DNA from: Amphiscolops sp. MND2022
Taxonomy: Eukaryota
Direction of reading: 5' to 3'
NCBI GenBank assembly: GCA_964187785.1
Contig: OZ076409.1
Span: 33,048,001 to 33,112,000, forward strand
DNA: 64,000 nt
A program made the translations under genes and the position numbers. Position 1 is the first letter of the stretch. The number at the start of each line of letters is the position of its first letter. This document shows positions 1-64,000 of this stretch, in pieces. Below the pieces are notes generated by a model, which was not told the DNA's origin, searched no databases, and was given only the letters and a program-made list of their open reading frames with translations.

Positions 1-1975
1 CATGCGGGCGAAACCTGGTAGGTTCCAAATAAGGTCTTCAAAAATTTTTATTTAAGTTGCGCTTTTTACACTCTCAGGACAGTACAAAAATCGTTTGTTT
101 TCGCCAAGAATTCGGTACTTCTCGGTTTTCTAATGTTCCGAATGGTTTTGTCAGCAGTGGATAGAAGTATAACAAGTTTATTCAGGGGCTTGGGTTTGTT
201 CCAATAATTAGTTTAGTTTCAATAACACTCAGGTCTTTGGTGTCCCTCTGCTCAGGCCTGTATGTAACAAAAGAAAGGGATTGATAAAGTTTTAATTTAT
301 ATTGGGGAAAGCAAAATAACCGTCGTGGCACTAGTGTTACTTGTCGCCAAGCTCGATAACAAAATTTTTGGGCCTCTTCAATGGCTTGGGAGTTGTCGCC
401 CAAGGCTTTGCCCCTGTCAAATTGTGTCAAAATGGCCGAATTTGACAATTTTTGAAAAGGTTTTGCAAAATTTTTCGTTTTTTTCGAAAAACTGGCCCAG
501 CAACATTTTTTGTTCCTGACCCGGTGGGTCTATTGGAATGTTTTTCTAGTATTCCCACTGGCCGTACTTTGTTTAACAACATTTTGGTCTTAAAAATTAA
601 AAATTTCGGTATTCGAGCCAAAAATAGCTTTATTTTCTAGGTTTTCGAGCTCAAATTTTTTAACAGCTAGTTCAAACACCCTCTGGGTTTTTGTCTCAGT
701 TAGTTATTGTGGAAATAGGCCTGGAAATACTCTTTTTGGGTCGTTAAAAGCGATAGGAATGAAATAACCCAGCTGTCTTCGTAGATTCGGCAGTTGCAGG
801 GGAGGTGGAGGTCACAGCGTGAAGTGTCTGACGCCTTGTACTCAGGTGGTTGGGGCGTTCACAAATTGTCCTCTCGGTCCCTGTACAATGCCAATTAGCT
901 GAGAATAATTTGAAACAGGTTCCGGATAGGCCGGAATTGCTTTTTTATTAGGTACAAGTAAGGTTAAAGGCGGTACACCGTTAGAAACTGTTAATTTCTC
1001 GTGGTAGACCTCAGAAACATACAGGAAACGCCGGAACAACAATAGTACAAAGCCCAGAGGGCTAGAAAAAGATTATAAAAACAATCTAGGACCCTCCCTC
1101 AAGCTTTTCCTAGATCAGGACCGGAAAGCAGAAGTTGCTCCTACTTGTACGCAAACTGAAAAATATCCCTCTGTGGTCGCCATAAAAACTATTCCAGATG
1201 TAACGACCGGCTAGCGACGCACATCTAGGAAGACGGACAAAGCCTAGGATGCTCAAACAGGAGACCGTTGTCTTACTACATACCTAGACACTAGTTTTTG
1301 ATCCCAAAATGGTCTCCTGTAAAAACGTTCCCTAATATTTCCAATGCGTTCCAACAACTTCCTACATACTTCCGAGGTCCAAAAAGGTGTTTAACTAAAA
1401 TACATTATATTGAGTGAATAAGGACTAAAATGGAGACCTACTAGGTCTAACATTATCCAAATACTCAGAAAATAGCAATAAACACGGGGATAAGAACCAA
1501 TTCTTTTACAGTTCATCGTCGTCCGTCGAATTTCTGCCTCTGACATCATTCTTCATCATCGGGCACTTTTTCGGAGAGATGGCACAACACTCCGATCTGC
1601 TCGTTCTTTTCTTCTGATCTCTTTCAATTTTCCCTCGCATTCTTCTTTTTTTTTGGTATTTTTCCACGTGCTCTCTTCTTTGCTCTGTCATCGCGTGGCT
1701 TCCTTTTTCGTTCATGTACTCGTACCTGCCAGGTCGGCCCTTTTGATTGTTCCTTATTCATATCGCACATTTCGAATTTTTCATCGAAATTTTGTCATGC
1801 CGGTGGCAGACGTTACATGTCAAGAATGAGCAATATTTGTGGGTTGATATTTAAAATTGGACATATGAATTCGACTCACTGTCTTCTTTTGTTATATAAT
1901 TTTCATGCTAAATCGATCATACTGTAAGGACTCCTGTTATGTGGACGATTAACCTATCTCGGAAAGTCTGTATAG

Positions 1976-2060
1976 TTAACAATTGTATTTTCCACAATCT
2001 GTACTTTTGTTAACAATCTGTTTAACAATCTGTTTAGCAATGGTTAACAATCTGTATTTT
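1976..2060. repeat. short degenerate tandem repeat (TTAACAATCTGT-like, ~12 bp)
   Basis: Several consecutive AACAATCTGT units, e.g. gttaacaatctgtttaacaatctgtttagcaatggttaacaatctgt. Confidence 0.6.
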
Positions 2061-2327
2061 CAATTCTTCACTGAAGAAGTATCGATGGAACTTATCGAAT
2101 AATTGAGACACTCTTCTTGAGCATAACCAGCAAGCTGACAAAGCAAAATTTCATTACCACACCAGGCGGCGAAAGCCTTTTGCAGGCAATTTGTCGGCAT
2201 ATTCTTGGTCCCAGTTTCCAGAAACTGAAACCGTATTAACCCATGCCCTCGGATTCCGAAAAACGACCAATTTCGAGACGTGGTTTCCGCAAAAACAGTG
2301 CTGATTTGCAAAATTCACACGCTTTAA

Positions 2328-2637
2328 GACCCCGGGTTTCCCTCCCATACAAAAGCAGGTCAACCATACTCTGCCATCATACTCACAATATGATTGCAGG
2401 ATGATCATACTCTGGACAATAAAGGTTTATTGTTCCAGGCTGATCAAACTCTGGATACATATGGTCCAGTCTATGATCAGCCTGGAACCATAAAAAGCAA
2501 AGTTTATGGTTCCAGCCTGACCATATTCTGGGCCATATTTGGTTCAGTCTATTTTCAGCCTGGAACCATAAACCTTCATTGCCCAGAGTATGGTCAGCCT
2601 GGAGCCATAAAAAGAAAATTAGGATAATGTAGTCAAT
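2328..2637. repeat. ~310-bp direct repeat, copy 1, with internal inverted repeats
   Basis: Near-identical to 8181-8490 (gacc(c)cgggtttccctccc...ggataatgtagtcaat). Internal inverted repeat GTTCCAGGCTGATCA (2432-2446) / TGATCAGCCTGGAAC (2474-2488). Confidence 0.95.
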
Positions 2638-2799
2638 ACATGACAATATGTCAAGCCAGAATTTCAATGGTTTTTATTTCAGATTACATGACGGTAATAA
2701 TAATGTAATAAAGTAATCACAAAGTCGTTTTAATGTTTCTTCTGTTTCAGATGTTTTTGGTCTTTGATTCCTTTACTTTCTTGTTCTTCTCTTCTTTTT

Positions 2800-5700
2800 C
2801 TATCTGCATAACTATGTCAATCCCGTAGCGCTCCGTTGGTTGTCTTCGACGCGTTTCTCTTTGCGGGGGCTCCACGTCACTGATGCCTTCACGGCCTTCT
2901 TCTTTCCTTTTCCAGGAATATTCTCTTCGGTTGGGATTGGCTCTTCCGGTTGACTGGCATTTCCTGAGGGATTCTTATTCCTTCACTTTCGGTCTCGACT
3001 GCATCAGGCCTCGACTCCTCTTAATTGTCCGTCCCATTCTTTGTCTCCACATTCTGTGATTGTGGTGTCCGTTGGCGTTGATTCATCGTCCCTTGTTTCC
3101 TCGGATACGACGTATGTTTCATCTTCCGTTGACTCCTCCATTTCCTCCCATCTTGTGGACGGCCCAGCTTGGTCTTCTCTTAGGCGTTTCACGCTTTTCT
3201 TCTGCGGCGTTGTCTTCACCACATCCCGTTTGGAGTAGACTACTTCCTTTTTTCCACCTTTAGGGAGGAATGTAATGGTCTGGGCGGTCTCTTTGATTAT
3301 TTTGCATGATTTCTTCCTAAACTGCCGTTCCAAATTGGACCCCCTGGTCCTCTCTCTCACCATTATTGCTGAGTCAGTTTCCTCCTCAAAATCTGAGGTA
3401 GTGAACTTTAAGCCTGGGTCTATTTCTGAAACACCCTTAATTTTGTCTACAATATTACTTTTTACCGTATTCGGTTTTCGTCCGTACAAGTTTTCAAATG
3501 GCGATTTTCCGTCCGCTTTTTCTCCCATTCTCAACGCGTATAATATTACCGACAAACCCGACTTGTCTTTTTTCAGGACAATGTTTTTATTCGTCCTTAG
3601 ACGTTCGTTTATGGTTCGGATCAGTCGCACAATTTTGCCATTTCCCCGGTGATCGCGCACTGGGCTGGTTATGTGATATATTTCGAATTTGCAGCAAATG
3701 TTTTGAACTCTTCGCTAGTAAATATTGTGCCCGGATCAGATCTAAATTGCGTTGGTATACTGTACTGTGATGTGTAAATTTTATTTAAAATGCAATTACT
3801 TTCTTGGTTGTTGGTTTATGTAAACATAAGGCGTCGGGCCATGCAGAAAGATTGTCTGTGGCTACTGACAAATATTTGTTTCAGTGTTCGTCATTTTGGA
3901 AAGGACTCGCAAAATCTAGTGCTATTTCATCGATCGGTTTTTCAAATTTTGAAGTTTTTCCGAATTCTTTCTGCTATAGAAAAGGTTTATTACTTTTACC
4001 TGCTGTGCTGCAATGATCGCTACATTATGCCGTGGTAACCAGTTCGCGGTGTATTTTGGGCCACCAGATGTCGGAGATATACCGGAACATGGTATCTCTG
4101 CCAGGTTGTCCATAATGAATCGAACTCATAATCGAAGCGTGTAATTTGGTCGGAATCACTAATCGCTCATCCACATACAGGTAATTTCTGCTATCGACAC
4201 TAAAGGAGTTGAATTTTTTGCGCCAGGGCGCAGGCAACCGAGCGATTTTTGCTCCTTTTTTCAATTTCACTAATAATTGAAAAACTTTTTTAAAACATTT
4301 TGTCAGCTTCATAATTTGCAAGTAGAAATGAATCGTTGATTTTGTCAATAACTTCTGACGTGTTATTCAGCTTGTTTTTACGCTTTTTTTGCTCGCTTCC
4401 TTCACTTAAATTTTGTACCGCACTGATTTTCCGCTCGTTCCGCTGCACGTAACTTTCCTGTGATCTGATTGGCTGATTATCTTTTCGTTCTTTTGCTTTC
4501 CCAGCGTGCGTGTGTGTTTGTGTGTCTTGCTCGCATTCTCAATACCAAATCAGGCGCAAGCGGCAGTTTCGTCGATTTTGGCGTCCGTGTCCAGTGGAGT
4601 TGTCTCATTCTCTGAATTAGCATAAATTTTTGAAATTGTATTCACGGTGAACCAGTCGTTCCATAATTTTTCAGAATTCACCGCGTTTCCTTTTTTTTGC
4701 TCGGGTGTCTTGATAAGTAATCTGCGAAACCTAGTACCCGATGCATGAATAACTTCGATTTCGAATGGCAGTAACCTATCCACCCATCTTGTTAGGCGGC
4801 TATAGATTGTTTTATTACTTCTGTTTGGTTTGAGCATTGATGCCAAGGCTTTGTGGTCCGAAATGACTTGAAATTTCACGCCGTACACGAAATTTTTAAA
4901 ATGATCGATCGCCCAAACTAGAGCTAATAGTTCCAATTCGTTAATCTAGTATTTGGATTCAAAATTTGTTGAAAATCTAGACGCAAATGACACTGGTTTC
5001 CATTCTTGGTTATTTTGCTGTTGCTGGAGTACAGCCCCTAACCCTTGTTCACTCGCATCGCAGACATTTCGCAATTTCTTATCTCTTTTAAAAAGTGTCA
5101 ATTCCGTTATTCTTTTAACTTCTTGGTTACTTTCTAAAATTGCCTTCTCATGTTTTCGCGTCTTTTCCCACTTGACTTCTTACTTCAATATTGTTCTAAT
5201 TGGTGCACAAATGTTAGCCAGGTCCGGTACAAAAGTGTTTAGTTGGTTAACTGCTCCCAGAAATGACCTCAATTCACTCAAATTACCCGGTCGTAGTCTT
5301 TCGGTGATTCCTTGCAGTTTGCCATTTACCGGGGCGATGCCTTCCCCTGACAGCTCGTATCCCAACCATTCTCTTTTTGTACAAGCTATTTTACATTTTT
5401 ATGCTCTCATTTGCAACTTCGCACTATCTAACACTATTAACACTTTCCGCACTTTTTGCATATACACTTTTTTCATCTTTTGTAACTATTAAGATATCGT
5501 CTATATACACAAATGTACAGTCCATATTTACTAGGATATGTTCATTAGTTTATGAAATTCGGTCGGCATTATTGATAGTCCGTAGTGTCCAGTTATGAAT
5601 CGGTATGTACCAGTTGATTAGCGGCTGATAATTTGGAAATTACAGTGTTTAGCATTACTTTCACCTAATGGTACCTGTCCACACGCCTATGTAATATCGA

Positions 5701-6530
5701 CTGAAGGGAACCATACTTTTCTTTCTTTTCCGTTGATTTTTTCTGCGATCATGTCCATTAGATATTCTAAATTCAGCATATGATACTTTTCTTTTGCAAT
5801 TGTGTTATTTAACGCTCTTGCGTCTAGTGCTATTTTTTACAGAACTATCTTTTTTTACAGTTATCACTACCGGTTGTATAAAAACAGCGTCTTTTATCGT
5901 ATCCACTTTTTCAATATGTCCTTGCTCTAGCAGATTTTCAATTTCCATATCTACTTGGTCTTGCAATTGTCGTGGTATTCTACGTCCTTTCTGCTGAGTG
6001 GCGCGAGTAACGTCTTTCATGCAATTCTAATTTTGTAATTGTTTACTCTACCGCGTCGCCCAAACAAATTTGTAAACTCTTCAACTAATTGCTCCGCGTC
6101 TGGACTTAGCTTAATCTCAGAATCTACACTTTCGCACAAAATGCTAGTTACAGTGTGTGTCATTGGCTTGTGTCATTGGCTGTTCGATTTTGTATTTGAG
6201 TGCTGTCAGCCAATCACGACCAACAATTGATTTCGCTCCTTTCTTCGCGACAAGCACTCTTCTCTTTCGCTTTCCCCACTTGGATACTAACGAACAAATA
6301 TCCCAACAGCGCCAGAGGACGTCTGTTAAACTCTACATATCTTTCATCATCGATCATCTCTCTGACGACTACCCAATATTTTCCAATAATGCGCTCCAGC
6401 TCGTCCACTGCGAAGATAGACACGGGCGAACCATTGTCAACGATTGCCTGGATTATCTTTCCACACATCAGGCCTTCTATCATGAACGGTTTTGCTCCTG
6501 CACCATTCACCTACAAAACTATTGAGTCGT
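2800..6530 (-). pseudogene. pol: Gypsy pol (protease, RT, RNase H, integrase), fragmented
   Basis: PR: AIVDNGSPVS (6214-6510). RT: QKGRRIP...IQPVVITVKKD, YIDD at ~5495-5506, ELRSFLGAVNQL. RNase H: CDASEQGLGAVL...ELLALVWAIDHF...SDHKAL. IN: HYGQPGRDTM, RSDPGTIF, HRGNGKIVRLIRTI. Confidence 0.92.
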
Positions 6531-6639
6531 CATCCCTTTCGTCTGATTCTTTCGATAAGTAGTTCACATTTGACATTCCTCTCCGTCTGTTCTGCAACCT
6601 CTGCTTCATCTGCTTTCTTCTTTCCTGATAATTTTGGTT

Positions 6640-7493
6640 ACATCAATTTTCAAGGTGGCCAATGATATCACAAAATTCGCATTTTTGGTTGGTGGCCGGG
6701 CATTTTTTCATGTGGCCTGTCGTGAAGTTTCCTACTCCGCAACGAAAGCATTCTCTCTTGTTGACCCTTTCCACCGCACATACCAGTTCGCTCTTGATTG
6801 CCACTTTTGAACTTTCTGCCACTCCTATCCCCATAGTCTTTTGTCTCTTGACGCCTACTTCATAGGAAATGGCATATTACAGTGCATCTTGCGGGTCATT
6901 GAAGGGTTCTACGCATAACTTCTCCTGGACTTTCTTGTTGTTCATCTTTACAATGAACACATCATGCACCAACGTTTGGGTTTTTTCGTCCAACTCACAT
7001 CTCGATGCCAGTCCATTGAGTGCGTGCCAGAACTGTTGCCAGTTACTCGTTACTTTGTTTTTTTTCTGGACAGAAACTTGTGCTTGTCTAGTGTTCTGTT
7101 ACGTGCCACATGGAAGCATTTTTTGCATCTCTGGATCATATCCCGAAATCCCAAAGTCCAAACTGAAAGATCCGGGTGTTTATCTTTAAACATTTTCCTA
7201 GCGGGTTCTCCCACCGAAAGGAATAGCCAAGTTACGACTTTTTTCTCCGCCACTTCTTCTGCCAAATACCCGATAAGTGCCTTTATCATGGGACTGTTCG
7301 CATCCGTGGTTCTTTTCAACTCCTCAATGGAGATTGAATATTTTGCCATGACTGCTACGGCAAACAAGTCAAACCATTGTTCCCATTCCATTAGCGGGGA
7401 TCTTGTGCTATCTGACCAGAACAGCGGCAGGCCGGGTAGCAATGACGGGTTCTCTTTTTGTAATGACGCAGTAGAAGCTTCTCGCAGCGCCAT
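6640..7493 (-). pseudogene. gag: Gypsy gag, frameshifted
   Basis: ORF 7050-7493 (WEQWFDLF...LFLSVGEPARKMF...HKFLSRK) and ORF 6643-6834 with the knuckles CFRCG...GHMKKCPA...CEFC...GHL. Confidence 0.85.
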
Positions 7494-8180
7494 GTTACAG
7501 ACTACTGAGAGGCAAGTAAAGAAAGAAAGAAGGGAGATAATAATGTATTACGAACTGTATCTCGATTCGAAGGCAACAGCAACTAAATGTTATGTCATGT
7601 AACTCATTTTACCATTTTTGACAGGTGTTGGTAAATACTATCTTTAATTCACTTTTAGCTTTACTGCTCTTTTTAATACTCTGTCACAGTGACATTTAGT
7701 CTTTCTGCTCACTGCTTATCAACGCAAAAACCAATTAAAGGAACAAAATGAGCTTTTTTCCGCCAAGATTTCTGAGTTTATTATCAGACCTCTGGTCACC
7801 ATCCTGAACAGTCGCTCTACACGCCCACTTCTCCGATAGTCATATGATGGAGAAACGAAACATCTGAAACCTAAGTAAAAACCAACCCGTGATCCCTTCT
7901 TATAAGCTGGTGAAATTTTTCCATTATCATTTCAAGTAAAACGTTTTCCACCATTTTTATTCACGTAAGTATCACAAATTTCAACGCCGGTTAGACCGTG
8001 TAATTATCTATTGCCCCAATAATGTATCGTTTTTTGTCTACTTGTCCGCTAAAACAGTCCAATGATCTCTAGAGGTTCAGCTACCAGAGAGTTTAGCGTG
8101 GTACTGTTGCATCGCCTTTCGAACAATTTGTCCACTTGTGCGTTGGTTAAGATTGTTACTGTTGATACAGGTTGTGAGAG

Positions 8181-8490
8181 GACCCGGGTTTCCCTCCCAT
8201 ACAAAAGCAGGTCAAGCATACTCTGCCATCATACTCACAGTATGATTCCAGGCTGATCATACTCTGGACCATAAAGGTTTATGGTTCCAGGCTGATCATA
8301 CTCTGGATATATATGGTCCAGTCTATGATCAGCCTGGAACCATAAAAAAGCAAAGTTTATGGTTCCAGCCTGACCATATTCTGGGCCATATATGGTTCAG
8401 TCTATTTTCAGCCTGGAACCATAAACCTTCATTGCCCAGAGTATGGTCAGCCTGGAGCCATAAAAAGAAAATTAGGATAATGTAGTCAAT
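8181..8490. repeat. ~310-bp direct repeat, copy 2
   Basis: Near-identical to 2328-2637; lies ~690 bp upstream of the gag start. Confidence 0.95.
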
Positions 8491-9204
8491 TAACGCATAC
8501 ACTGATGAAATTACAAGATATTCCTCAACCAAAGGTCTAATACAATCACCAAATTGAAAACAAGGTAGCAATCATCAATTTTGGGCATTTCTTGCTGAAT
8601 TATTGGTATCTTTTCTCGAAATAATCGAAAATCATACTGCAAAGTAGTATTTATGTAGCGATTTAGCTTGCAGGTGCACAGCAATGAGCTGGGACTACAG
8701 CCTTTTACGTATAACCGTACTTTAACGAAATCAAAAATGCGCTGGCATCACTATCAGAAAAGAATACAACTGGTTGAAAACTCTCAATTTAGTCCTTTCT
8801 AACTTTATAAGGTGATGAGTGCATAAAATTTGTTGGTCATCTCTCACTGGGAATTGGAGACTTCGACTGGTTTCATTCTCTGTCCCAATTGATTGTCTTT
8901 TATATTGTGTACACTAAATGTGTTAACAAGAAAAAGAAGAAGTTTACTTAATTTCAAAGTCATTAGTTAATTAAGAACCGAATAATACACTCTTCCTAGC
9001 AAAATGTAATATCAATAGAATAAATCGATAAAAATCTATTTTAGCGCGTTTTTCATTAGTTCTATTCATTATAACATATGATCAAACACAAATACTCTTA
9101 TGGAGATATATTGTTGCCATACGTTTTCATAGTTAGCAAAAACGGTTCCGTTTTTTTAGTTATAACTAAAAACCGTCCACGTTATTGCGTCCACGTTATT
9201 AGTT

Positions 9205-9480
9205 ATTGCGTCCACGTTCATCAAACAAATAGAAAGTTTTTTGATTAATGTAGCTCAATTTGTATCCAACATTTAAGAAAATTCCATGCGATTTTATGTA
9301 TGGCGACACATGATTCCGTAAAATGATTTCATAGTTTCTATATATAGAAACTATGAAATCATTTTACGGAATCATGTGTCGCCATACATAAAATCGCATG
9401 GAATTTTCTTAAATGTTGGATACAAATTGAGCTACATTAATCAAAAAACTTTCTATTTGTTTGATGAACGTGGACGCAAT
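9205..9480. repeat. perfect 276-bp palindrome (138-bp arms, no spacer)
   Basis: attgcgtccacgttcatc...tttctata|tatagaaa...gatgaacgtggacgcaat, centred at 9342/9343. The arms read as exact reverse complements. Confidence 0.97.
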
Positions 9481-10244
9481 GTGAATTTGAGTTGGGGTCG
9501 AAATTATTGTCAAAAGATATGAGAAATCATTACGTCATCAAACGTTCAATGTCTATTTGCGCATTTCTTTTTCACGGTTCTTTCCTTTGTTAGCTCGAAT
9601 TGATCTTTGACTGAATTTTATTGAATTTTATTGGATCAAAATGCCGCCCACTGAGATTTTGTCGTCAAACTTTTTCAGGCAATATGCATAGTGAATCTTA
9701 AGAACGCACCTGCTCGAAGGGCGATAAATTGAGTTCACTACTACTTATTTCGGGGAACAGTGTGTTCAAGAATCTGAGAAAAGTGGTAAAAAATAAGTCA
9801 AATTCCAATCAGATATCAACTGTTATGAACAAAAAAGCCTTCGACTTCTGATTGCACTTTTATCACTTTACTGTGACTGATTGGAACCTTTGCAACAATT
9901 TCTTTGAGCATGGTTTTCATTTAATTTGACAAATTTCGCTACAAAACACAATGCTCTGAAGCATTTTATTTACGAGAAACTTCCATAGAGTAAGAAGTAT
10001 TTTGGTTCGAGCTCATAAAGTTGATAGCCGAGAAGAGTTAAGGAAATAGAGGTCTGGGCGGTAATAGAGGTCTCGGCGAAGGAGACTCGGCATAGGTCGT
10101 CGAAAGACATGCTTTAGCATGCCAACCTAACGGTGGGTGTTAAAAACAGTAAGTGGCGTCGCCTATTTCAATCATTAGTGACATGAAATTTCAAAAAAAA
10201 GTTACCCTGTATTATGCATTTCGTAGCCGTTCTATCACAAGCTG

Positions 10245-13200
10245 TTTAACCTCGACAGTACACCGAGGAATCAAAAAATTGGCAAAATTTTCGCAAAATT
10301 TCTTCAAAGCTTCATTTCTCCACAAATAATAGCTGCAGCTCCAATCGATTTTCTGTTCCTGAAAGACCTATACCTAAGCTTTCAAATGCACACTGGTTAG
10401 GTGTTGAGTTGGCGCCACTTGTTGGGGTGGGAGCGACAACCCGGCGGCGCGGGCACAACTGCGCCGGGCCTTCCAAATATCGCTTGAACTCGTAACTAAA
10501 GCTTCATTGAAAAAACTTCAATATGCGTTTTCAATGGTGGCAAACTGTGTTACTAGAGTGGGATAGTAACTTAGCAAACAGTTGCTCAGTTATTGTGAAA
10601 AAGAAACGAATTTCCTGAGATGTACTTTTTTGCTATTTTTCACTTTTTTCAGTTAGTTTTTTTGCCAGTGGCTCGGAAAAAAACTATATTGACACAAATA
10701 CCAATTCACACCAGATAGTCCATTAGATTGTCAATAAGAAAGACAATTTTTCGTTTTCCTTTATGCTTTTTGCGTGTCGTAATTAAATATTAATTGCGAA
10801 AAAAATCGGTGTCCTCTTTTGAGGACGAAATCACTGTCGAGGTTATACAGAAATGATGAAAAACGTAGTAGGAACCACCATCCAAACCTCCTGACTTGCT
10901 TGTTTTTGGCTGCAGACGACATTTTTATGAAAAAACGTCAATATATATTTTTTTCAATTTCCTCAGTATAAACAGAATTGATGAAAAACGTAGAAGGAAC
11001 CTTCATCCAAACGTCATAACTTGCTTGTTTTTGACTAAAGACGACATTTTCATGAAAAAAGCCATTAGGTTTTTTTCGATTTCCTCAGTATAACCTCGAC
11101 AGTACACCGAGAAGTCGAAAAATTGACAAAATTTTGGGAAAATGTCTTCAAAGCTTCATTTCTCTACAATTAATAGTCGCAGCTACAACCGATTTTCTGT
11201 TCCTGAAAGCCCTCTACCTAAACTTTCAAATGCACTTTAGTTAGGTAACGAGTTGGCGCCACTTGTTGGGGTAAGAGCGCCACTCCGGCGGCGCGGGTCC
11301 GGCTACGCCGGGCCTTTCAATTATCGGTTGAACTCATAACTAAAGCTTCATTAAAAGAAATGTTTTTTTTTTGCAAATTTTTACTTTTTTATCAGTTATT
11401 TTTTTGCCAGTGGCTCCGAAAAAATCTATATTGACACAAATATCAGTTCACACCAGATAGTCTAATTAGATTGTCAATAAGAAAGACAGTTTTTCGTTTT
11501 CCTTTATGCTTTTGCGTGTCGTAATATATTATAGATTGCGGAAAAAATCGCTGTCCTCAATTGAGTAAGAAATCACTGTCAAGGTTATACAGAAATGTTG
11601 AAAAACTTAGTAGGAACCAACACCCAAACGTCCGAATTTGCTTGTTTTTGGCTGAAGATGACATTTTTATGAGAAAAACGCCCATAATTTTTTTCTTCGA
11701 ATTCCTCATTATAACCTCGACAGTACACCGAGGAGTTGAAAAATTGACAAAGTTTTGGCAAAATTTCTTCACAGCTTCATTTCTCCACAAATAATAGCCA
11801 CAGCACCAATCAATTTTTTGTTCCTGAAAGTCTTTTACCTAAGCTTCCAAATACACATTAGTTAGGTCGCGAGTTGGAGCCACTTCTTGGGGTGAGAGCG
11901 CCACACCTGCGGCGCGGGCACAGCTGCACCGGGCCTTTCAAATATCGTTTGAACTCATAACTAATGCTTCATTGAATAATACTTCAATACGCGTTTTCAA
12001 TGGTGACAAACTGTGTTACTAGAGTGGGAGAGTAACTTAGCAAACAGTTGCTCAGTTATTGAGAAAAAACGAATTTTCTGAAATGTTTTTTTTTTGCAAA
12101 TTTTCACTTTTTTTCAGTTACTTTTTTGCCAGTGCCTCGGGAAAAAAATCTATAATGACACAAGTAACAGTTCACACCAGATAGTCGCTTAGATTGTCAA
12201 TAAGAAAGACATACTTCGTTTTCCTCTATGCTTTTTGCGTGTTGTATTGTATTATTGATTGCGAAAAAAATCGCTGTCCTCATTTGAGGACAAAATCACT
12301 GTCGACGTTATCCAGAAATGATGAAAAACGTAGTAGGAACCACCATCCAAACGTCCTATTTTGCTTGTTTTTGGCTGAAGATGTCATTTTTAGCAAAAAC
12401 GCCATATTTTTTTCCATTTCCTCAGTTTAAGCTCGGCAGTAGACAGTAACTTAGCAAACAGTTGCTCAGTTATTGAGAAAAAAACGAATTTTCTGGAAAG
12501 TACTTTTTTGCAATTTTTCACTTCTTCTTCAGTTGCTTTTTTGCCAGTGGCTTGGAAAAAATCAATATTGATAGAAATAACAATTCACACCAGATATTCC
12601 ATTTAGATTGTCATTAAAAAAGACAATTTTTGTTTTCCTCTAAGCTTTTTGCGTGTCGTAATTTATTATTGATTGCGAAAAAAATCGCTTTCCTCATTTC
12701 AGTACGAAATCACTGTCAAGGTTATACAGAAATGCTGAAAAACGTAGTAGGAACCACCATCCAAACGTCCTATCTTGCTTGTTTTTGGCTGCAGACGACA
12801 TTTTGACGAAAGTAACACCAGGAAATTTTTCTCGATTTCCTCATTGTAACCTTGACAGTACATCGAGAAGTCGAAAAATTGACAAATTTTTGGCAAAATT
12901 TCTTCAAAGCTTCCTTCCTCCACAAATACTAGCCGCAGCACCAATCGGTTTTCTGTTCCTGAAAGCCCTTTACCAAAGCTCTCAAATACACATTAGTTAG
13001 GTCGCGAGTTGGCGCCACTTGTTGGGGTGAGAGAGCGACGCCTGCGGCGCGGGCACGACTGCGCCGGGGCTTTCAAACTCAAAGCCAAAGCTTCATTGAA
13101 ACAAACCTCTATATGCGTTTTCAATGGTGGCAAACTGTGGTACTAGACTGGGACAGTAACTTAGCAAACAGTTGCTCAGTTGTTAAGAAGAAAACGAATT

Positions 13201-16200
13201 TTCTGAAATGTACTTTTAAGCATATTGGCACTTCTTACTTTTTTCAGTTACTTTTTTGCCGGGCGCCTGGAAAAAAACCTTTATTGACACAAATAAAAAT
13301 TCACACCGGATAGTCCATTTAGATTGTCAAAAAGAAAGACAAAGTTCTGTTTTTCTCTTTGCTTTTAGCGTGTCGTATTTTCTTATTGATTGCGAAAAAA
13401 ATCGCTGCCCTCATTTGAGGACAAAATCACTGTCGAGGTTATACAGAAATGATGAAAAACGTAGTAGGAACCACCATGCAAACGTCCTATCTTGCTTGTT
13501 TTTGGCTGCAGACGACATTTTGATGAAAATAACACCAGGAAATTTTTCTCGATTTCCTCATTGTAACTTCGACAGTACATCGAGAAGTCGAAAAGTTGAC
13601 AAATTTTAGTCAAAATTCCTTCAAAGCTTTCTTTCTCCACAAATAATAGCCGCAGCACCAATCGGTTTTCAGTTCCTGAAAGCCCTTTACCTAAGCTTTC
13701 AAATACACACTAGTAAGGTTGCGAGTTGGCGCCACTTGTTGGGGTGAGAGCGCCACTGCGGCGGCGTGGATCCGGCTAAGCCGGGCTTTTCTAATATCGG
13801 TTGAAATCATAACCAAAGCTTCATTGAAAAACTTCTATATGCGTTTTCAATGGTGGCAAACTGTGTTACTAGAGTGGGACAGTAACTTACCAAACAGTTG
13901 CTCAGTTATTGAGAAAAGCGAGTTTTCTGAAATGTACCTCTTTGCAATTTTTCACTTTTTTCAGTTGCTTTTTTGCCAGTGGCTGGGAAAAAAATCTATA
14001 TTGACAAAAATAACAATTCACACCAGATAGTTCATTTAGATTGTCATTAAGAAGAACAATTTTTGTTTTCCTCTATGCTTTTTGCGTGTCGTAATTTATT
14101 TTTGATTGCGAAAAAAATCGCTGTCCTCATTTCAATACGAAATCACTGTCAAGGTTATACAGAAATGCTGAAAAACATAGTAGGAGCCATCATCCAAACG
14201 TCCTATCTTGCTTGTTTTTGGCTGCAGATGACATTTTGATGAAAATAACACCAAAAAGTTTTCCTCGATTTCCTCATTGTAACCTCGACGGTACATCGAG
14301 AAGTCGAAAAGTTGACAAATTTTTGGCAAAATTTCTTCAAAGCTTCCTCTCTCTACAAATAATAGTTGCAGCTACAACCGATTTTCTGTTCCTGAAAGCC
14401 CTTTACCTAAGCTCTCAAATACATACTAGTTAGGTTGCGAGTTGGCGCCACTTGTTTGGGTAAGAGCGCCACTCCGGCGGCGCGGGTCCGGCTAAGCCGG
14501 GCTTTTCTAATATCGGTTGAAATCATAATCAAAGCTTCGATGAAAACTTCTATATGCGTTTTCAATGGTGGCAAACTGTGTTACTAGAGTGGGACAGTAA
14601 CTTAGCAAACAGTTGCTCAGTTATTGAGAAGAAACGAGTTTTCTGAAATGTACTTTTTGGCAATTTTTCACTTTTTTTCAGTTGCTTTTTAGCCAGGGGC
14701 TCGGAGAAAATCAATATTGACACAACTAACAATTCACACCAGTTAGTCCATTCAGATTGTCAATAAGAAAGACCAATTTTCGTTTTCCTCTGTACTTTTT
14801 GCATGTCGTATATTATTGATTGCGAAAAAAATCGCTGTCCTCATTTGAGGACAAAATCACTGTCGAGGTTATACAGAAATGATGAAAACCGTAGTAGGAA
14901 CTACCATGCAAACGTCCTATTTTGCTTGTTTTTGGCTGAAGATGTCATTTTTAGCAAAAACGCCATATTTTTTTCCATTTCCTCAGTTTAAGCTCGGCAG
15001 TAGACAGTAACTTAGCAAACAGTTGCTCAGTTATTGAGAAAAAAACGAATTTTCTGGAAAGTACTTTTTTGCAATTTTTCACTTCTTCTTCAGTTGCTTT
15101 TTTGCCAGTGGCTTGGAAAAAATCAATATTGACAGAAATAACAATTCACACCAGATATTCCATTTAGATTGTCATTAAAAAAGACAATTTTTGTTTTCCT
15201 CTAAGCTTTTTGCGTGTCGTAATTTATTATTGATTGCGAAAAAAATCGCTGTCCTCATTTCAGTACGAAATCACTGTCAAGGTTATACAGAAATGCTGAA
15301 AAACGTAGTAGGAACCACCATCCAAACGTCCTATCTTGCTTGTTTTTGGCTGCAGACGACATTTTGACGAAAGTAACACCAGGAAATTTTTCTCGATTTC
15401 CTCATTGTAACCTCGACAGTACACCGAGAAGGCTGAAAATTGACAAAATTCTGTGCAAAATTTCTTCGAAGCTTCATTTCGCCACAAATAATAGCCGCAG
15501 CACCAATCGGTTTTCAGTTCCTGAAAGCCCTTTACCTAAGCTTTCAAATACACACTAGTTAGGTTGCGAGTTGGCGCCACTTTTTGTGGTGAGAGCGCCG
15601 CTCCGGCGGCGCGGGTCCGGCTAAGCCGGCTTTTCTAATATCGGTTGAAATCATAACCAAAGCTTCATTGAAAAACTCCTATATGCGTTTTCAATGGTGG
15701 CAAACTGTGTTACCAGAGTGGGACAGTAACTTAACAAACAGTTGCTCAGTTATTGAGAAAAAAACGAGTTTTCTGAAATGTACCTTTTTGCAATTTTTCA
15801 CTTTTTTTAGTTGTTTTTTTGCCAGGGGCTCGGAAAAAATCAATATTGACACAAATAATATTTCACACCAGATAGTCCATATGAATTATCAATAAGACAG
15901 ACAAATTTTTGTTTTCCTTTATGCTTTTTGGGTGTCGTATTCTATTATTGATTGCGGAAAAAATCGCTGTCCTCATATGAGGACAAAATCACTGTCGAGG
16001 TTATACAGAAATGATGAAAAACGTAGTAGGAACCACCATGCAAACGTCCTATCTTGCTTGTTTTTGGCTGCAGACGACATTTTGATGAAAAAAAACGCCT
16101 AAAAGTTTTTCTCGATTTCCTCATTGTCACCTCGACGGTACATCGAGAAGTCGAAAAGTTGACAAATTTTTGGCAAAATTTCCTCAAAGCTTCCTTCCTC

Positions 16201-19200
16201 CACAAATAATAGCCGCAGCACCAATCGGTTTTCTGTTCCTGAAAGCCCTTTACCTAAGCTTTCAAATACACATTAGTTAGGTCGCGAGTTGGCGCCACTT
16301 GTTGTGGTTAGAGCGTCACTCCGGCGGCGCTGGTCCAGCTAGGCCGGGCTTTTCTAATATCGGTAGAAATCATAATCAAAGCTTCAATGAAAACTTCTAT
16401 ATGCGTTTTCAATGGTGGCAAACTGTGTTACCAGAGTGGGACAGTAACTTAGCAAACAGTTGCTCAGTTATTGAGAAAAAAACGAGTTTTCTGAAATGTA
16501 CCTCTTTGCAATTTTTCACTTTTTTTAGTTGCTTTTTTGCCAGGGGCACGGAAAAAATCAATATTGACACAAATAACAATTCACACCAGATAGTCCATTT
16601 AGATTATCAATGAGACAGACAAATTTTTGTTTTCCTCAATGCTTTTTGCGTGTCGTATTCTTTTATTGATTGCAAAAAAACTCGCTGTCCTCATAAGAGG
16701 ACAAAATAACAGTCGAGGTTATACAGAAACGATGAAAAACGCAGTAGGAGCCACCATGCAAACGTTCTATCTTGCTCGTTTTTGGCTGCAGACGACATTT
16801 TGATGAAAAAAACGCCTAAAAGTTTCTCTCGATTTCTCATTGTCACCTCGACGGTACATCGAGAAGTCGAAAAGTTGACAAATTTTGGGCAAAATTTCTT
16901 CAAAGCTTCCTTCCTCCACAAATAATAGCCACAGCACCAATCGGTTTTCTGTTCCTGAAAGCCCTTTACCTAAGCTTTCAAATACACATTAGTTAGGTCG
17001 CGAGTTGGCGCCACTTGTTGGGGCGAGAGTGCCACGCCTGCGGCGCGGGCACGACTGCGCCGGGCTTTTCAAACTCGTAGCCAAAGCTTCATTGAAAAAA
17101 ATGGTGGCAAACTGTGGTACTAGACTGGGACAGTAACTTAGCAAACAGTTGCTCAGTTATTAAAAAGAAAACGAATTTTCTGAAATTTACTTTTAAGCAT
17201 ATTGGCACTTCTCACTTTTTTTCAGTTACTTTTTTGCCAGGGGCTTGGAAAAGATCAATATTGACACAAGTAAAAATTCACACCAGATAGTCCATTTAGA
17301 TTGTCCATAAGAAAGACAAATTTTTGTTTTCCTCTATGCTTTTAGCGTGTCGTATTTTCTTATTGATTGCAAAAAAAATCGCTGTCTTTATTTGAGGACG
17401 AAATCACTGTCGAGTTTATACAGAAATGATGAAAAACGTAGTAAGAACCACCATCCAAACGTCCTATCTTGCTTGTTTTTGGCTGCAGACGACATTTGGA
17501 TGAAAAAAAACGCCCAAGTTTTTCTCGATTTCCTCAGTTTAACCTCGACAGTACACCAAGAAGTCAAAAAATTACCAAAATTTTGGCAAAATTTCTTCAA
17601 AGCTTCAATTATCCACAGATATTAGCCGCATCTCCAGCCGATTTTCTGTTCCTAAAAGCCTTCTACCTCAGCTTTCAAATGCAAACTATTTAGGTCGCGA
17701 GTTGGGGCCACTTGTTGGGGTAAGAGCGCCACTCCGTCGGCACGGGCACGGCGCGCCGGGCCTTTCAAACATAGCTTGAACTCATAAATAAAGCTTCATT
17801 GAAAAATATTTCAATATGCGTTTTCAATGGTGACAAACTGTGTTACTAGAGTGGGAGAGTAACTTAGCAAACAGTTATTGAGAAAAAACGAATTTTCTGA
17901 AATGTTTTTTTTTGCAAATTTTCATTTTTTTTTCAGTTACTTTTTTGCCAGTGGCTCGGAAAAAAACCTATATTGACACAAATAACAATTTACACCAGAT
18001 AGTCCGTTTAGATTGTCAATAAGAAAGACAGTTTTTCGTTTTCCTCTATGCTTTTTGCGTTTCGTATTTTATTATTGATTGAGAAAAAAATTGCTGTATT
18101 CATTTCAGCACGAAATCACTGTCAAGGTTATACAGAAGTGCTGAAAAACGTAGTAGGAACCACCATCCAAAAGTCCTAATTTGCTTGTTTTTGGGTGAAG
18201 ATGACATTTATGAAAAAAACGCCAATAGGTTCTTCTCGATTTCCTCAGTGTAACCTCGACAGTACATCGAGAAGTCGAAAAGTTGACAAAACTTAGGCAA
18301 ATTTTCTTCAAAGTTTCATTTCTCCACAAATGATAGCCGCACCTCCAATCATTTTTCTGTTCTTAAAAGCCCTTTACCTAAGCTTTCAAATACACCCTAG
18401 TTAGGTCGCGAGTTGGCGCCACTTGTTGGGGTAAGAGGGCCACTCCGGCGGCGCGGGTCCGGCTACGCCGGGCCTTTCAACTATCGCTTGAACTCTTAAC
18501 CAAAGCTTCATTGAATAAAACTTCAATATGCGTTTCCAATGGTGGCAAACTGTGTTACCGGAGTGGGACAGTAGCTCAGCAAGCAGTTGCTCAGTTATTG
18601 AGAAAAAAAACGAATTTTTTGAAACGTTTGTTTTGCGAATTTTTACTTTTTTCAGTTACTTTTTTGCCAGTGGCTCGGAAAAAAACCTTTATTGACACAA
18701 GTAACAATTCACACCAGATAGTCCATTTAGATTGTCAATAAGAAAGACAATTTTTTGTTTTCCTCTAAGCTTTTTGCGTGTCGTATTTTGATTTTGATTG
18801 CGAAAAAAATCGCTGTCCTCATTTGAGGACAAACTCACTGTCGAAGTTAAACAGAAATGATGGAAAACGTAGTGGGAACCACCATCCTAAGGTCCTATCT
18901 TGTTTGTTTTTGGCTGCAGACGACATTTTGATGAAAAAAACGCCAAAATTTTTTCTCGATTTCCTCAGCGTAACCTCGACAGTACATCGAGAAGTCAAAA
19001 AATCGACAAAACTTTGGCAACATTTCTTCAAAGCTCCATTTCTCCACAAATGATAGCCGCACCTCCAATTGATTTTCTATTCCTAAAACCATTTACCTAA
19101 GCTTTCAAATGCACCCTAGTTAGGTCGCGAGTTGGCGCCACTTGTTGGGGTAAGAGCGCCAATCCGTCGACGCGGGCACGGCGCGTTGGGCCTTTCAAAC

Positions 19201-22200
19201 ATCGCTTGAACTCATAACTAAAGCTTCATTGATTAATACTTCAATATGGGTTTTCGATGGTGACAAACTGTGTTACTAGATTGGGAGAGTAACTTAGCAA
19301 ACAGTTGCTCAGTTCTTGAGAAAAAAACGAATTTTCTGAAATATACTTTTAAGCATATTGGCACTTCTTACTTTTTTTCAGTTACTTTTTTGCCAGGGGC
19401 TTGGAAAAGATCAATATTGACGCAAATAAAAATTCACACCAGATAGTCCATTTAGATTGTCAAAAAAAAACAATTTTTTGCTTTCCTCTATGCTTTTTGC
19501 GTGTCGTAACTTAATATTGATTGAGAAAAAATTGCTGTCTTCATTTCAGCACGAAATCACTGTCAAGGTTATACAGAAATGCTGAAAAACGTAGTAGGAA
19601 CCACCATCCAAACGTCCTAATTTGCTTGTTTTTGGGTGAAGATGACATTTATGAAAAAAGTCCTATATGTTTTCTTTTCGATTTCCTCAGTTTAGCCTCG
19701 ACAGTACACCGAGAAGTCACAAAGTTGACAAATTTTTAGCAAAATTTCTTCAAAGTTTCCTTTCTCCACGAATAATAGCCACAGCACCAATCGGTGTTCT
19801 GCTCCTGAAAGCCCTTTACCTAAGCTTTCAATTACACACTTGTTAGGTTGCGAGTTGGCGCCACTTGTTGGGGTGAGAGCGCCACTCCGGCGGCGCGGGT
19901 CCGGCTACAACGTGTTTTTCAAATATCGGTTGAACTCATAACTAAGGCTTCATTGAAAAAATTTCTATATGCGTTTTCAATCGTTGCGAACTGTGTTACT
20001 AGACTGGGACAGTAACTTATTGAACAGTTGCTCAGTTATTGAGAAAAAACGAATTTTCTGAAATGTAATTTTTTTTGCAATTTGTGACTTTTTCCAGGTA
20101 CTTTTTTGCCAGGGGCTTGGAAACTATCAATATTGACACAAATAAAAATTCACACCAGATAGTCCATTTAGATTGTCAATAAGAAAGACAAATTTTTGTT
20201 TTCCTCTATGCTTTTAGCGTGTCGTATTTTCTTATTGATTGCGAAAAAAATCGCTGTCCTCATTTGAGGACAAAATCACTGTCGAGTTTATACAGACATG
20301 ATGAAAAACGTAGTAGGAACCACCATCCAAACGTCCTATCTTGCTTGTTTTTGCTGCAGACAACATTTCCTCAGTTTAACCTCGACAGTACACCAAGAAG
20401 TCAAAAAATTAACAAAATTTTGGCAAAACTTCTTCAAAGCTTCAATTATCCACAGATATTAGCCGCAGCTTCAATCGAATTTCTGTTCCTAAAAGCCCTC
20501 TACCTAAGCTTTCCAATGCACACTAGTTAGGTCGCGAGTTGGCGCCACTTATTGGTGTAAGAGCGCCACTCCGTCGACGCGGGCACGGCGCGCCTGGCCT
20601 TTCAAACATCGCTTGAACTCATAACTAAAGCTTCATTGAATAATACTTCAGTACGCGTTTTCAATGATGACAAACCGTGTTACTAGAGTGGGAGAGTAAT
20701 TTAGCAAACAGTTGCTTAGTTATTGAGGAAAAAACGAAATTTCTGAAAAGTACATTTTTTGCAATTTGTCACTTTTTTCAGTTACTTTTTTGCCAGTGGC
20801 TCGGAAAAAAACCTATTTTGACAGAAAAAACAATTCACACCAGATAGTCCATTTAGATTGTCAATACGAAAGACAGTTTTTCGTTTTCCTCTAGGCTTTT
20901 TGCGTGTCGTATTTTATTATTGATTGCGAAAAAAATCGCTGTCTTCATTTCAGTACGGAATCACTGTCAAGGTTATACAGCAAAGCTGAAAAACGTAGTA
21001 GAAAACACCATCCAAACGTCCCAATTTGCTTGTTTTTGGCTGAAGATGTTATTTATGAAAAAACTCCAATAAGCTTTATTCGATTTCCTCAGTTTAACCT
21101 CGACAGTACACCAACAAGTCAAAAAGTTGACAAAATTATGGCAAATGTTCTTCAAAGCTTCAGTTCTCCACAAATATTAGCCGCATCTCCAGCCGATTTT
21201 CTGTTCCTAAAAGCCTTCTACCTCAGCTTTCAAATGCAAACTATTTAGGTCGCGAGTTGGGGCCACTTGTTGGGGTAAGAGCGCCACTCCGTCGGCACGG
21301 GCACGGCGCGCCGGGCCTTTCAAACATAGCTTGAACTCATAAATAAAGCTTCATTGAAAAATATTTCAATATGCGTTTTCAATGGTGACAAACTGTGTTA
21401 CTAGAGTGGAAAAGTAACTTAGCAAACAGTTGTTCAGTTATTGAGAGAAAAACGAATTTTCTGAAATATACTTTTAAGCATATTGGCACTTCTTACTTTT
21501 TTTTCAGTTACTTTTTTGCCAGGGGCTTGGAAAAGATCAATATTGACGCAAATAAAAATTCACACCAGATAGTCCATTTAGATTGTCAATAAGAAAGACA
21601 AATTTTTGTTTTCCTCTATGCTTTTACCGTGTCGGATTTTCTTATTGATTGCAAAAAAAAATCGCTGTCCTCATTTGAGGACGAAATCACTGTCGAGTTT
21701 ATACAGAAATGCTAAAAAACGTAGTAGGAACCACCATCCAAACGTCCTATCTTGCTTGTTTTTGGCTGCAGACGACATTTTGATGAAAAAAACGCCCAAA
21801 AGTTTTTCTCGTCGATTTCCTCAGTTTAACCTCGACAGTACACCAAGAAGTCAAAAAATTAACAAAATTTTGGCAAAATTTCTTCGAAGCTTCAATTATC
21901 CACATATATTAACCGCAGCTCCAATCGATTTTCTGTTCCTGAAAGCCCTCTACCTAAGCTTTTCAATGCACACTAGTTAGGTCGCAAGTTGGCGCCACTT
22001 TATGGGGGAAGAGCGCCACTCCGTCGACGCGGGCACGGCGCGTCGGGCCTTTCAAACATAGCTTGAACTCATAACTAAAGCTTCATTGAAGAATACTTCA
22101 ATATGCGTTTTCAATGGTGACAAACTGTGTTACTAGAGTGGGAGAGTTAGTTGCACACAGTTGCTCAGTTATTGAGAAAAAAACTAATTTTCTGAAGTAT

Positions 22201-25200
22201 TATTTTGTGCAAATTTTCATTTTTTTTTCAGTTACTTTTTTGCCATTGGCTCGGAAAAAGCCTATATTGACACAAATAACAATTCACACCAGATAGTCCA
22301 TTTAGATTGTCAATAGGAAAGACAGTTTTTCGTTTTCCTCTTTGCTTTTTGCGTGTCGTATTTTGTTATTGATTGCAAAAAAAATCGCTGTCCTCATTTG
22401 AGGACGAACTCACTGTCGAAGTTATACAAAAATGATGGAAAACGTAGTGGGAACAACCATCCAAACGTCCTATCTTGCTTGTTTTTGGTTGCAGACGACA
22501 TTTCCATGAAAAAAACGCCTATAGGTGTTTCTCGATTTCCTCAGTGTAACCTCGACAGTACATCGAGAAGTCGAAAAGTTGACAAAATTTTGGCAAATTT
22601 TCTTCAAAGCTTCATTTCTCCACAAATGATAGCCGCAGCTCCAATCGATTTTCTGTTCCTAAAAACCCTTTACCTAAGCTTTCAAATGCACCCTTGTTAG
22701 GTCGCGAGTTGACGCCACATGTTGGGGTAAGAGGGCGATTCCGGCGGCGCGGGTCCGGAAACAACGGGCTTTTCAAATATCGGTTGAACTCATAACTAAA
22801 GCTTCATTGAAAAAATTTCTATATGCGTTTTCAATTGTTGCAAACTGTGTTACTAGACTGGGACAGTAACTTATTGAACAGTTGCTCAGTTATTGAGAAA
22901 AAACGAATTTTCTGAAATGTAATTTTTTGCATTTTGTCACTTGTTTTCAGTTACTTTTTTGCCAGGGGCTCGGAAGAAAGATTTTTGACACAAATAACAA
23001 TCCACACCAGATAGTCCATTTAGATTGTCAATAAGAAAGACAAGTTTTCGTTTTCCTCTATGCTTTTTGTGTGTCGTATTTCATTTTTGATTGCAAAAAA
23101 AAATCGATGTCCTCATTTGAGGACAAAATCACTGTCGAGGTTATACAGAAATGATGAAAAACGTAGTAGTGACCACCATCCTAACGTCCTATCTTGCTTG
23201 TTTTTGGCTGCAGACTACATTTTGATAGAAAAGACGCCAAAATTTTTTCTCGATTTCCTCAGCGTAACCTCGACAGTACATCGAGAAGTCAAAAAATCGA
23301 CAAAACTTTGGCAACATTTCTTCAAAGCTTCATTTTTCCACAAATAACAGCTGCAGCTCCAATCGGTTTTCAGTTCCTGAAAGCCCTTTACCTAAGCTTT
23401 CAAATGCACCCTAGTTAGGTCGCGAGTTGGCGCCACATGTTGGGGTAAGAGGGCCATTCCGACGGCGCGGGTCCGGCTACGACGGGCCTTTCACCTATCG
23501 CTTGAACTCATAACCAAAGCTTCATTGAATAAAACTTCAACTTGCGTTTTCAATGGTGGCAAACTGTGTTACCGGAGTGGGACAGTAACTCAGCAAGCAG
23601 TTGCTCAGTTATTGAGAAAAAAAACGAAATTTCTGAAACGTTTGTTTTGCGAATTTTTACTTTTTTTCAGTTACTTTTTTGCCAGTGGCTCGGAACAAAA
23701 ACCTATATTGACACAAGTAACAATTCCCACCAGATAGTCCATTTAGATTGTCAATAAGAAAAACAATTTTTCGTTTTCCTCTATGCTTTTTGCGTGTCGT
23801 AATTTATTATTGTTTGAGAAAAAAATCGCTGTCTTCATTTCAGCACGAAATCACTGTCAAGGTTATACAGAAATGCTGAAAAACGTAGTAGGAACCACCA
23901 TCCAAACGCCCTAATTTGCTTGTTTTTGGGTGAAGATGACATTTATGAAAAAGCTCTCATATGTTTTTTTTCGATTTCCTCAGTGTAACCTCGACAGTAC
24001 ATCGAGAAGTCGAAAAGTTGACAAAATTTTGGCAAATTTTCTTCAAAGCTTCATTTCTCCACAAATGATAGCCGCAGCTCCAATCGATTTTCTGTTCCTA
24101 AAAGCCCTTTACCTAAGCTTTCAAATGCACTCTAGTTAGGTCGCGTGTTGGCGCCACATGTTGGGGTAAGAGGGCCATTCCGGCGGCGCGGGTCCGGCTA
24201 CGCCGGGCCTTTCAACTATCGCTTGAACTCATAACCAAAGCTTCATTGAATAAAACTTCAATTTGCGTTATCAATGGTGGCAAACTGTGTTACCGGAGCG
24301 GGAGAGTAACTCAGCAAGCAGTAGCTCAGTTATTGAGAAAAAAACGAACTTTCTGAAACGTTTGTTTTGCGAATTTTCACTTTTTTCAGTTACTTTTTTG
24401 CCAGTGGCTCGGAACAAAAACCTATATTGACACAAGTAACAATTCCCACCAGATAGTCCATTTAAATTGTCAATAAGAAAGACAATTTTTCGTTTTCTTC
24501 TATGCTTTTTGCGTGTCGTAATTTATTATTGTTTGAGAAAAAAATCGCTGTGTTCATTTCAGCACGAAATCACTGTCAAGGTTATACAGAAATGCTGAAA
24601 AACGTAGTAGGAACCACCATTTAAACGCCCTAATTTGCTTGTTTTTGGGTGAAGATGACATTTATGAAAAAATTCTCATATGTTTTTTTTCGATTTCCTC
24701 AGTGTAACCTCGACAGTACATCGAGAAGTCGAAAAGTTGACAAAATTTTGGCAAATTTTCTTCAAAGCTTCATTTCTCCACAAATGATAGCCGCAACTCC
24801 AATCGATTTTCTGTTCCTAAAAGCCCTTTATCTAAACTTTCAAATGCACCCTAGTTAGGTCGCGAGTTGGCGCCACATGTTGGGGTAAGAGGGCCATTCC
24901 GGCGGCTCGGGTCCGGCTACGCCCGGCCTTTCAACTATCGCTTGAACTCATAACCAACGCTTCAATGAATAAAACTTCAATTTGCGTTTTCAATGGTGGC
25001 AAACTGTGTTACCGGAGTGGGACAGTAACTCAGCAAGCAGTTACTCAGTTATTGAGAAAAAAACGATTTTTCTGAAACGTTTGTTTTGCGACTTTTCATT
25101 TTTTTTCAGTTACCTTTTTGCCAGTGGCTCGGAACAAAAACCTATATTGACACAAGTAACAAATCACACCAGATAGTCCATTTAGATTGTCAATAAGAAA

Positions 25201-27927
25201 GACAAGGTTTCGTTTTCCTCTATGCTTTTTGTGTGTCGTATTTCATTATTGATTGCGAAAAAAAAAATCGATGTCCTCATTTGAGGACAAATTCACTGTC
25301 GAGGTTATACAGAAATGAGAAAAAACGTAGTAGGAACCACCATCCTAACGTCCTATCTTGCTTGTTTTTGGCTGCAGACGACATTTTGATAAAAAAGACG
25401 CCAAAATTTGTTCTCGATTTCCTCAGCGTAACCTCGACAGTACAACGAGAAGTCAAAAAATTGACAAAACTTTGGCAACATTTCTTCAAAGCTTCATTTT
25501 TCCACAAATAACAGCTGCAGCTCCAATCGGTTTTCAGTTCCTGAAAGCCCTTTACCTAAGCTTTCAAATGCATCCTAGTTAGGTCGCGAGTTGGGGCAAC
25601 ATGTTGGAATAAGAGGGCCATTCTGGCGGCGCGGGTCCGGCTACGCCGGGCCTTTCAACTATCGCTTGAACTCATAACCAAAGCTTCATTGAATAAAACT
25701 TCAATTTGCGTTTTCAATGGTGGCAAACTGTGTTACCGGAGTGGGACAGTAACTCAGCAAGCAGTTGCTCAGTTATTGAGAAAAAAACGAATTTTCTGAA
25801 ACGTTTCTTTTGCGAATTTTTACTTTTTTTCAGTTACTTTTTTGCCAGTGGCTCGGAACAAAAACCTATATTGACACAAGTAACAATTCACACGAGATAG
25901 TCCACTTAGATTGTCAATAAGAAAGACAATTTTTCGTTTTCCTCTATGCTTTTTGCGTGTCGTAATTTATTATTGTTTGAGAAAAAAATCGCTGTCTTCA
26001 TTTTAGCACGAAATCACTGTCAAGGTTATACAGAAATGCGGAAAAACGTAGTAGGAACAACCATCCAAACGCCCTAATTTGCTTGTTTTTGGGTGAAGAT
26101 GACATTTATGAAAAAACTCTCATATGTTTTTTTTCGATTTCCTCAGTTTAGCCTCGACAGTACACCGAGAAGTCAAAAAATTGACAAATTTTTGGCAAAA
26201 TTTCTTCAAAGTTTCCTTTCTCCACGAATAATAGCCACAGCACCAATCGGTGTTCTGCTCCTGAAAGCCTTTTACCTAAGCTTTCAAATACACACTTGTT
26301 AGATTGCGAGTTAGCGCCACTTGTTGGGGTGAGAGCGCCACTCTGGCGGCGCGGGTCCGGCTACAACGGGCTTTTCAAATATCGGTTGAACTCATAACTA
26401 AAGCTTCATTGAAAAAATTTCTATATGCGTTTTCAATCGTTGCAAACTGTTACTAGACTGGGACAGTAACTTATTGAACAGTTGCTCAGTTATTGAGAAA
26501 AAACGATTTTTCTGAAATGTATTTTTTTGCAATTTGTCACTTGTTTTCAGTTATTTTTTTGCCAGGGGCTCGGAAGAAATATTTTTGACACAAATAACAA
26601 TTCACACCAGATAGTCCATTTAGATTGTCAATAAGAAAGACAAGGTTTCGTTTTCCTCTATGCTTTTTGTGTGTCGTATTTCATTATTGATTGCGAAAAA
26701 AAAATCGATGTCCTCAGTTGAGGACAAAATCACTGTCGAGGTTATACAGAAATGATGAAAAACGTAGTAGGAACCACCATCCTAACAACCTATCTTGCTT
26801 GTTTTTGGCTGCAGACGACATTTTGATGAAAAAGACGCCAAATTTTATTCTCGATTTCCTCACCGTAACCTCGACCGTACATCGGAAGTCAAAAAATTGA
26901 CAAAACTTTGGCAACATTTCTTCAAAGTTTCATTTTTCCACAAATAACAGCTGCAGCTCCAATCGGTTTGCTGTTCCTGAAAGCCCTTTACCTAAGCTCT
27001 AAAATGCACACTAGTTGGGTCGCGAGTTGGCGCCAATTGTTGGGTTAAAAGCGCCACTCCGTCGGGGCAGGCACGGCTGCGCCGGACCTTTCAAATATCG
27101 GTTGAACTCATAGCTAAAGCTTCGTTGAAAAAACTTCTATATGAGTTTTCAAGGGTGGCAAACTGTGTTACTAGACTGGGACAGTAACTTAGCAAACAGT
27201 TGCTCAGTTATTGAGGAAAAAACGAAATTTCTGAAAGGTACCCTTTTGCAATTTTTCACGTTTTTTCAGTTTTTTTGCCAGTGGCTCGCAAAAAAATCTG
27301 TATTGACACAAATAACAATTCACACCAGATAGTCCATTAGATTTTCAATAAAAAAGACAATTTTTGGTTTTCCTCTATGCTTTTCCCGTGTCGTAATTTT
27401 CTATGGACGTTTCAAGTATCGGTTGAACTCATAACTAAAGCTTCATTGAAAAAACTTCTAAATGCGTTTTCAGTGGTTGCAAGCTGTGTTACTAAAGTGG
27501 GACAGTAAATTAGCTCAGCAAACAGTTGTTCAGTTATCGAGAAAAAAACAAATTTTCTGAACTGTACTTTTTTGAATTTTTTCACTTTTTCCAGTTATTT
27601 TTTTGTCAGTGGCACGGAAAAAAATCTAAATTGACACAAATAACAATTCACACCAGATAGTGCACTAGATTGTCAATAAAAAACACAAATTTTTGTTTTC
27701 CTCTATGCTTTTTGCGTGTCGTAATTTTTTATTGATTGCAAAAAATCGCTGTCCTCATTTAATAACGAAATCACCGTCGAGGTTATACAGAAATTGTAAA
27801 AAATGTAGTAGGAACCACCATCCAAGCGTCCTACTTTGCTTGTTTTTGGCTGCAGACGACATTTTCAGGACAAAGAACGCGAATAAGTTTATTCGATTTC
27901 CTCAGTGTAACCTCGACAGTACACCGA
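10245..27927 (+). repeat. tandem satellite array, ~720-bp monomer (roughly 25 copies, some deleted)
   Basis: The landmark GTTAGGTCGCGAGTTGGCGCC recurs about every 720 bp (e.g. ~18400, 19120, 19845, 20525, 21245, 21975, 22695, 23415, 24135, 24855, 25580, 26300, 27015). Confidence 0.97.
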
Positions 27928-27950
27928 CATTACGATACACATCCCGGTAA
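27928..27950 (+). repeat. left terminal inverted repeat
   Basis: CATTACGATACACATCCCGGTAA, directly at the satellite junction. Confidence 0.85.
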
Positions 27951-29240
27951 AATGGATTTCAGTCACGCAGGGTAATCTGTGTAATCCGTAAAATGGTCAT
28001 TCAGCGTAAGTTAGTCAAGACAGTCTTTGCCTGGACGGTGTAGCGGTATCAACGCGCGTATTGGAAAATAGTGTAAACTAGTCAACGCACGTAGTTAGTG
28101 AAAAGTGGAAGTTAGTCCAAAAATACGTGAACTTCCTCAAGAGAGAAATGGTCAATATGTTTGTGCTGTGACTGACGGAAACAAGTACAAATTTAGGAAT
28201 GTTTTAAAGTTTGATGAGTTCGAGAAAAAAAGTGATGACTTCCTATTTTACACCTGTTCACCCGTTTTGGATAAATGCTTTCGATGTTCTGAAAGAAAGT
28301 TTTTTCACAGAACCTAGAGAGTTGACTTTGCAAGAAGTAACACAGTCATTTTTTTTACCATTCACAAGGGAAAAAACAATTGAACGTTACCAGAGTTTGT
28401 GAGAACTTTCAAAACAAAATGAAAGCAGCCCACAGGAAGCCAAAAAAGAAGACTGGTCAACAAGCCAACTCTAACACTTGATGCAACTGTAAGTTCAACA
28501 GTGGAAGTGATCTCGCATGCAACCAAAACTCCACCAACCAACGCCCCCAATTCTGATTCAGCAGCTCGGAGACAGTTGAAGCAAGTAGAGATGACTACGA
28601 TGTTCCCGATTCCAAAAAAGCAACTGTTCTATTCCAGAGATAGTTTTGCCAGCATCAATTCAGGAAGTTAAATCTTTGTCTCTGCCATGAGCACAGCTGA
28701 AACTTTTTATTGATCCTTTTTGCTTTCCGTTCGTCCACCAAACTTTTTGAACAATTTGGACTTTAACTCCTACAAAACTCCACTAGAGTAGATATTGTAT
28801 GGTCTTTTTCAGGTGAAAAAAATTCTTTCCTCCAAATAGTCCAGAGGACACTATTCCTACAGCGGCCCAATGCAGCAAAAAAGTATGAGATTTTACTAGA
28901 CTGTGTCTAATACTAGTAGTCGGGAAAATTTTTAAATCAAAGTATTGTTTATACTATCTTGTCCTTCTTGAAACAACTTTCCGATTTCAAAGTCAACTGA
29001 TTTTATATTTTCAACTCTATTTATTGTGATATCATATTTCAACATAAATTCAACTGAAAACAACTGATTTTTAATATAGTTTGTTTACGTAAGACAGTAA
29101 TTTTTCTTATTTACAAGATGATACGTATGACACTAGTGGAGTCTCTCATAAATTTAGAAATTTTTTTGGGACTTCAAAAGAAGTTTAAGTTTTTGAAAGA
29201 GGTTTCGAGTTTTTTTATCTCTGGGCCTAATGCTTTTTCG

Positions 29241-29280
29241 CATAACGAGACAACTCGGTGAAATGGATTTCAGTCACGCA
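29241..29280 (+). repeat. internal degenerate copy of the left terminus
   Basis: CATAACGAGACAACTCGGTGAAATGGATTTCAGTCACGCA versus the terminal CATTACGATACACATCCCGGTAAAATGGATTTCAGTCACGCA. Confidence 0.85.
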
Positions 29281-30459
29281 ACTGTTTTATACAGGACGTT
29301 TCAAAAAGTCTGTGAGTTTTGGATTTTTTGCAAAAATGAAGTCAAATTTAACTAATTTTTTTTCAAACCCAAACCAAACTTCTGGTCGTATAAAAGTAGG
29401 TTCTGATCCTTTGAGGCATATCAAGGCAGTTTGTAATTTGTTTTTTTTTCTCCTAGTCACTTCTACGATCCACTTCTGGTGGCTATCATATCTTTTGAAA
29501 ATGTTTTCTTAATCATTGCAGCAAGTATCGTTGTTTTTGTGATTTGTTTCTGGCTCCTTGCTTAAACAGGTTTTGTATTTGAGGCATATCAAAATGATAC
29601 AAAAACCAATCATCACTCAACGTGGCATCAACTACGTGAAACCTATTTTTCTGAACGTCTTGTTTCCGAGTTTGTTCCAGCGAGAAAGCAATGACTGTCT
29701 TCTTCCCAATGATCGCAGGAAGGCCACAGATTTCCTCAAGAAGCATTTAAAAGATTTATTTTGTACTTTCTTTTTTTCAAGCAAAAACATAACTAGAGAT
29801 TGAAAACGGAATTATCCAAAACATGATTGTGAGATATAAAGAATGCACTTAAACATTGCATTCTAGGTGATTGTTTGTGGCACGTTTTGATTCATGATTG
29901 TTGCAGGACTGAACGTAAACTTCACTGATGGATTCAAGTGAAGGTGTGCTATAAAAGCCCCATGGATTCAAAGAAAGGTGTGCTTTGTTGCAAGAAGACG
30001 CATTCGATTCATTGGTAATATCTTCACCCCCATCATTGATTCCCTGGACGACTTAAAGATTTGTCTATATATGGCTATTTTTCTTTCGCCCAATCCAGAC
30101 TAAACCTCTTTTTCGACATTTGACACTACTTTTTCACAACAGTCATCCTTGCAAGGATCACCCTCGACTGTGGAAACAGGCGTTCCGCTGCAGAATCTTT
30201 GGAGGCCTTCTATCAAAACTATATCGGAATCAAAAATTGCATTGGGTCACTTTATTGAAACTCTCAAGCGTTTTTCACAAGTCAAACCTTCAACAAGAAA
30301 AAACACCTTAGTTCATAAACTTTTTTTCTGAAAACCATTTTTTTTCTGCCAAACTTGTTTTGCCTTGAAACAGAAGACATTCAAATGGAGATTCAATGCC
30401 TACTTACTCTCAGTAATCCGCATGATCTTCTAGTCAAAAGAGGTTGACTGTTACAATGC

Positions 30460-32290
30460 TCTTTCATCAAAGCAACCATTCCCCCTTCGAGACGTGAACT
30501 CCAAGCAATCACATGTAAATTGAACAAAAATTTCAGATCAATACTCACTCCCAGAGAACCCCCGCTGTGTTCCTTGTAAATCTTGTTACATTTGTCAGAT
30601 TCGTTGCCTACAGTTTGTATAACAAGACCAGCTCAGTCGGCTTGAGGGTCGACCTTTATGGAGATGCATTTTCTCGGGGGAAAAAGACGTCGTACGAATG
30701 GCCTTCCGAATTTGCAAAGCGGCATCGAAACTGAGCAATCCGCAACTCATGTATTAACGTTTGCTCTTTTTGAAGTGAGTCGTTCAAGTTTTACTCTGAA
30801 AATTCGAAACTTGATTTCTATTGTGAGTTTTATCAAATTGTTTCTCGAGAACCTAATTTTGGTCCCTGTTGTGAGCTACACCTAATAGTTTAGGGAACGC
30901 AAATCTAAACTGGTTCCCTGTCGTTAGGTACACTTAAATGATTAATAAGTTGTTGGAACACAAAACAAATTTGGTCAGTCGTGCGCAGCAGTTGATTGTT
31001 TTGTTGATTTAATACCAAATTTTTCCCTGTTGTGAAAAACTTGAAGTTGAAACATGAATTGGAGTATTTTCCATGGTGAAGATGTGCGAATCAACCTGAA
31101 ATACAACCTCGCCATGTCAGAAGTGCTTGGAAGGCCTGGATGGTCATACAACGTAACAAAGGCCTTACATGACGAAAGTCCTATACAGAGTTGTTCGGGT
31201 GATTCACCATTCCAACTACGTCTTTTGAAAGGTGTTAGCAGTGATGTTTCTTGTCTGTCAAAGATGTGTCAAGGATGCCGCAGATATTCCGAATCCACCA
31301 CTGAAACAAACAAAAAAGGACATCGCTGAATATAAGAGAGAAATGGAAGGAAAGGGGTGATTCTTCCGTCAACTGTCGATTATGCTACTGGTCGAAGAAC
31401 AGAGTTGATCATTGACATCAACGAATGCATCCCAAAGAATTCTCTCTTTTTTCTCAAATCCACTTTCAATACATGTCCTGATCTGCTGCATATGGTTGTT
31501 CGTTCAGTCGAAAGTGACTTGAAGTTAGTTACATGTGGACTCACTGTTGCTGTTGAAAGACCATGCAGCAATATCTAGGCTCGAATGTAACATAAGGTAA
31601 GGAAATGTGAAACCGCCGAGATTCAAGTTTGAGATAGTTGAAAACCCTTGCAAGGCTGTATCTCTCTGTTTCAGCGACGCCGTGGTCGTTATATCCAATC
31701 TGCAACAGAATCAGCAACTATGGCCAATCAGACTGCCCAATTTTTGAAGGCGTGTGTTCATTCGAAAAACATCATGTCTACAAAGCTGACCAAACAATCT
31801 GTACAACGTCTGATAACGTACAGGTATCATTGGTTGATTTGGTTGATTTGGGTTGGAGGCACCTTTCATAAAAGGAGTGGGCAATTCTGTTCGGAAACTG
31901 GCTGACCTTCAATTCCGATCTCTTTATCAGTTTTTTTGATTTGATTCTACAGAGAGAATTCAGACTTTCCAATGTGTAAAAATCTCTAGGATTTAATATC
32001 AGTCAACTTTATGTTTTTTCGGTGATCGTGCGTTGACGCTATACAAATTGAAATTGGATTTATTACTCAGAATTTGTGAGAAGGGAGAGCTTCTGTCTCC
32101 ATTTTTTTACATGACAGAAGGAACTGAAAAAAGTCACCACACGGCAGCCAAAGACTACAATACGAAGACAATGCGTGATGGTGGTAACGATGCTTGGAAC
32201 ATGTCATCCAGTTATCTCAATATTCACCTTTCCTTCTACAGTGCAATTAGTTTTTGTTCTGCGACACTTGAATCTTACCGGAAGTTGTAA
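30460..32290 (+). pseudogene. RAG1/Transib-like DDE transposase core (intron-containing, frameshifted)
   Basis: Motifs in the expected order: IPPSRRELQAITCKLN; VDLYGD(30663)AFSRG...VVRMAFRI; EQSATHVLTFALFE | GT donor 30775 | GED; SGD(31201)SPFQLRLL followed by CQGC; CPDLLHMVVRSVE; LTLYKLKL...FYMTEGTE(32126)KSHH...Y..KT..DGG. The last parallels the RAG1 SEGNE region. Confidence 0.75.
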
Positions 32291-32420
32291 GGAAAAACAA
32301 ATATTATCTTGAAAATTGCCGTGAACCCTTTCCAGAACCCGAACTTGATTATTTTAGAACTGAAGACATGTTTAGAGGTCCGATATGACATGCATGTACT
32401 GCATACTCATAGGTAATGAC

Positions 32421-32726
32421 ATGCATTTTGTCGTTCTTGGAAAATATGGCCACCTGTAAAAAACTCAAGCGATTCTTGGAAAGAAGATCACAGAAAACGG
32501 AGGAAATGTTGTTTCGTATGAAGATAACATCATTGCTGACCTTTTTGAGCCATCGTTATTGCTTGTTACCAAATCGAAATTGTATCGATGCATTCGTTAA
32601 TGGTCAACCAAGTAAAAAAAGCAACAAAAACCCGTTCCAATACGATACTTGAACGCTGAATTTGTAGTCGCCTGAGTGTAGAAGAAGGCCTTGATTGATC
32701 CCAAAGGTTATGTGTTCGAAGTAGAT
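32421..32726 (+). pseudogene. BRCT-like domain downstream of the transposase core
   Basis: Hand translation: MHFVVLGKYGHL*KTQAILGKKITENGGNVV..., then LNAEFVVA*V*KKALIDPKGYVF. These match the typical BRCT beta1/alpha1-GG and C-terminal patterns. Confidence 0.65.
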
Positions 32727-32915
32727 CAGTCTGCGAGAGCCAAATTCAAAACAATGAAGTACATATCTGTGGCCCCGCGATTACAACGTCAATCAAACCC
32801 CTACGACATGGTTCATTAACTTACCATACAGCAATGCGGAAATACAAGAATACAAGAACACACTAAAAACGGCGGCCCTGAAGTGAAAAGTAGACGACGT
32901 TTAATACCGACTGAA

Positions 32916-33222
32916 TTCAGTGCAGATCTAAAACTTACTCATTTTATCAGACAAGGTACCTTTAACCGCCTAATTATCATTTCAGTGCAGATCTAAAATT
33001 TACTTTTTCCATCAGGCAAGGTCCTTTTGACCGCTTCTTTATCATTTCAGTGCAGATCTAAAACTACCTTGTCTTATCAGACAAGGTCCCTTTGACCGCT
33101 TCATTATCATTTCAGTGCAGCTCTAAAACTTACCAATTTTATCAGATAAGGTCCCTTTGACGGCATAATTGTCATTTCAGTGCATATCTAAAACTTATGA
33201 ATTATGTAATTTCAGTGCAGAT
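32916..33222 (+). repeat. 65-bp tandem minisatellite (~4.5 copies) inside the transposon
   Basis: TTCAGTGCA starts at 32916, 32981, 33046, 33111 and 33176 (exact 65-bp period), with a partial unit at 33211. Confidence 0.95.
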
Positions 33223-34481
33223 TCAGAAAAAATTTTTTCTTTCAGACAGGTTCACTAATAATCGCAGTTCAATTTATTTTTTCATAGTATATCTTTTCGC
33301 CGTGACGCAACCTATTTTTTCATAGTTTATCTTTTTGCTGTGACGTTTTCTCTGAAAATTCCTTCAGTCGAAGTTTTGATCCCCTTCGAGAGCGCAATTT
33401 TTGCATTCATCAAGTTGACATTCCCTCTGTAACCTTACTTACTTTTGAATGATCTACGACAGCTGCGCGTGAATGATTTATGAGGAGTTGTGACTTCCTG
33501 GAATAGTGTGACTTGTTGTGAGTTGTTGAATGTATATAGTTGACTATCATTTCATAGTTTGTTTCATACGATATCGAATGGAGTACTCATGAGTGACTTC
33601 CTGGATTTTTTTCACTTGATATCAAATGGCAACACTGCCGACTACGCCATCAACGTCTCATCGAAAGACACCAGAGAAAGTCTCCTGCGGCCGAGAGTCG
33701 ATCACCAGAAAGATTTCAAAAAACAATAGTTTTTCTGATCAAGCTGTAACAATTTGCTAATTTCTTCCACGGAAGAGTTTAATCTGACGTATGGAATTCC
33801 TTTTAGGCACTTGTGACGTTTTGGACCAACTGTCCAACATCCTACGCCACTGCAAAGTCTGTCCCCGAATGCCACGGTAGTAGTTCAAGCTCATGGGGAG
33901 AAAGTGCCAGCTCTTCGGCCAGATCATTTTCGCCAAAAAGCTACTGAAGAAGCACTACATTACAAAGTATTGTAAGGAGCTGCAAAAGCGGAAAGCAGAA
34001 GGCCTGCCTACCCGAATGTACCAATACGGTTAGTCATTACCATGTATATTAGATTTTTACCTACTTGTGAACACTTTGAAGTGTTCAGTGTATCATGTCC
34101 AAAAAGATAAGGAAACTCAATGATGTTGCTTTTGAAAAAAAGTCGCGCTTTCAAACAAAAGGTGTGTTTAAATTCTCGTAAGTTGTATGTTACAGCAGCT
34201 CAAAAGGCTTGAAGCGGAAGCCTAACTTATGCTACGGCAGAAAATGCGGCAAGTCATATGTTTACCCTTTTGACTTGCGCGTACACTTTTTGAAAAATCC
34301 TCAAGGCCTGTAAGGAGCGAATGTGCGCGACTTTCGTAAAATACATGGAACAACTGCAATTTGATCCCTGTCGTGAGCTTGTTTTCCAACTTGTCTATTA
34401 AATGCATTTGAACTATTCTAACGAGTAGAAAGTTGTCTGCCTTACTCCCGTCTTAGTCATTTAATGAGCATTTCATTTCAG

Positions 34482-35210
34482 AGTCGCGGACATCCAGACA
34501 TCCTCAGTCTGAATGAGTTCAAGCAGGAACTCATCAACGCGGACAGAAGCAGCGTTTACTATCATTTATTCGCTATAGACATCGGCATGCGGTCAAATGT
34601 AAATAAGGGGCTCTTTTGATGGAGAACGCAAATTCACTGGAAATTTTCTTCTCTGATTTTCCCCATCCTCCTGTTTAGTGGCCTAAAAACTGGACTTCTA
34701 CTGGAGGATTCTACTCAACATAATGCACATTGTTTTGAAACAACTTCTTCAACGTAAATTGATTTTTTGGCTTTTCAGTCCATCTACAGCGTGCCAACGA
34801 TGATAAAAAAAGGTCGTCAGTGAACCACCTTGTGGATGAGCTGGTCAGTAAGTCAGAAGAACCGTTCTCAGTAGCAACTTCATACTACTTGCTGATCTCC
34901 AACGATGGTTGTCAAACAACTTGGCACACGGACTTCAGTTCAACATCTGTCTTTTATACATTCTTGACTGGGTCCAAGACCTTCTTTCTGGTTGCACCAT
35001 GCAGTCCTCACTCCGTGGAGAGGGACGAATTTCCTTTCAGAAGGCCACTCGAATCAGATCAAGAAGGCAATCATTGAAGAAGACTCTTTCAGGGATCATG
35101 AGAAGTTTCCGGGCATGTTGGAAATGCTAGCCATTTTGATGCTCCGGACCTCCTCCGACTTCACATGGTCATTGAGAATCGATATCAAGAAAGTGAAGCC
35201 GTTGCTGTGA
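34482..35210 (+). pseudogene. JmjC histone-demethylase domain, KDM2/KDM7(PHF8)-type, spliced and decayed
   Basis: Exon 34482-34598 (LSLNEFKQEL...YHLFAIDIG), GT-AG intron 34599-34778, then YYLLISNDGCQTTWHTDFSSTSVFYTFLTGSKTFFLVAP (HxD). After a deletion/frameshift: HAVLTP...GTNFL...EKFPGM. Family consensus for comparison: YCLMSV.GCYTDFH.DFGGTSVWYH...G.K.F.LIPP and HAV.TP......GGNFL. Confidence 0.88.
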
Positions 35211-35441
35211 GATCCATTTTTTATCCAAGTTCACATTCGTTTCGAATTAAACTAGTGATCGAATTTAGTATTGTATAATGAAGCCGTAATGTGACTCACG
35301 ACAGTAATCAAAATCAAATTTTGAACAATTATGACGTTGTGACTCACAACAGTAACCAAATTTGAAATAGGTAGTCAACAAAGTTGATAAAATAACATAG
35401 TGAATTATCACGAGTTTTTTTCACACTTGCCCAGAATTCAG

Positions 35442-35586
35442 CAAGGAGAGACTCGTCCACAAAATTTGCTTGCGGAAAGACTTCGTAAACGATATTTGTG
35501 TGACAGCGTTCACGGAGAGGGCCTCAAAAAAGGCCTATTTTGTTTGCCCCAAGCCTTGCTTCAGAAGAAGGAGAACTGGGATATGA
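35442..35586 (+). pseudogene. possible PHD-finger exon (C-terminal half) following the JmjC domain
   Basis: After an AG at 35441 the frame reads KERLVHKICL...YFVCPKPC...stop. This resembles the HxxC...CPxC half of PHD fingers such as that of KDM2. Confidence 0.5.
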
Positions 35587-35999
35587 ACGAAGACGGCGTG
35601 AGGGTCTCGAAGGAAGCAAATTCTGAGGAGCACCTCACTTTTTTTCTGAAGACCTGATGTTGACGAACCGAATTGTGATGTTTTTATCAGCTATGAGGAA
35701 GCCATCACGTATGTTCTTCCACGACCGTCACAAACTGTCAGAGGGTTGCACAAAGTGCCAAAAAGAAGAACCTTCGTTCAAGAGCGTGCTAAGTTTGTTT
35801 ACCATCCGAGTAACATTCTTGTTGATTCGTTTTAATTTATATAAAGGTAATGTAAATGATAATATTCAACTCGAAACTGGTCACCTCGTTAAACATCTTA
35901 CATTTGATGTTTTTCTTTCTTCGAAAAGACTTCAAAATTAAATTAATGGAGTGTTAATCGAAGTCAATGTTATTGTTTCAGAATTCAGACCATCCACTG

Positions 36000-38344
36000 A
36001 TCGTTACGTTGTTTCGATCATTAGCCATCCTGTCCCTGCCTGCATACAGTTGTGCTACTTAACATGTTGAACTTTGTGGTCTCCGAGTTTTTTGTTGTGC
36101 TCAGTAAAATGTACACTGTGGCTCGATTTACAACAATTGAATGGCATTTCGTTATCGTTAAGTAAAGCACGCATAAACCATTACACGAAAAAACACGATC
36201 GAAGTCTATTTCTGATCTCTTCAACGGAATTTGCATCTTTCCACTTTGCCACCAACTTGAAGTTTGAGAAAAAAACGCTCTGGAGTCTCGAAGGACCGTC
36301 AATGACTCGAAAGTTCTTCGTAGTAATTTTTGTTGAAACATTCAGCAACTTTTTACAGCAAAGTCCAATGACGCAATAGTCAAATTAAAATGTCTTATTT
36401 CATTGATAACTTCACCGTGAAAAGTCCGTTGTTGACCATTATTCAAATGTTAGGTTACTTTTCATTTATTACGTTAATGTGTACAATTTACCTTCAATTT
36501 GTGGTGCATTTGTACAGCCTTGATCTTTTGTAAGTTTGTAACCTTCTGGATTGTACCTTTTTGTGTTTTGGACAATTACTGTCGGAATTGTCGAGTAGTT
36601 GTTTCCAAAAAAAGAGGAACATCTACCGTCGGGAATATTGGGTGGTTGTATCCAAAAAAGTTGTCAACTACTGTCCAAATCAATTTTTGATGGCCGACGG
36701 AAATCATCGGTTCATCGAATAGGAGTTTCCAATTAACTTTCAGAACAAGACGAGTCTGAACAAGACAAGCAAAATCCTCTTTGTTAAGGAGAATAACAGG
36801 TTTTTAGGCTGTTTGATTACAAACAGGAGTGTGTAATGTCGGAGATGAATCAATTCTAGAAACCACTAGTTTGTTAAAAAACTCTGCGACGAAGCAAACA
36901 AAAAACGAGCTCATGTTTAGGTAATTTACAGTGTTCTCGAGGAAATATAAATTGTCAGATTGGGTTTGTTCGGGAGAATTTAATGTGAAAACTATGCATA
37001 ATATTTCGAAAACAGTTGATAACTTTCGAAATCGAAGTTTGTCTCTAGATTCAATAGCTTTGTGTTAGTTGAAGCAAAGACTTGGCTACAAACTGTTGAT
37101 AAATCAGTCAGAGAATAGAAAAACGATGAAAGGTCCCAATTTTACACAGAATCAGCTGTCTGTAAGTACAATTTTTGTCTAAAAGTTTTCCAAATTGAAC
37201 TAATCTAAACTAGAAGAAATTTTGAAGATACGTTTCTTTCTGACAATTTTCCAAATTTTTCCAGAAAAAATCGAGCCTGAAAGTGCTCGGGGGATGTTTT
37301 CTTAATCACAGTACTGTAGCTCTCAACCAATGAAATGAACGTGTGGGTCTCAAGTAGCCAATGATATTTGTTTGTTCGTTCCGGCTGCCCTATTGTTCTT
37401 CAAAAGTCGATCAAATCACTTGACTCCAATTGTTGTTTGTTATGTTTGCTATCGAATATAGACTCAAATTGTTTCAATTATTTTTGAGAATCAACAGAAG
37501 TACAGGTACTTTTTGAAAATCGTCGTGTATTATTCAGTATTCTTTTTTTCTTACGATGTGTTTTCAGAAAAAAAAAACGAGTTTCGATGAATATTGTATT
37601 TTGAATACAAAATTAGCACCACCTTAAAATTAATACAAAAATGGCACCATCTTCCTTATTTATAATGAAATGTGAACATTCTGAACTGTTTGGTGAAGAA
37701 AATCACAAGAAAATGATATTTGAAAACAACAATTTATCTCTTGAAGATCAAATAAACAATGAGTTTTGAAATTTTAATGTTTTAGAAATACTTGACTTCT
37801 CTGTTGAAAATTTCGTTGAAATCATTTCAACTAAACTTTGGGTCCCTCGGACAATATTTTAGCCTGAGCAGGCATCCTTGTTTCCTGCAGTGAGGGCACT
37901 TGACCCAAATGGCAGTTTCCCTGTAAATGACAGAGGTCCTTATTTTCGAACGACATGTTGGTTGAGTTTCCTTTTTCAAAATCTGTAACCAAGTGTGTTT
38001 CAAAGATTCCAGGATCACACAAAAGTGAAGAACACGCCTCAAAAAATTTATCACTGACAGGAATATGTGAAAACAGCTTCGATAACAGTTTTTAAAAGCA
38101 AGCTTATGTTAAACTTACCTCCCAACCACTTTGATCCAGGCTTGACAGCACTGATCGCAAATCGCGTGTTCATCATGGAGAATCCAAACGGAGGAATAGA
38201 CATTGTTTTCACAGATGGCGCAGAGCATTTCCAGATGGTTAATATGGCGGTGGATATTATGTTTTTTAAAATTATATCAGTCTTGTCGCACGGTTGTTTG
38301 GAGGTCGAATGGTCAAAACAACCGGCCCGGTACATATAGAACAC
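36000..38344 (-). pseudogene. possible third, convergently oriented gene remnant, product unknown
   Basis: Long minus-strand reading frames with only one or two stops at ~36000-36380 and ~36490-36914, plus ORFs 37827-38054 and 38051-38344. No domain recognised. Confidence 0.3.
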
Positions 38345-39567
38345 ATAGTAAAAGGAAATATTTGAACTTCAATCTGTCAGTATCTTTTATTTCTATGTAC
38401 GAACAAGTTGCCTTACTTCATGACTTGACAACCTGCAAGTCCTTTTAATCTTTTCACTAAAGTAACCACCTAATAAATTTAGAAACTCTGTACCACCTAT
38501 TAATTGGTTAGTAAACGAACGCGGTACTGCGGTAGTGATATGGAAGAGTCATCTTGTTTATCATCTTATTTTGAAACAAACAACAGTATTCCATGTGATT
38601 TCTTCAATGTTCCTTTTTCCTGCAACCTCCAGTCAATATGTCCGTGGACAGGTCTCAACAATATTTGCTAAACTATCTTTCAATGGTCAGGGTATTTTGA
38701 TCGATGGTATTTACAGAATTTTGATCCCTGTCGTGAGCAACATCAGGAAAAATTACAAATAGTCTATACGAAGTTGAAACTTTATCAAACTGAAAACAAT
38801 AGTTTAAGGATTACTAACCATGAAATATGGAACTAAAAACGAAGTTTGTATCATGTGCTTTATTATCCCTCACATAAACAATGTTTCTTATCCAACAACA
38901 ACCACCCATTTAAGTCCCCCCAAAGAAAAGAAAGTAGGTCACTAATCCAAGGTGAGCATTATAAACAAAGCATGTTAACAAACCTTAAATTTTTTGAACC
39001 TGAAAACAAAACTTGGTTTTACTGATAAAATTAAATTCAATACAAATCATGAAACAATGAACTGATTACAAATACTTACACTGACAGTAAAACTACGTAT
39101 GTACGCATAATCTAAACGGGCGATTGATTGGTCATCAATTTATTGAAATTGGTAATTTTGGCGCCTGTCGTCAGCACTTCAATTAGCACTGCCAGTGTCT
39201 ATTCACTAGTACTACTAATATTATTACTACTAATGTATTAAGATTAACTGATTGATACTGTGTATGCGAATCAAGCAGTGTAGTTATGAGTCGGTCGGTG
39301 TTACTCACCAGAAAGACCCGTAATTACCAAAACTATGTGTAAATATGAGATGCACAGTGTGGTAGACAAATTGCGTAGACACGATGACCGGTGTAAACTA
39401 GTCAATTACTGTAATTTTCGATGGCGTAAACTGGTTAACTTACAAAGCTGTGTCAACTAGTGTAACGTCCTATCAATGAGTGTAATGTGTGACAAGTGTA
39501 AAACTTCCAAAAAAACATTCGCGTTCTGATTGGACAAAAATCGGACTAGCGGGATCCTGCTAGTTCG

Positions 39568-39590
39568 TTACCGCGATATGTCCCCTAATG
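39568..39590 (-). repeat. right terminal inverted repeat, preceded by a subterminal hairpin at 39545-39564
   Basis: TTACCGCGATATGTCCCCTAATG at the junction; ACTAGCGGGATCCTGCTAGT is a near-palindrome. Confidence 0.85.
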
Positions 39591-39967
39591 AAGAAGTCGA
39601 AAAATTGAGAAAATTTTAGCAAAATTTCTTCAAAGCTTCATTTCTCCACAAAAAAGCTGCAGCTCCAATCAATTTTTTGTTTCTGAAAGCCCTTTGTCGA
39701 AACTCTTAAATGCACACTAGTTAGGTCGCGAGTTGGTGCCACTTTTTGAGGTGAGAGCACCATCCCGGCGGCGCTGGTCCGGCTTCGCAGGGCCTTTCAA
39801 ATATCGGTTGAACTCACAACTAATGCTCCATTGAAAGAAAATTCTATATGCGTTTTTAATGGTGGCAAACTTTGGTACTATAGTGGGACAGTAACTTAGC
39901 AAACAGTTGCTCAGTTATTGAGGAGAAACAAATTTTCTGAGATGTTTTTTGCTTTTTTTCACTTTTT

Positions 39968-40037
39968 CATTACAATACACATGCCGCAAAGAACTAGCAA
40001 GATATTGCTAGTTCGTTGCGGCATATGTATTGTAATG
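39968..40037. mobile_element. 70-bp palindromic MITE with CATTA...TAATG ends
   Basis: 33-bp arms match at 31/33 around a 4-bp spacer. Inserted in a satellite T-run that now totals 9 T versus the usual 6-7, consistent with a TT duplication. The ends resemble those of 27928-39590. Confidence 0.9.
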
Positions 40038-43000
40038 TTTTCAGGTACTTTTTGCCAAGTGGCTCGAAAAAAATCTATATTGACACAAATATTAATTCCC
40101 ATCAGATAGTCCATTAGATTGTCAATAAGAAAGACAACTTTTAGTTCGTTTTCCTCTATGCTTTCTGCGTGTCGTAATTTATTATTGATAGCGAAAAAAA
40201 TCGCTGTCCTCATTTGAGGACAAAATCACTGCCGAGGTTATACAGAAGTGATAAAAAACGAAGTAGGAACTACCATCCAAACGTCCTAACTTGCTTGTTT
40301 TTGGCTGCAGACGACATTTTCTTTTAAAAAAGCCAACAAGTTTTTTTTTTCGAATCCCTCAGTATAGCCTCGACAGTACACCGAGAAGTCGAAAAGTTGA
40401 CAAAGTTCTGGCGAATTTTCTTCAAAGCTTCAATTCTCCACAAATAATAGCTACAGCTACAAGCGATTTTCTGTTCTCTGTTCCTGAAAGCCCTTTAGAT
40501 AAGCTTTCAAATGCACATTAGTTCGGTCGCGAGTTGCCGCCACTTGTTTGTGTAACAGTGCAACTACGGCGGCGCGGGTATCGCTGCGCAGGGCCTTTCA
40601 AATACCGGTTGAACTCAAAACCAAAGCTGCATTGAAATAAAACTTCGGTATGCGTTTTCAATGGTGGCAAACTGTGTTACTAGATTGGAACAGTGACTCA
40701 GCAAGCAGTTGATCAGTTTTTGAGAAAAAACGAATTTTCTGAATTGTACTTTTTTGCATTTGTTCACTTTTTTCCAGTTACTTGTTTGCCAGTGGCTCGG
40801 AAAACATCTATAGCGACACAGATAACAATTCACACCAGATAGTCCATTAGATTGTAAATAAGAAAGACATTTTTTTGTTTTCCTCCAAGCTTTTTGCGTG
40901 TCGTAATTTTCTATTGATTGCGAAGAAAACCGCTGTCCTCATTCGAGGACGAAATCACTGTCGAGGTTTAGAGAAAGGACGAAAAACGTAGCAGGAACCA
41001 CCATCCAAACGCCCTAACTTGCTTGTTTTTGGTTGCAGACGACATTTTCAGAAAAATAATGCCAACAATTTTTTTCTCGATTTCCTCAGGATAACCTCGA
41101 GAGTACACCGAGAAGTCTGAAAATTGAACAAAATTCTGGCAAATATTCTTCGAAGCTTCTTTTCTACACACTTAATAGCAGCAGCTACAATCGAATTTTT
41201 GTTCCTGAACGCCCTCTACCTAAAATTTCAAATGCGCATTATTAAGTAATTGAGTTGGCGCCACTTGTTGGGGTAAGAGCGCCGCTCCGGCGCCGCGGGT
41301 ACGGCTACTCCGGGCTTTTCAATTATCGGTTGAACTCACAAATAAAGCTTCATTGAAAGAAACTTCTATATGCGTTGTCAATGGTAGCAAACTGTGTTAC
41401 TAGAGTGGGACAGTAGCTTAGCAAACAGTTGATCAGTTATTGAGAAAAAAAACGAATTTTCTGAATTGTACTTCTTTGCAATTTTTCATTTTTTCAGTTA
41501 CTTTTTGCCAGTGGCTCGGAAAAACATCTATATTGACGCAAATAACAATTCACATCTCATAGTCCTTTAGATTGTCAATAAGAGAGTTAATTTTTCGTTT
41601 TCCTCCAAGCTTTTTAGTTGTCGTAATTTTATATTGATTGCGAAAAAAATCGCTGTCCTCATTTGAGGACGAAATCACCGCCAAGGATATACAGAAATGA
41701 TGAAAAACGTAGTAGGAACCACCATCCAAACGTCCTAACGTGCTTGTTTGTGGCTGCAAACGACCATTTCAGGAAAAAAAGCGCAAATAAGTTTTTTCGA
41801 TTTCCACTGTATAACATCGACAGTACACCGAGAAGTCGAAAAAGTGACAAAATTCCGGCAAATTTTCGTCCTTTACCTAAGTTTTCAAATGCACATTAGT
41901 TAGGTCGCGAGTTCGCGCCACTTGTTGGGGTAAGAGAGCCACTCCGGCGGCGCGGGTCCGGCTGCGCAGGGCCTTTCAAATATCGGTTGAACTCATATAT
42001 AAATCTTCATTGAAAAACTTATATATGCGAGTTCATTGGTGGCAAATGGTGTTACTAGAGTGGGACAGTAACTTAGGAAACAGTTGCTCAGTTATTGAGA
42101 AAAAACGAATTTCATGAAATCAACTTTTTTGCAATTTTCACTTTTTTTTCAGTTACTTTTTTGCCAGTGGCTCGGAAAAAAACTTATAATGACACAAATA
42201 GTTAATCACACCAGATAGTCCATTCGATTGTCATTAAGAAAGACATTTTTTTTGTTTTATTCTATGCTTTTTGCTTGTCGTAATTTATTATTGATTGCGG
42301 AAAAAAATCACTGTCCTCGTTTGAGGACAAACTCACTGTCGAGGTTATACAGAAATGTTGAAAAACATAGTAGGAACCACAATCCAAACGTTCTAACCTG
42401 CTTGTTTTTGGCTTCAGACAACATTTTCATGAAAATACCGCCAATATTTTTTTTCGATTTCCTCAGAATAACCTCGACAGTACACCGAGAAGGCTGAAAA
42501 TTGACAAAATTCTGTGCAAAATTTCTTCGAAGCTTCATTTCGCCACAAATAATAGCCGAAGCTACAATCGATTCTCTGTTCCTGGAAGCCCTTTACCTAA
42601 GCTTTCAAATGCACATTAGTTAGGCATTGAGTTGGCACCACTTGTTGGGGTAAGAGCGCCACTCCGGCGGCGCGGGTCCGGCTGCGCAGGGCCTTTCAAA
42701 TATCGGTTGAACTCATAACTTAAGCTTCATTGAAACAAATTTCTATTTGCGTTGTCAAGGGTGGCAAAATGTGTTACTAGAGTGGGACAGTAATTTAGCA
42801 AATAGTTGCTCAGTTGTTGAGAAAAAACGTTTTTTATGAAATGTACGTTTTTGCAATTTTTCACTTTTTTTCAGTTACTTTTTTGCCAGTGGCTCGGAAA
42901 AAACCTATATTGACACAAATAACTATTCACTTCAGATATTCCATTAGATTGTCAATGAGAAAGACATTTTTTCGTTTTCCTCTATGCTTTTTGCGTGTCG

Positions 43001-44782
43001 TAATTTGTTATTGATTGCGAAAAAAAATCGCTGTCATCATTTGAGGACAAAATTACTGTCGAGGTTAAACAGAAGTGATGAAAAACGCAGTAGGAACCAC
43101 CATCCAAACGTCCTAACTTGCTTGTTTTTGGCTGTAGACAATATTTTCATGAAAATAACGCCAATACGTTTTTTTTCGATTTTCTCAGAATAACCTCGAC
43201 AGTACACCGAGAAGGCAAAAAATGACAAAATTCTGGCAAAAGTTCCTCGAAGATTCATTTCTCCACAAATAATAGCCGCAGCTACAATCGATTCTCTATT
43301 CCTGAAAGCCCTCTTTCTAAGCTATCGAACGCACATTAGTTAGGTATTGAGTTGGCGCCACTTGCTGGGGTAAGAGCGCCACTCGGGCGGCGCGGGTCCG
43401 GCTGCGCAGGGCCTTTCAAATTTCGGTTGAACTCATAACTAAAACCTCATTGAAAAAAACTTCTATATGGGTTTTCCAATGGCAAACTGTTACTACATTG
43501 GGACAGTAATTTAGCAAACAGTTGCTCAGTTTTTGAGAAAAAAGAATTTTGTGAATTGTACTTTTTTTGCAATTTTTCACTTTTTGGATACTTTTTTGCC
43601 AGTTGCTCGGAAAAAAACTTATACTGACACAAATAATACTTCACACCAGATAGTCCATTCGAATGGTAATAAGAAAGACATTTTTTCGTTTTCCTCTATG
43701 CTTTTTGCGTGTCGTAATTTATTATTGATTGCAAAAAAAATCGCAGTCCTCATTTGAGGACAAAATCACTGTCGAGGTTATACAGGAAAGATGGAAAACG
43801 TAGTAGGAACCACCATCCATAACTAAAGTTTTTTTTGAAAAAAACTTCCATATGCAATTTCATTGGTGGCAAACTGTGTTACCAGAGTGGGACAGTAACT
43901 TGGCAAACAGTTGCTAAGTTATTGAGAAAAAAACCAGTTTCCTGAAACCAATTTTTTTGCATTTTTTCTTTTTTTTCAGTTACATTTTTGCCAGTGGCTC
44001 TGAAAAAAATCTATATTGACACAAAAAACAATTCACACCAGATAGTCTATTAGATTTTCAATAAGAAAGACATTTTTTCGTTTTTCTCTATGCTTTTTGC
44101 GTGTCGTAATTTAATTTTGATGGCGAAAAAAATCGCTGTCCTCGTTTGAGGACAAAATCACTGTCGAGGTTATACAGAAATGATGAAAAACGTAGTAGGA
44201 ACCAGCATCCATAACCAAAGCTTTTTTGAAAAAAACTTCTATATGCGTTGTCAATGGTGGCAAACTGTGTTACTAGAGTGGGACAGTAACTCAGCAAACA
44301 GTTGCTCAGTTTTTGAGAAAAAACGAATTTTATGAAAGATACTTTTTTGCAATTTTTCACCTTTTTTCAGTTACTTTTTTGCCAGTGGCTCGGAAAAAAA
44401 CCTATATTGACACAAATAATACTTCACACCAGATAGTCCATTCGAATGGTAATCAGAAAGACATTTTTTCGTTTTCCTCTATGCTTTTTGCGTGTCGTAA
44501 TTTATTATTGATTGCAAAAAAAATCGCAGTCCTCATTTGAGGACAAAATCACTGTCGAAGTTATTCAGAAATGATGAAAAACTTAGTAGGAACCACCATC
44601 GATAACTAAAGTTTTATTGAAAAAACTTCTATATTCGATTTCATTGGTGGCAAACTGTGTTACCATAGTGGGACACTAACTTGGCAAACAGTTGCTTAGT
44701 TGTTGTGAAAAAAAACGAATTTCCTGAAATCACCTTTTTTGCACTTTTTCACTTTTCTTAGTGGCTCGGAAAAAAACTATAA

Positions 44783-45588
44783 TGTTGGCGCCAGTCATCT
44801 GCGAGATCAGAAACTCAAATTCGAACGTGACTGATGAAACTTACAACTCAAAACACTTAGAAACTTTGTTAAGATTCGAGTTGGAAAATTACAGGTTTCA
44901 GCAGCAATATGCCTGAGGGAAAAACACCACTTCCCTTATTGAGAAGCACTTGTCCAATGACCCTGAAACTTAGCATGCATATACAAGAGGTGCTAACTCA
45001 ATTTTTCACTCGAACCACCCTACCTTGTATCTCCCCTGGGTTCAGAGCAATTAACACCCAAAGTGACCTAGGTCGGACCCCATGAAAACCCAATTTTGAT
45101 GTAGTAATAATTATGTGATTTTCTCATTTGACCTTGAAGGAAATGTAACTCCGTTGACATTTATTATATTTACATTGTGTAAACATACTTTCTAGCCCAC
45201 CTAACCAACATGCCAAAACCACCACATAGTTTGTTTACATAGCCAAAACTTCATTTTATGCTTTAAATGTCTTTGATTTATTCAACATATTTCAACTGAT
45301 ATTTGCTTATATTTACTGTAGAATTGTAAACTACTTTTATACCATTATTAGATAGAGATTTTTTTCACTGAATAGCTATAGTCAAGTTGGGTCTTAGGAT
45401 CCAACTCAGTGCAAAGAGGAATCGCAGGAGATTTCTACGGGTCACATCGGACCCACCAGCTAAAAGATACAGTCCTTTAAAACAAGAAAACCAGGATTTG
45501 TTTAGTGACGGTCCACAGCACTAAGCAACGGATCAGGGAGGCGTAAAGTTTGTCAAGCGTCAGCGCAGGATAAGGGCAAGAAGATACA
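44783..45588 (+). repeat. 5' LTR (806 bp, with an internal deletion)
   Basis: TGTTGGCGCCAGTCA...GATACA. Homologous to 50150-51108 but lacks ~140 bp near 45399. Confidence 0.92.
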
Positions 45589-45590
45589 TT

Positions 45591-45607
45591 TGGTCCGCCG
45601 ACCCGGA
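45591..45607 (+). promoter_or_regulatory. primer binding site, probably for tRNA-Tyr
   Basis: TGGTCCGCCGACCCGGA lies 2 nt after the LTR. It is complementary to a tRNA 3' end ...GGACCA and similar to the TGGTCCTTCGAGCCGGA PBS common in BEL elements. Confidence 0.7.
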
Positions 45608-45728
45608 CAACTCGTTGGTGGACGGTCCGGACTAGAAGGAGAAGACGAGGACGAAGACGTCTCGTTGGTGGACAACTGAGAAGATTGCCCGAGAAGAACA
45701 AGTGTCTGGATCTTGGAGTCTCTGAGTT

Positions 45729-45909
45729 TGTGTCTCTGGGATTTTGGGCTACTGTGTCTCTGGGAGATCGGGCTACTGTGTCTCTGGGAGTATGGGCTAC
45801 TGTGTCTCAGGGGGATTGGGCTACTGTGTCTCTGGGAGATTGGGCTACTGTGCCTCTGGGAGATTGGGCTTTTGTGTCTCTGGGAGTTTGAGCTATTGTG
45901 ACTTTGGGA
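45729..45909 (+). repeat. 24-bp tandem repeat (~7.5 copies) in the BEL leader
   Basis: Unit TGTGTCTCTGGGAGATTGGGCTAC. Confidence 0.95.
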
Positions 45910-45935
45910 ACTGAGTTCAATCAAGAAGAGAAGAG

Positions 45936-48453
45936 ATGGCTCAATCAAAACGATTTGATAACAACAAAGTTGAAAACTTTCTGAAGAACTCTGCAGACAA
46001 CGCGCAAACGCGGAGTTTTTGGAATGCATCTGTCGAGCACGGAAAGACCGTGAAAGAACTTGATGAGAGTCTAGCTAGCAATGATGACAACAAACAGATA
46101 ATAGAGCTACTGTTACGACGAACAGAAGCCATAAACAGGCAAGAACGACTCATTAAGGCAGTCGAAAATGCAATAAAACTCATGTATTAACTGCAGATAT
46201 CCGAAATATTCTCAGCAGTGAACAAAGCATTAGAGAGTCGATTTGTTGAGTTGCAGCAACAATACGCTAGCATTGGAAGGTTGATAATACTGATGTCAAC
46301 ATTGAGACATGAAAATCAGATACTAAACAATTTGGATCTTGAAGAAAAGAAACGTGGTATTGATGAAAGAATAGTCCACAACGGAAAGTTGCGCGATGAA
46401 CCAATTGAAAACGGCCAGGACGCCGAAGAAGATTATACAGCAGCATGCCAAGAATTGGTTCAAGAGAGGTCTGACCTTCAAAATGAAAAGTGAAGCTCTC
46501 CTGAAGTCAGGAGAAACTGGAGCCATTTTGCGAAGCCTTGAAGACGTCGAACAAAGACTAGCAGATGTTCGCACAAGCGTAGCCGCAGACAAACACAGTA
46601 AAAATGGTACCTCACCTCAAAAGGAACAGCAACCAGACAATGAGCAAAGGGAACATGATGGTCACAACGCGGATGACAGCCAAGAGCCAAGAAATGGAGC
46701 TAGATCATTGCCAATAGAAGAATTGAGCATACATTCGCGAAATGAAAGAGCCAAAAGCAACAAAACCTCTGTGTTCTCGAAAACGTCAAATGTAAGACGA
46801 ATCCTTGATCTGGAGATAAAAGCTTTGAAAGAGCAAGAATAACTGCAAGCCCGCCTGAGGGAACTGAAACAAAAAGAAATAGATGACTTGCAAGAAGATT
46901 TGGCTCGCAAAGCTAGAATAGCCGAAAAAGAAAGAGAAAGAGCGAACGTGTCGAGCAGTCGGGGTTCTAGCTTGAGAAGCATCTCGCCAGTTGGGACTCC
47001 AGATGCCAATGTGACGAAAGTCTCAGGTTGGATGGACAAGACAGTAGAAGCTGAAAACGTGGCATCGTTGATTAACGCGCCATCAGTACAACCGCAAACG
47101 TCCGTCTCATCACCAGTGATTACAGTACAATCGATGCATGGAGGACAATGCTCCGCGCAAGTGAGGGACTTGAAGCCTTCATTGAAACCGGTCATGTCCA
47201 CAGAAGCCACTGTGGGAACTATTGGAGAGGACGGAACATAGACTGTCATAGGTGCTGGAAGTCAAAGAGCAACAGCGCAACCAGAAGTGAAGTTCGCCTC
47301 ATCGAAGCCGTCGATGACCCTCAGTACAGACCGGAATTGGTTACCACCTTCGCTTGGAGGCATTCAGAGTGGTGTATTTCAAGTCCCACAGCTTGCGAAC
47401 ACACAGAAGCAGTATTTGCCAAGTCAAGGGCCAAACATGGCGTCGAACGTGAGAGAAGACTACTTCATCAGATCAAGCTTGCCAAAACTGAAGTTGGCAG
47501 AATTCTCAGGTGAGCCATTGCAGTGGCCAGAGTGGTCACAACTATTTCAAGCAACCGTCCACGCAGCAAACATAGACGACAGCGTAAAGATGAAAACAAT
47601 GGTAACGCGCAAAGCCAAAGAGGCGATTGCTGGCCTTGGGTACACCGCGGAGATGTACAATGTGGCGTGGACCGTGCTAGCTTAAAACTTCGGAAAACCG
47701 CAGATGGTTGTGAATGCTCAACTGAAGAGAATTTACTCCTTTCCACCGATGAAACCGTATGACGGAGCAGCAATGATCAAGTTTGCGAGAAAAGTGTCGA
47801 GTTGCGTGAATGTTTTGACACAATTAAACTACGTGGGAGACCTAAACTCAGAAGGAGTCCTGGGCAGTGCCACAAGGAAATTAACACTGGACATGAAAAC
47901 GAAGTGGCTCACTGATGTCAAGCAAATGAACCTGTATCAACCTGGACTCGCTGTATCCAGTTAGTGGCTCAATAATACAGCAGATGTTCAAGATGAATTG
48001 CTATTGTATTCGAATCCAAATGCTGATCGCGCAAAGACGAGCAATGAGGAAAACGCCGAAGGCTCTACGTTTGCAACATCAGCGACAAACAAAACAAGTG
48101 ACAATTCGAAAACTCAGCGAGAGTGTGTGTTGAAAGATGGTCAACATCCGATATGGAAATGTGAGAAATTAAAGAAGAAGAACGTCGACGAAAGAGGACA
48201 AAAGGCGAAAGAACTGAAGCTGTGCTTCAAATGCTTGTCGGACGCACATCAGATGAGAAATTGCTCTGGAAGACTCTGCGACGTCAATGGATGCGGAAAA
48301 TCTCATCACAGATTGCTACACAGATCATACAAGAACGTGGAACAAAAGAAAAATGTTGAAAACGTCGATGAGGTCTCCAACCTGTCATCAATGAAAAGCA
48401 GTGGTGTGCTTCCAGTCATTCCAGTAACAATAGGCAGTGGGAGTAAGCACTGA
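45936..48453 (+). pseudogene. gag: BEL/Pao gag, interrupted by stops and frameshifts
   Basis: Coiled-coil-like N-terminus; LPKLKLAEFSGEPLQWPEWSQLF (DUF1759-like); triple Cys-His cluster CVLKDGQH...C / CFKCLSDAH...C / CDVNGCGKSHHRLLH. Confidence 0.9.
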
Positions 48454-48990
48454 AAACGTTCGCTTTGTGTGACAGTGGAGCAAGTCTATCCTTTGTGGAC
48501 GAGAGCCTGACAAAAACGTTAAATCTGACGGGACAACCAGTGGGTTTGAATGTGGCAGAGTTTCATGGAACCTCAGATATTAGTAGCAAACGACTTCGAG
48601 TCAGGATTGGAGATCAAGACGGAAAGGTCAATGAAGATATTGTGGCCTATAGTCACCCCAACGTAAATGCAGGAAATCGAACGTACGATCTCAAGAAATT
48701 GAAGGAAACATATCCTCACCTGTCCGTTTTGAAGGACTCTACAGTCAACTTGGGAGATGTCAAAGTTATCCTGGGGCAAGATTGTTACCACTTGCATAGA
48801 GCCATTGGGTATAGAAAATGTGGATAGTCGAAACCTTGGGCCGTATTGACACAACTGGGATGGATGCCCAGTGAACCATTGCCTCGACAAGAGACTGCGA
48901 AGCTCGCCACCGAAAGTTTTGGTTTTGCAGATGTGGATCCATTGGTGGATCAGATGAAAACTCGGTGGGGTATGAAATTGTATAGTTCCC
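48400..48990 (+). pseudogene. BEL aspartic protease
   Basis: LPVIPVTI...ALCDSGASLSFV...VILGQD...WAVLTQLGW. Confidence 0.88.
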
Positions 48991-49959
48991 ACTGCAGCGT
49001 ATCCGAAATGTCGAAGGAAAATACGAAGGACTCACCAGACATATTCGTTGTAGAAAGAAACTGGCACGAAGTCAGTACTAAATCCCTCCTCTTGAAAATC
49101 AAGCAAATTTGGCAAGACGAAATGCACCTAGCTGTGGGTGACCAAGTGGTAGTCAAACAAGACAAAATATGGGTTTCTCATTTACAGAAGAAAAGAACGG
49201 ACTTGAAAGTTTTGCAACTAAATCAAACATCCGAACCTTGGAAGAATTCAGTGTGAAGCTTGATTTGCTGAAAGAGAATATAGATGTCGCCTCTATACGA
49301 CAGCATGTTGAAGAAAAGCAAACAACTGAAATGCAAGTCGTGAAGTTCGCTGCCGAGACCTTAACACTTGAAGAGAGAAAATGTGTTCTCAAATGAACAA
49401 AGTGGTTGAATTCGTGAAAGAGTGTCAAGTCGAACTCCATGAATATTCAAGAGGAAAAGCGATGTATCGAAGACACTCCAGTGATTTGTTGGAACGCAAC
49501 CAACCGTATAAAGACAACGCAAGTGATGGAGCAACAGTCGTAATGATGTCGTTTTGGAGAAAACATTATGTTGAGCTGAAAAGAAAACTGCTGGACAAAA
49601 TTATTCCAAACGACAGTAAAAATTGTAACAACTGGTTAGGTAATGGAAACTCGGGAATGGATGCAGTGGCACAAGCCAACCCTAATGTGAACACTCAATT
49701 GAGCAGTGGTCACGGCAAGCAATTCGAGAAACGTGCTTGGAAATTTGAACAAAGCTCATACGTATTAGATGAAATGGACGAAGAAGTTCAACTGAATCAA
49801 GATGGCATACTAGACGCAAAAAATTCGACAGATGAATTTTCAGGCGAAATATCACTGATGGAAACGCAAATGGGTTCTTCAAAAGCTCAAACAAGAACAA
49901 GCTGTAAAATTGGACCTTGCATAGGGCCGGCTGTATCATGGGAAGAAATGTATGGGTTT

Positions 49960-50110
49960 GGATAGTGGCTGAGAATGTGAAAAGAGCGCACTACAAGATG
50001 GGTAGAGTGTTGGAAGTCTATCATGGAGGTTATGGGCGAGTGAGATCAGCGCGGGTGAAAACTGAAGATGGAAAACTGAAACGACCATAGGTAAACTGGC
50101 ACCCATATTC
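49960..50110 (+). pseudogene. BEL pol C-terminal (DUF5641-like) remnant
   Basis: RAHYKMGRVLEVYHGGYGRVRSARVKTEDGKLKRP, just before the purine-rich tract. Confidence 0.8.
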
Positions 50111-50149
50111 TACGAATGTGTTTTTCGGGAAAAAAAACAGGGCCGGCAA

Positions 50150-51108
50150 TGTTGGCGCCAGTCAATTTCGAGATCAGAAACTAAAATTCGAACGTGACTG
50201 ATGAAACTTACAACTCAAAACACTTAGAAACTTTGTTAAGATTCGAGTTGGAAAATTACAAGTTTCAGCAGCAATGTGCCCGAGGGAAAAACACCACCCC
50301 CCTTTTTGAGAAGCACTTGTCCAATGACCCTGAAACTTTCAATGACCTGAGCATGCATATACTAGAGGTGCTAACTCAACTTTTCACTCGTACCACCTTA
50401 CCCCGTATCTCCCCTCGGCTCAGAGCAATTAACACCCAAAGTGACCAAGGTCGGAGCCAATGAAAACGCGATTTTGATGTATTAATACATATGTGATTTT
50501 CTCTTTTGACCTTGAAGGAAATGTAACTCCGTTGACATTTATTATATTTACTTTGTGTAAACAAACTTTCTAGCCCACCTAACCAACATGCCAAAACCAC
50601 CACATAGTTTGTTTACATAGCGAATAACTGCATTATTTGTTTTAAATGTATCTTATTTATACAACATATTTCAACTGATATTTGCCTATATTTACTGTAG
50701 AAATGTAAACTACATTTATACCATTATTAGATAGGGATTTTTTCCACTGAATAGTTATAGTCAAGTTGGGTCTTAGGACCAAGAGACTAATTAATCAACT
50801 TCTCAATCTTCACAACTTTTCGCTAGAGTCAGAGCGACTAAGTAGCTACTCTCATAGTTGGAGAGCCGGAGCGCGTGAAGATACAGCAAGGAAAGTGTGT
50901 GACGGATCACATCGGATCCAAATCAGTGCAAAGGGGAATCGCAGGAGATTTCTACGGGTCACATCGGACCCACCAGCTAAAAGATACAGTCCTCTAAAAC
51001 AAGAAAACTAGGAATTATTTGGTGACGGTCCACAGCACTAAGCAACGGATCAGGGCGGCGTAAAGTTTGTCGAGTCTCAGCGCAGGAAAAAGGCAAGCAG
51101 CCGTTACA
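50150..51108 (+). repeat. 3' LTR (959 bp)
   Basis: TGTTGGCGCCAGTCA...CGTTACA, preceded by GGGAAAAAAAACAGGGCCGGCAA and followed by TATAT. Confidence 0.95.
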
Positions 51109-54100
51109 TATATTGACACAAAAAACATTTCACACCAGATAGTCTATTAGATTTTCAATAAGAAAGACATTTTTTCGTTTTCCTCTACGCTTTTTGCGTG
51201 TCGTAATAATATATTGATTGCGAAAAAAATCGCTGCCCTGATTTGAGGACAAAATCACTCGAGGTTGTACAGGAATGATGAAAAACGTAGTAGGAACCAC
51301 CATCCATAACTAAAGCTTCATTGAAAAAAACTTTTATATGCGTTTTCAATGGTGACAAACTGTGTTACTAGGGTGGGACAGTAACTTAGCAAACAGTTGC
51401 TCAGTTTTTGAGAAAAAAAACGAATTTAATGAATGTATTTTTTTGCCATTTCTCACCTTTTTTCTGTTACTTTTTTGCCAGTGGCTCGGAAAAAGGCCTA
51501 TACTGACACTAATAAAACTTCACATCAGATAGTCCATTAGATTTTCAAAAAGACAGACATTTTTTCGACTTCCTCTATGCTTTTTGCGTGTCGTAATTTA
51601 TTATTGATTGCAAAAAAAAATCGTTGTCCTCATTTGAGGACAAAATCACTTTCGAGGTTATACAGAAATTGTGAAAAAAGTAGTAGGAACCACCATCCAA
51701 ACGTCCGAACTTGCTTGGTTTTGTCTGCAGACAATATTTTCATGAAAATAACGCCAATAGGTCTTTTTCAATTTCCTCAGAATAACCTCGACAGTACACC
51801 GAGAGGCAGAAAATTGACACAATTCTGGCAAACTTTCTTCGAAGCTTCATTTCTGCACAAATAATAGCCGCAGCTACAATCGACTCTCTGTTCTAGAAAG
51901 CCCTCTACCTAAGCTTTCAAATGCATATTGGTTAGGTTGTGAGTTGCCGCCACTTGTTGGGGTAAAAGCGCCACTCCGGCGGCGCGGGTCCGGCTACGCC
52001 GGGCCTTTCAATTATCGGTTGAACTCGCAACTAAAGCTTCATTGAAAAAAACTTCTATATGCGTTGTCAATGGTGGAAACTGTGTTACTAGAGTGGGACA
52101 TTAACTTAGCAAACAGTTGCTCAGTTATTGAGAAAAAAACGAATTTCATGAAATGTACTTTTCTGCAATTTTTCACGTTTTTCAGTTACTTTTTTTGCCA
52201 GTGGCTCGGGAAAAAACCTATATTGACACAAACATCAATTCACACCAGATATTCCGTTAAATTGTCACTAAAAAGACATTTTTTCGTTTTCCTCTATGCT
52301 TTCTGCGTGTCGTAATTTATTATTGACTGCGAAAAAAATAGCTGTCCTCATTTGAGGAAAAAATCATTGTCAAGGTTATACAGAAATCATGAAAAACGTA
52401 GTAGGAACTAACATCCAAACGTTCTAATATGATTGTTTTCGGCTGCAGACGACAGTTTCATGAAAATAACGCCAATATTTTTTTCGATTTCCTCATCGAC
52501 AGTACACCGAGAAGTCAAAAAACTGACAAAATTTTGTCAAAACTTCTTCATTTCTCCACAAATAATAGCCGCAGCTACAATCAATGCTACGTTGGACATT
52601 TCAATTATCGGTTGAACTCATAACTAATGCTTCATTGAAAAAACTTTTATATGCGTTGTCAATGGTGGCGAACTGTGTTACTGGAGTGGGACAGTAATTT
52701 AGCAAACAGTTGCTCAGTTGTTGTGAAAAAAACGAATTTCTGAATTGTACTTTTTTTGCAATTTTTCACTTTTTTCAGTTACTTTCTTGCCAGTGGCTCG
52801 GAAAAACATCAATATTGACACGAATAACCATTCACACCAGATAGTCCATTAGACTGTCAATAAGAAAGAGAATTTTTTGTTTTCCTTTATGCATTTTGGG
52901 TGTCGTAATTTATTTTTGATTGCAAAAAAATCGCTGTCATCATTTGATTACAAAATCACTGCCGAGGTTATACAGAAATGATAAAACACGTAGTAGGAAC
53001 CACCACCCGAACGTCCTATTTGCTTGTTTTTGGCTGCAGACGACATTTTCATGAAATTAACGCCAATAGTTTTTTTTCGATTCCCTCAGAATAACCTCGA
53101 CAGTACACAGAGAAGTCGGAAAATTGACAAAATTGTTGCAAATACTCTTCGAAGTTTTTTTCCTCTACAAATAATAGCCGCAGCTACAATCGATTTTCTG
53201 TTCTCTGTTCCTGAAAGCCCTTTACATAAGCTTTCAAATGCACATTGGTTAGGTTGTGAGTTGCCGCCACTTGTTGGGGTAGAAGCGCCACTCCGGCGGC
53301 GCGGGTCCGGCTACGCCGGGCCTTTCAATTATCGGTTGAACTCATAACTAAAGCTTCATTGAAAAAAACTTCTATATGCGTTGTCAATGGTGGAAACTGT
53401 GTTACTAGAGTGGGACAGTAACTTAGCAAACAGTTGCTCAGCTATTCAGAAAAAAACGAATTTCATGAAATGTACTTTTCTGCAATTTTTCACTTTTTTC
53501 AGTTACTTTTTTTGCCAGTGGCTCGGGAAAAAACCTATATTGACACAAACATCAATTCACACCAGATAGTCCGTTAAATTGTCACTAAAAAAGACATTTT
53601 TTCTCTATGCTTTCTGCGTGTCGTAATTTATTATTGACTGCGAAAAAAATCGCTGTCCTCATTTGAGGAAAAAATCACTGTCAAGGTTATACAGAAATCA
53701 TGAAAAACGTAGTAGGAACTAACATCCAAACGTTCTAGCTTGATTGTTTTCGGCTGCAGACGACAGTTTCATCAAAATAACGCCAATATTTTTTTTCGAT
53801 TTCCTCATCGACAGTACACCGAGAAGTCAAAAAATTGACAAAATTCTGTCAAAATTTCTTCATTTCTCCACAAATAATAGCCGCAGCTACAATCAATGCT
53901 ACGTTGGACATTTCAATTATCGGTTGAACTCATAACTAATGCTTCATCGAAAAAACTTTTATATGCGTTGTCAATGGTGGCGAACTGTGTTACTAGAGTG
54001 GGACAGTAACTTAGCAAACAGTTGCTCAGCTATTGAGAAAAAAACGAATTTCATGAAATGTATTTTTCTGCAATTTTTCACTTTTTTCAGTTACTTTTTT

Positions 54101-54710
54101 TGCCAGTGGCTCGGGAAAAAACCTATATTGACACAAACATCAATTCACACCAGATAGTCCGTTAAATTGTCACTAAAAAAGACAGTTTTTCTCTATGCTT
54201 TCTGCGTGTCGTAATTTATTATTGACTGCGAAAAAAATCGCTGTCCTCATTTGAGGAAAAAATCACTGTCAAGGTTATACAGAAATCATGAAAAACGTAG
54301 TAGGAACTAACATCCAAACGTTCTAGCTTGATTGTTTTCGGCTGCAGACGACAGTTTCATCAAAATAACGCCAATATTTTTTTTTCGATTTCCTCATCGA
54401 CAGTACACCGAGAAGTCAAAAAATTGACAAAATTCTGTCAAAATTTCTTCATTTCTCCACAAATAATAGCCGCAGCTACAATCAATGCTACGTTGGACAT
54501 TTCAATTATCGGTTGAACTCATAACTAATGCTTCATTGAAAAAACTTTTATATGCGTTGTCAATGGTGGCGAACTGTGTTACTAGAGTGGGACAGTAATT
54601 TAGCAAATAGTTGCTCAGTTGTTGAGAAAAAAAAAGAATTTCTGAATTGTACTTTTTTTGCAATTTTTCACTTTTTTCAGTTACTTTCTTGCCAGTGGCT
54701 CGGAAAAACT

Positions 54711-55441
54711 TACTTTTCACTCGTACCACCTTACCCCGTATCTCCCCTGGGCTCAGAGCAATTAACACCCAAAGTGACCTAGGTCGAAGCCCATGAAAAC
54801 GCGATTTTGATGTATTATTACATATGTGATTTTCTCATTTGACCTTAAAGGAAATGTAACTCCGTTGACATTTATTATATTTACTTTGTGTAAACAAACT
54901 TTCTAGCCCACCTAACCAACATGCCAAAACCACCACATAGTTTGTTTACATAGCCAATAACTGCATTTTTTGCTTTAAATGTATATTATTTATACAACAT
55001 ATTTCAACTGATATTTGCCTATATTTACTGTAGAAATGTAAACTACTTTTATACCATTATTAGATAGGGATTTTTTCCACTGAATAGTTATAGTCAAGTT
55101 GGGTCTTAGGACCAAGAGACTAATTAATCAACTTCTCAATCTTCACAACTTTTCGCTAGAGTCAGAGCGACTAAGTAGCTACTCTCATAGTCGGAGAGCC
55201 GGAGCGCGTGAAGATACAGCGAGGAAAGTGTGCGACGAATCACTTCGGATCCAAATCAGTGCAAAGGGGAACTGCAGGATATTTCTACGGGTCACATCGG
55301 ACCCACCAGCTAAAAGATACAGTCCTCTAAAACAAGAAAACCAGGAATTGTTTAGTGACGGTCCACAGCACTAAGCAACGGATCAGGGCGGCGTAAAGTT
55401 TGTCGAGTCTCAGCGCAGGATAAAGGCAAGCAGACGTTACA
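54711..55441 (+). repeat. 5'-truncated BEL LTR copy 1 inside the satellite
   Basis: Matches ~50378-51108; junctions CGGAAAAACT|TACTTTTCACTCG and GTTACA|TATATTGACAC. Confidence 0.95.
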
Positions 55442-55829
55442 TATATTGACACAAAAAACAATTCACACCAGATAGTCTATTAGATTTTCAATAAGAAAGA
55501 CATTTTTTTCGTTTTCCTCTACGCTTTTTGCGTGTCGTAATATAATATTGATTGCGAAAAAAATCGCTGCCCTCATTTGAGGACAAAATCACTCGAGGAT
55601 GTACAGGAATGATGAAAAACGTAGTAGGAACCACCATCCATAACTAAAGCTTCATTGAAAAAAACTTTTATATGCGTTGTCAATGGTGACAAACTGTGTT
55701 ACTAGAGTGGAACAGTAATTTAGCAAACAGTTGCTCAGTTGTTGAGAAAAAAACGAATTTCTGAATTGTACTTTTTTCGCAATTTTTCACTTTTTTCAGT
55801 TACTTTCTTGCCAGTGGCTCGGAAAAACT

Positions 55830-56560
55830 TACTTTTCACTCGTACCACCTTACCCCGTATCTCCCCTGGGCTCAGAGCAATTAACACCCAAAGTGACCTA
55901 GGTCGGAGCCCATGAAAACGCGATTTTGATGTATTAATACATATGTGATTTTCTCATTTGACCTTGAAGGAAATGTAACTCCGTTGACATTTATTGTATT
56001 TACTTTGTGTAAACAAACTTTCTAGCCCACCTAACCAACATGCCAAAACCACCACATAGTTTGTTTACATAGCCAATAACTGCATTTTTTGCTTTAAATG
56101 TATCTTATTTATACAACATATTTCAACTGATATTTGCCTATATTTACTGTAGAAATGTAAACTACATTTATACCATTATTAGATAGGGATTTTTTCCACT
56201 AAATAGTTATAGTCAAGTTGGGTCTTTGGACCAAGAGACTACTTAATCAACTTCTCAATCTTCACAACTTTTCGCTAGAGTCAGAGCGACTAAGTAGCTA
56301 CTCTCATAGTCGGAGAGCCGGAGCGCGTGAAGATACAGCGAGGAAAGTGTGTGACGGATCACATCGGATCCAAATTAGTGCAAAGGGGAATCGCAGGAGA
56401 TTTCTACGGGTCACATCGGACCCACCAGCTAAAAGATACAGTCCTCTAAAACAAGAAAACCAGGAATTGTTTAGTGACGGTCCACAGCACTTAGCAACGG
56501 ATCAGGGCGGCGTAAAGTTTGTCGAGTCTCAGCGCAGGATAAAGGCAAGCAGCCGTTACA
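55830..56560 (+). repeat. 5'-truncated BEL LTR copy 2
   Basis: Same junctions as copy 1. Confidence 0.95.
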
Positions 56561-58612
56561 TATATTGACACAAAAAACAATTCACACCAGATAGTCTATT
56601 AGATTTTCAATAAGAAAGACATTTTTTCGTTTTCCTCTACGCTTTTTGCGTGTCGTGATATAATATTGATTGCGAAAAAAATCGCTGCCCTCATTTGAGG
56701 ACAAAATCACTCGAGGTTGTACAGGAATGATGAAAAAAGTAGTAGGAACCACCATCCATATCTAAAGCTTCATTGAAAAAAACTTTTATATGCGTTGTCA
56801 ATGGTGACAAACTGTGTTACTAGAGTGGGACAGTAACTTAGCAAACATTTGCTCAGTTTTTGAGAAAAAAACGAACTTCATGAAATGTACTTTTCTGCAC
56901 TTTTTCACTTTTTTCAGTTACTTTTTTTGCCAGTGGCTCGGGAAAAAACCTATATTGACACAAACATCAATTCGCACCAGATAGTCCGTTAAATTGTCAC
57001 TAAAAGAAGACATTTTTTCGTTTTCCTCGCTGCAGACGACAGTTTCATGAAAATAACGCTACAATCAATGCTACGTTGGACATTTCAATTATCGGTTGAA
57101 CTCATAACTTTTGCTTCATTGAAAAAACTTTTATATGCGTTGTCAATGGTGGCGAACTGTGTTACTGGAGTGGGACAGTAATTTAGCAAACAGTTGCTCA
57201 GTTGTTGAGAATAAAACGAATTTCTGAATTGTACTTTTTTGCAATTTTTCACTTTTTTCAGTTACTTTCTTGCCAGTGGCTCGGAAAAACATCAATATTG
57301 ACACGAATAACAATTCACACCAGATAGTCCATTAGACTGTCATTAAGAAAGAGAATTTTTTGTTTTCCTCTATGCATTTTGGGTGTCGTAATTTATTTTT
57401 GATTGCAAAAAAAATCGCTGTCATCATTTGATGACAAAATCACTGTCGAGGTTATACAGAAATGATAAAACACGTAGTAGAAACCACCACCCGAACGTCC
57501 TGTTTGCTTGTTTTTGGCTGCAGACGACATTTTCATGAAATTAACGCCAATAGTTTTTTTTCGATTCCCTCAGAATAACCTCGACAGTACACAGAGAAGT
57601 CGGAAAATTGACAAAATTGTTGCAAATACTCTTCGAAGTTTTTTTCCTCCACAAATAATAGCCGCAGCTACAATCGATTTTCTGTTCTCTGTTCCTGAAA
57701 GCCCTTTACATAAGCTTTCAAATGCACATTGGTTAGGTTGTGAGTTGCCGCCACTTGTTGGGGTAGAAGCGCCACTCCGGCGGCGCGGGTCCGGCTACGC
57801 CGGGCCTTTCAATTATCGGTTGAACTCATAACTAAAGCTTCATTGAAAAAAACTTCTATATGCGTTGTCAATGGTGGAAACTGTGTTACTAGAGTGGGAC
57901 AGTAACTTAGCAAACAGTTGCTCAGTTTTTGAGAAAAAAAAACGAATTTCATGAAATGTACTTTTCTGCAATTTTTCACCTTTTTCAGTTACTTTTTTTG
58001 CCAGTGGCTCGGGAAAAACCTATAATGACACAAACATCAATTCACACCAGATAGTCCGTTAAATTGTCACTAAAAAAGACATTTTTTCGTTTTCCTCTAT
58101 GCTTTCTGCGTGTCGTAATTTATTATTGACTGCGAAAAAAATCGCTGTCCTCATTTGAGGAAAAAATCACTGTCAAGGATATACAGAAATCATGGAAAAC
58201 GTAGTAGGAACTAACATCCAAACGTTCTAACTTGATTGTTTTCGGCTGCAGACGACAGTTTCATCAAAATATTGCCAACATTTCTTTTCGATTTCCTCAT
58301 CGACAGTACACCGAGAAGTCAAAAAACTGACAAAATTCTGTCAAAATTTCTTCATTTCTCCACAAATAATAGCAGCAGCTACAATCAATGCTACGTTGGA
58401 CATTTCAATTATCGGTTGAACTCATAACTAATGCTTCATTTAAAAAACTTTTATATGTGTTGTCAATGGTGGCGAACTGTGTTACTAGAGTGGGACAGTG
58501 ATTTAGCAATCAGTTGCTCAGTTGTTGAGAAAAAAACGAATTTCTGAATTGTACTTTTTTTGCAATTTTTCACTTTTTTCAGTTACTTTCTTGCCAGTGG
58601 CTCGGAAAAACT

Positions 58613-59343
58613 TACTTTTCACTCGTACCACCTTACCCCGTATCTCCCCTGGGCTCAGAGCAATTAACACCCAAAGTGACCTAGGTCGGAGCCCATGAAA
58701 ACGCGATTTTGATGTATTAATACATATGTGATTTTCTCATTTGACCTTGAAGGAAATGTAACTCCGTTGACATTTATTATATTTACTTTGTGTAAACAAA
58801 CTTTCTAGCCCATCTAACCAACATGCCAAAACCACCACATAGTTTGTTTACATAGCCAATAACTGCATTTTTTGCAATAAATGTATCTTATTTATACAAC
58901 ATATTTCAACTGATATTTGCCTATATTTACTGTAGAAATGTAAACTACATTTATACCATTGTTAGATAGAGATTTTTTCCACTGAATAGTTATAGTCAAG
59001 TTGGGTCTTAGGACCAAGAGACTAATTAATCAACTTCTCATTCTTCACAAGTTTTCGCTAGAGTCAGAGCGACTAAGTAGCTACTCTCATAGTCGGAGAG
59101 CCGGAGCGCGTGAAGATACAGCGAGGAAAGTGTGGGACGGATCATATCGGATCCAAATCAGTGCAAAGGGGAATCGCAGGAGATTTCTACGGGTCACATC
59201 GGACCCACCAGCTAAAAGATACAGTCCTCTAAAACAAGAAAACCAGGAATTGTTTAGTGACGGTCCACAGCACTAAGCAACGGATCAGGGCGGCGTAAAG
59301 TTTGTCGAGTCTCAGCGCAGGAGAAAGGCAAGCAGATGTTACA
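58613..59343 (+). repeat. 5'-truncated BEL LTR copy 3
   Basis: Same junctions as copy 1. Confidence 0.95.
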
Positions 59344-61740
59344 TATATTGACACAAAAAACAATTCACACCAGATAGTCTATTAAATTTTCAATAAGAAA
59401 GACATTTTTTCGTTTTCCTCTACGCTTTTTGCGTGTCGTAATATAATATTGATTGCGAAAAAAATCGCTGCCCTCATTTGAGGACAAAATCACTCGAGGT
59501 TGTACAGGAATGATGAAAAACGTAGTAGGAACCACCATCCATAACTAAAGCTTCATTGAAAAAAACTTTTATATGCGTTGTCAATGGTGACAAACTGTGT
59601 TACTAGAGTGGTACAGTAACTTAGCAAACAGTTGCTCAGTTTTTGAGAAAAAAAACGAATTTAATGAATGTACTTTTTTGCCATTTTTCACCTTTTTTCT
59701 GTTACTTTTTTGCCAGTGGCTCGGAAAAAAACCTATACTGACAATAATAAAACTTCACATCAGATAGTCCATTAGATTTTCAAAAAGACAGACATTTTTT
59801 AGATTTCCTCTATGCTTTTTGCGTGTCGTAATTTATTATTGATTGCAAAAAAAATCGCTGTCCTCATTTGAGGACAAAATCACTTTCGAGGTTATACAGG
59901 AACTGTGAAAAAAGTAGTAGGAACCACCATCCAAACGTCCGAACTTGCTTGTTTTTGTCTGCAGACAATATTTTCATGAAAATAACGCCAATAGGTCTTT
60001 TTTGATTTCCTCAGAATAACCTCGACGGTACTCCGAGAAGCAGAAAATTGACAAATCTCTGGCAAACTTTCTTCGAAGCTTCATTTCTGCACAAATAATA
60101 GCCGCAGCTACAATCGACTCTCTGTTCCAGAAAGCCCTCTACCTAAGTTTTCAAATGCACATTGGTTAGGTTGTGAGTTGCCGCCACTTGTTGGGGTAAA
60201 AGCGCCACTCCGGCGGCGCGGGTCCGGCTACGCCGGGCCTTTCAATTATCGGTTCAACTCATAACTAAAGATTCATTGAAAAATTTTCTATATGCGTTTT
60301 CAATCGTTGCGAACTGTGTTACTAAACTGGGACAGTAACTTAGCAAACAGTTGCTCAGTTATTGAGAAAAAAACGAATTTCTGAATTGTACTTTTTTTGC
60401 AATTTTTCACTTTTTTCAGTTACTTTCTTGCCAGTGGCTCGGAAAAACATCAATATTGACACGAATAACAATTCACACCAGATAGTCCATTAGACTGTCA
60501 TTAAGAAAGAGAATTTTTTGTTTTCATCTATGCATTTTGGGTGTCGTAATTTATTTTTGATTGCAAAAAAAATCGCTGTCATCATTTGATGACAAAATCA
60601 CTGTCGAGGTTATACAAAAATGATAACTGTTTGCTTGTTTTTGGCTGCAGACGACATTTTCATGAAATTAACGCCAATAGTTTTTTTTCGATTCCCTCAG
60701 AATAACCTCGACAGTACACAGAGAAGTCGGAAAATTGACAAAATTGTTGCAAATACTCTTCGAAGTTTTTTTCCTCCACAAATAATAGCCGCAGCTACAA
60801 TCGATTTTCTGTTCTCTGTTCCTGAAAGCCCTTTACATAAGCTTTCAAATGCACATTGGTTAGGTTGTGAGTTGCCGCCACTTGTTGGGGTAGAAGCGCC
60901 ACTCCGGCGGCGCGGGTCCGGCTACGCCGGGCCTTTCAATTATCGGTTGAACTCATAACTAAAGCTTCATTGAAAAAAACTTCTATATGCGTTGTCAATG
61001 GTGGAAACTGTGTTACTAGAGTGGGACAGTAACTTAGCAAACAGTTGCTCAATTTTTGAGAAAAAAAACGAATTTCATGAAATTTTCTGCTTTTCTGCAA
61101 TTTTTCACCTTTTTCAGTTACTTTTTTTGCCAGTGGCTCGGGAAAAACCTATAATGACACAAACATCAATTCACACCAGATAGTCCGTTAAATTGTCACT
61201 AAAAAAGACATTTTTTCGTTTTCCTCTATGCTTTCTGCGTGTCGTAATTTATTATTGACTGCGAAAAAAATCGCTGTCCTCATTTGAGGAAAAAATCACT
61301 GTCAAGGATATACAGAAATCATGAAAAACGTAGTAGGAACTAACATCCAAACGTTCTAACTTGATTGTTTTCGGCTGCAGACGACAGTTTCATCAAAATA
61401 TTGCCAACATTTCTTTTCGATTTCCTCATCGACAGTACACCGAGAAGTCAAAAACTGACAAAATTCTGTCAAAATTTCTTCATTTCTCCACAAATAATAG
61501 CAGCAGCTACAATCAATGCTACGTTGGACATTTCAATTATCGGTTGAACTCATAACTAATGCTTCATTTAAAAAACTTTTATATGTGTTGTCAATGGTGG
61601 CGAACTGTGTTACTAGAGTGGGACAGTAATTTAGCAATCAGTTGCTCAGTTGTTGAGAAAAAACGAATTTCTGAATTGTACTTTTTTTTGCAATTTTTCA
61701 CTTTTTTCAGTTACTTTCTTGCCAGTGGCTCGGAAAAACT

Positions 61741-62471
61741 TACTTTTCACTCGTACCACCTTACCCCGTATCTCCCCTGGGCTCAGAGCAATTAACACCC
61801 AAAGTGACCTAGGTCGGAGCCCATGAAAACGCGATTTTGATGTATTAATACATATGTGATTTTCTCATTTGACCTTGAAGGAAATGTAACTCCGTTGACA
61901 TTTATTATATTTACTTTGTGTAAACAAACTTTCTAGCCCATCTAACCAACATGCCAAAACCACCACATAGTTTGTTTACATAGTCAATAACTGCATTTTT
62001 TGCTTTAAATGTATCTTATTTATACAACATATTTCAACTGATATTTGCCTATATTTACTGTAGAAATGTAAACTACATTTATACCATTGTTAGATAGGGA
62101 TTTTTTCCACTGAATAGTTATAGTCAAGTTGGGTCTTAGGACGGAGAGACTAATTAATCAACTTCTCATTCTTCACAATTTTTCGCTAGAGTCAGAGCGA
62201 CTAAGTAGCTACTCTCATAGTCGGAGAGCCGGAGCGCGTGAAGATACAGCGAGGAAAGTGTGTGACGGGTCATATCGGATCCAAATCAGTGCAAAGGGGA
62301 ATCGCAGGAGGTTTCTACGGGTCACATCGGACCCACCAGCTAAAAGATACAGTCCTCTAAAACAAGAAAACCAGGAATTGTTTAGTGACGGTCCACAGCA
62401 CTAAGCAACGGATCAGGGCGGCGTAAAGATTGTCGAGTCTCAGCGCAGGAGAAAGGCAAGCAGCCGTTACA
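61741..62471 (+). repeat. 5'-truncated BEL LTR copy 4
   Basis: Same junctions as copy 1. Confidence 0.95.
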
Positions 62472-64000
62472 TATATTGACACAAAAAACAATTCACACCA
62501 GATAGTCTATTAGATTTTCAATAAGAAAGACATTTTTTCGTTTTCCTCTACGCTTTTTGCGTGTCGTAATATAATATTGATTGCGAAAAAAATCGCTGCC
62601 CTCATTTGAGGACAAAATCACTCGAGGTTGTACAGGAATGATGAAAAACGTAGTAGGAACCACCATCCATAACTAAAGCTTCATTGAAAAAAACTTTTAT
62701 ATGCGTTGTCAATGGTGACAAACTGTGTTACTAGAGTGGTACAGTAACTTAGCAAACAGTTGCTCAGTTTTTGAGAAAAAGAAACGAATTTAATGAATGT
62801 ACTTTTTTGCCATTTTTCACCTTTTTTCTGTTACTTTTTTGCCAGTGGCTCGGAAAAAAACCTATACTGACAATAATAAAACTTCACATCAGATAGTCCA
62901 TTAGATTTTCAAAAAGACAGACATTTTTTAGATTTCCTCTATGCTTTTTGCGTGTCGTAATTTATTATTGATTGCAAAAAAAATCGCTGTCCTCATTTGA
63001 GGACAAAATCACTTTCGAGGTTATACAGGAACTGTGAAAAAGTAGTAGGAACCACCATCCAAACGTCCGGACTTGCTTGTCTGCAGACAATATTTTCATG
63101 AAAATAACGCCAATAGGTCTTTTTTGATTTCCTCAGAATAACCTCGACGGTACTCCGAGAAGCAGAAAATTGACAAAACTCTGGCAAACTTTCTTCGAAG
63201 CTTCATTTCTGCACAAATAATAGCCGCAGCTACAATCGACTCTCTGTTCCAGAAAGCCCTCTACCTAAGTTTTCAAATGCACATTGGTTAGGTTGTGAGT
63301 TGCCGCCACTTGTTGGGGTAAAAGCGCCACTCCGGCGGCGCGGGTCCGGCTACGCCGGGCTTTTCAATTATCGGTTCAACTCATAACTAAAGATTCATTG
63401 AAAAAAACTTCTATATGCGTTGTCAATGGTGGAAACTGTGTTACTAGAGTGGGACAGTAACTTAGCAAACAGTTGCTCAGTTATTGAGAAAAAAACGAAT
63501 TTCATGAAATGTACTTTTCTGCAATTTTTCACTTTTTTCAGTTACTTTTTTTGCCAGTGGCTCGGGAAAAAACCTATATTGACACAAACATCAATTCACA
63601 CCAGATAGTCCGTTAAATTGTCACTAAAAAAACATTTTGTCGTTTTCCTCTATGCTTTCTGCGTGTCGTAATTTGTTATTGACTGCGAAAAAAATCGCTG
63701 TCCTCATTTGAGGAAAAAGTCACTGTCAAGGTTATACAGAAATCATGAAAAACGTAGTAGGAACTAACATCCAAACGTTCTAACTTGATTGTTTTCGGCT
63801 ACAGACGACAGTTTCATGAAAATAACGCCAATATTTTTTTTTCGATTTCCTCATCGACAGTACACCGAGAAGTCAAAAGACTGACAAAATTCTGTCAAAA
63901 TTTCTTCATTTCTCCACAAATAATAGCCGCAGCTACAATCAATGCTACGTTGGACATATCAATTATCGGTTGAACTCATAACTAATGCTTCATTGAAAAA

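Follow-up and report, generated by a model that had tools for sequence, protein, structure and literature searches.

A decayed DNA transposon with a predicted RAG1-like transposase fold, from a family that may carry its own chromatin enzymes

We find that an 11.7-kb insertion at positions 27928-39590 of the 64,000-nucleotide stretch of DNA analyzed here (the window) is an old, dead, internally deleted transposon copy that can no longer function. Judging from the genes of its intact relatives, it is on balance probable that this copy is a dead member of an autonomous cut-and-paste family that encodes its own chromatin enzymes and uses them against silencing. What is of interest is found in these relatives; taken by itself, the copy in the window is no more than ordinary debris.

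The copy is a single insertion within a satellite monomer of ~720 bp. When 150 bp of left flank and 150 bp of right flank were joined minus one dinucleotide, 40 of the 54 window matches (spaced ~720 bp apart) spanned the join uninterrupted; thus, as the initial annotation had proposed, the insertion is clean and interrupts a single monomer without loss of phase. At the insertion point, intact monomers carry GA once, reading ...caccGAgaagtcg..., and the copy is bounded by GA on the left (27926-27927, unstranded, identified by comparison with intact monomers) and by AA, with one mismatch to GA, on the right (39591-39592, unstranded, identified by flank comparison). The target duplication was 2 bp in all six elements examined, exact in four and with a one-base mismatch in two, and the empty-site reconstruction agrees with this length. 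These results support the original assignment to a large DNA transposon, and specifically to the cut-and-paste type. In the next satellite monomer lies a 70-bp MITE (39968-40037, unstranded), separate from the insertion, that shares its terminal repeats and has TT/TT flanks.

Both ends of the window copy are true ends of the family. The terminal inverted repeats are 23 bp long (CATTAC...GTAATG, that is, 5'-CA...TG-3'): the left repeat (27928-27950, + strand; CATTACGATACACATCCCGGTAA) is identical to that of short derivatives, four complete examples of which show the 23-bp inverted repeat, and the right repeat (39568-39590; ...TTACCGCGATATGTCCCCTAATG) is imperfect, as had been noted. With up to two mismatches, the 23-mer occurs 1,558 times genome-wide (777 forward and 781 reverse), compared to zero forward and zero reverse for a control consisting of the reversed pattern. 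The left terminal region (27928-28126, + strand), which is common to a MITE-like non-autonomous family, matches 39 other scored places at 94-96% identity across all 199 bases, from the first base (40 scored of 1,472 candidates). Within the right terminal region (38630-39590, + strand), positions 38800-39590 match other scored places up to the last base at 81-88% identity (1,247 candidates), and derivatives of 543-1,507 bp combine this end with the left terminal region. At 28126/28127, where the left end meets the interior, the junction is unique to the window locus.

Collinear relatives cover 28127-38642 and reveal what the copy has lost: it has many stops and several deletions, as expected from its initial description as decayed, and is without the SET gene, part of the JmjC gene and the 5' region. 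Its coding remnants all lie on the + strand. The first is an upstream ORF with three stops (28147-28668; 52% identity in tblastn, E 3e-43), which encodes 325 aa in an intact relative, has no match in Pfam or PDB sequences and gives a poor single-sequence fold. Next is a deletion scar (28890-28987, + strand), at which relatives hold ~1 kb with the SET gene; in the alignment to the relative on contig C7, positions 28890 and 28987 correspond to 4423 and 5470 of that relative, and a SET query found nothing in the window by tblastn. Transposase exon 1 (29891-30775; tblastn, motif and alignment) includes the first catalytic Asp motif, VDLYGDA (30648-30668). Exon 2 (31051-32901; tblastn with the intact 617-aa ORF P0001) has many stops and includes SGDSPF (31195-31212), CPDxxHxxxRxVExD (31474-31521), MTEGTEKSHH (32111-32140) and a BRCT part (~32410-32740). 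A 65-bp tandem repeat of 4.3 copies (32916-33197, unstranded), also present in relatives, lies 3' of the transposase stop. Farther downstream are two zinc-finger-like exons, 5' of the JmjC (33791-34325, comprising 33791-34030 and 34194-34325; 81% and 75% identity in tblastn), and three JmjC exons (34705-35829, comprising 34705-34999, 34980-35221 and 35416-35829; tblastn, Pfam and motif). The latter retain WHTDF at 34922-34936, show a deletion of ~380 bp at 34999/35010 and lack the N-terminal exon of the JmjC gene. The last is a conserved ORF remnant of unassigned function (36561-36797; 60% identity in tblastn, E 5e-28).

The transposase of the family is ~900 aa long, is encoded in two exons and has a C-terminal BRCT domain. 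The initial annotation had reported DDE-transposase motifs, and with VDLYGDA, SGDSPF and MTEGTEKSHH located on the + strand this holds: the first Asp motif aligns to alignment columns D263/D267, and the DDE residues follow the expected order, the Glu being preceded by a long helical insert. The predicted model (pLDDT 77.6, pTM 0.76) had as its top Foldseek matches RAG1 (E 2.3e-6), HzTransib (3.9e-4) and BbRAGL (2.2e-3), with the P element at 0.022. VIA-align placed model residues 156-726 on RAG1 458-1008 (Z 14.3, 420 residues aligned, rmsd 4.6), and gave Z 12.8 for Helicoverpa Transib (410/480 residues) and Z 12.0 for BbRAGL. According to the model, then, the catalytic core has the overall RAG1/Transib architecture. 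No RAG1 Pfam family was found in 16 long homologues, nor at E up to 10 in the 28 members of the alignment; the core matched no Pfam core family, including those for CACTA and Plavaka; and the family profile found neither RAG1 nor Transib among all PDB sequences. An Atlas feature search reached RAG1 clusters only at 0.79-0.81, the level of a lead. In the alignment of 28 sequences, Cys falls short of 80% in every column, and the only conserved His are H464, H669 and H679. The RAG1/Transib-like label first given to this transposase is therefore upheld at the level of fold, whereas its sequence and zinc motifs, like the termini and target duplication of the element, do not place it in Transib.

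The suggestion of a BRCT-like domain was borne out by both sequence and fold. Of 28 family members, 14 have a Pfam BRCT_2 match (best E 1.6e-6); for the nearest relative of the window copy the score, 23 bits (E 1e-4), is below the cut-off of 27.3. The modeled domain matches the XRCC1 BRCT with Z 10.4 over 96 of 99 residues. The best BRCT matches are to repair BRCTs (XRCC1, 53BP1, BRCA1 and MDC1), and the family profile weakly touches the BRCT of DNA ligase IV (E 0.14).

The intact relatives have a single-exon, SETD8-like SET gene 5' of the transposase and on the same strand, a gene absent from the initial annotation. The SET domain of a relative scores 41.3 bits in Pfam (cut-off 22.4), its closest solved domain is KMT5A/SETD8 (PR-Set7; E 8.7e-7 over 116 residues), and its N-terminal region matches no known family. 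It differs from KMT5A/SETD8 at two motifs: NH(S), the canonical SET cofactor motif, is NY in nine and NF in one of 10 aligned relatives, and ELxYDY takes the form ELCFDY in each of them. Since NH(S) is replaced in every aligned homologue, the SET protein may not be a standard methyltransferase.

The JmjC of intact relatives lies, on the transposase strand, in a multi-exon gene that also holds the zinc-finger-like exons, and is, from its sequence, KDM2/KDM7-like; the spliced JmjC domain noted at the outset is confirmed. Window positions 34763-35074 match Pfam JmjC with E 0.0016; in relatives, exon 1 matches PHF8 (5e-10) and KDM2A (1e-9), and exon 2 matches KDM2A (2.5e-5), such that KDM7/PHF8/PHF2 and KDM2A are the closest solved sequences to both exons. 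Each exon on its own scores below the Pfam cut-off, and the window domain is broken. The relatives retain HxD...H, in that WHTDF and YIHTV fall on the iron ligands of these enzymes in the alignment, and they also keep the Lys aligned to the 2-oxoglutarate contact. In contrast, a supposed PHD-like exon was not substantiated: neither the window element nor an intact relative of 20 kb contains a match to the C4HC3 pattern. The initial annotation was probably describing the two C2H2/C2HC-like exons upstream of the JmjC, which have weak Pfam zf-C2H2 matches in a relative (E 0.014-0.039). KDM7 enzymes carry a PHD, and KDM2 enzymes an F-box, CXXC and LRR; no Pfam match to any of these was detected among + strand ORFs of at least 50 aa in the 20-kb relative, a search that short exons may have escaped; in front of the JmjC stand the zinc-finger-like exons instead.

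In the anti-silencing reading that we favor, the element would express its own histone-methylation enzymes, which would alter chromatin at the element's own copies. The JmjC would most likely erase repressive methyl marks (of the H3K9me/H4K20me type, as KDM7-like enzymes do), and removal of these marks could keep the element transcribed and accessible to the transposase. Such opening of chromatin would help a family that inserts in satellite heterochromatin. However, the pairing of a writer and an eraser has no simple translation into anti-silencing. We considered that the BRCT domain and the chromatin genes might serve break repair and transposition chemistry instead, an explanation that we regard as rather unlikely. 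Cut-and-paste excision leaves a double-strand break, and enzymes of the KMT5A/SETD8 and PHF8 types write and erase H4K20me1, a mark linked to 53BP1. Specifically, a SETD8-like writer, a PHF8/KDM7-like H4K20 eraser and a BRCT-bearing transposase might recruit end-joining factors and shape the chromatin at donor or target sites. The repair-type BRCT matches, the presence of this domain in half of the 28 family members and the proximity of the SET to KMT5A/SETD8 and of the JmjC to PHF8 are consistent with such a role, but an identity of 30-40% does not reveal substrate specificity, the active-site motif of the SET departs from the usual one and BRCT domains have many partners.

By analogy with the PHD of RAG2 and the chromodomains of retrotransposons, the accessory proteins could also steer integration, reading or marking chromatin such as satellite heterochromatin and tethering the transposase to it. 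The location of the window copy and the 70-bp derivative in the same satellite array, as well as the zinc-finger-like exons 5' of the JmjC, would fit steering. We nevertheless consider it improbable: sampled derivatives sit in unrelated flanks, copies occur on all 13 large contigs, and catalytic residues that a pure tether would not need are kept.

We found the JmjC ~2.93 kb downstream of the transposase in 71 of 71 scored copies, and the SET ~2.06 kb upstream in 70 of 71. Stops are absent from the intact 617-aa exon 2 at 67 of 71 scored places, all with at least 99% identity (1,072 candidates), and likewise from JmjC exon 2 at 139 of 150 and from SET at 131 of 150; since identity among young copies is 98-99%, their open frames are by themselves a poor guide to selection. 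In exon 1, a G5A5/G5A6 run shifts five of 11 inspected copies, the window copy among them, out of frame. The JmjC and SET are present in lineages 15-20% apart in DNA. Between lineages, the median JmjC dN/dS is 0.53 (90 of 91 pairs defined, 89 below 1), and bootstrap intervals exclude 1 in all six pairs tested; the pairs are non-independent, and their ratios combine selection acting on source copies with the neutral decay that followed insertion. Values are ~0.4 for distant pairs of transposase exon 2 and 0.29-0.33 for SET, a protein family conserved down to 47% identity. These ratios indicate that the JmjC and SET genes, which are fixed in their spacing across the sampled young copies, are under purifying selection similar in strength to that on the transposase.

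Fixed linkage and purifying selection thus mark the JmjC as a conserved gene of the element. Together, these two features rule out both a one-off host capture and a separate nested element, two readings that the initial annotation had named as refutations. More generally, the JmjC and SET might be host-gene pieces carried passively, by transduplication as in Pack-MULEs. Capture of host fragments by transposons is frequent, the window JmjC is broken and some pairs of decayed copies have dN/dS of 0.9-1.1, but the linkage, the presence of these genes in divergent lineages, the intervals excluding 1, the kept catalytic ligands and the conservation of the SET proteins make passive carriage very unlikely.

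A third refutation named in the initial annotation, that other copies with these termini lack JmjC, is only partly answered, because our search turned up no further autonomous copy bounded by both canonical termini. Young copies are 93-99% identical for >7 kb upstream of the homologue of 28127-28677, and the canonical left and right ends were not found in the sequence examined around them. Left-end fragments lie inside young copies, one of them reversed; contig C7 has a 25,098-bp head-to-tail duplication, and contig C303 an array with a ~16-kb period. These features could mean that the genes form part of a larger unit (at least 25 kb), mobile or duplicating, with other ends, of which the CATTAC-ended element is one part only, that young copies spread by another mechanism and that the window copy is a secondary product. 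We think this highly improbable. The window copy, with its canonical repeats, 2-bp duplication, transposase and JmjC, did transpose; in at least six further JmjC-bearing copies, the element ends 3.5-4 kb downstream, in the canonical right terminus; and missing ends in limited flanking sequence are no evidence of absence.

A bolder picture, which we offer only tentatively, is of a lineage, active now or until very recently and possibly giant (at least 25 kb), with a RAG1-fold, BRCT-tailed transposase devoid of zinc sites, forming an unnamed RAG1/Transib-CACTA branch, in which the SET/JmjC pair would rewrite chromatin at the element's own copies or breaks. In this picture, it would be the first histone-demethylase-bearing DNA transposon. 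To our knowledge, transposons with enzymes for epigenetic marks have been described chiefly in plants, fungi and oomycetes, and the known cases target DNA methylation or contain a SET domain; a selected, linked JmjC and SET family would extend this arms race to histone methylation in a genome that is probably animal. A RAG1/Transib-fold enzyme that has a 2-bp duplication and a repair-type BRCT and lacks zinc sites also bears on diversification of the RAG1 core, and dozens of nearly identical intact copies are material for direct tests.

Among known systems, Transib, RAG1 and RAG1-like (ProtoRAG) proteins are the best structural match over the whole transposase core. Transib has a 5-bp target-site duplication and heptamer-like termini, whereas this element has 2 bp and CATTAC ends; on these grounds, and for lack of sequence similarity and conserved zinc-binding Cys, canonical Transib membership was rejected. 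The element further differs from Transib and RAG1 in its C-terminal BRCT and two chromatin genes. JmjC and TET/JBP proteins are both Fe(II)/2-oxoglutarate dioxygenases. The CMCT clade comprises EnSpm/CACTA, Mirage, Chapaev, Transib, Plavaka, ESTA as well as Lanisha, has 5'-CA..TG-3' termini and target duplications of 2-5 bp (2-3 bp with CATCA..TGATG ends in PlavakaB), and includes other members with HHpred-type similarity to RAG1 (PMC12730594). The element shares the CA..TG termini and, with 2 bp, falls in this duplication range, but it has no Cys conserved at 80% or more and no Pfam CACTA or Plavaka match. Self-carried modifiers proposed to counteract silencing are described in the same source: SET in HarbingerS and Phytophthora MuDR, TET/JBP dioxygenases in fungal KDZ, Plavaka, EnSpm and Helitron families, and VANC in plant VANDAL (PMC12730594), so the general idea is not new. 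We found no description of a transposon-encoded JmjC in the literature that we searched. This family differs from those elements in combining a histone-demethylase-type JmjC with a SET and a BRCT-bearing transposase of predicted RAG1 fold, in a genome that is probably animal.

We found that the element at 27928-39590 lies in a satellite with a monomer of ~720 bp, which fills most of the window between 10 and 45 kb (the assembly is eukaryotic, with a size of 1.07 Gb). This array, in which copies are ~80-85% alike and each monomer contains a 328/391-bp sub-repeat, extends over ~10200-27927 and 39591-44800 and appears again near 51650. The left flank of the insertion terminates in ...caccGA and the right flank begins AAgaagtcg; monomers without the interruption read caccGAgaagtcg. 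When we reconstructed the empty site by joining 150 bp of each flank and removing one dinucleotide, 40 of 54 window matches spanned the junction. Thus, 27928-39590 is one insertion that splits a satellite monomer in phase, as the initial annotation had proposed, with a 2-bp duplication that later acquired one mismatch.

Elsewhere in the window, the segments at 2000-8500 and 46000-50000 have strong strand-composition skews of opposite sign (AT skew of roughly -0.2 and +0.25), a repeat of 78-79 bp at 2425-2572 occurs a second time at 8277-8425, and a 24-bp tandem repeat occupies 45729-45909, outside the element. We considered the 2-8 kb and 46-50 kb segments as related elements, but rejected this since they are mutually dissimilar and Pfam matched none of their ORFs of 150 aa or more.

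The imperfect terminal inverted repeats claimed for both ends of the element are borne out by other loci, where matches start and stop exactly at the terminal bases. Of 1,472 candidates for the left 199 bases, 40 were scored, and these match from base 1 with 94-96% identity; the right 791 bases (1,247 candidates) match through the final base with 81-88% identity. Where both ends occur at one locus, the element is a short derivative with a length of 543-1,507 bp. A palindromic 70-bp MITE at 39968-40037, in the monomer just right of the insertion, shares the terminal repeats of the large element, and the inverted repeat CATTACGATACACATCCCGGTAA is common to this MITE, the window element and four short derivatives, with flanking dinucleotides TA/TA, AT/AT, GA/GA and TT/TT (as for the MITE), GT/TT and GA/AA among the six. 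Genome-wide, and with two or fewer mismatches allowed, the 23-mer has 777 forward and 781 reverse occurrences, compared to 0 and 0 for a reversed-pattern control.

The window copy is heavily decayed, and we therefore took the coding content from relatives. Among 115 stop-to-stop ORFs of the window, Pfam gave a sub-threshold JmjC/Cupin_8 match at 34763-35074 and nothing else on the element strand, plus a weak RING match on the opposite strand; recognisable remnants of all the conserved transposase motifs are still present. At 32916-33197, the element contains a 65-bp tandem repeat, which is longer in the relative on contig C3. With the whole 11.7-kb element as query, 4 candidates were scored, and searches with window 30000-32400 and 34300-36000 gave 239 and 191 candidate relatives, respectively, in the same genome. 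Three relatives are collinear with the window from ~28127 to ~38640-38790.

Intact copies have a 283-317-aa ORF followed by a 617-aa ORF, and these two align jointly to single unbroken proteins of 978-1,301 aa, encoded on metagenome/ENA contigs of 3-11 kb. Therefore, the transposase has two exons and ends at the stop of the 617-aa ORF; in-frame GT-AG joins are available for every exon pair, but are too numerous to be decisive. The reading frame of exon 1 is set by a G5A5/G5A6 homopolymer at 30678-30694, which is in frame in 6 of 11 inspected copies and shifted in the other 5, including the window copy; this shift could be real decay, a homopolymer assembly error or slippage. HMMER found 205 representatives of transposase homologues at E ≤ 0.001 (61 at ≤ 1e-30), and a word-index search restricted to longer proteins found one homologue for the transposase and none for JmjC exon 1. 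An AlphaFold model of the family member P0013 based on a 28-sequence alignment had a pLDDT of 77.6 and a pTM of 0.76. The BRCT-like domain of the initial annotation is recognised by Pfam in 14 of the 28 alignment members and in 4 of 16 long homologues (E ≤ 0.01), as well as by fold, with BRCT domains matching model residues 769-902 at Z ~10 in VIA-align. A further upstream ORF, of which the window holds a remnant, had no PDB or Pfam match, lead-level matches in Atlas and a pLDDT of 39 in a single-sequence fold.

The relatives encode two putative chromatin enzymes. In one intact copy, on contig C7, JmjC exon 1 matches PHF8 (5.2e-10) and KDM2A (1.1e-9), as well as KDM7 and PHF2, with WHTDF aligned to the HxD ligands, and exon 2 matches KDM2A (2.5e-5), with YIHTV aligned to the distal His. 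These two exons are flanked on both sides by others, one N-terminal, one C-terminal and two that are zinc-finger-like. The PHD-like exon reported from the window was not recovered, as a pattern scan found no PHD. Upstream of the transposase, the relatives have an ORF with a SET domain (Pfam 41.3 bits compared to a cut-off of 22.4), for which the closest solved relative is KMT5A/SETD8 (8.7e-7). We found twenty SET homologues, with identity down to 45%, and aligned ten, which are strongly conserved; all ten have NY or NF at the usual NH(S) position, and they share an N-terminal region, NDHLRYKLV...RNRGW.D.ARIVD, that belongs to no known family.

Both genes are consistently linked to the transposase. 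The 617-aa exon had 1,072 candidate places in the same genome, of which 71 were scored; all 71 are at least 99% identical, and 67 have no stop. At 71 of these 71 places, JmjC exon 2 follows the transposase on the same strand (modal spacing, 2,927 bp by coordinates), and at 70 of 71 the SET gene lies 2,057-2,099 bp upstream (using 98 of 150 scored SET places; the single miss is on C1090). Stops were absent from 139 of 150 scored JmjC exon 2 places (1,159 candidates) and 131 of 150 scored SET places (849 candidates). JmjC also occurs in older lineages, 15-20% diverged in DNA, and in at least six older copies (C3:5833, C1:4016 and four on C303) the element ends with the canonical right terminus, 3.5-4 kb past JmjC.

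We then examined dN/dS among JmjC copies, as had been suggested, by the Nei-Gojobori method over ~250-360 codons of three exons in 14 copies, skipping gap and stop codons and dropping one entry for the locus already represented by the C3 relative. The median was 0.53 (range 0.29-1.11; 90 defined pairs of 91), with 80 pairs below 0.7 and 89 below 1, and bootstrap intervals excluded 1 in 6 of 6 tested pairs. With loci duplicating the C7, C8 or C3 relatives excluded, dN/dS was ~0.4 for distant pairs of transposase exon 2 and 0.29-0.33 for SET (three pairs, 87-96 codons). The pairs compared are not independent of one another, and their divergence includes neutral decay since each copy inserted.

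The most plausible reading of the window copy is that it derives by deletion from a longer element. Its junction between left terminus and interior (28126/28127) is unique, covered by 0 of 39 other scored matches; it has no N-terminal JmjC-gene exon, a ~380-bp deletion runs from the end of JmjC exon 1 into the beginning of exon 2, and the position of the SET gene is a ~1-kb deletion at 28890. Other autonomous copies have an extra ~1.5-1.8 kb ahead of the homologue of 28127-28677, preceded by a reversed left-end fragment. Identity among young copies, which also contain a direct 150-bp left-end fragment, stays at 93-99% over more than 7 kb of additional upstream sequence; upstream walks from autonomous relatives met continuing homology without an end, and the young-copy stretches examined had no canonical right end. 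Two autonomous copies each have a perfect 23-mer terminal repeat in matching orientation further upstream, 7.1 kb away in one case and 16.4 kb in the other (C3:81233465 and C3:58360999); these repeats may represent the left ends that the walks did not reach, or unrelated MITEs. At C7:15034300-15056499, a young relative is part of a head-to-tail duplication of 25,098 bp and has an internal tandem duplication of 1,462 bp (99.9% identical); reversed 47-bp and direct 92-bp left-end fragments are contained in the duplicated unit. At C303:78000-148000, JmjC matches and canonical right ends are both repeated every ~16 kb. Judged from distances alone, the left part of the next copy follows each right end directly, which suggests a head-to-tail array of full-length elements.

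Given the activities of KDM7 and KDM2 enzymes, the chromatin genes of this family may have the anti-silencing role that the initial annotation envisaged, by analogy with VANDAL and with TET/JBP-bearing and SET-bearing transposons as described in PMC12730594. A serious alternative is a role linked to repair, to which both the BRCT domain and the combination of SETD8-like and PHF8-like enzymes point. A literature search, with subscription journals and Repbase Reports outside its coverage, returned neither a transposon-encoded JmjC nor a BRCT-bearing transposase.

The designation of the transposase as RAG1/Transib-like stood at the level of fold, but not of sequence, duplication length or end type. 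Foldseek ranked RAG1 first (E 2.3e-6), followed by HzTransib (3.9e-4), amphioxus RAG1-like (2.2e-3) and P element transposase (0.022), and VIA-align matched model residues 156-726 to RAG1 458-1008 (Z 14.3, 420 residues) and 410/480 residues to Transib (Z 12.8). In contrast, the family profile found neither among PDB sequences, Atlas gave RAG1 clusters at lead level only, and no Pfam family covers the transposase core, in which the alignment has conserved DxWGD, SGDxPF, PDxxHxxxRxxExD and HxxExxExxxH...MRxGG columns and no conserved cysteine. Transib makes a 5-bp target duplication and has heptamer-like ends, whereas this family has neither. ISL2EU and Tc1/mariner likewise make 2-bp duplications, but we rejected both since there is no matching Pfam transposase domain and the fold is RAG1-like. 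According to PMC12730594, members of the CMCT clade have 5'-CA..TG-3' ends and 2-5-bp duplications, and share C(2)C and H(3-4)H motifs; relative to that description, our family has both the ends and a duplication within the range, but not the motifs. Membership in any named superfamily is thus not demonstrated. Because the fold and the ends fit, while the zinc motifs, 5-bp duplication and heptamer ends do not, we call the modelled transposase RAG1/Transib-like in fold and the family CMCT-like in its ends.

Follow-up and report, generated by a model that had tools for sequence, protein, structure and literature searches.

A pseudogenised JmjC gene, probably the cargo of a multicopy CMCT-type DNA transposon, in the genome of Amphiscolops sp. 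MND2022

A DNA transposon copy within satellite DNA

Most of the window, by which we mean the whole 64,000-nt stretch of DNA analysed, is made of a satellite with a unit of ~720 bp, present in ~50 copies (10200-27900, 39600-44800 and 51000-64000). Satellite variants of ~390, 590 and 660 bp were also seen, with signs of alternating subtypes, and Rfam returned no match in the window, satellite included. One satellite unit is broken at position 27927 and picks up at 39593, and the corresponding empty site is found in 36 other units. This interruption delimits a DNA transposon copy of 11.66 kb (27928-39590), which starts with CATTA and ends with TAATG (CA..TG). The left terminal inverted repeat is imperfect and ~21 nt long (27928-27948, plus strand; preceded by GA at 27926-27927), and matches the right one (39570-39590, minus strand) at 15 of 21 positions. 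Comparison with the empty site revealed two extra bases after the right end, AA instead of a perfect GA, i.e., a target duplication with one mismatch. According to the available part of Kojima (PMC12730594), CA..TG termini and duplications of 2-5 bp characterise most lineages of the CMCT transposons; the copy described here has both, the duplication with its one mismatch. A search for transposon ends inside the element (27928-39590) found none. A palindromic miniature element of 70 bp with related ends (39968-40037), flanked by a duplication of 2-3 bases, is a separate insertion into the satellite.

Several additional features were observed in the element. A 31-nt direct repeat of the left subterminal sequence is present at 27939-27969 and 29250-29280 (90% alike), the region 28102-28668 contains short ORFs without credible Pfam match, and an open frame of 93 codons on the right-hand side of the element (38058-38336), perhaps a third gene, has no Pfam match. 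Proteins identical to the window frames 31054-31272 and 35711-35938 sit on contigs of different sizes (182,878 and 96,596), so at least two assemblies or haplotypes seem to contain the stretch.

Outside the element and the satellite, the window contains, on its minus strand, a decayed element of the Ty3/gypsy type (2389-8462; RT-RNaseH, E=1.7e-12), bounded at both ends by the same palindromic repeats of 78-79 bp, and a decayed element of the Bel/Pao type (45500-50000; DUF1759 at E=2e-4, below cut-off) that includes tandem 24-bp repeats (45729-45909). As Bel/Pao elements typically occur in animals, the host was taken to be an animal. A perfect palindrome with two 138-nt arms and no spacer (9205-9480) is either real or an assembly fold-back.

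The element carries a decayed transposase-like gene

Decayed frames on the plus strand at 29543-30796 probably represent the front of a transposase gene and include a candidate first catalytic Asp (30642-30671); they have no Pfam match. The transposase-like gene proper (31054-32907, plus strand) contains a candidate second Asp (31192-31212), a candidate Glu (32114-32140) and a BRCT-like tail from ~32370. Of its 46 matches, 41 are relatives distinct from the window's own protein, and overlapping fragments of these relatives indicate a single long frame; the window copy is interrupted by many shifts and stops. The candidate second Asp is invariant (7/7) and the candidate Glu is present in at least 90% of 13 sequences. 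The order and contexts of the three acidic motifs (30642, 31192 and 32114) resemble those of Chapaev/Transib-type DDE enzymes. Pfam, PDB and fold searches gave no match supporting a DDE assignment of the transposase-like protein: the model of a transposase fragment had a pLDDT of 41 and retrieved generic helical bundles only, and the atlas yielded a weak lead to DUF4218 (score 0.80). Two invariant Cys residues four apart follow the second Asp and no His pair was seen before the Glu; the motifs C(2)C and H(3-4)H, which CMCT transposases have between these two residues, are not plainly evident. The BRCT match in the tail of the protein (32370-32700) was obtained with three relatives at E=0.005-0.03, below cut-off, and a literature search for the combination of Chapaev, transposase and BRCT found no paper.

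Structure of the JmjC gene

The second gene of the element, on the plus strand, was initially annotated as a spliced JmjC and PHD gene extending from 34482 to 35586; neither boundary was retained. The first verified exon (34482-34598), which weakly matches the intron-less relative P0043, is directly preceded by an acceptor at 34481, and 34482 is therefore not a start. Candidate upstream exons are located within 33807-34309 (33807-33971 and 34196-34309); they were delineated from splice-site candidates, and a profile search with them gave no match. The first exon is followed by a phase-0 GT-AG intron of 180 nt (34599-34778), which is intact as originally proposed: the splice is confirmed because three divergent relatives, P0038, P0042 and P0043, are intron-less and contiguous at this junction, with the same spacing across it. 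The comparison also implies a gain or loss of this intron inside the clade. The JmjC exon proper (34779-34999) contains the His, Asp, Tyr and Lys residues, and a remnant of the next exon (34998-35206) contains the distal His, the end of the JmjC core and the following helices; this remnant is recognised by the clade profile at E=4e-7. A second phase-0 intron (35207-35424) precedes the last exon (35425-35835), Cys-containing and ~135 codons long as delimited from relatives. The stop at 35584 that gave the annotated gene its end arises downstream of a +2 shift, and the relatives extend to ~35835.

The JmjC remnant matched the Pfam JmjC family over 34763-35074 with E=0.0016, under the curated cut-off, and its top solved relative in the PDB was KDM2A (E=1.6e-4). 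All 14 PDB matches of this single query were KDM2A, KDM7 (KDM7A), PHF8 or PHF2. The Fe(II) triad His-x-Asp...His can be read in the window at 34925, 34931 and 34998 and is kept in most relatives, in agreement with the initial report of retained metal ligands. Lys 34976 is retained on inspection of the sequence, and alignment to KDM2A identified the Thr, Lys and conserved Tyr of KDM2/KDM7 JmjC domains; we take the Thr and the Lys to be the 2-oxoglutarate residues.

The gene had been labelled KDM2-like from the order of its domains, JmjC then PHD. As the PHD is unsupported (see below), this label loses its basis, and a profile built from the clade ranked PHF8 (E=7e-47) and KDM7A (E=1e-45) ahead of KDM2A (5e-39), opposite to the slight preference of the single query for KDM2A. 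The reverse order, a PHD before the JmjC as in KDM7/PHF8, was sought in the upstream ORFs, which had no Pfam match; the upstream exons are decayed. From these comparisons the JmjC belongs to a divergent clade of the KDM2/KDM7 group, KDM2 not being specifically indicated. As in KDM2A, PHF8, KDM7A and PHF2, the JmjC core has the Thr, His-x-Asp, Tyr, Lys and distal His; in contrast to these proteins, (i) its active-site context is a different one, common to a broad divergent clade, (ii) no PHD, CXXC, F-box or LRR was found, (iii) its last exon matches no known family and (iv) the gene is multicopy and element-borne.

The window copy is a pseudogene inactivated several times over

Lesions were mapped by frameshift-aware alignment to the exon-sized protein calls of the relatives. 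The A7 run at 34805-34811, in which a 1-bp shortfall had been suspected, is part of a +2-nt difference (34805-34813) relative to four of five aligned relatives, and of +3 relative to the fifth, which lacks 1 nt there; +2 has the same effect on the frame as -1, with the opposite sign. The deletion thought to fuse FFLVAP to HAVLTP was located correctly (34998-34999, with a 2-nt CA overlap) and removes the 3' end of the JmjC exon, but its size had been underestimated at ~40 residues: counted from the alignment to relatives, 19 + 32 codons (~51) are missing together with a whole intron of ~170 nt or more (171 nt in two relatives), for a total of ~325 nt or more. The Pro of HAVLTP is the junction product of a separate 12-nt deletion after the distal His (~35021), the relatives having Ser, Asn, Cys or other residues at this position. 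Further defects had been overlooked: 28 nt are missing at ~35143 compared to all seven relatives, the acceptor of the second intron at 35424 is AC where four relatives imply AG, and the last exon has +2 nt at 35573 and -2 nt at 35649 relative to all three in-frame relatives. The early view of an inactivated gene is borne out by several lesions (the A7 shift, the large deletion, the -12, -28, +2 and -2 changes and the lost acceptor), and by alignment the JmjC gene of the window is a dead pseudogene. Since homopolymer shifts recur in the relatives P0126, P0173, P0174 and P0177, single shifts may be sequencing errors. An assembly artefact as the source of all the breaks was considered and excluded by the deletions of 12, 28 and ~325 nt and by the many stops.

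A PHD finger in the last exon is not supported

The initial annotation had named a missing profile match as evidence against its PHD-like exon, and Pfam gave none at E≤1 for the window ORF and for three relatives. A leading Cys pair was sought in the exon and is absent, no zinc finger figures among the PDB matches of the exon, for which a PDB profile search produced one irrelevant match, and the atlas gave no match; the predicted model, with a pLDDT of 31, is unusable. The first Cys of the PHD-like pattern is present in two of five copies, as is its His. We considered whether the PHD-like reading came from a wrong frame and dropped this idea, as relatives confirm the frame up to 35573; beyond this position the chosen frame fails, its stop being a consequence of the +2 shift. 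All three in-frame relatives retain three other Cys, and a fourth is found in the window and in one of the three, the other two having Arg. The spacing of these Cys is reminiscent of a CW-type zinc finger; Pfam, the PDB profile search and the atlas were blank for such a finger in this exon. By these comparisons the last exon matches no known family, and its reading as a PHD is not supported.

A KDM2-like JmjC and PHD gene ending at 35586 is largely refuted. The correct frame over 35425-35573, the presence of Cys and His in the exon and the slight proximity of the single query to KDM2A speak for such a gene, but with neither a Pfam match, nor a PDB zinc finger, nor a leading Cys pair, with its first Cys and His shared by a minority of copies, and with an exon ~85 codons longer in the relatives, we consider it extremely improbable.

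The JmjC gene is multicopy and was under constraint

A search for undeleted copies, as had been suggested, was successful: 28 close matches were retrieved among 31 candidates, with identities of 60-97%. Almost all of them come from ENA contigs, which in many cases measure 100 kb to 1 Mb, and they are known as exon-sized gene calls, that is, at the protein level; one exon-3 protein is found on 30 contigs and another on 33. Metagenome and viral-contig scans returned no locus. In each of five copies compared in translation with the window, exon 2 is more similar (64-71 of 72-73 residues identical, 88-97%) than intron 1 (65-77%). This contrast relies on introns compared in translation; it serves as a proxy for purifying selection, not as a dN/dS estimate. 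Insertions and deletions in these five copies affect one site in exon 2 and several in intron 1. Similarly, exon 3 is 80-90% identical in seven copies, versus 50-73% for short intron stretches.

The catalytic residues are conserved much further. In an alignment of 20 sequences of the clade, conservation is at least 90% for each of Thr, His, Asp, Tyr and Lys, and subfamilies at ~55-70% identity retain the catalytic motif. Among the best 60 matches in 1.84 billion proteins, the canonical KDM2/7 active-site context is found in P0050 only, the others forming a broad divergent set. A tree of 57 rows and 93 columns, with one canonical row and after removal of four rows that lacked the motif stretch or were too short, supports the close family (99/98) within a weaker group of 18 rows (93/80); it is otherwise poorly resolved and gives no support for a direction of transfer. 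The higher conservation of exon 2 relative to its neighbouring intron supports long selection, and the proposal of a long, selected history rather than a recent capture is strengthened by the retention of the motif at ~55-70% identity, by the single canonical context among these 60 best matches and by a surrounding element with termini and a transposase-like gene. As judged from these sequence comparisons, the JmjC exon was under constraint.

A dispersed 18-nt motif links the two genes

An 18-nt motif is scattered between 30858 and 39174, on the plus strand at 30858, 30910, 33375, 34360, 38720 and 39157 and, inverted, on the minus strand at 35295 and 35343, within the intron preceding the last exon. 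With up to three mismatches there are 5 matches, one of which is the source of the pattern, versus 0.06 expected; with up to four mismatches, 8 sites are found within the element and none elsewhere in the window. None of the sites falls in a mapped exon; they are distributed over the transposase region, JmjC introns and the vicinity of the right end. The motif spans both genes, is confined to the element and ties these parts into one unit. Furthermore, 5 of the 39 contig sizes listed for transposase matches recur among the 66 listed for JmjC matches, compared to ~0.4-1.3 expected by arithmetic for an assumed genome of 300-1000 Mb. Contigs of equal size were taken as shared; a shared contig gives no distance, a single contig is listed per protein, and 34 of the 39 transposase contigs have no listed JmjC partner. 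Both genes within one element were observed in this copy only.

These data bear on two other origins of the JmjC gene. It could be part of a separate mobile unit or of a segmental repeat inserted into this transposon copy: a 65-bp tandem repeat of 4.3 copies (32916-33197) stands between the transposase-like and JmjC genes, and the full-length element is known as DNA from one copy. However, the lack of internal ends, the span of the 18-nt motif and the five contigs with both genes argue against such an insertion, which we regard as very unlikely. The gene could instead be a passenger, i.e., an amplified host-lineage paralogue useless to the element, the constraint stemming from the host function of its source gene. 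A ladder of related subfamilies does exist, and the available part of PMC11244446 discusses, for KDM4-like genes, a divergence of paralogues in the host before their uptake by mobile DNA. The exons are nevertheless more conserved than the introns among close, multicopy relatives, and the element's motif is found inside the JmjC introns, a similar stretch being read through in the intron of P0002; we rate a mere passenger as unlikely, somewhat less so than a separate unit.

Discussion

The explanation that we favour, and consider probable, is that the gene is the pseudogenised cargo of a multicopy, CMCT-type cut-and-paste DNA transposon (kin of EnSpm, Mirage, Chapaev and Transib) ~12 kb long in an animal genome, with a JmjC exon once under constraint and intact copies that would encode a KDM2/KDM7-group Fe(II)/2-oxoglutarate enzyme aiding the element. 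The copy in the window jumped into the satellite and bears both the transposase-like gene, now decayed, and the spliced JmjC gene. Intact elements would have made the enzyme, whose most likely action was the demethylation of histone lysines, and this demethylation may have kept the element transcribed or mobile in silent chromatin; local relief of silencing would be the simplest gain for an element landing in satellite chromatin. We infer this anti-silencing role of the JmjC cargo from sequence. The window copy itself can neither make the enzyme nor aid the element.

KDM7 and PHF8 remove H3K9me2, H3K27me2 and H4K20me1, and KDM2 removes H3K36me2. In plants, the short motifs of VANDAL elements are dispersed through their non-coding parts, and VANC, which is not a JmjC enzyme, acts on DNA methylation. 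Sequence-specific anti-silencing by VANC of the VANDAL MuDR elements is described in the available part of PMC12730594. The likeness lies in an element-encoded factor combined with scattered short non-coding motifs; in the present case the binder of the motif, the JmjC protein or the transposase, is putative. A more specific and tentative possibility, which we would not favour over the general one, is that of a long-carried KDM7-like eraser, whose Cys-containing tail (or the transposase) would bind the dispersed 18-nt motif and strip marks of the H3K9/H3K27 type from the element copies, as an animal counterpart of VANC at the level of histones; the family would then be one sample of a widespread clade of JmjC proteins of mobile elements. 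It is equally conceivable that the motif is bound by the transposase.

Chromatin enzymes carried by mobile DNA were known before, on transposons of fungi, oomycetes and plants and, for JmjC genes, in giant-virus insertions. The available part of PMC12730594 describes TET/JBP-bearing DNA transposons of fungi and oomycete HarbingerS/MuDR elements with SET methyltransferases. These are like the present element in being DNA transposons, including CMCT elements with CA..TG ends and 2-3-bp duplications, that bear the gene of a chromatin-modifying enzyme (PMC12730594); they differ in that the cargo here is a JmjC of the histone-demethylase type and the host an animal. The term JmjC does not occur in the main text of that paper (PMC12730594). 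In Amoebidium, giant-virus insertions bear KDM4-like JmjC genes proposed to counter silencing, which, like the gene described here, are divergent, intron-bearing, devoid of reader domains and located on mobile DNA (available part of PMC11244446); however, those belong to the KDM4 group and travel in a viral vehicle, as opposed to the KDM2/7 group and a cut-and-paste element. In fission yeast, the factor Epe1, which counters silencing, is reported to be a putative demethylase. No JmjC-bearing cut-and-paste transposon of an animal was found in the literature searched, which left aside most subscription papers and Repbase entries.

The window copy is ordinary decayed DNA, and its value is that of a pointer to the family. 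With its multiple copies, apparently intact exons, conserved active site and element-specific motif, this family would allow anti-silencing at the histone level, encoded by an element, to be tested in an animal.
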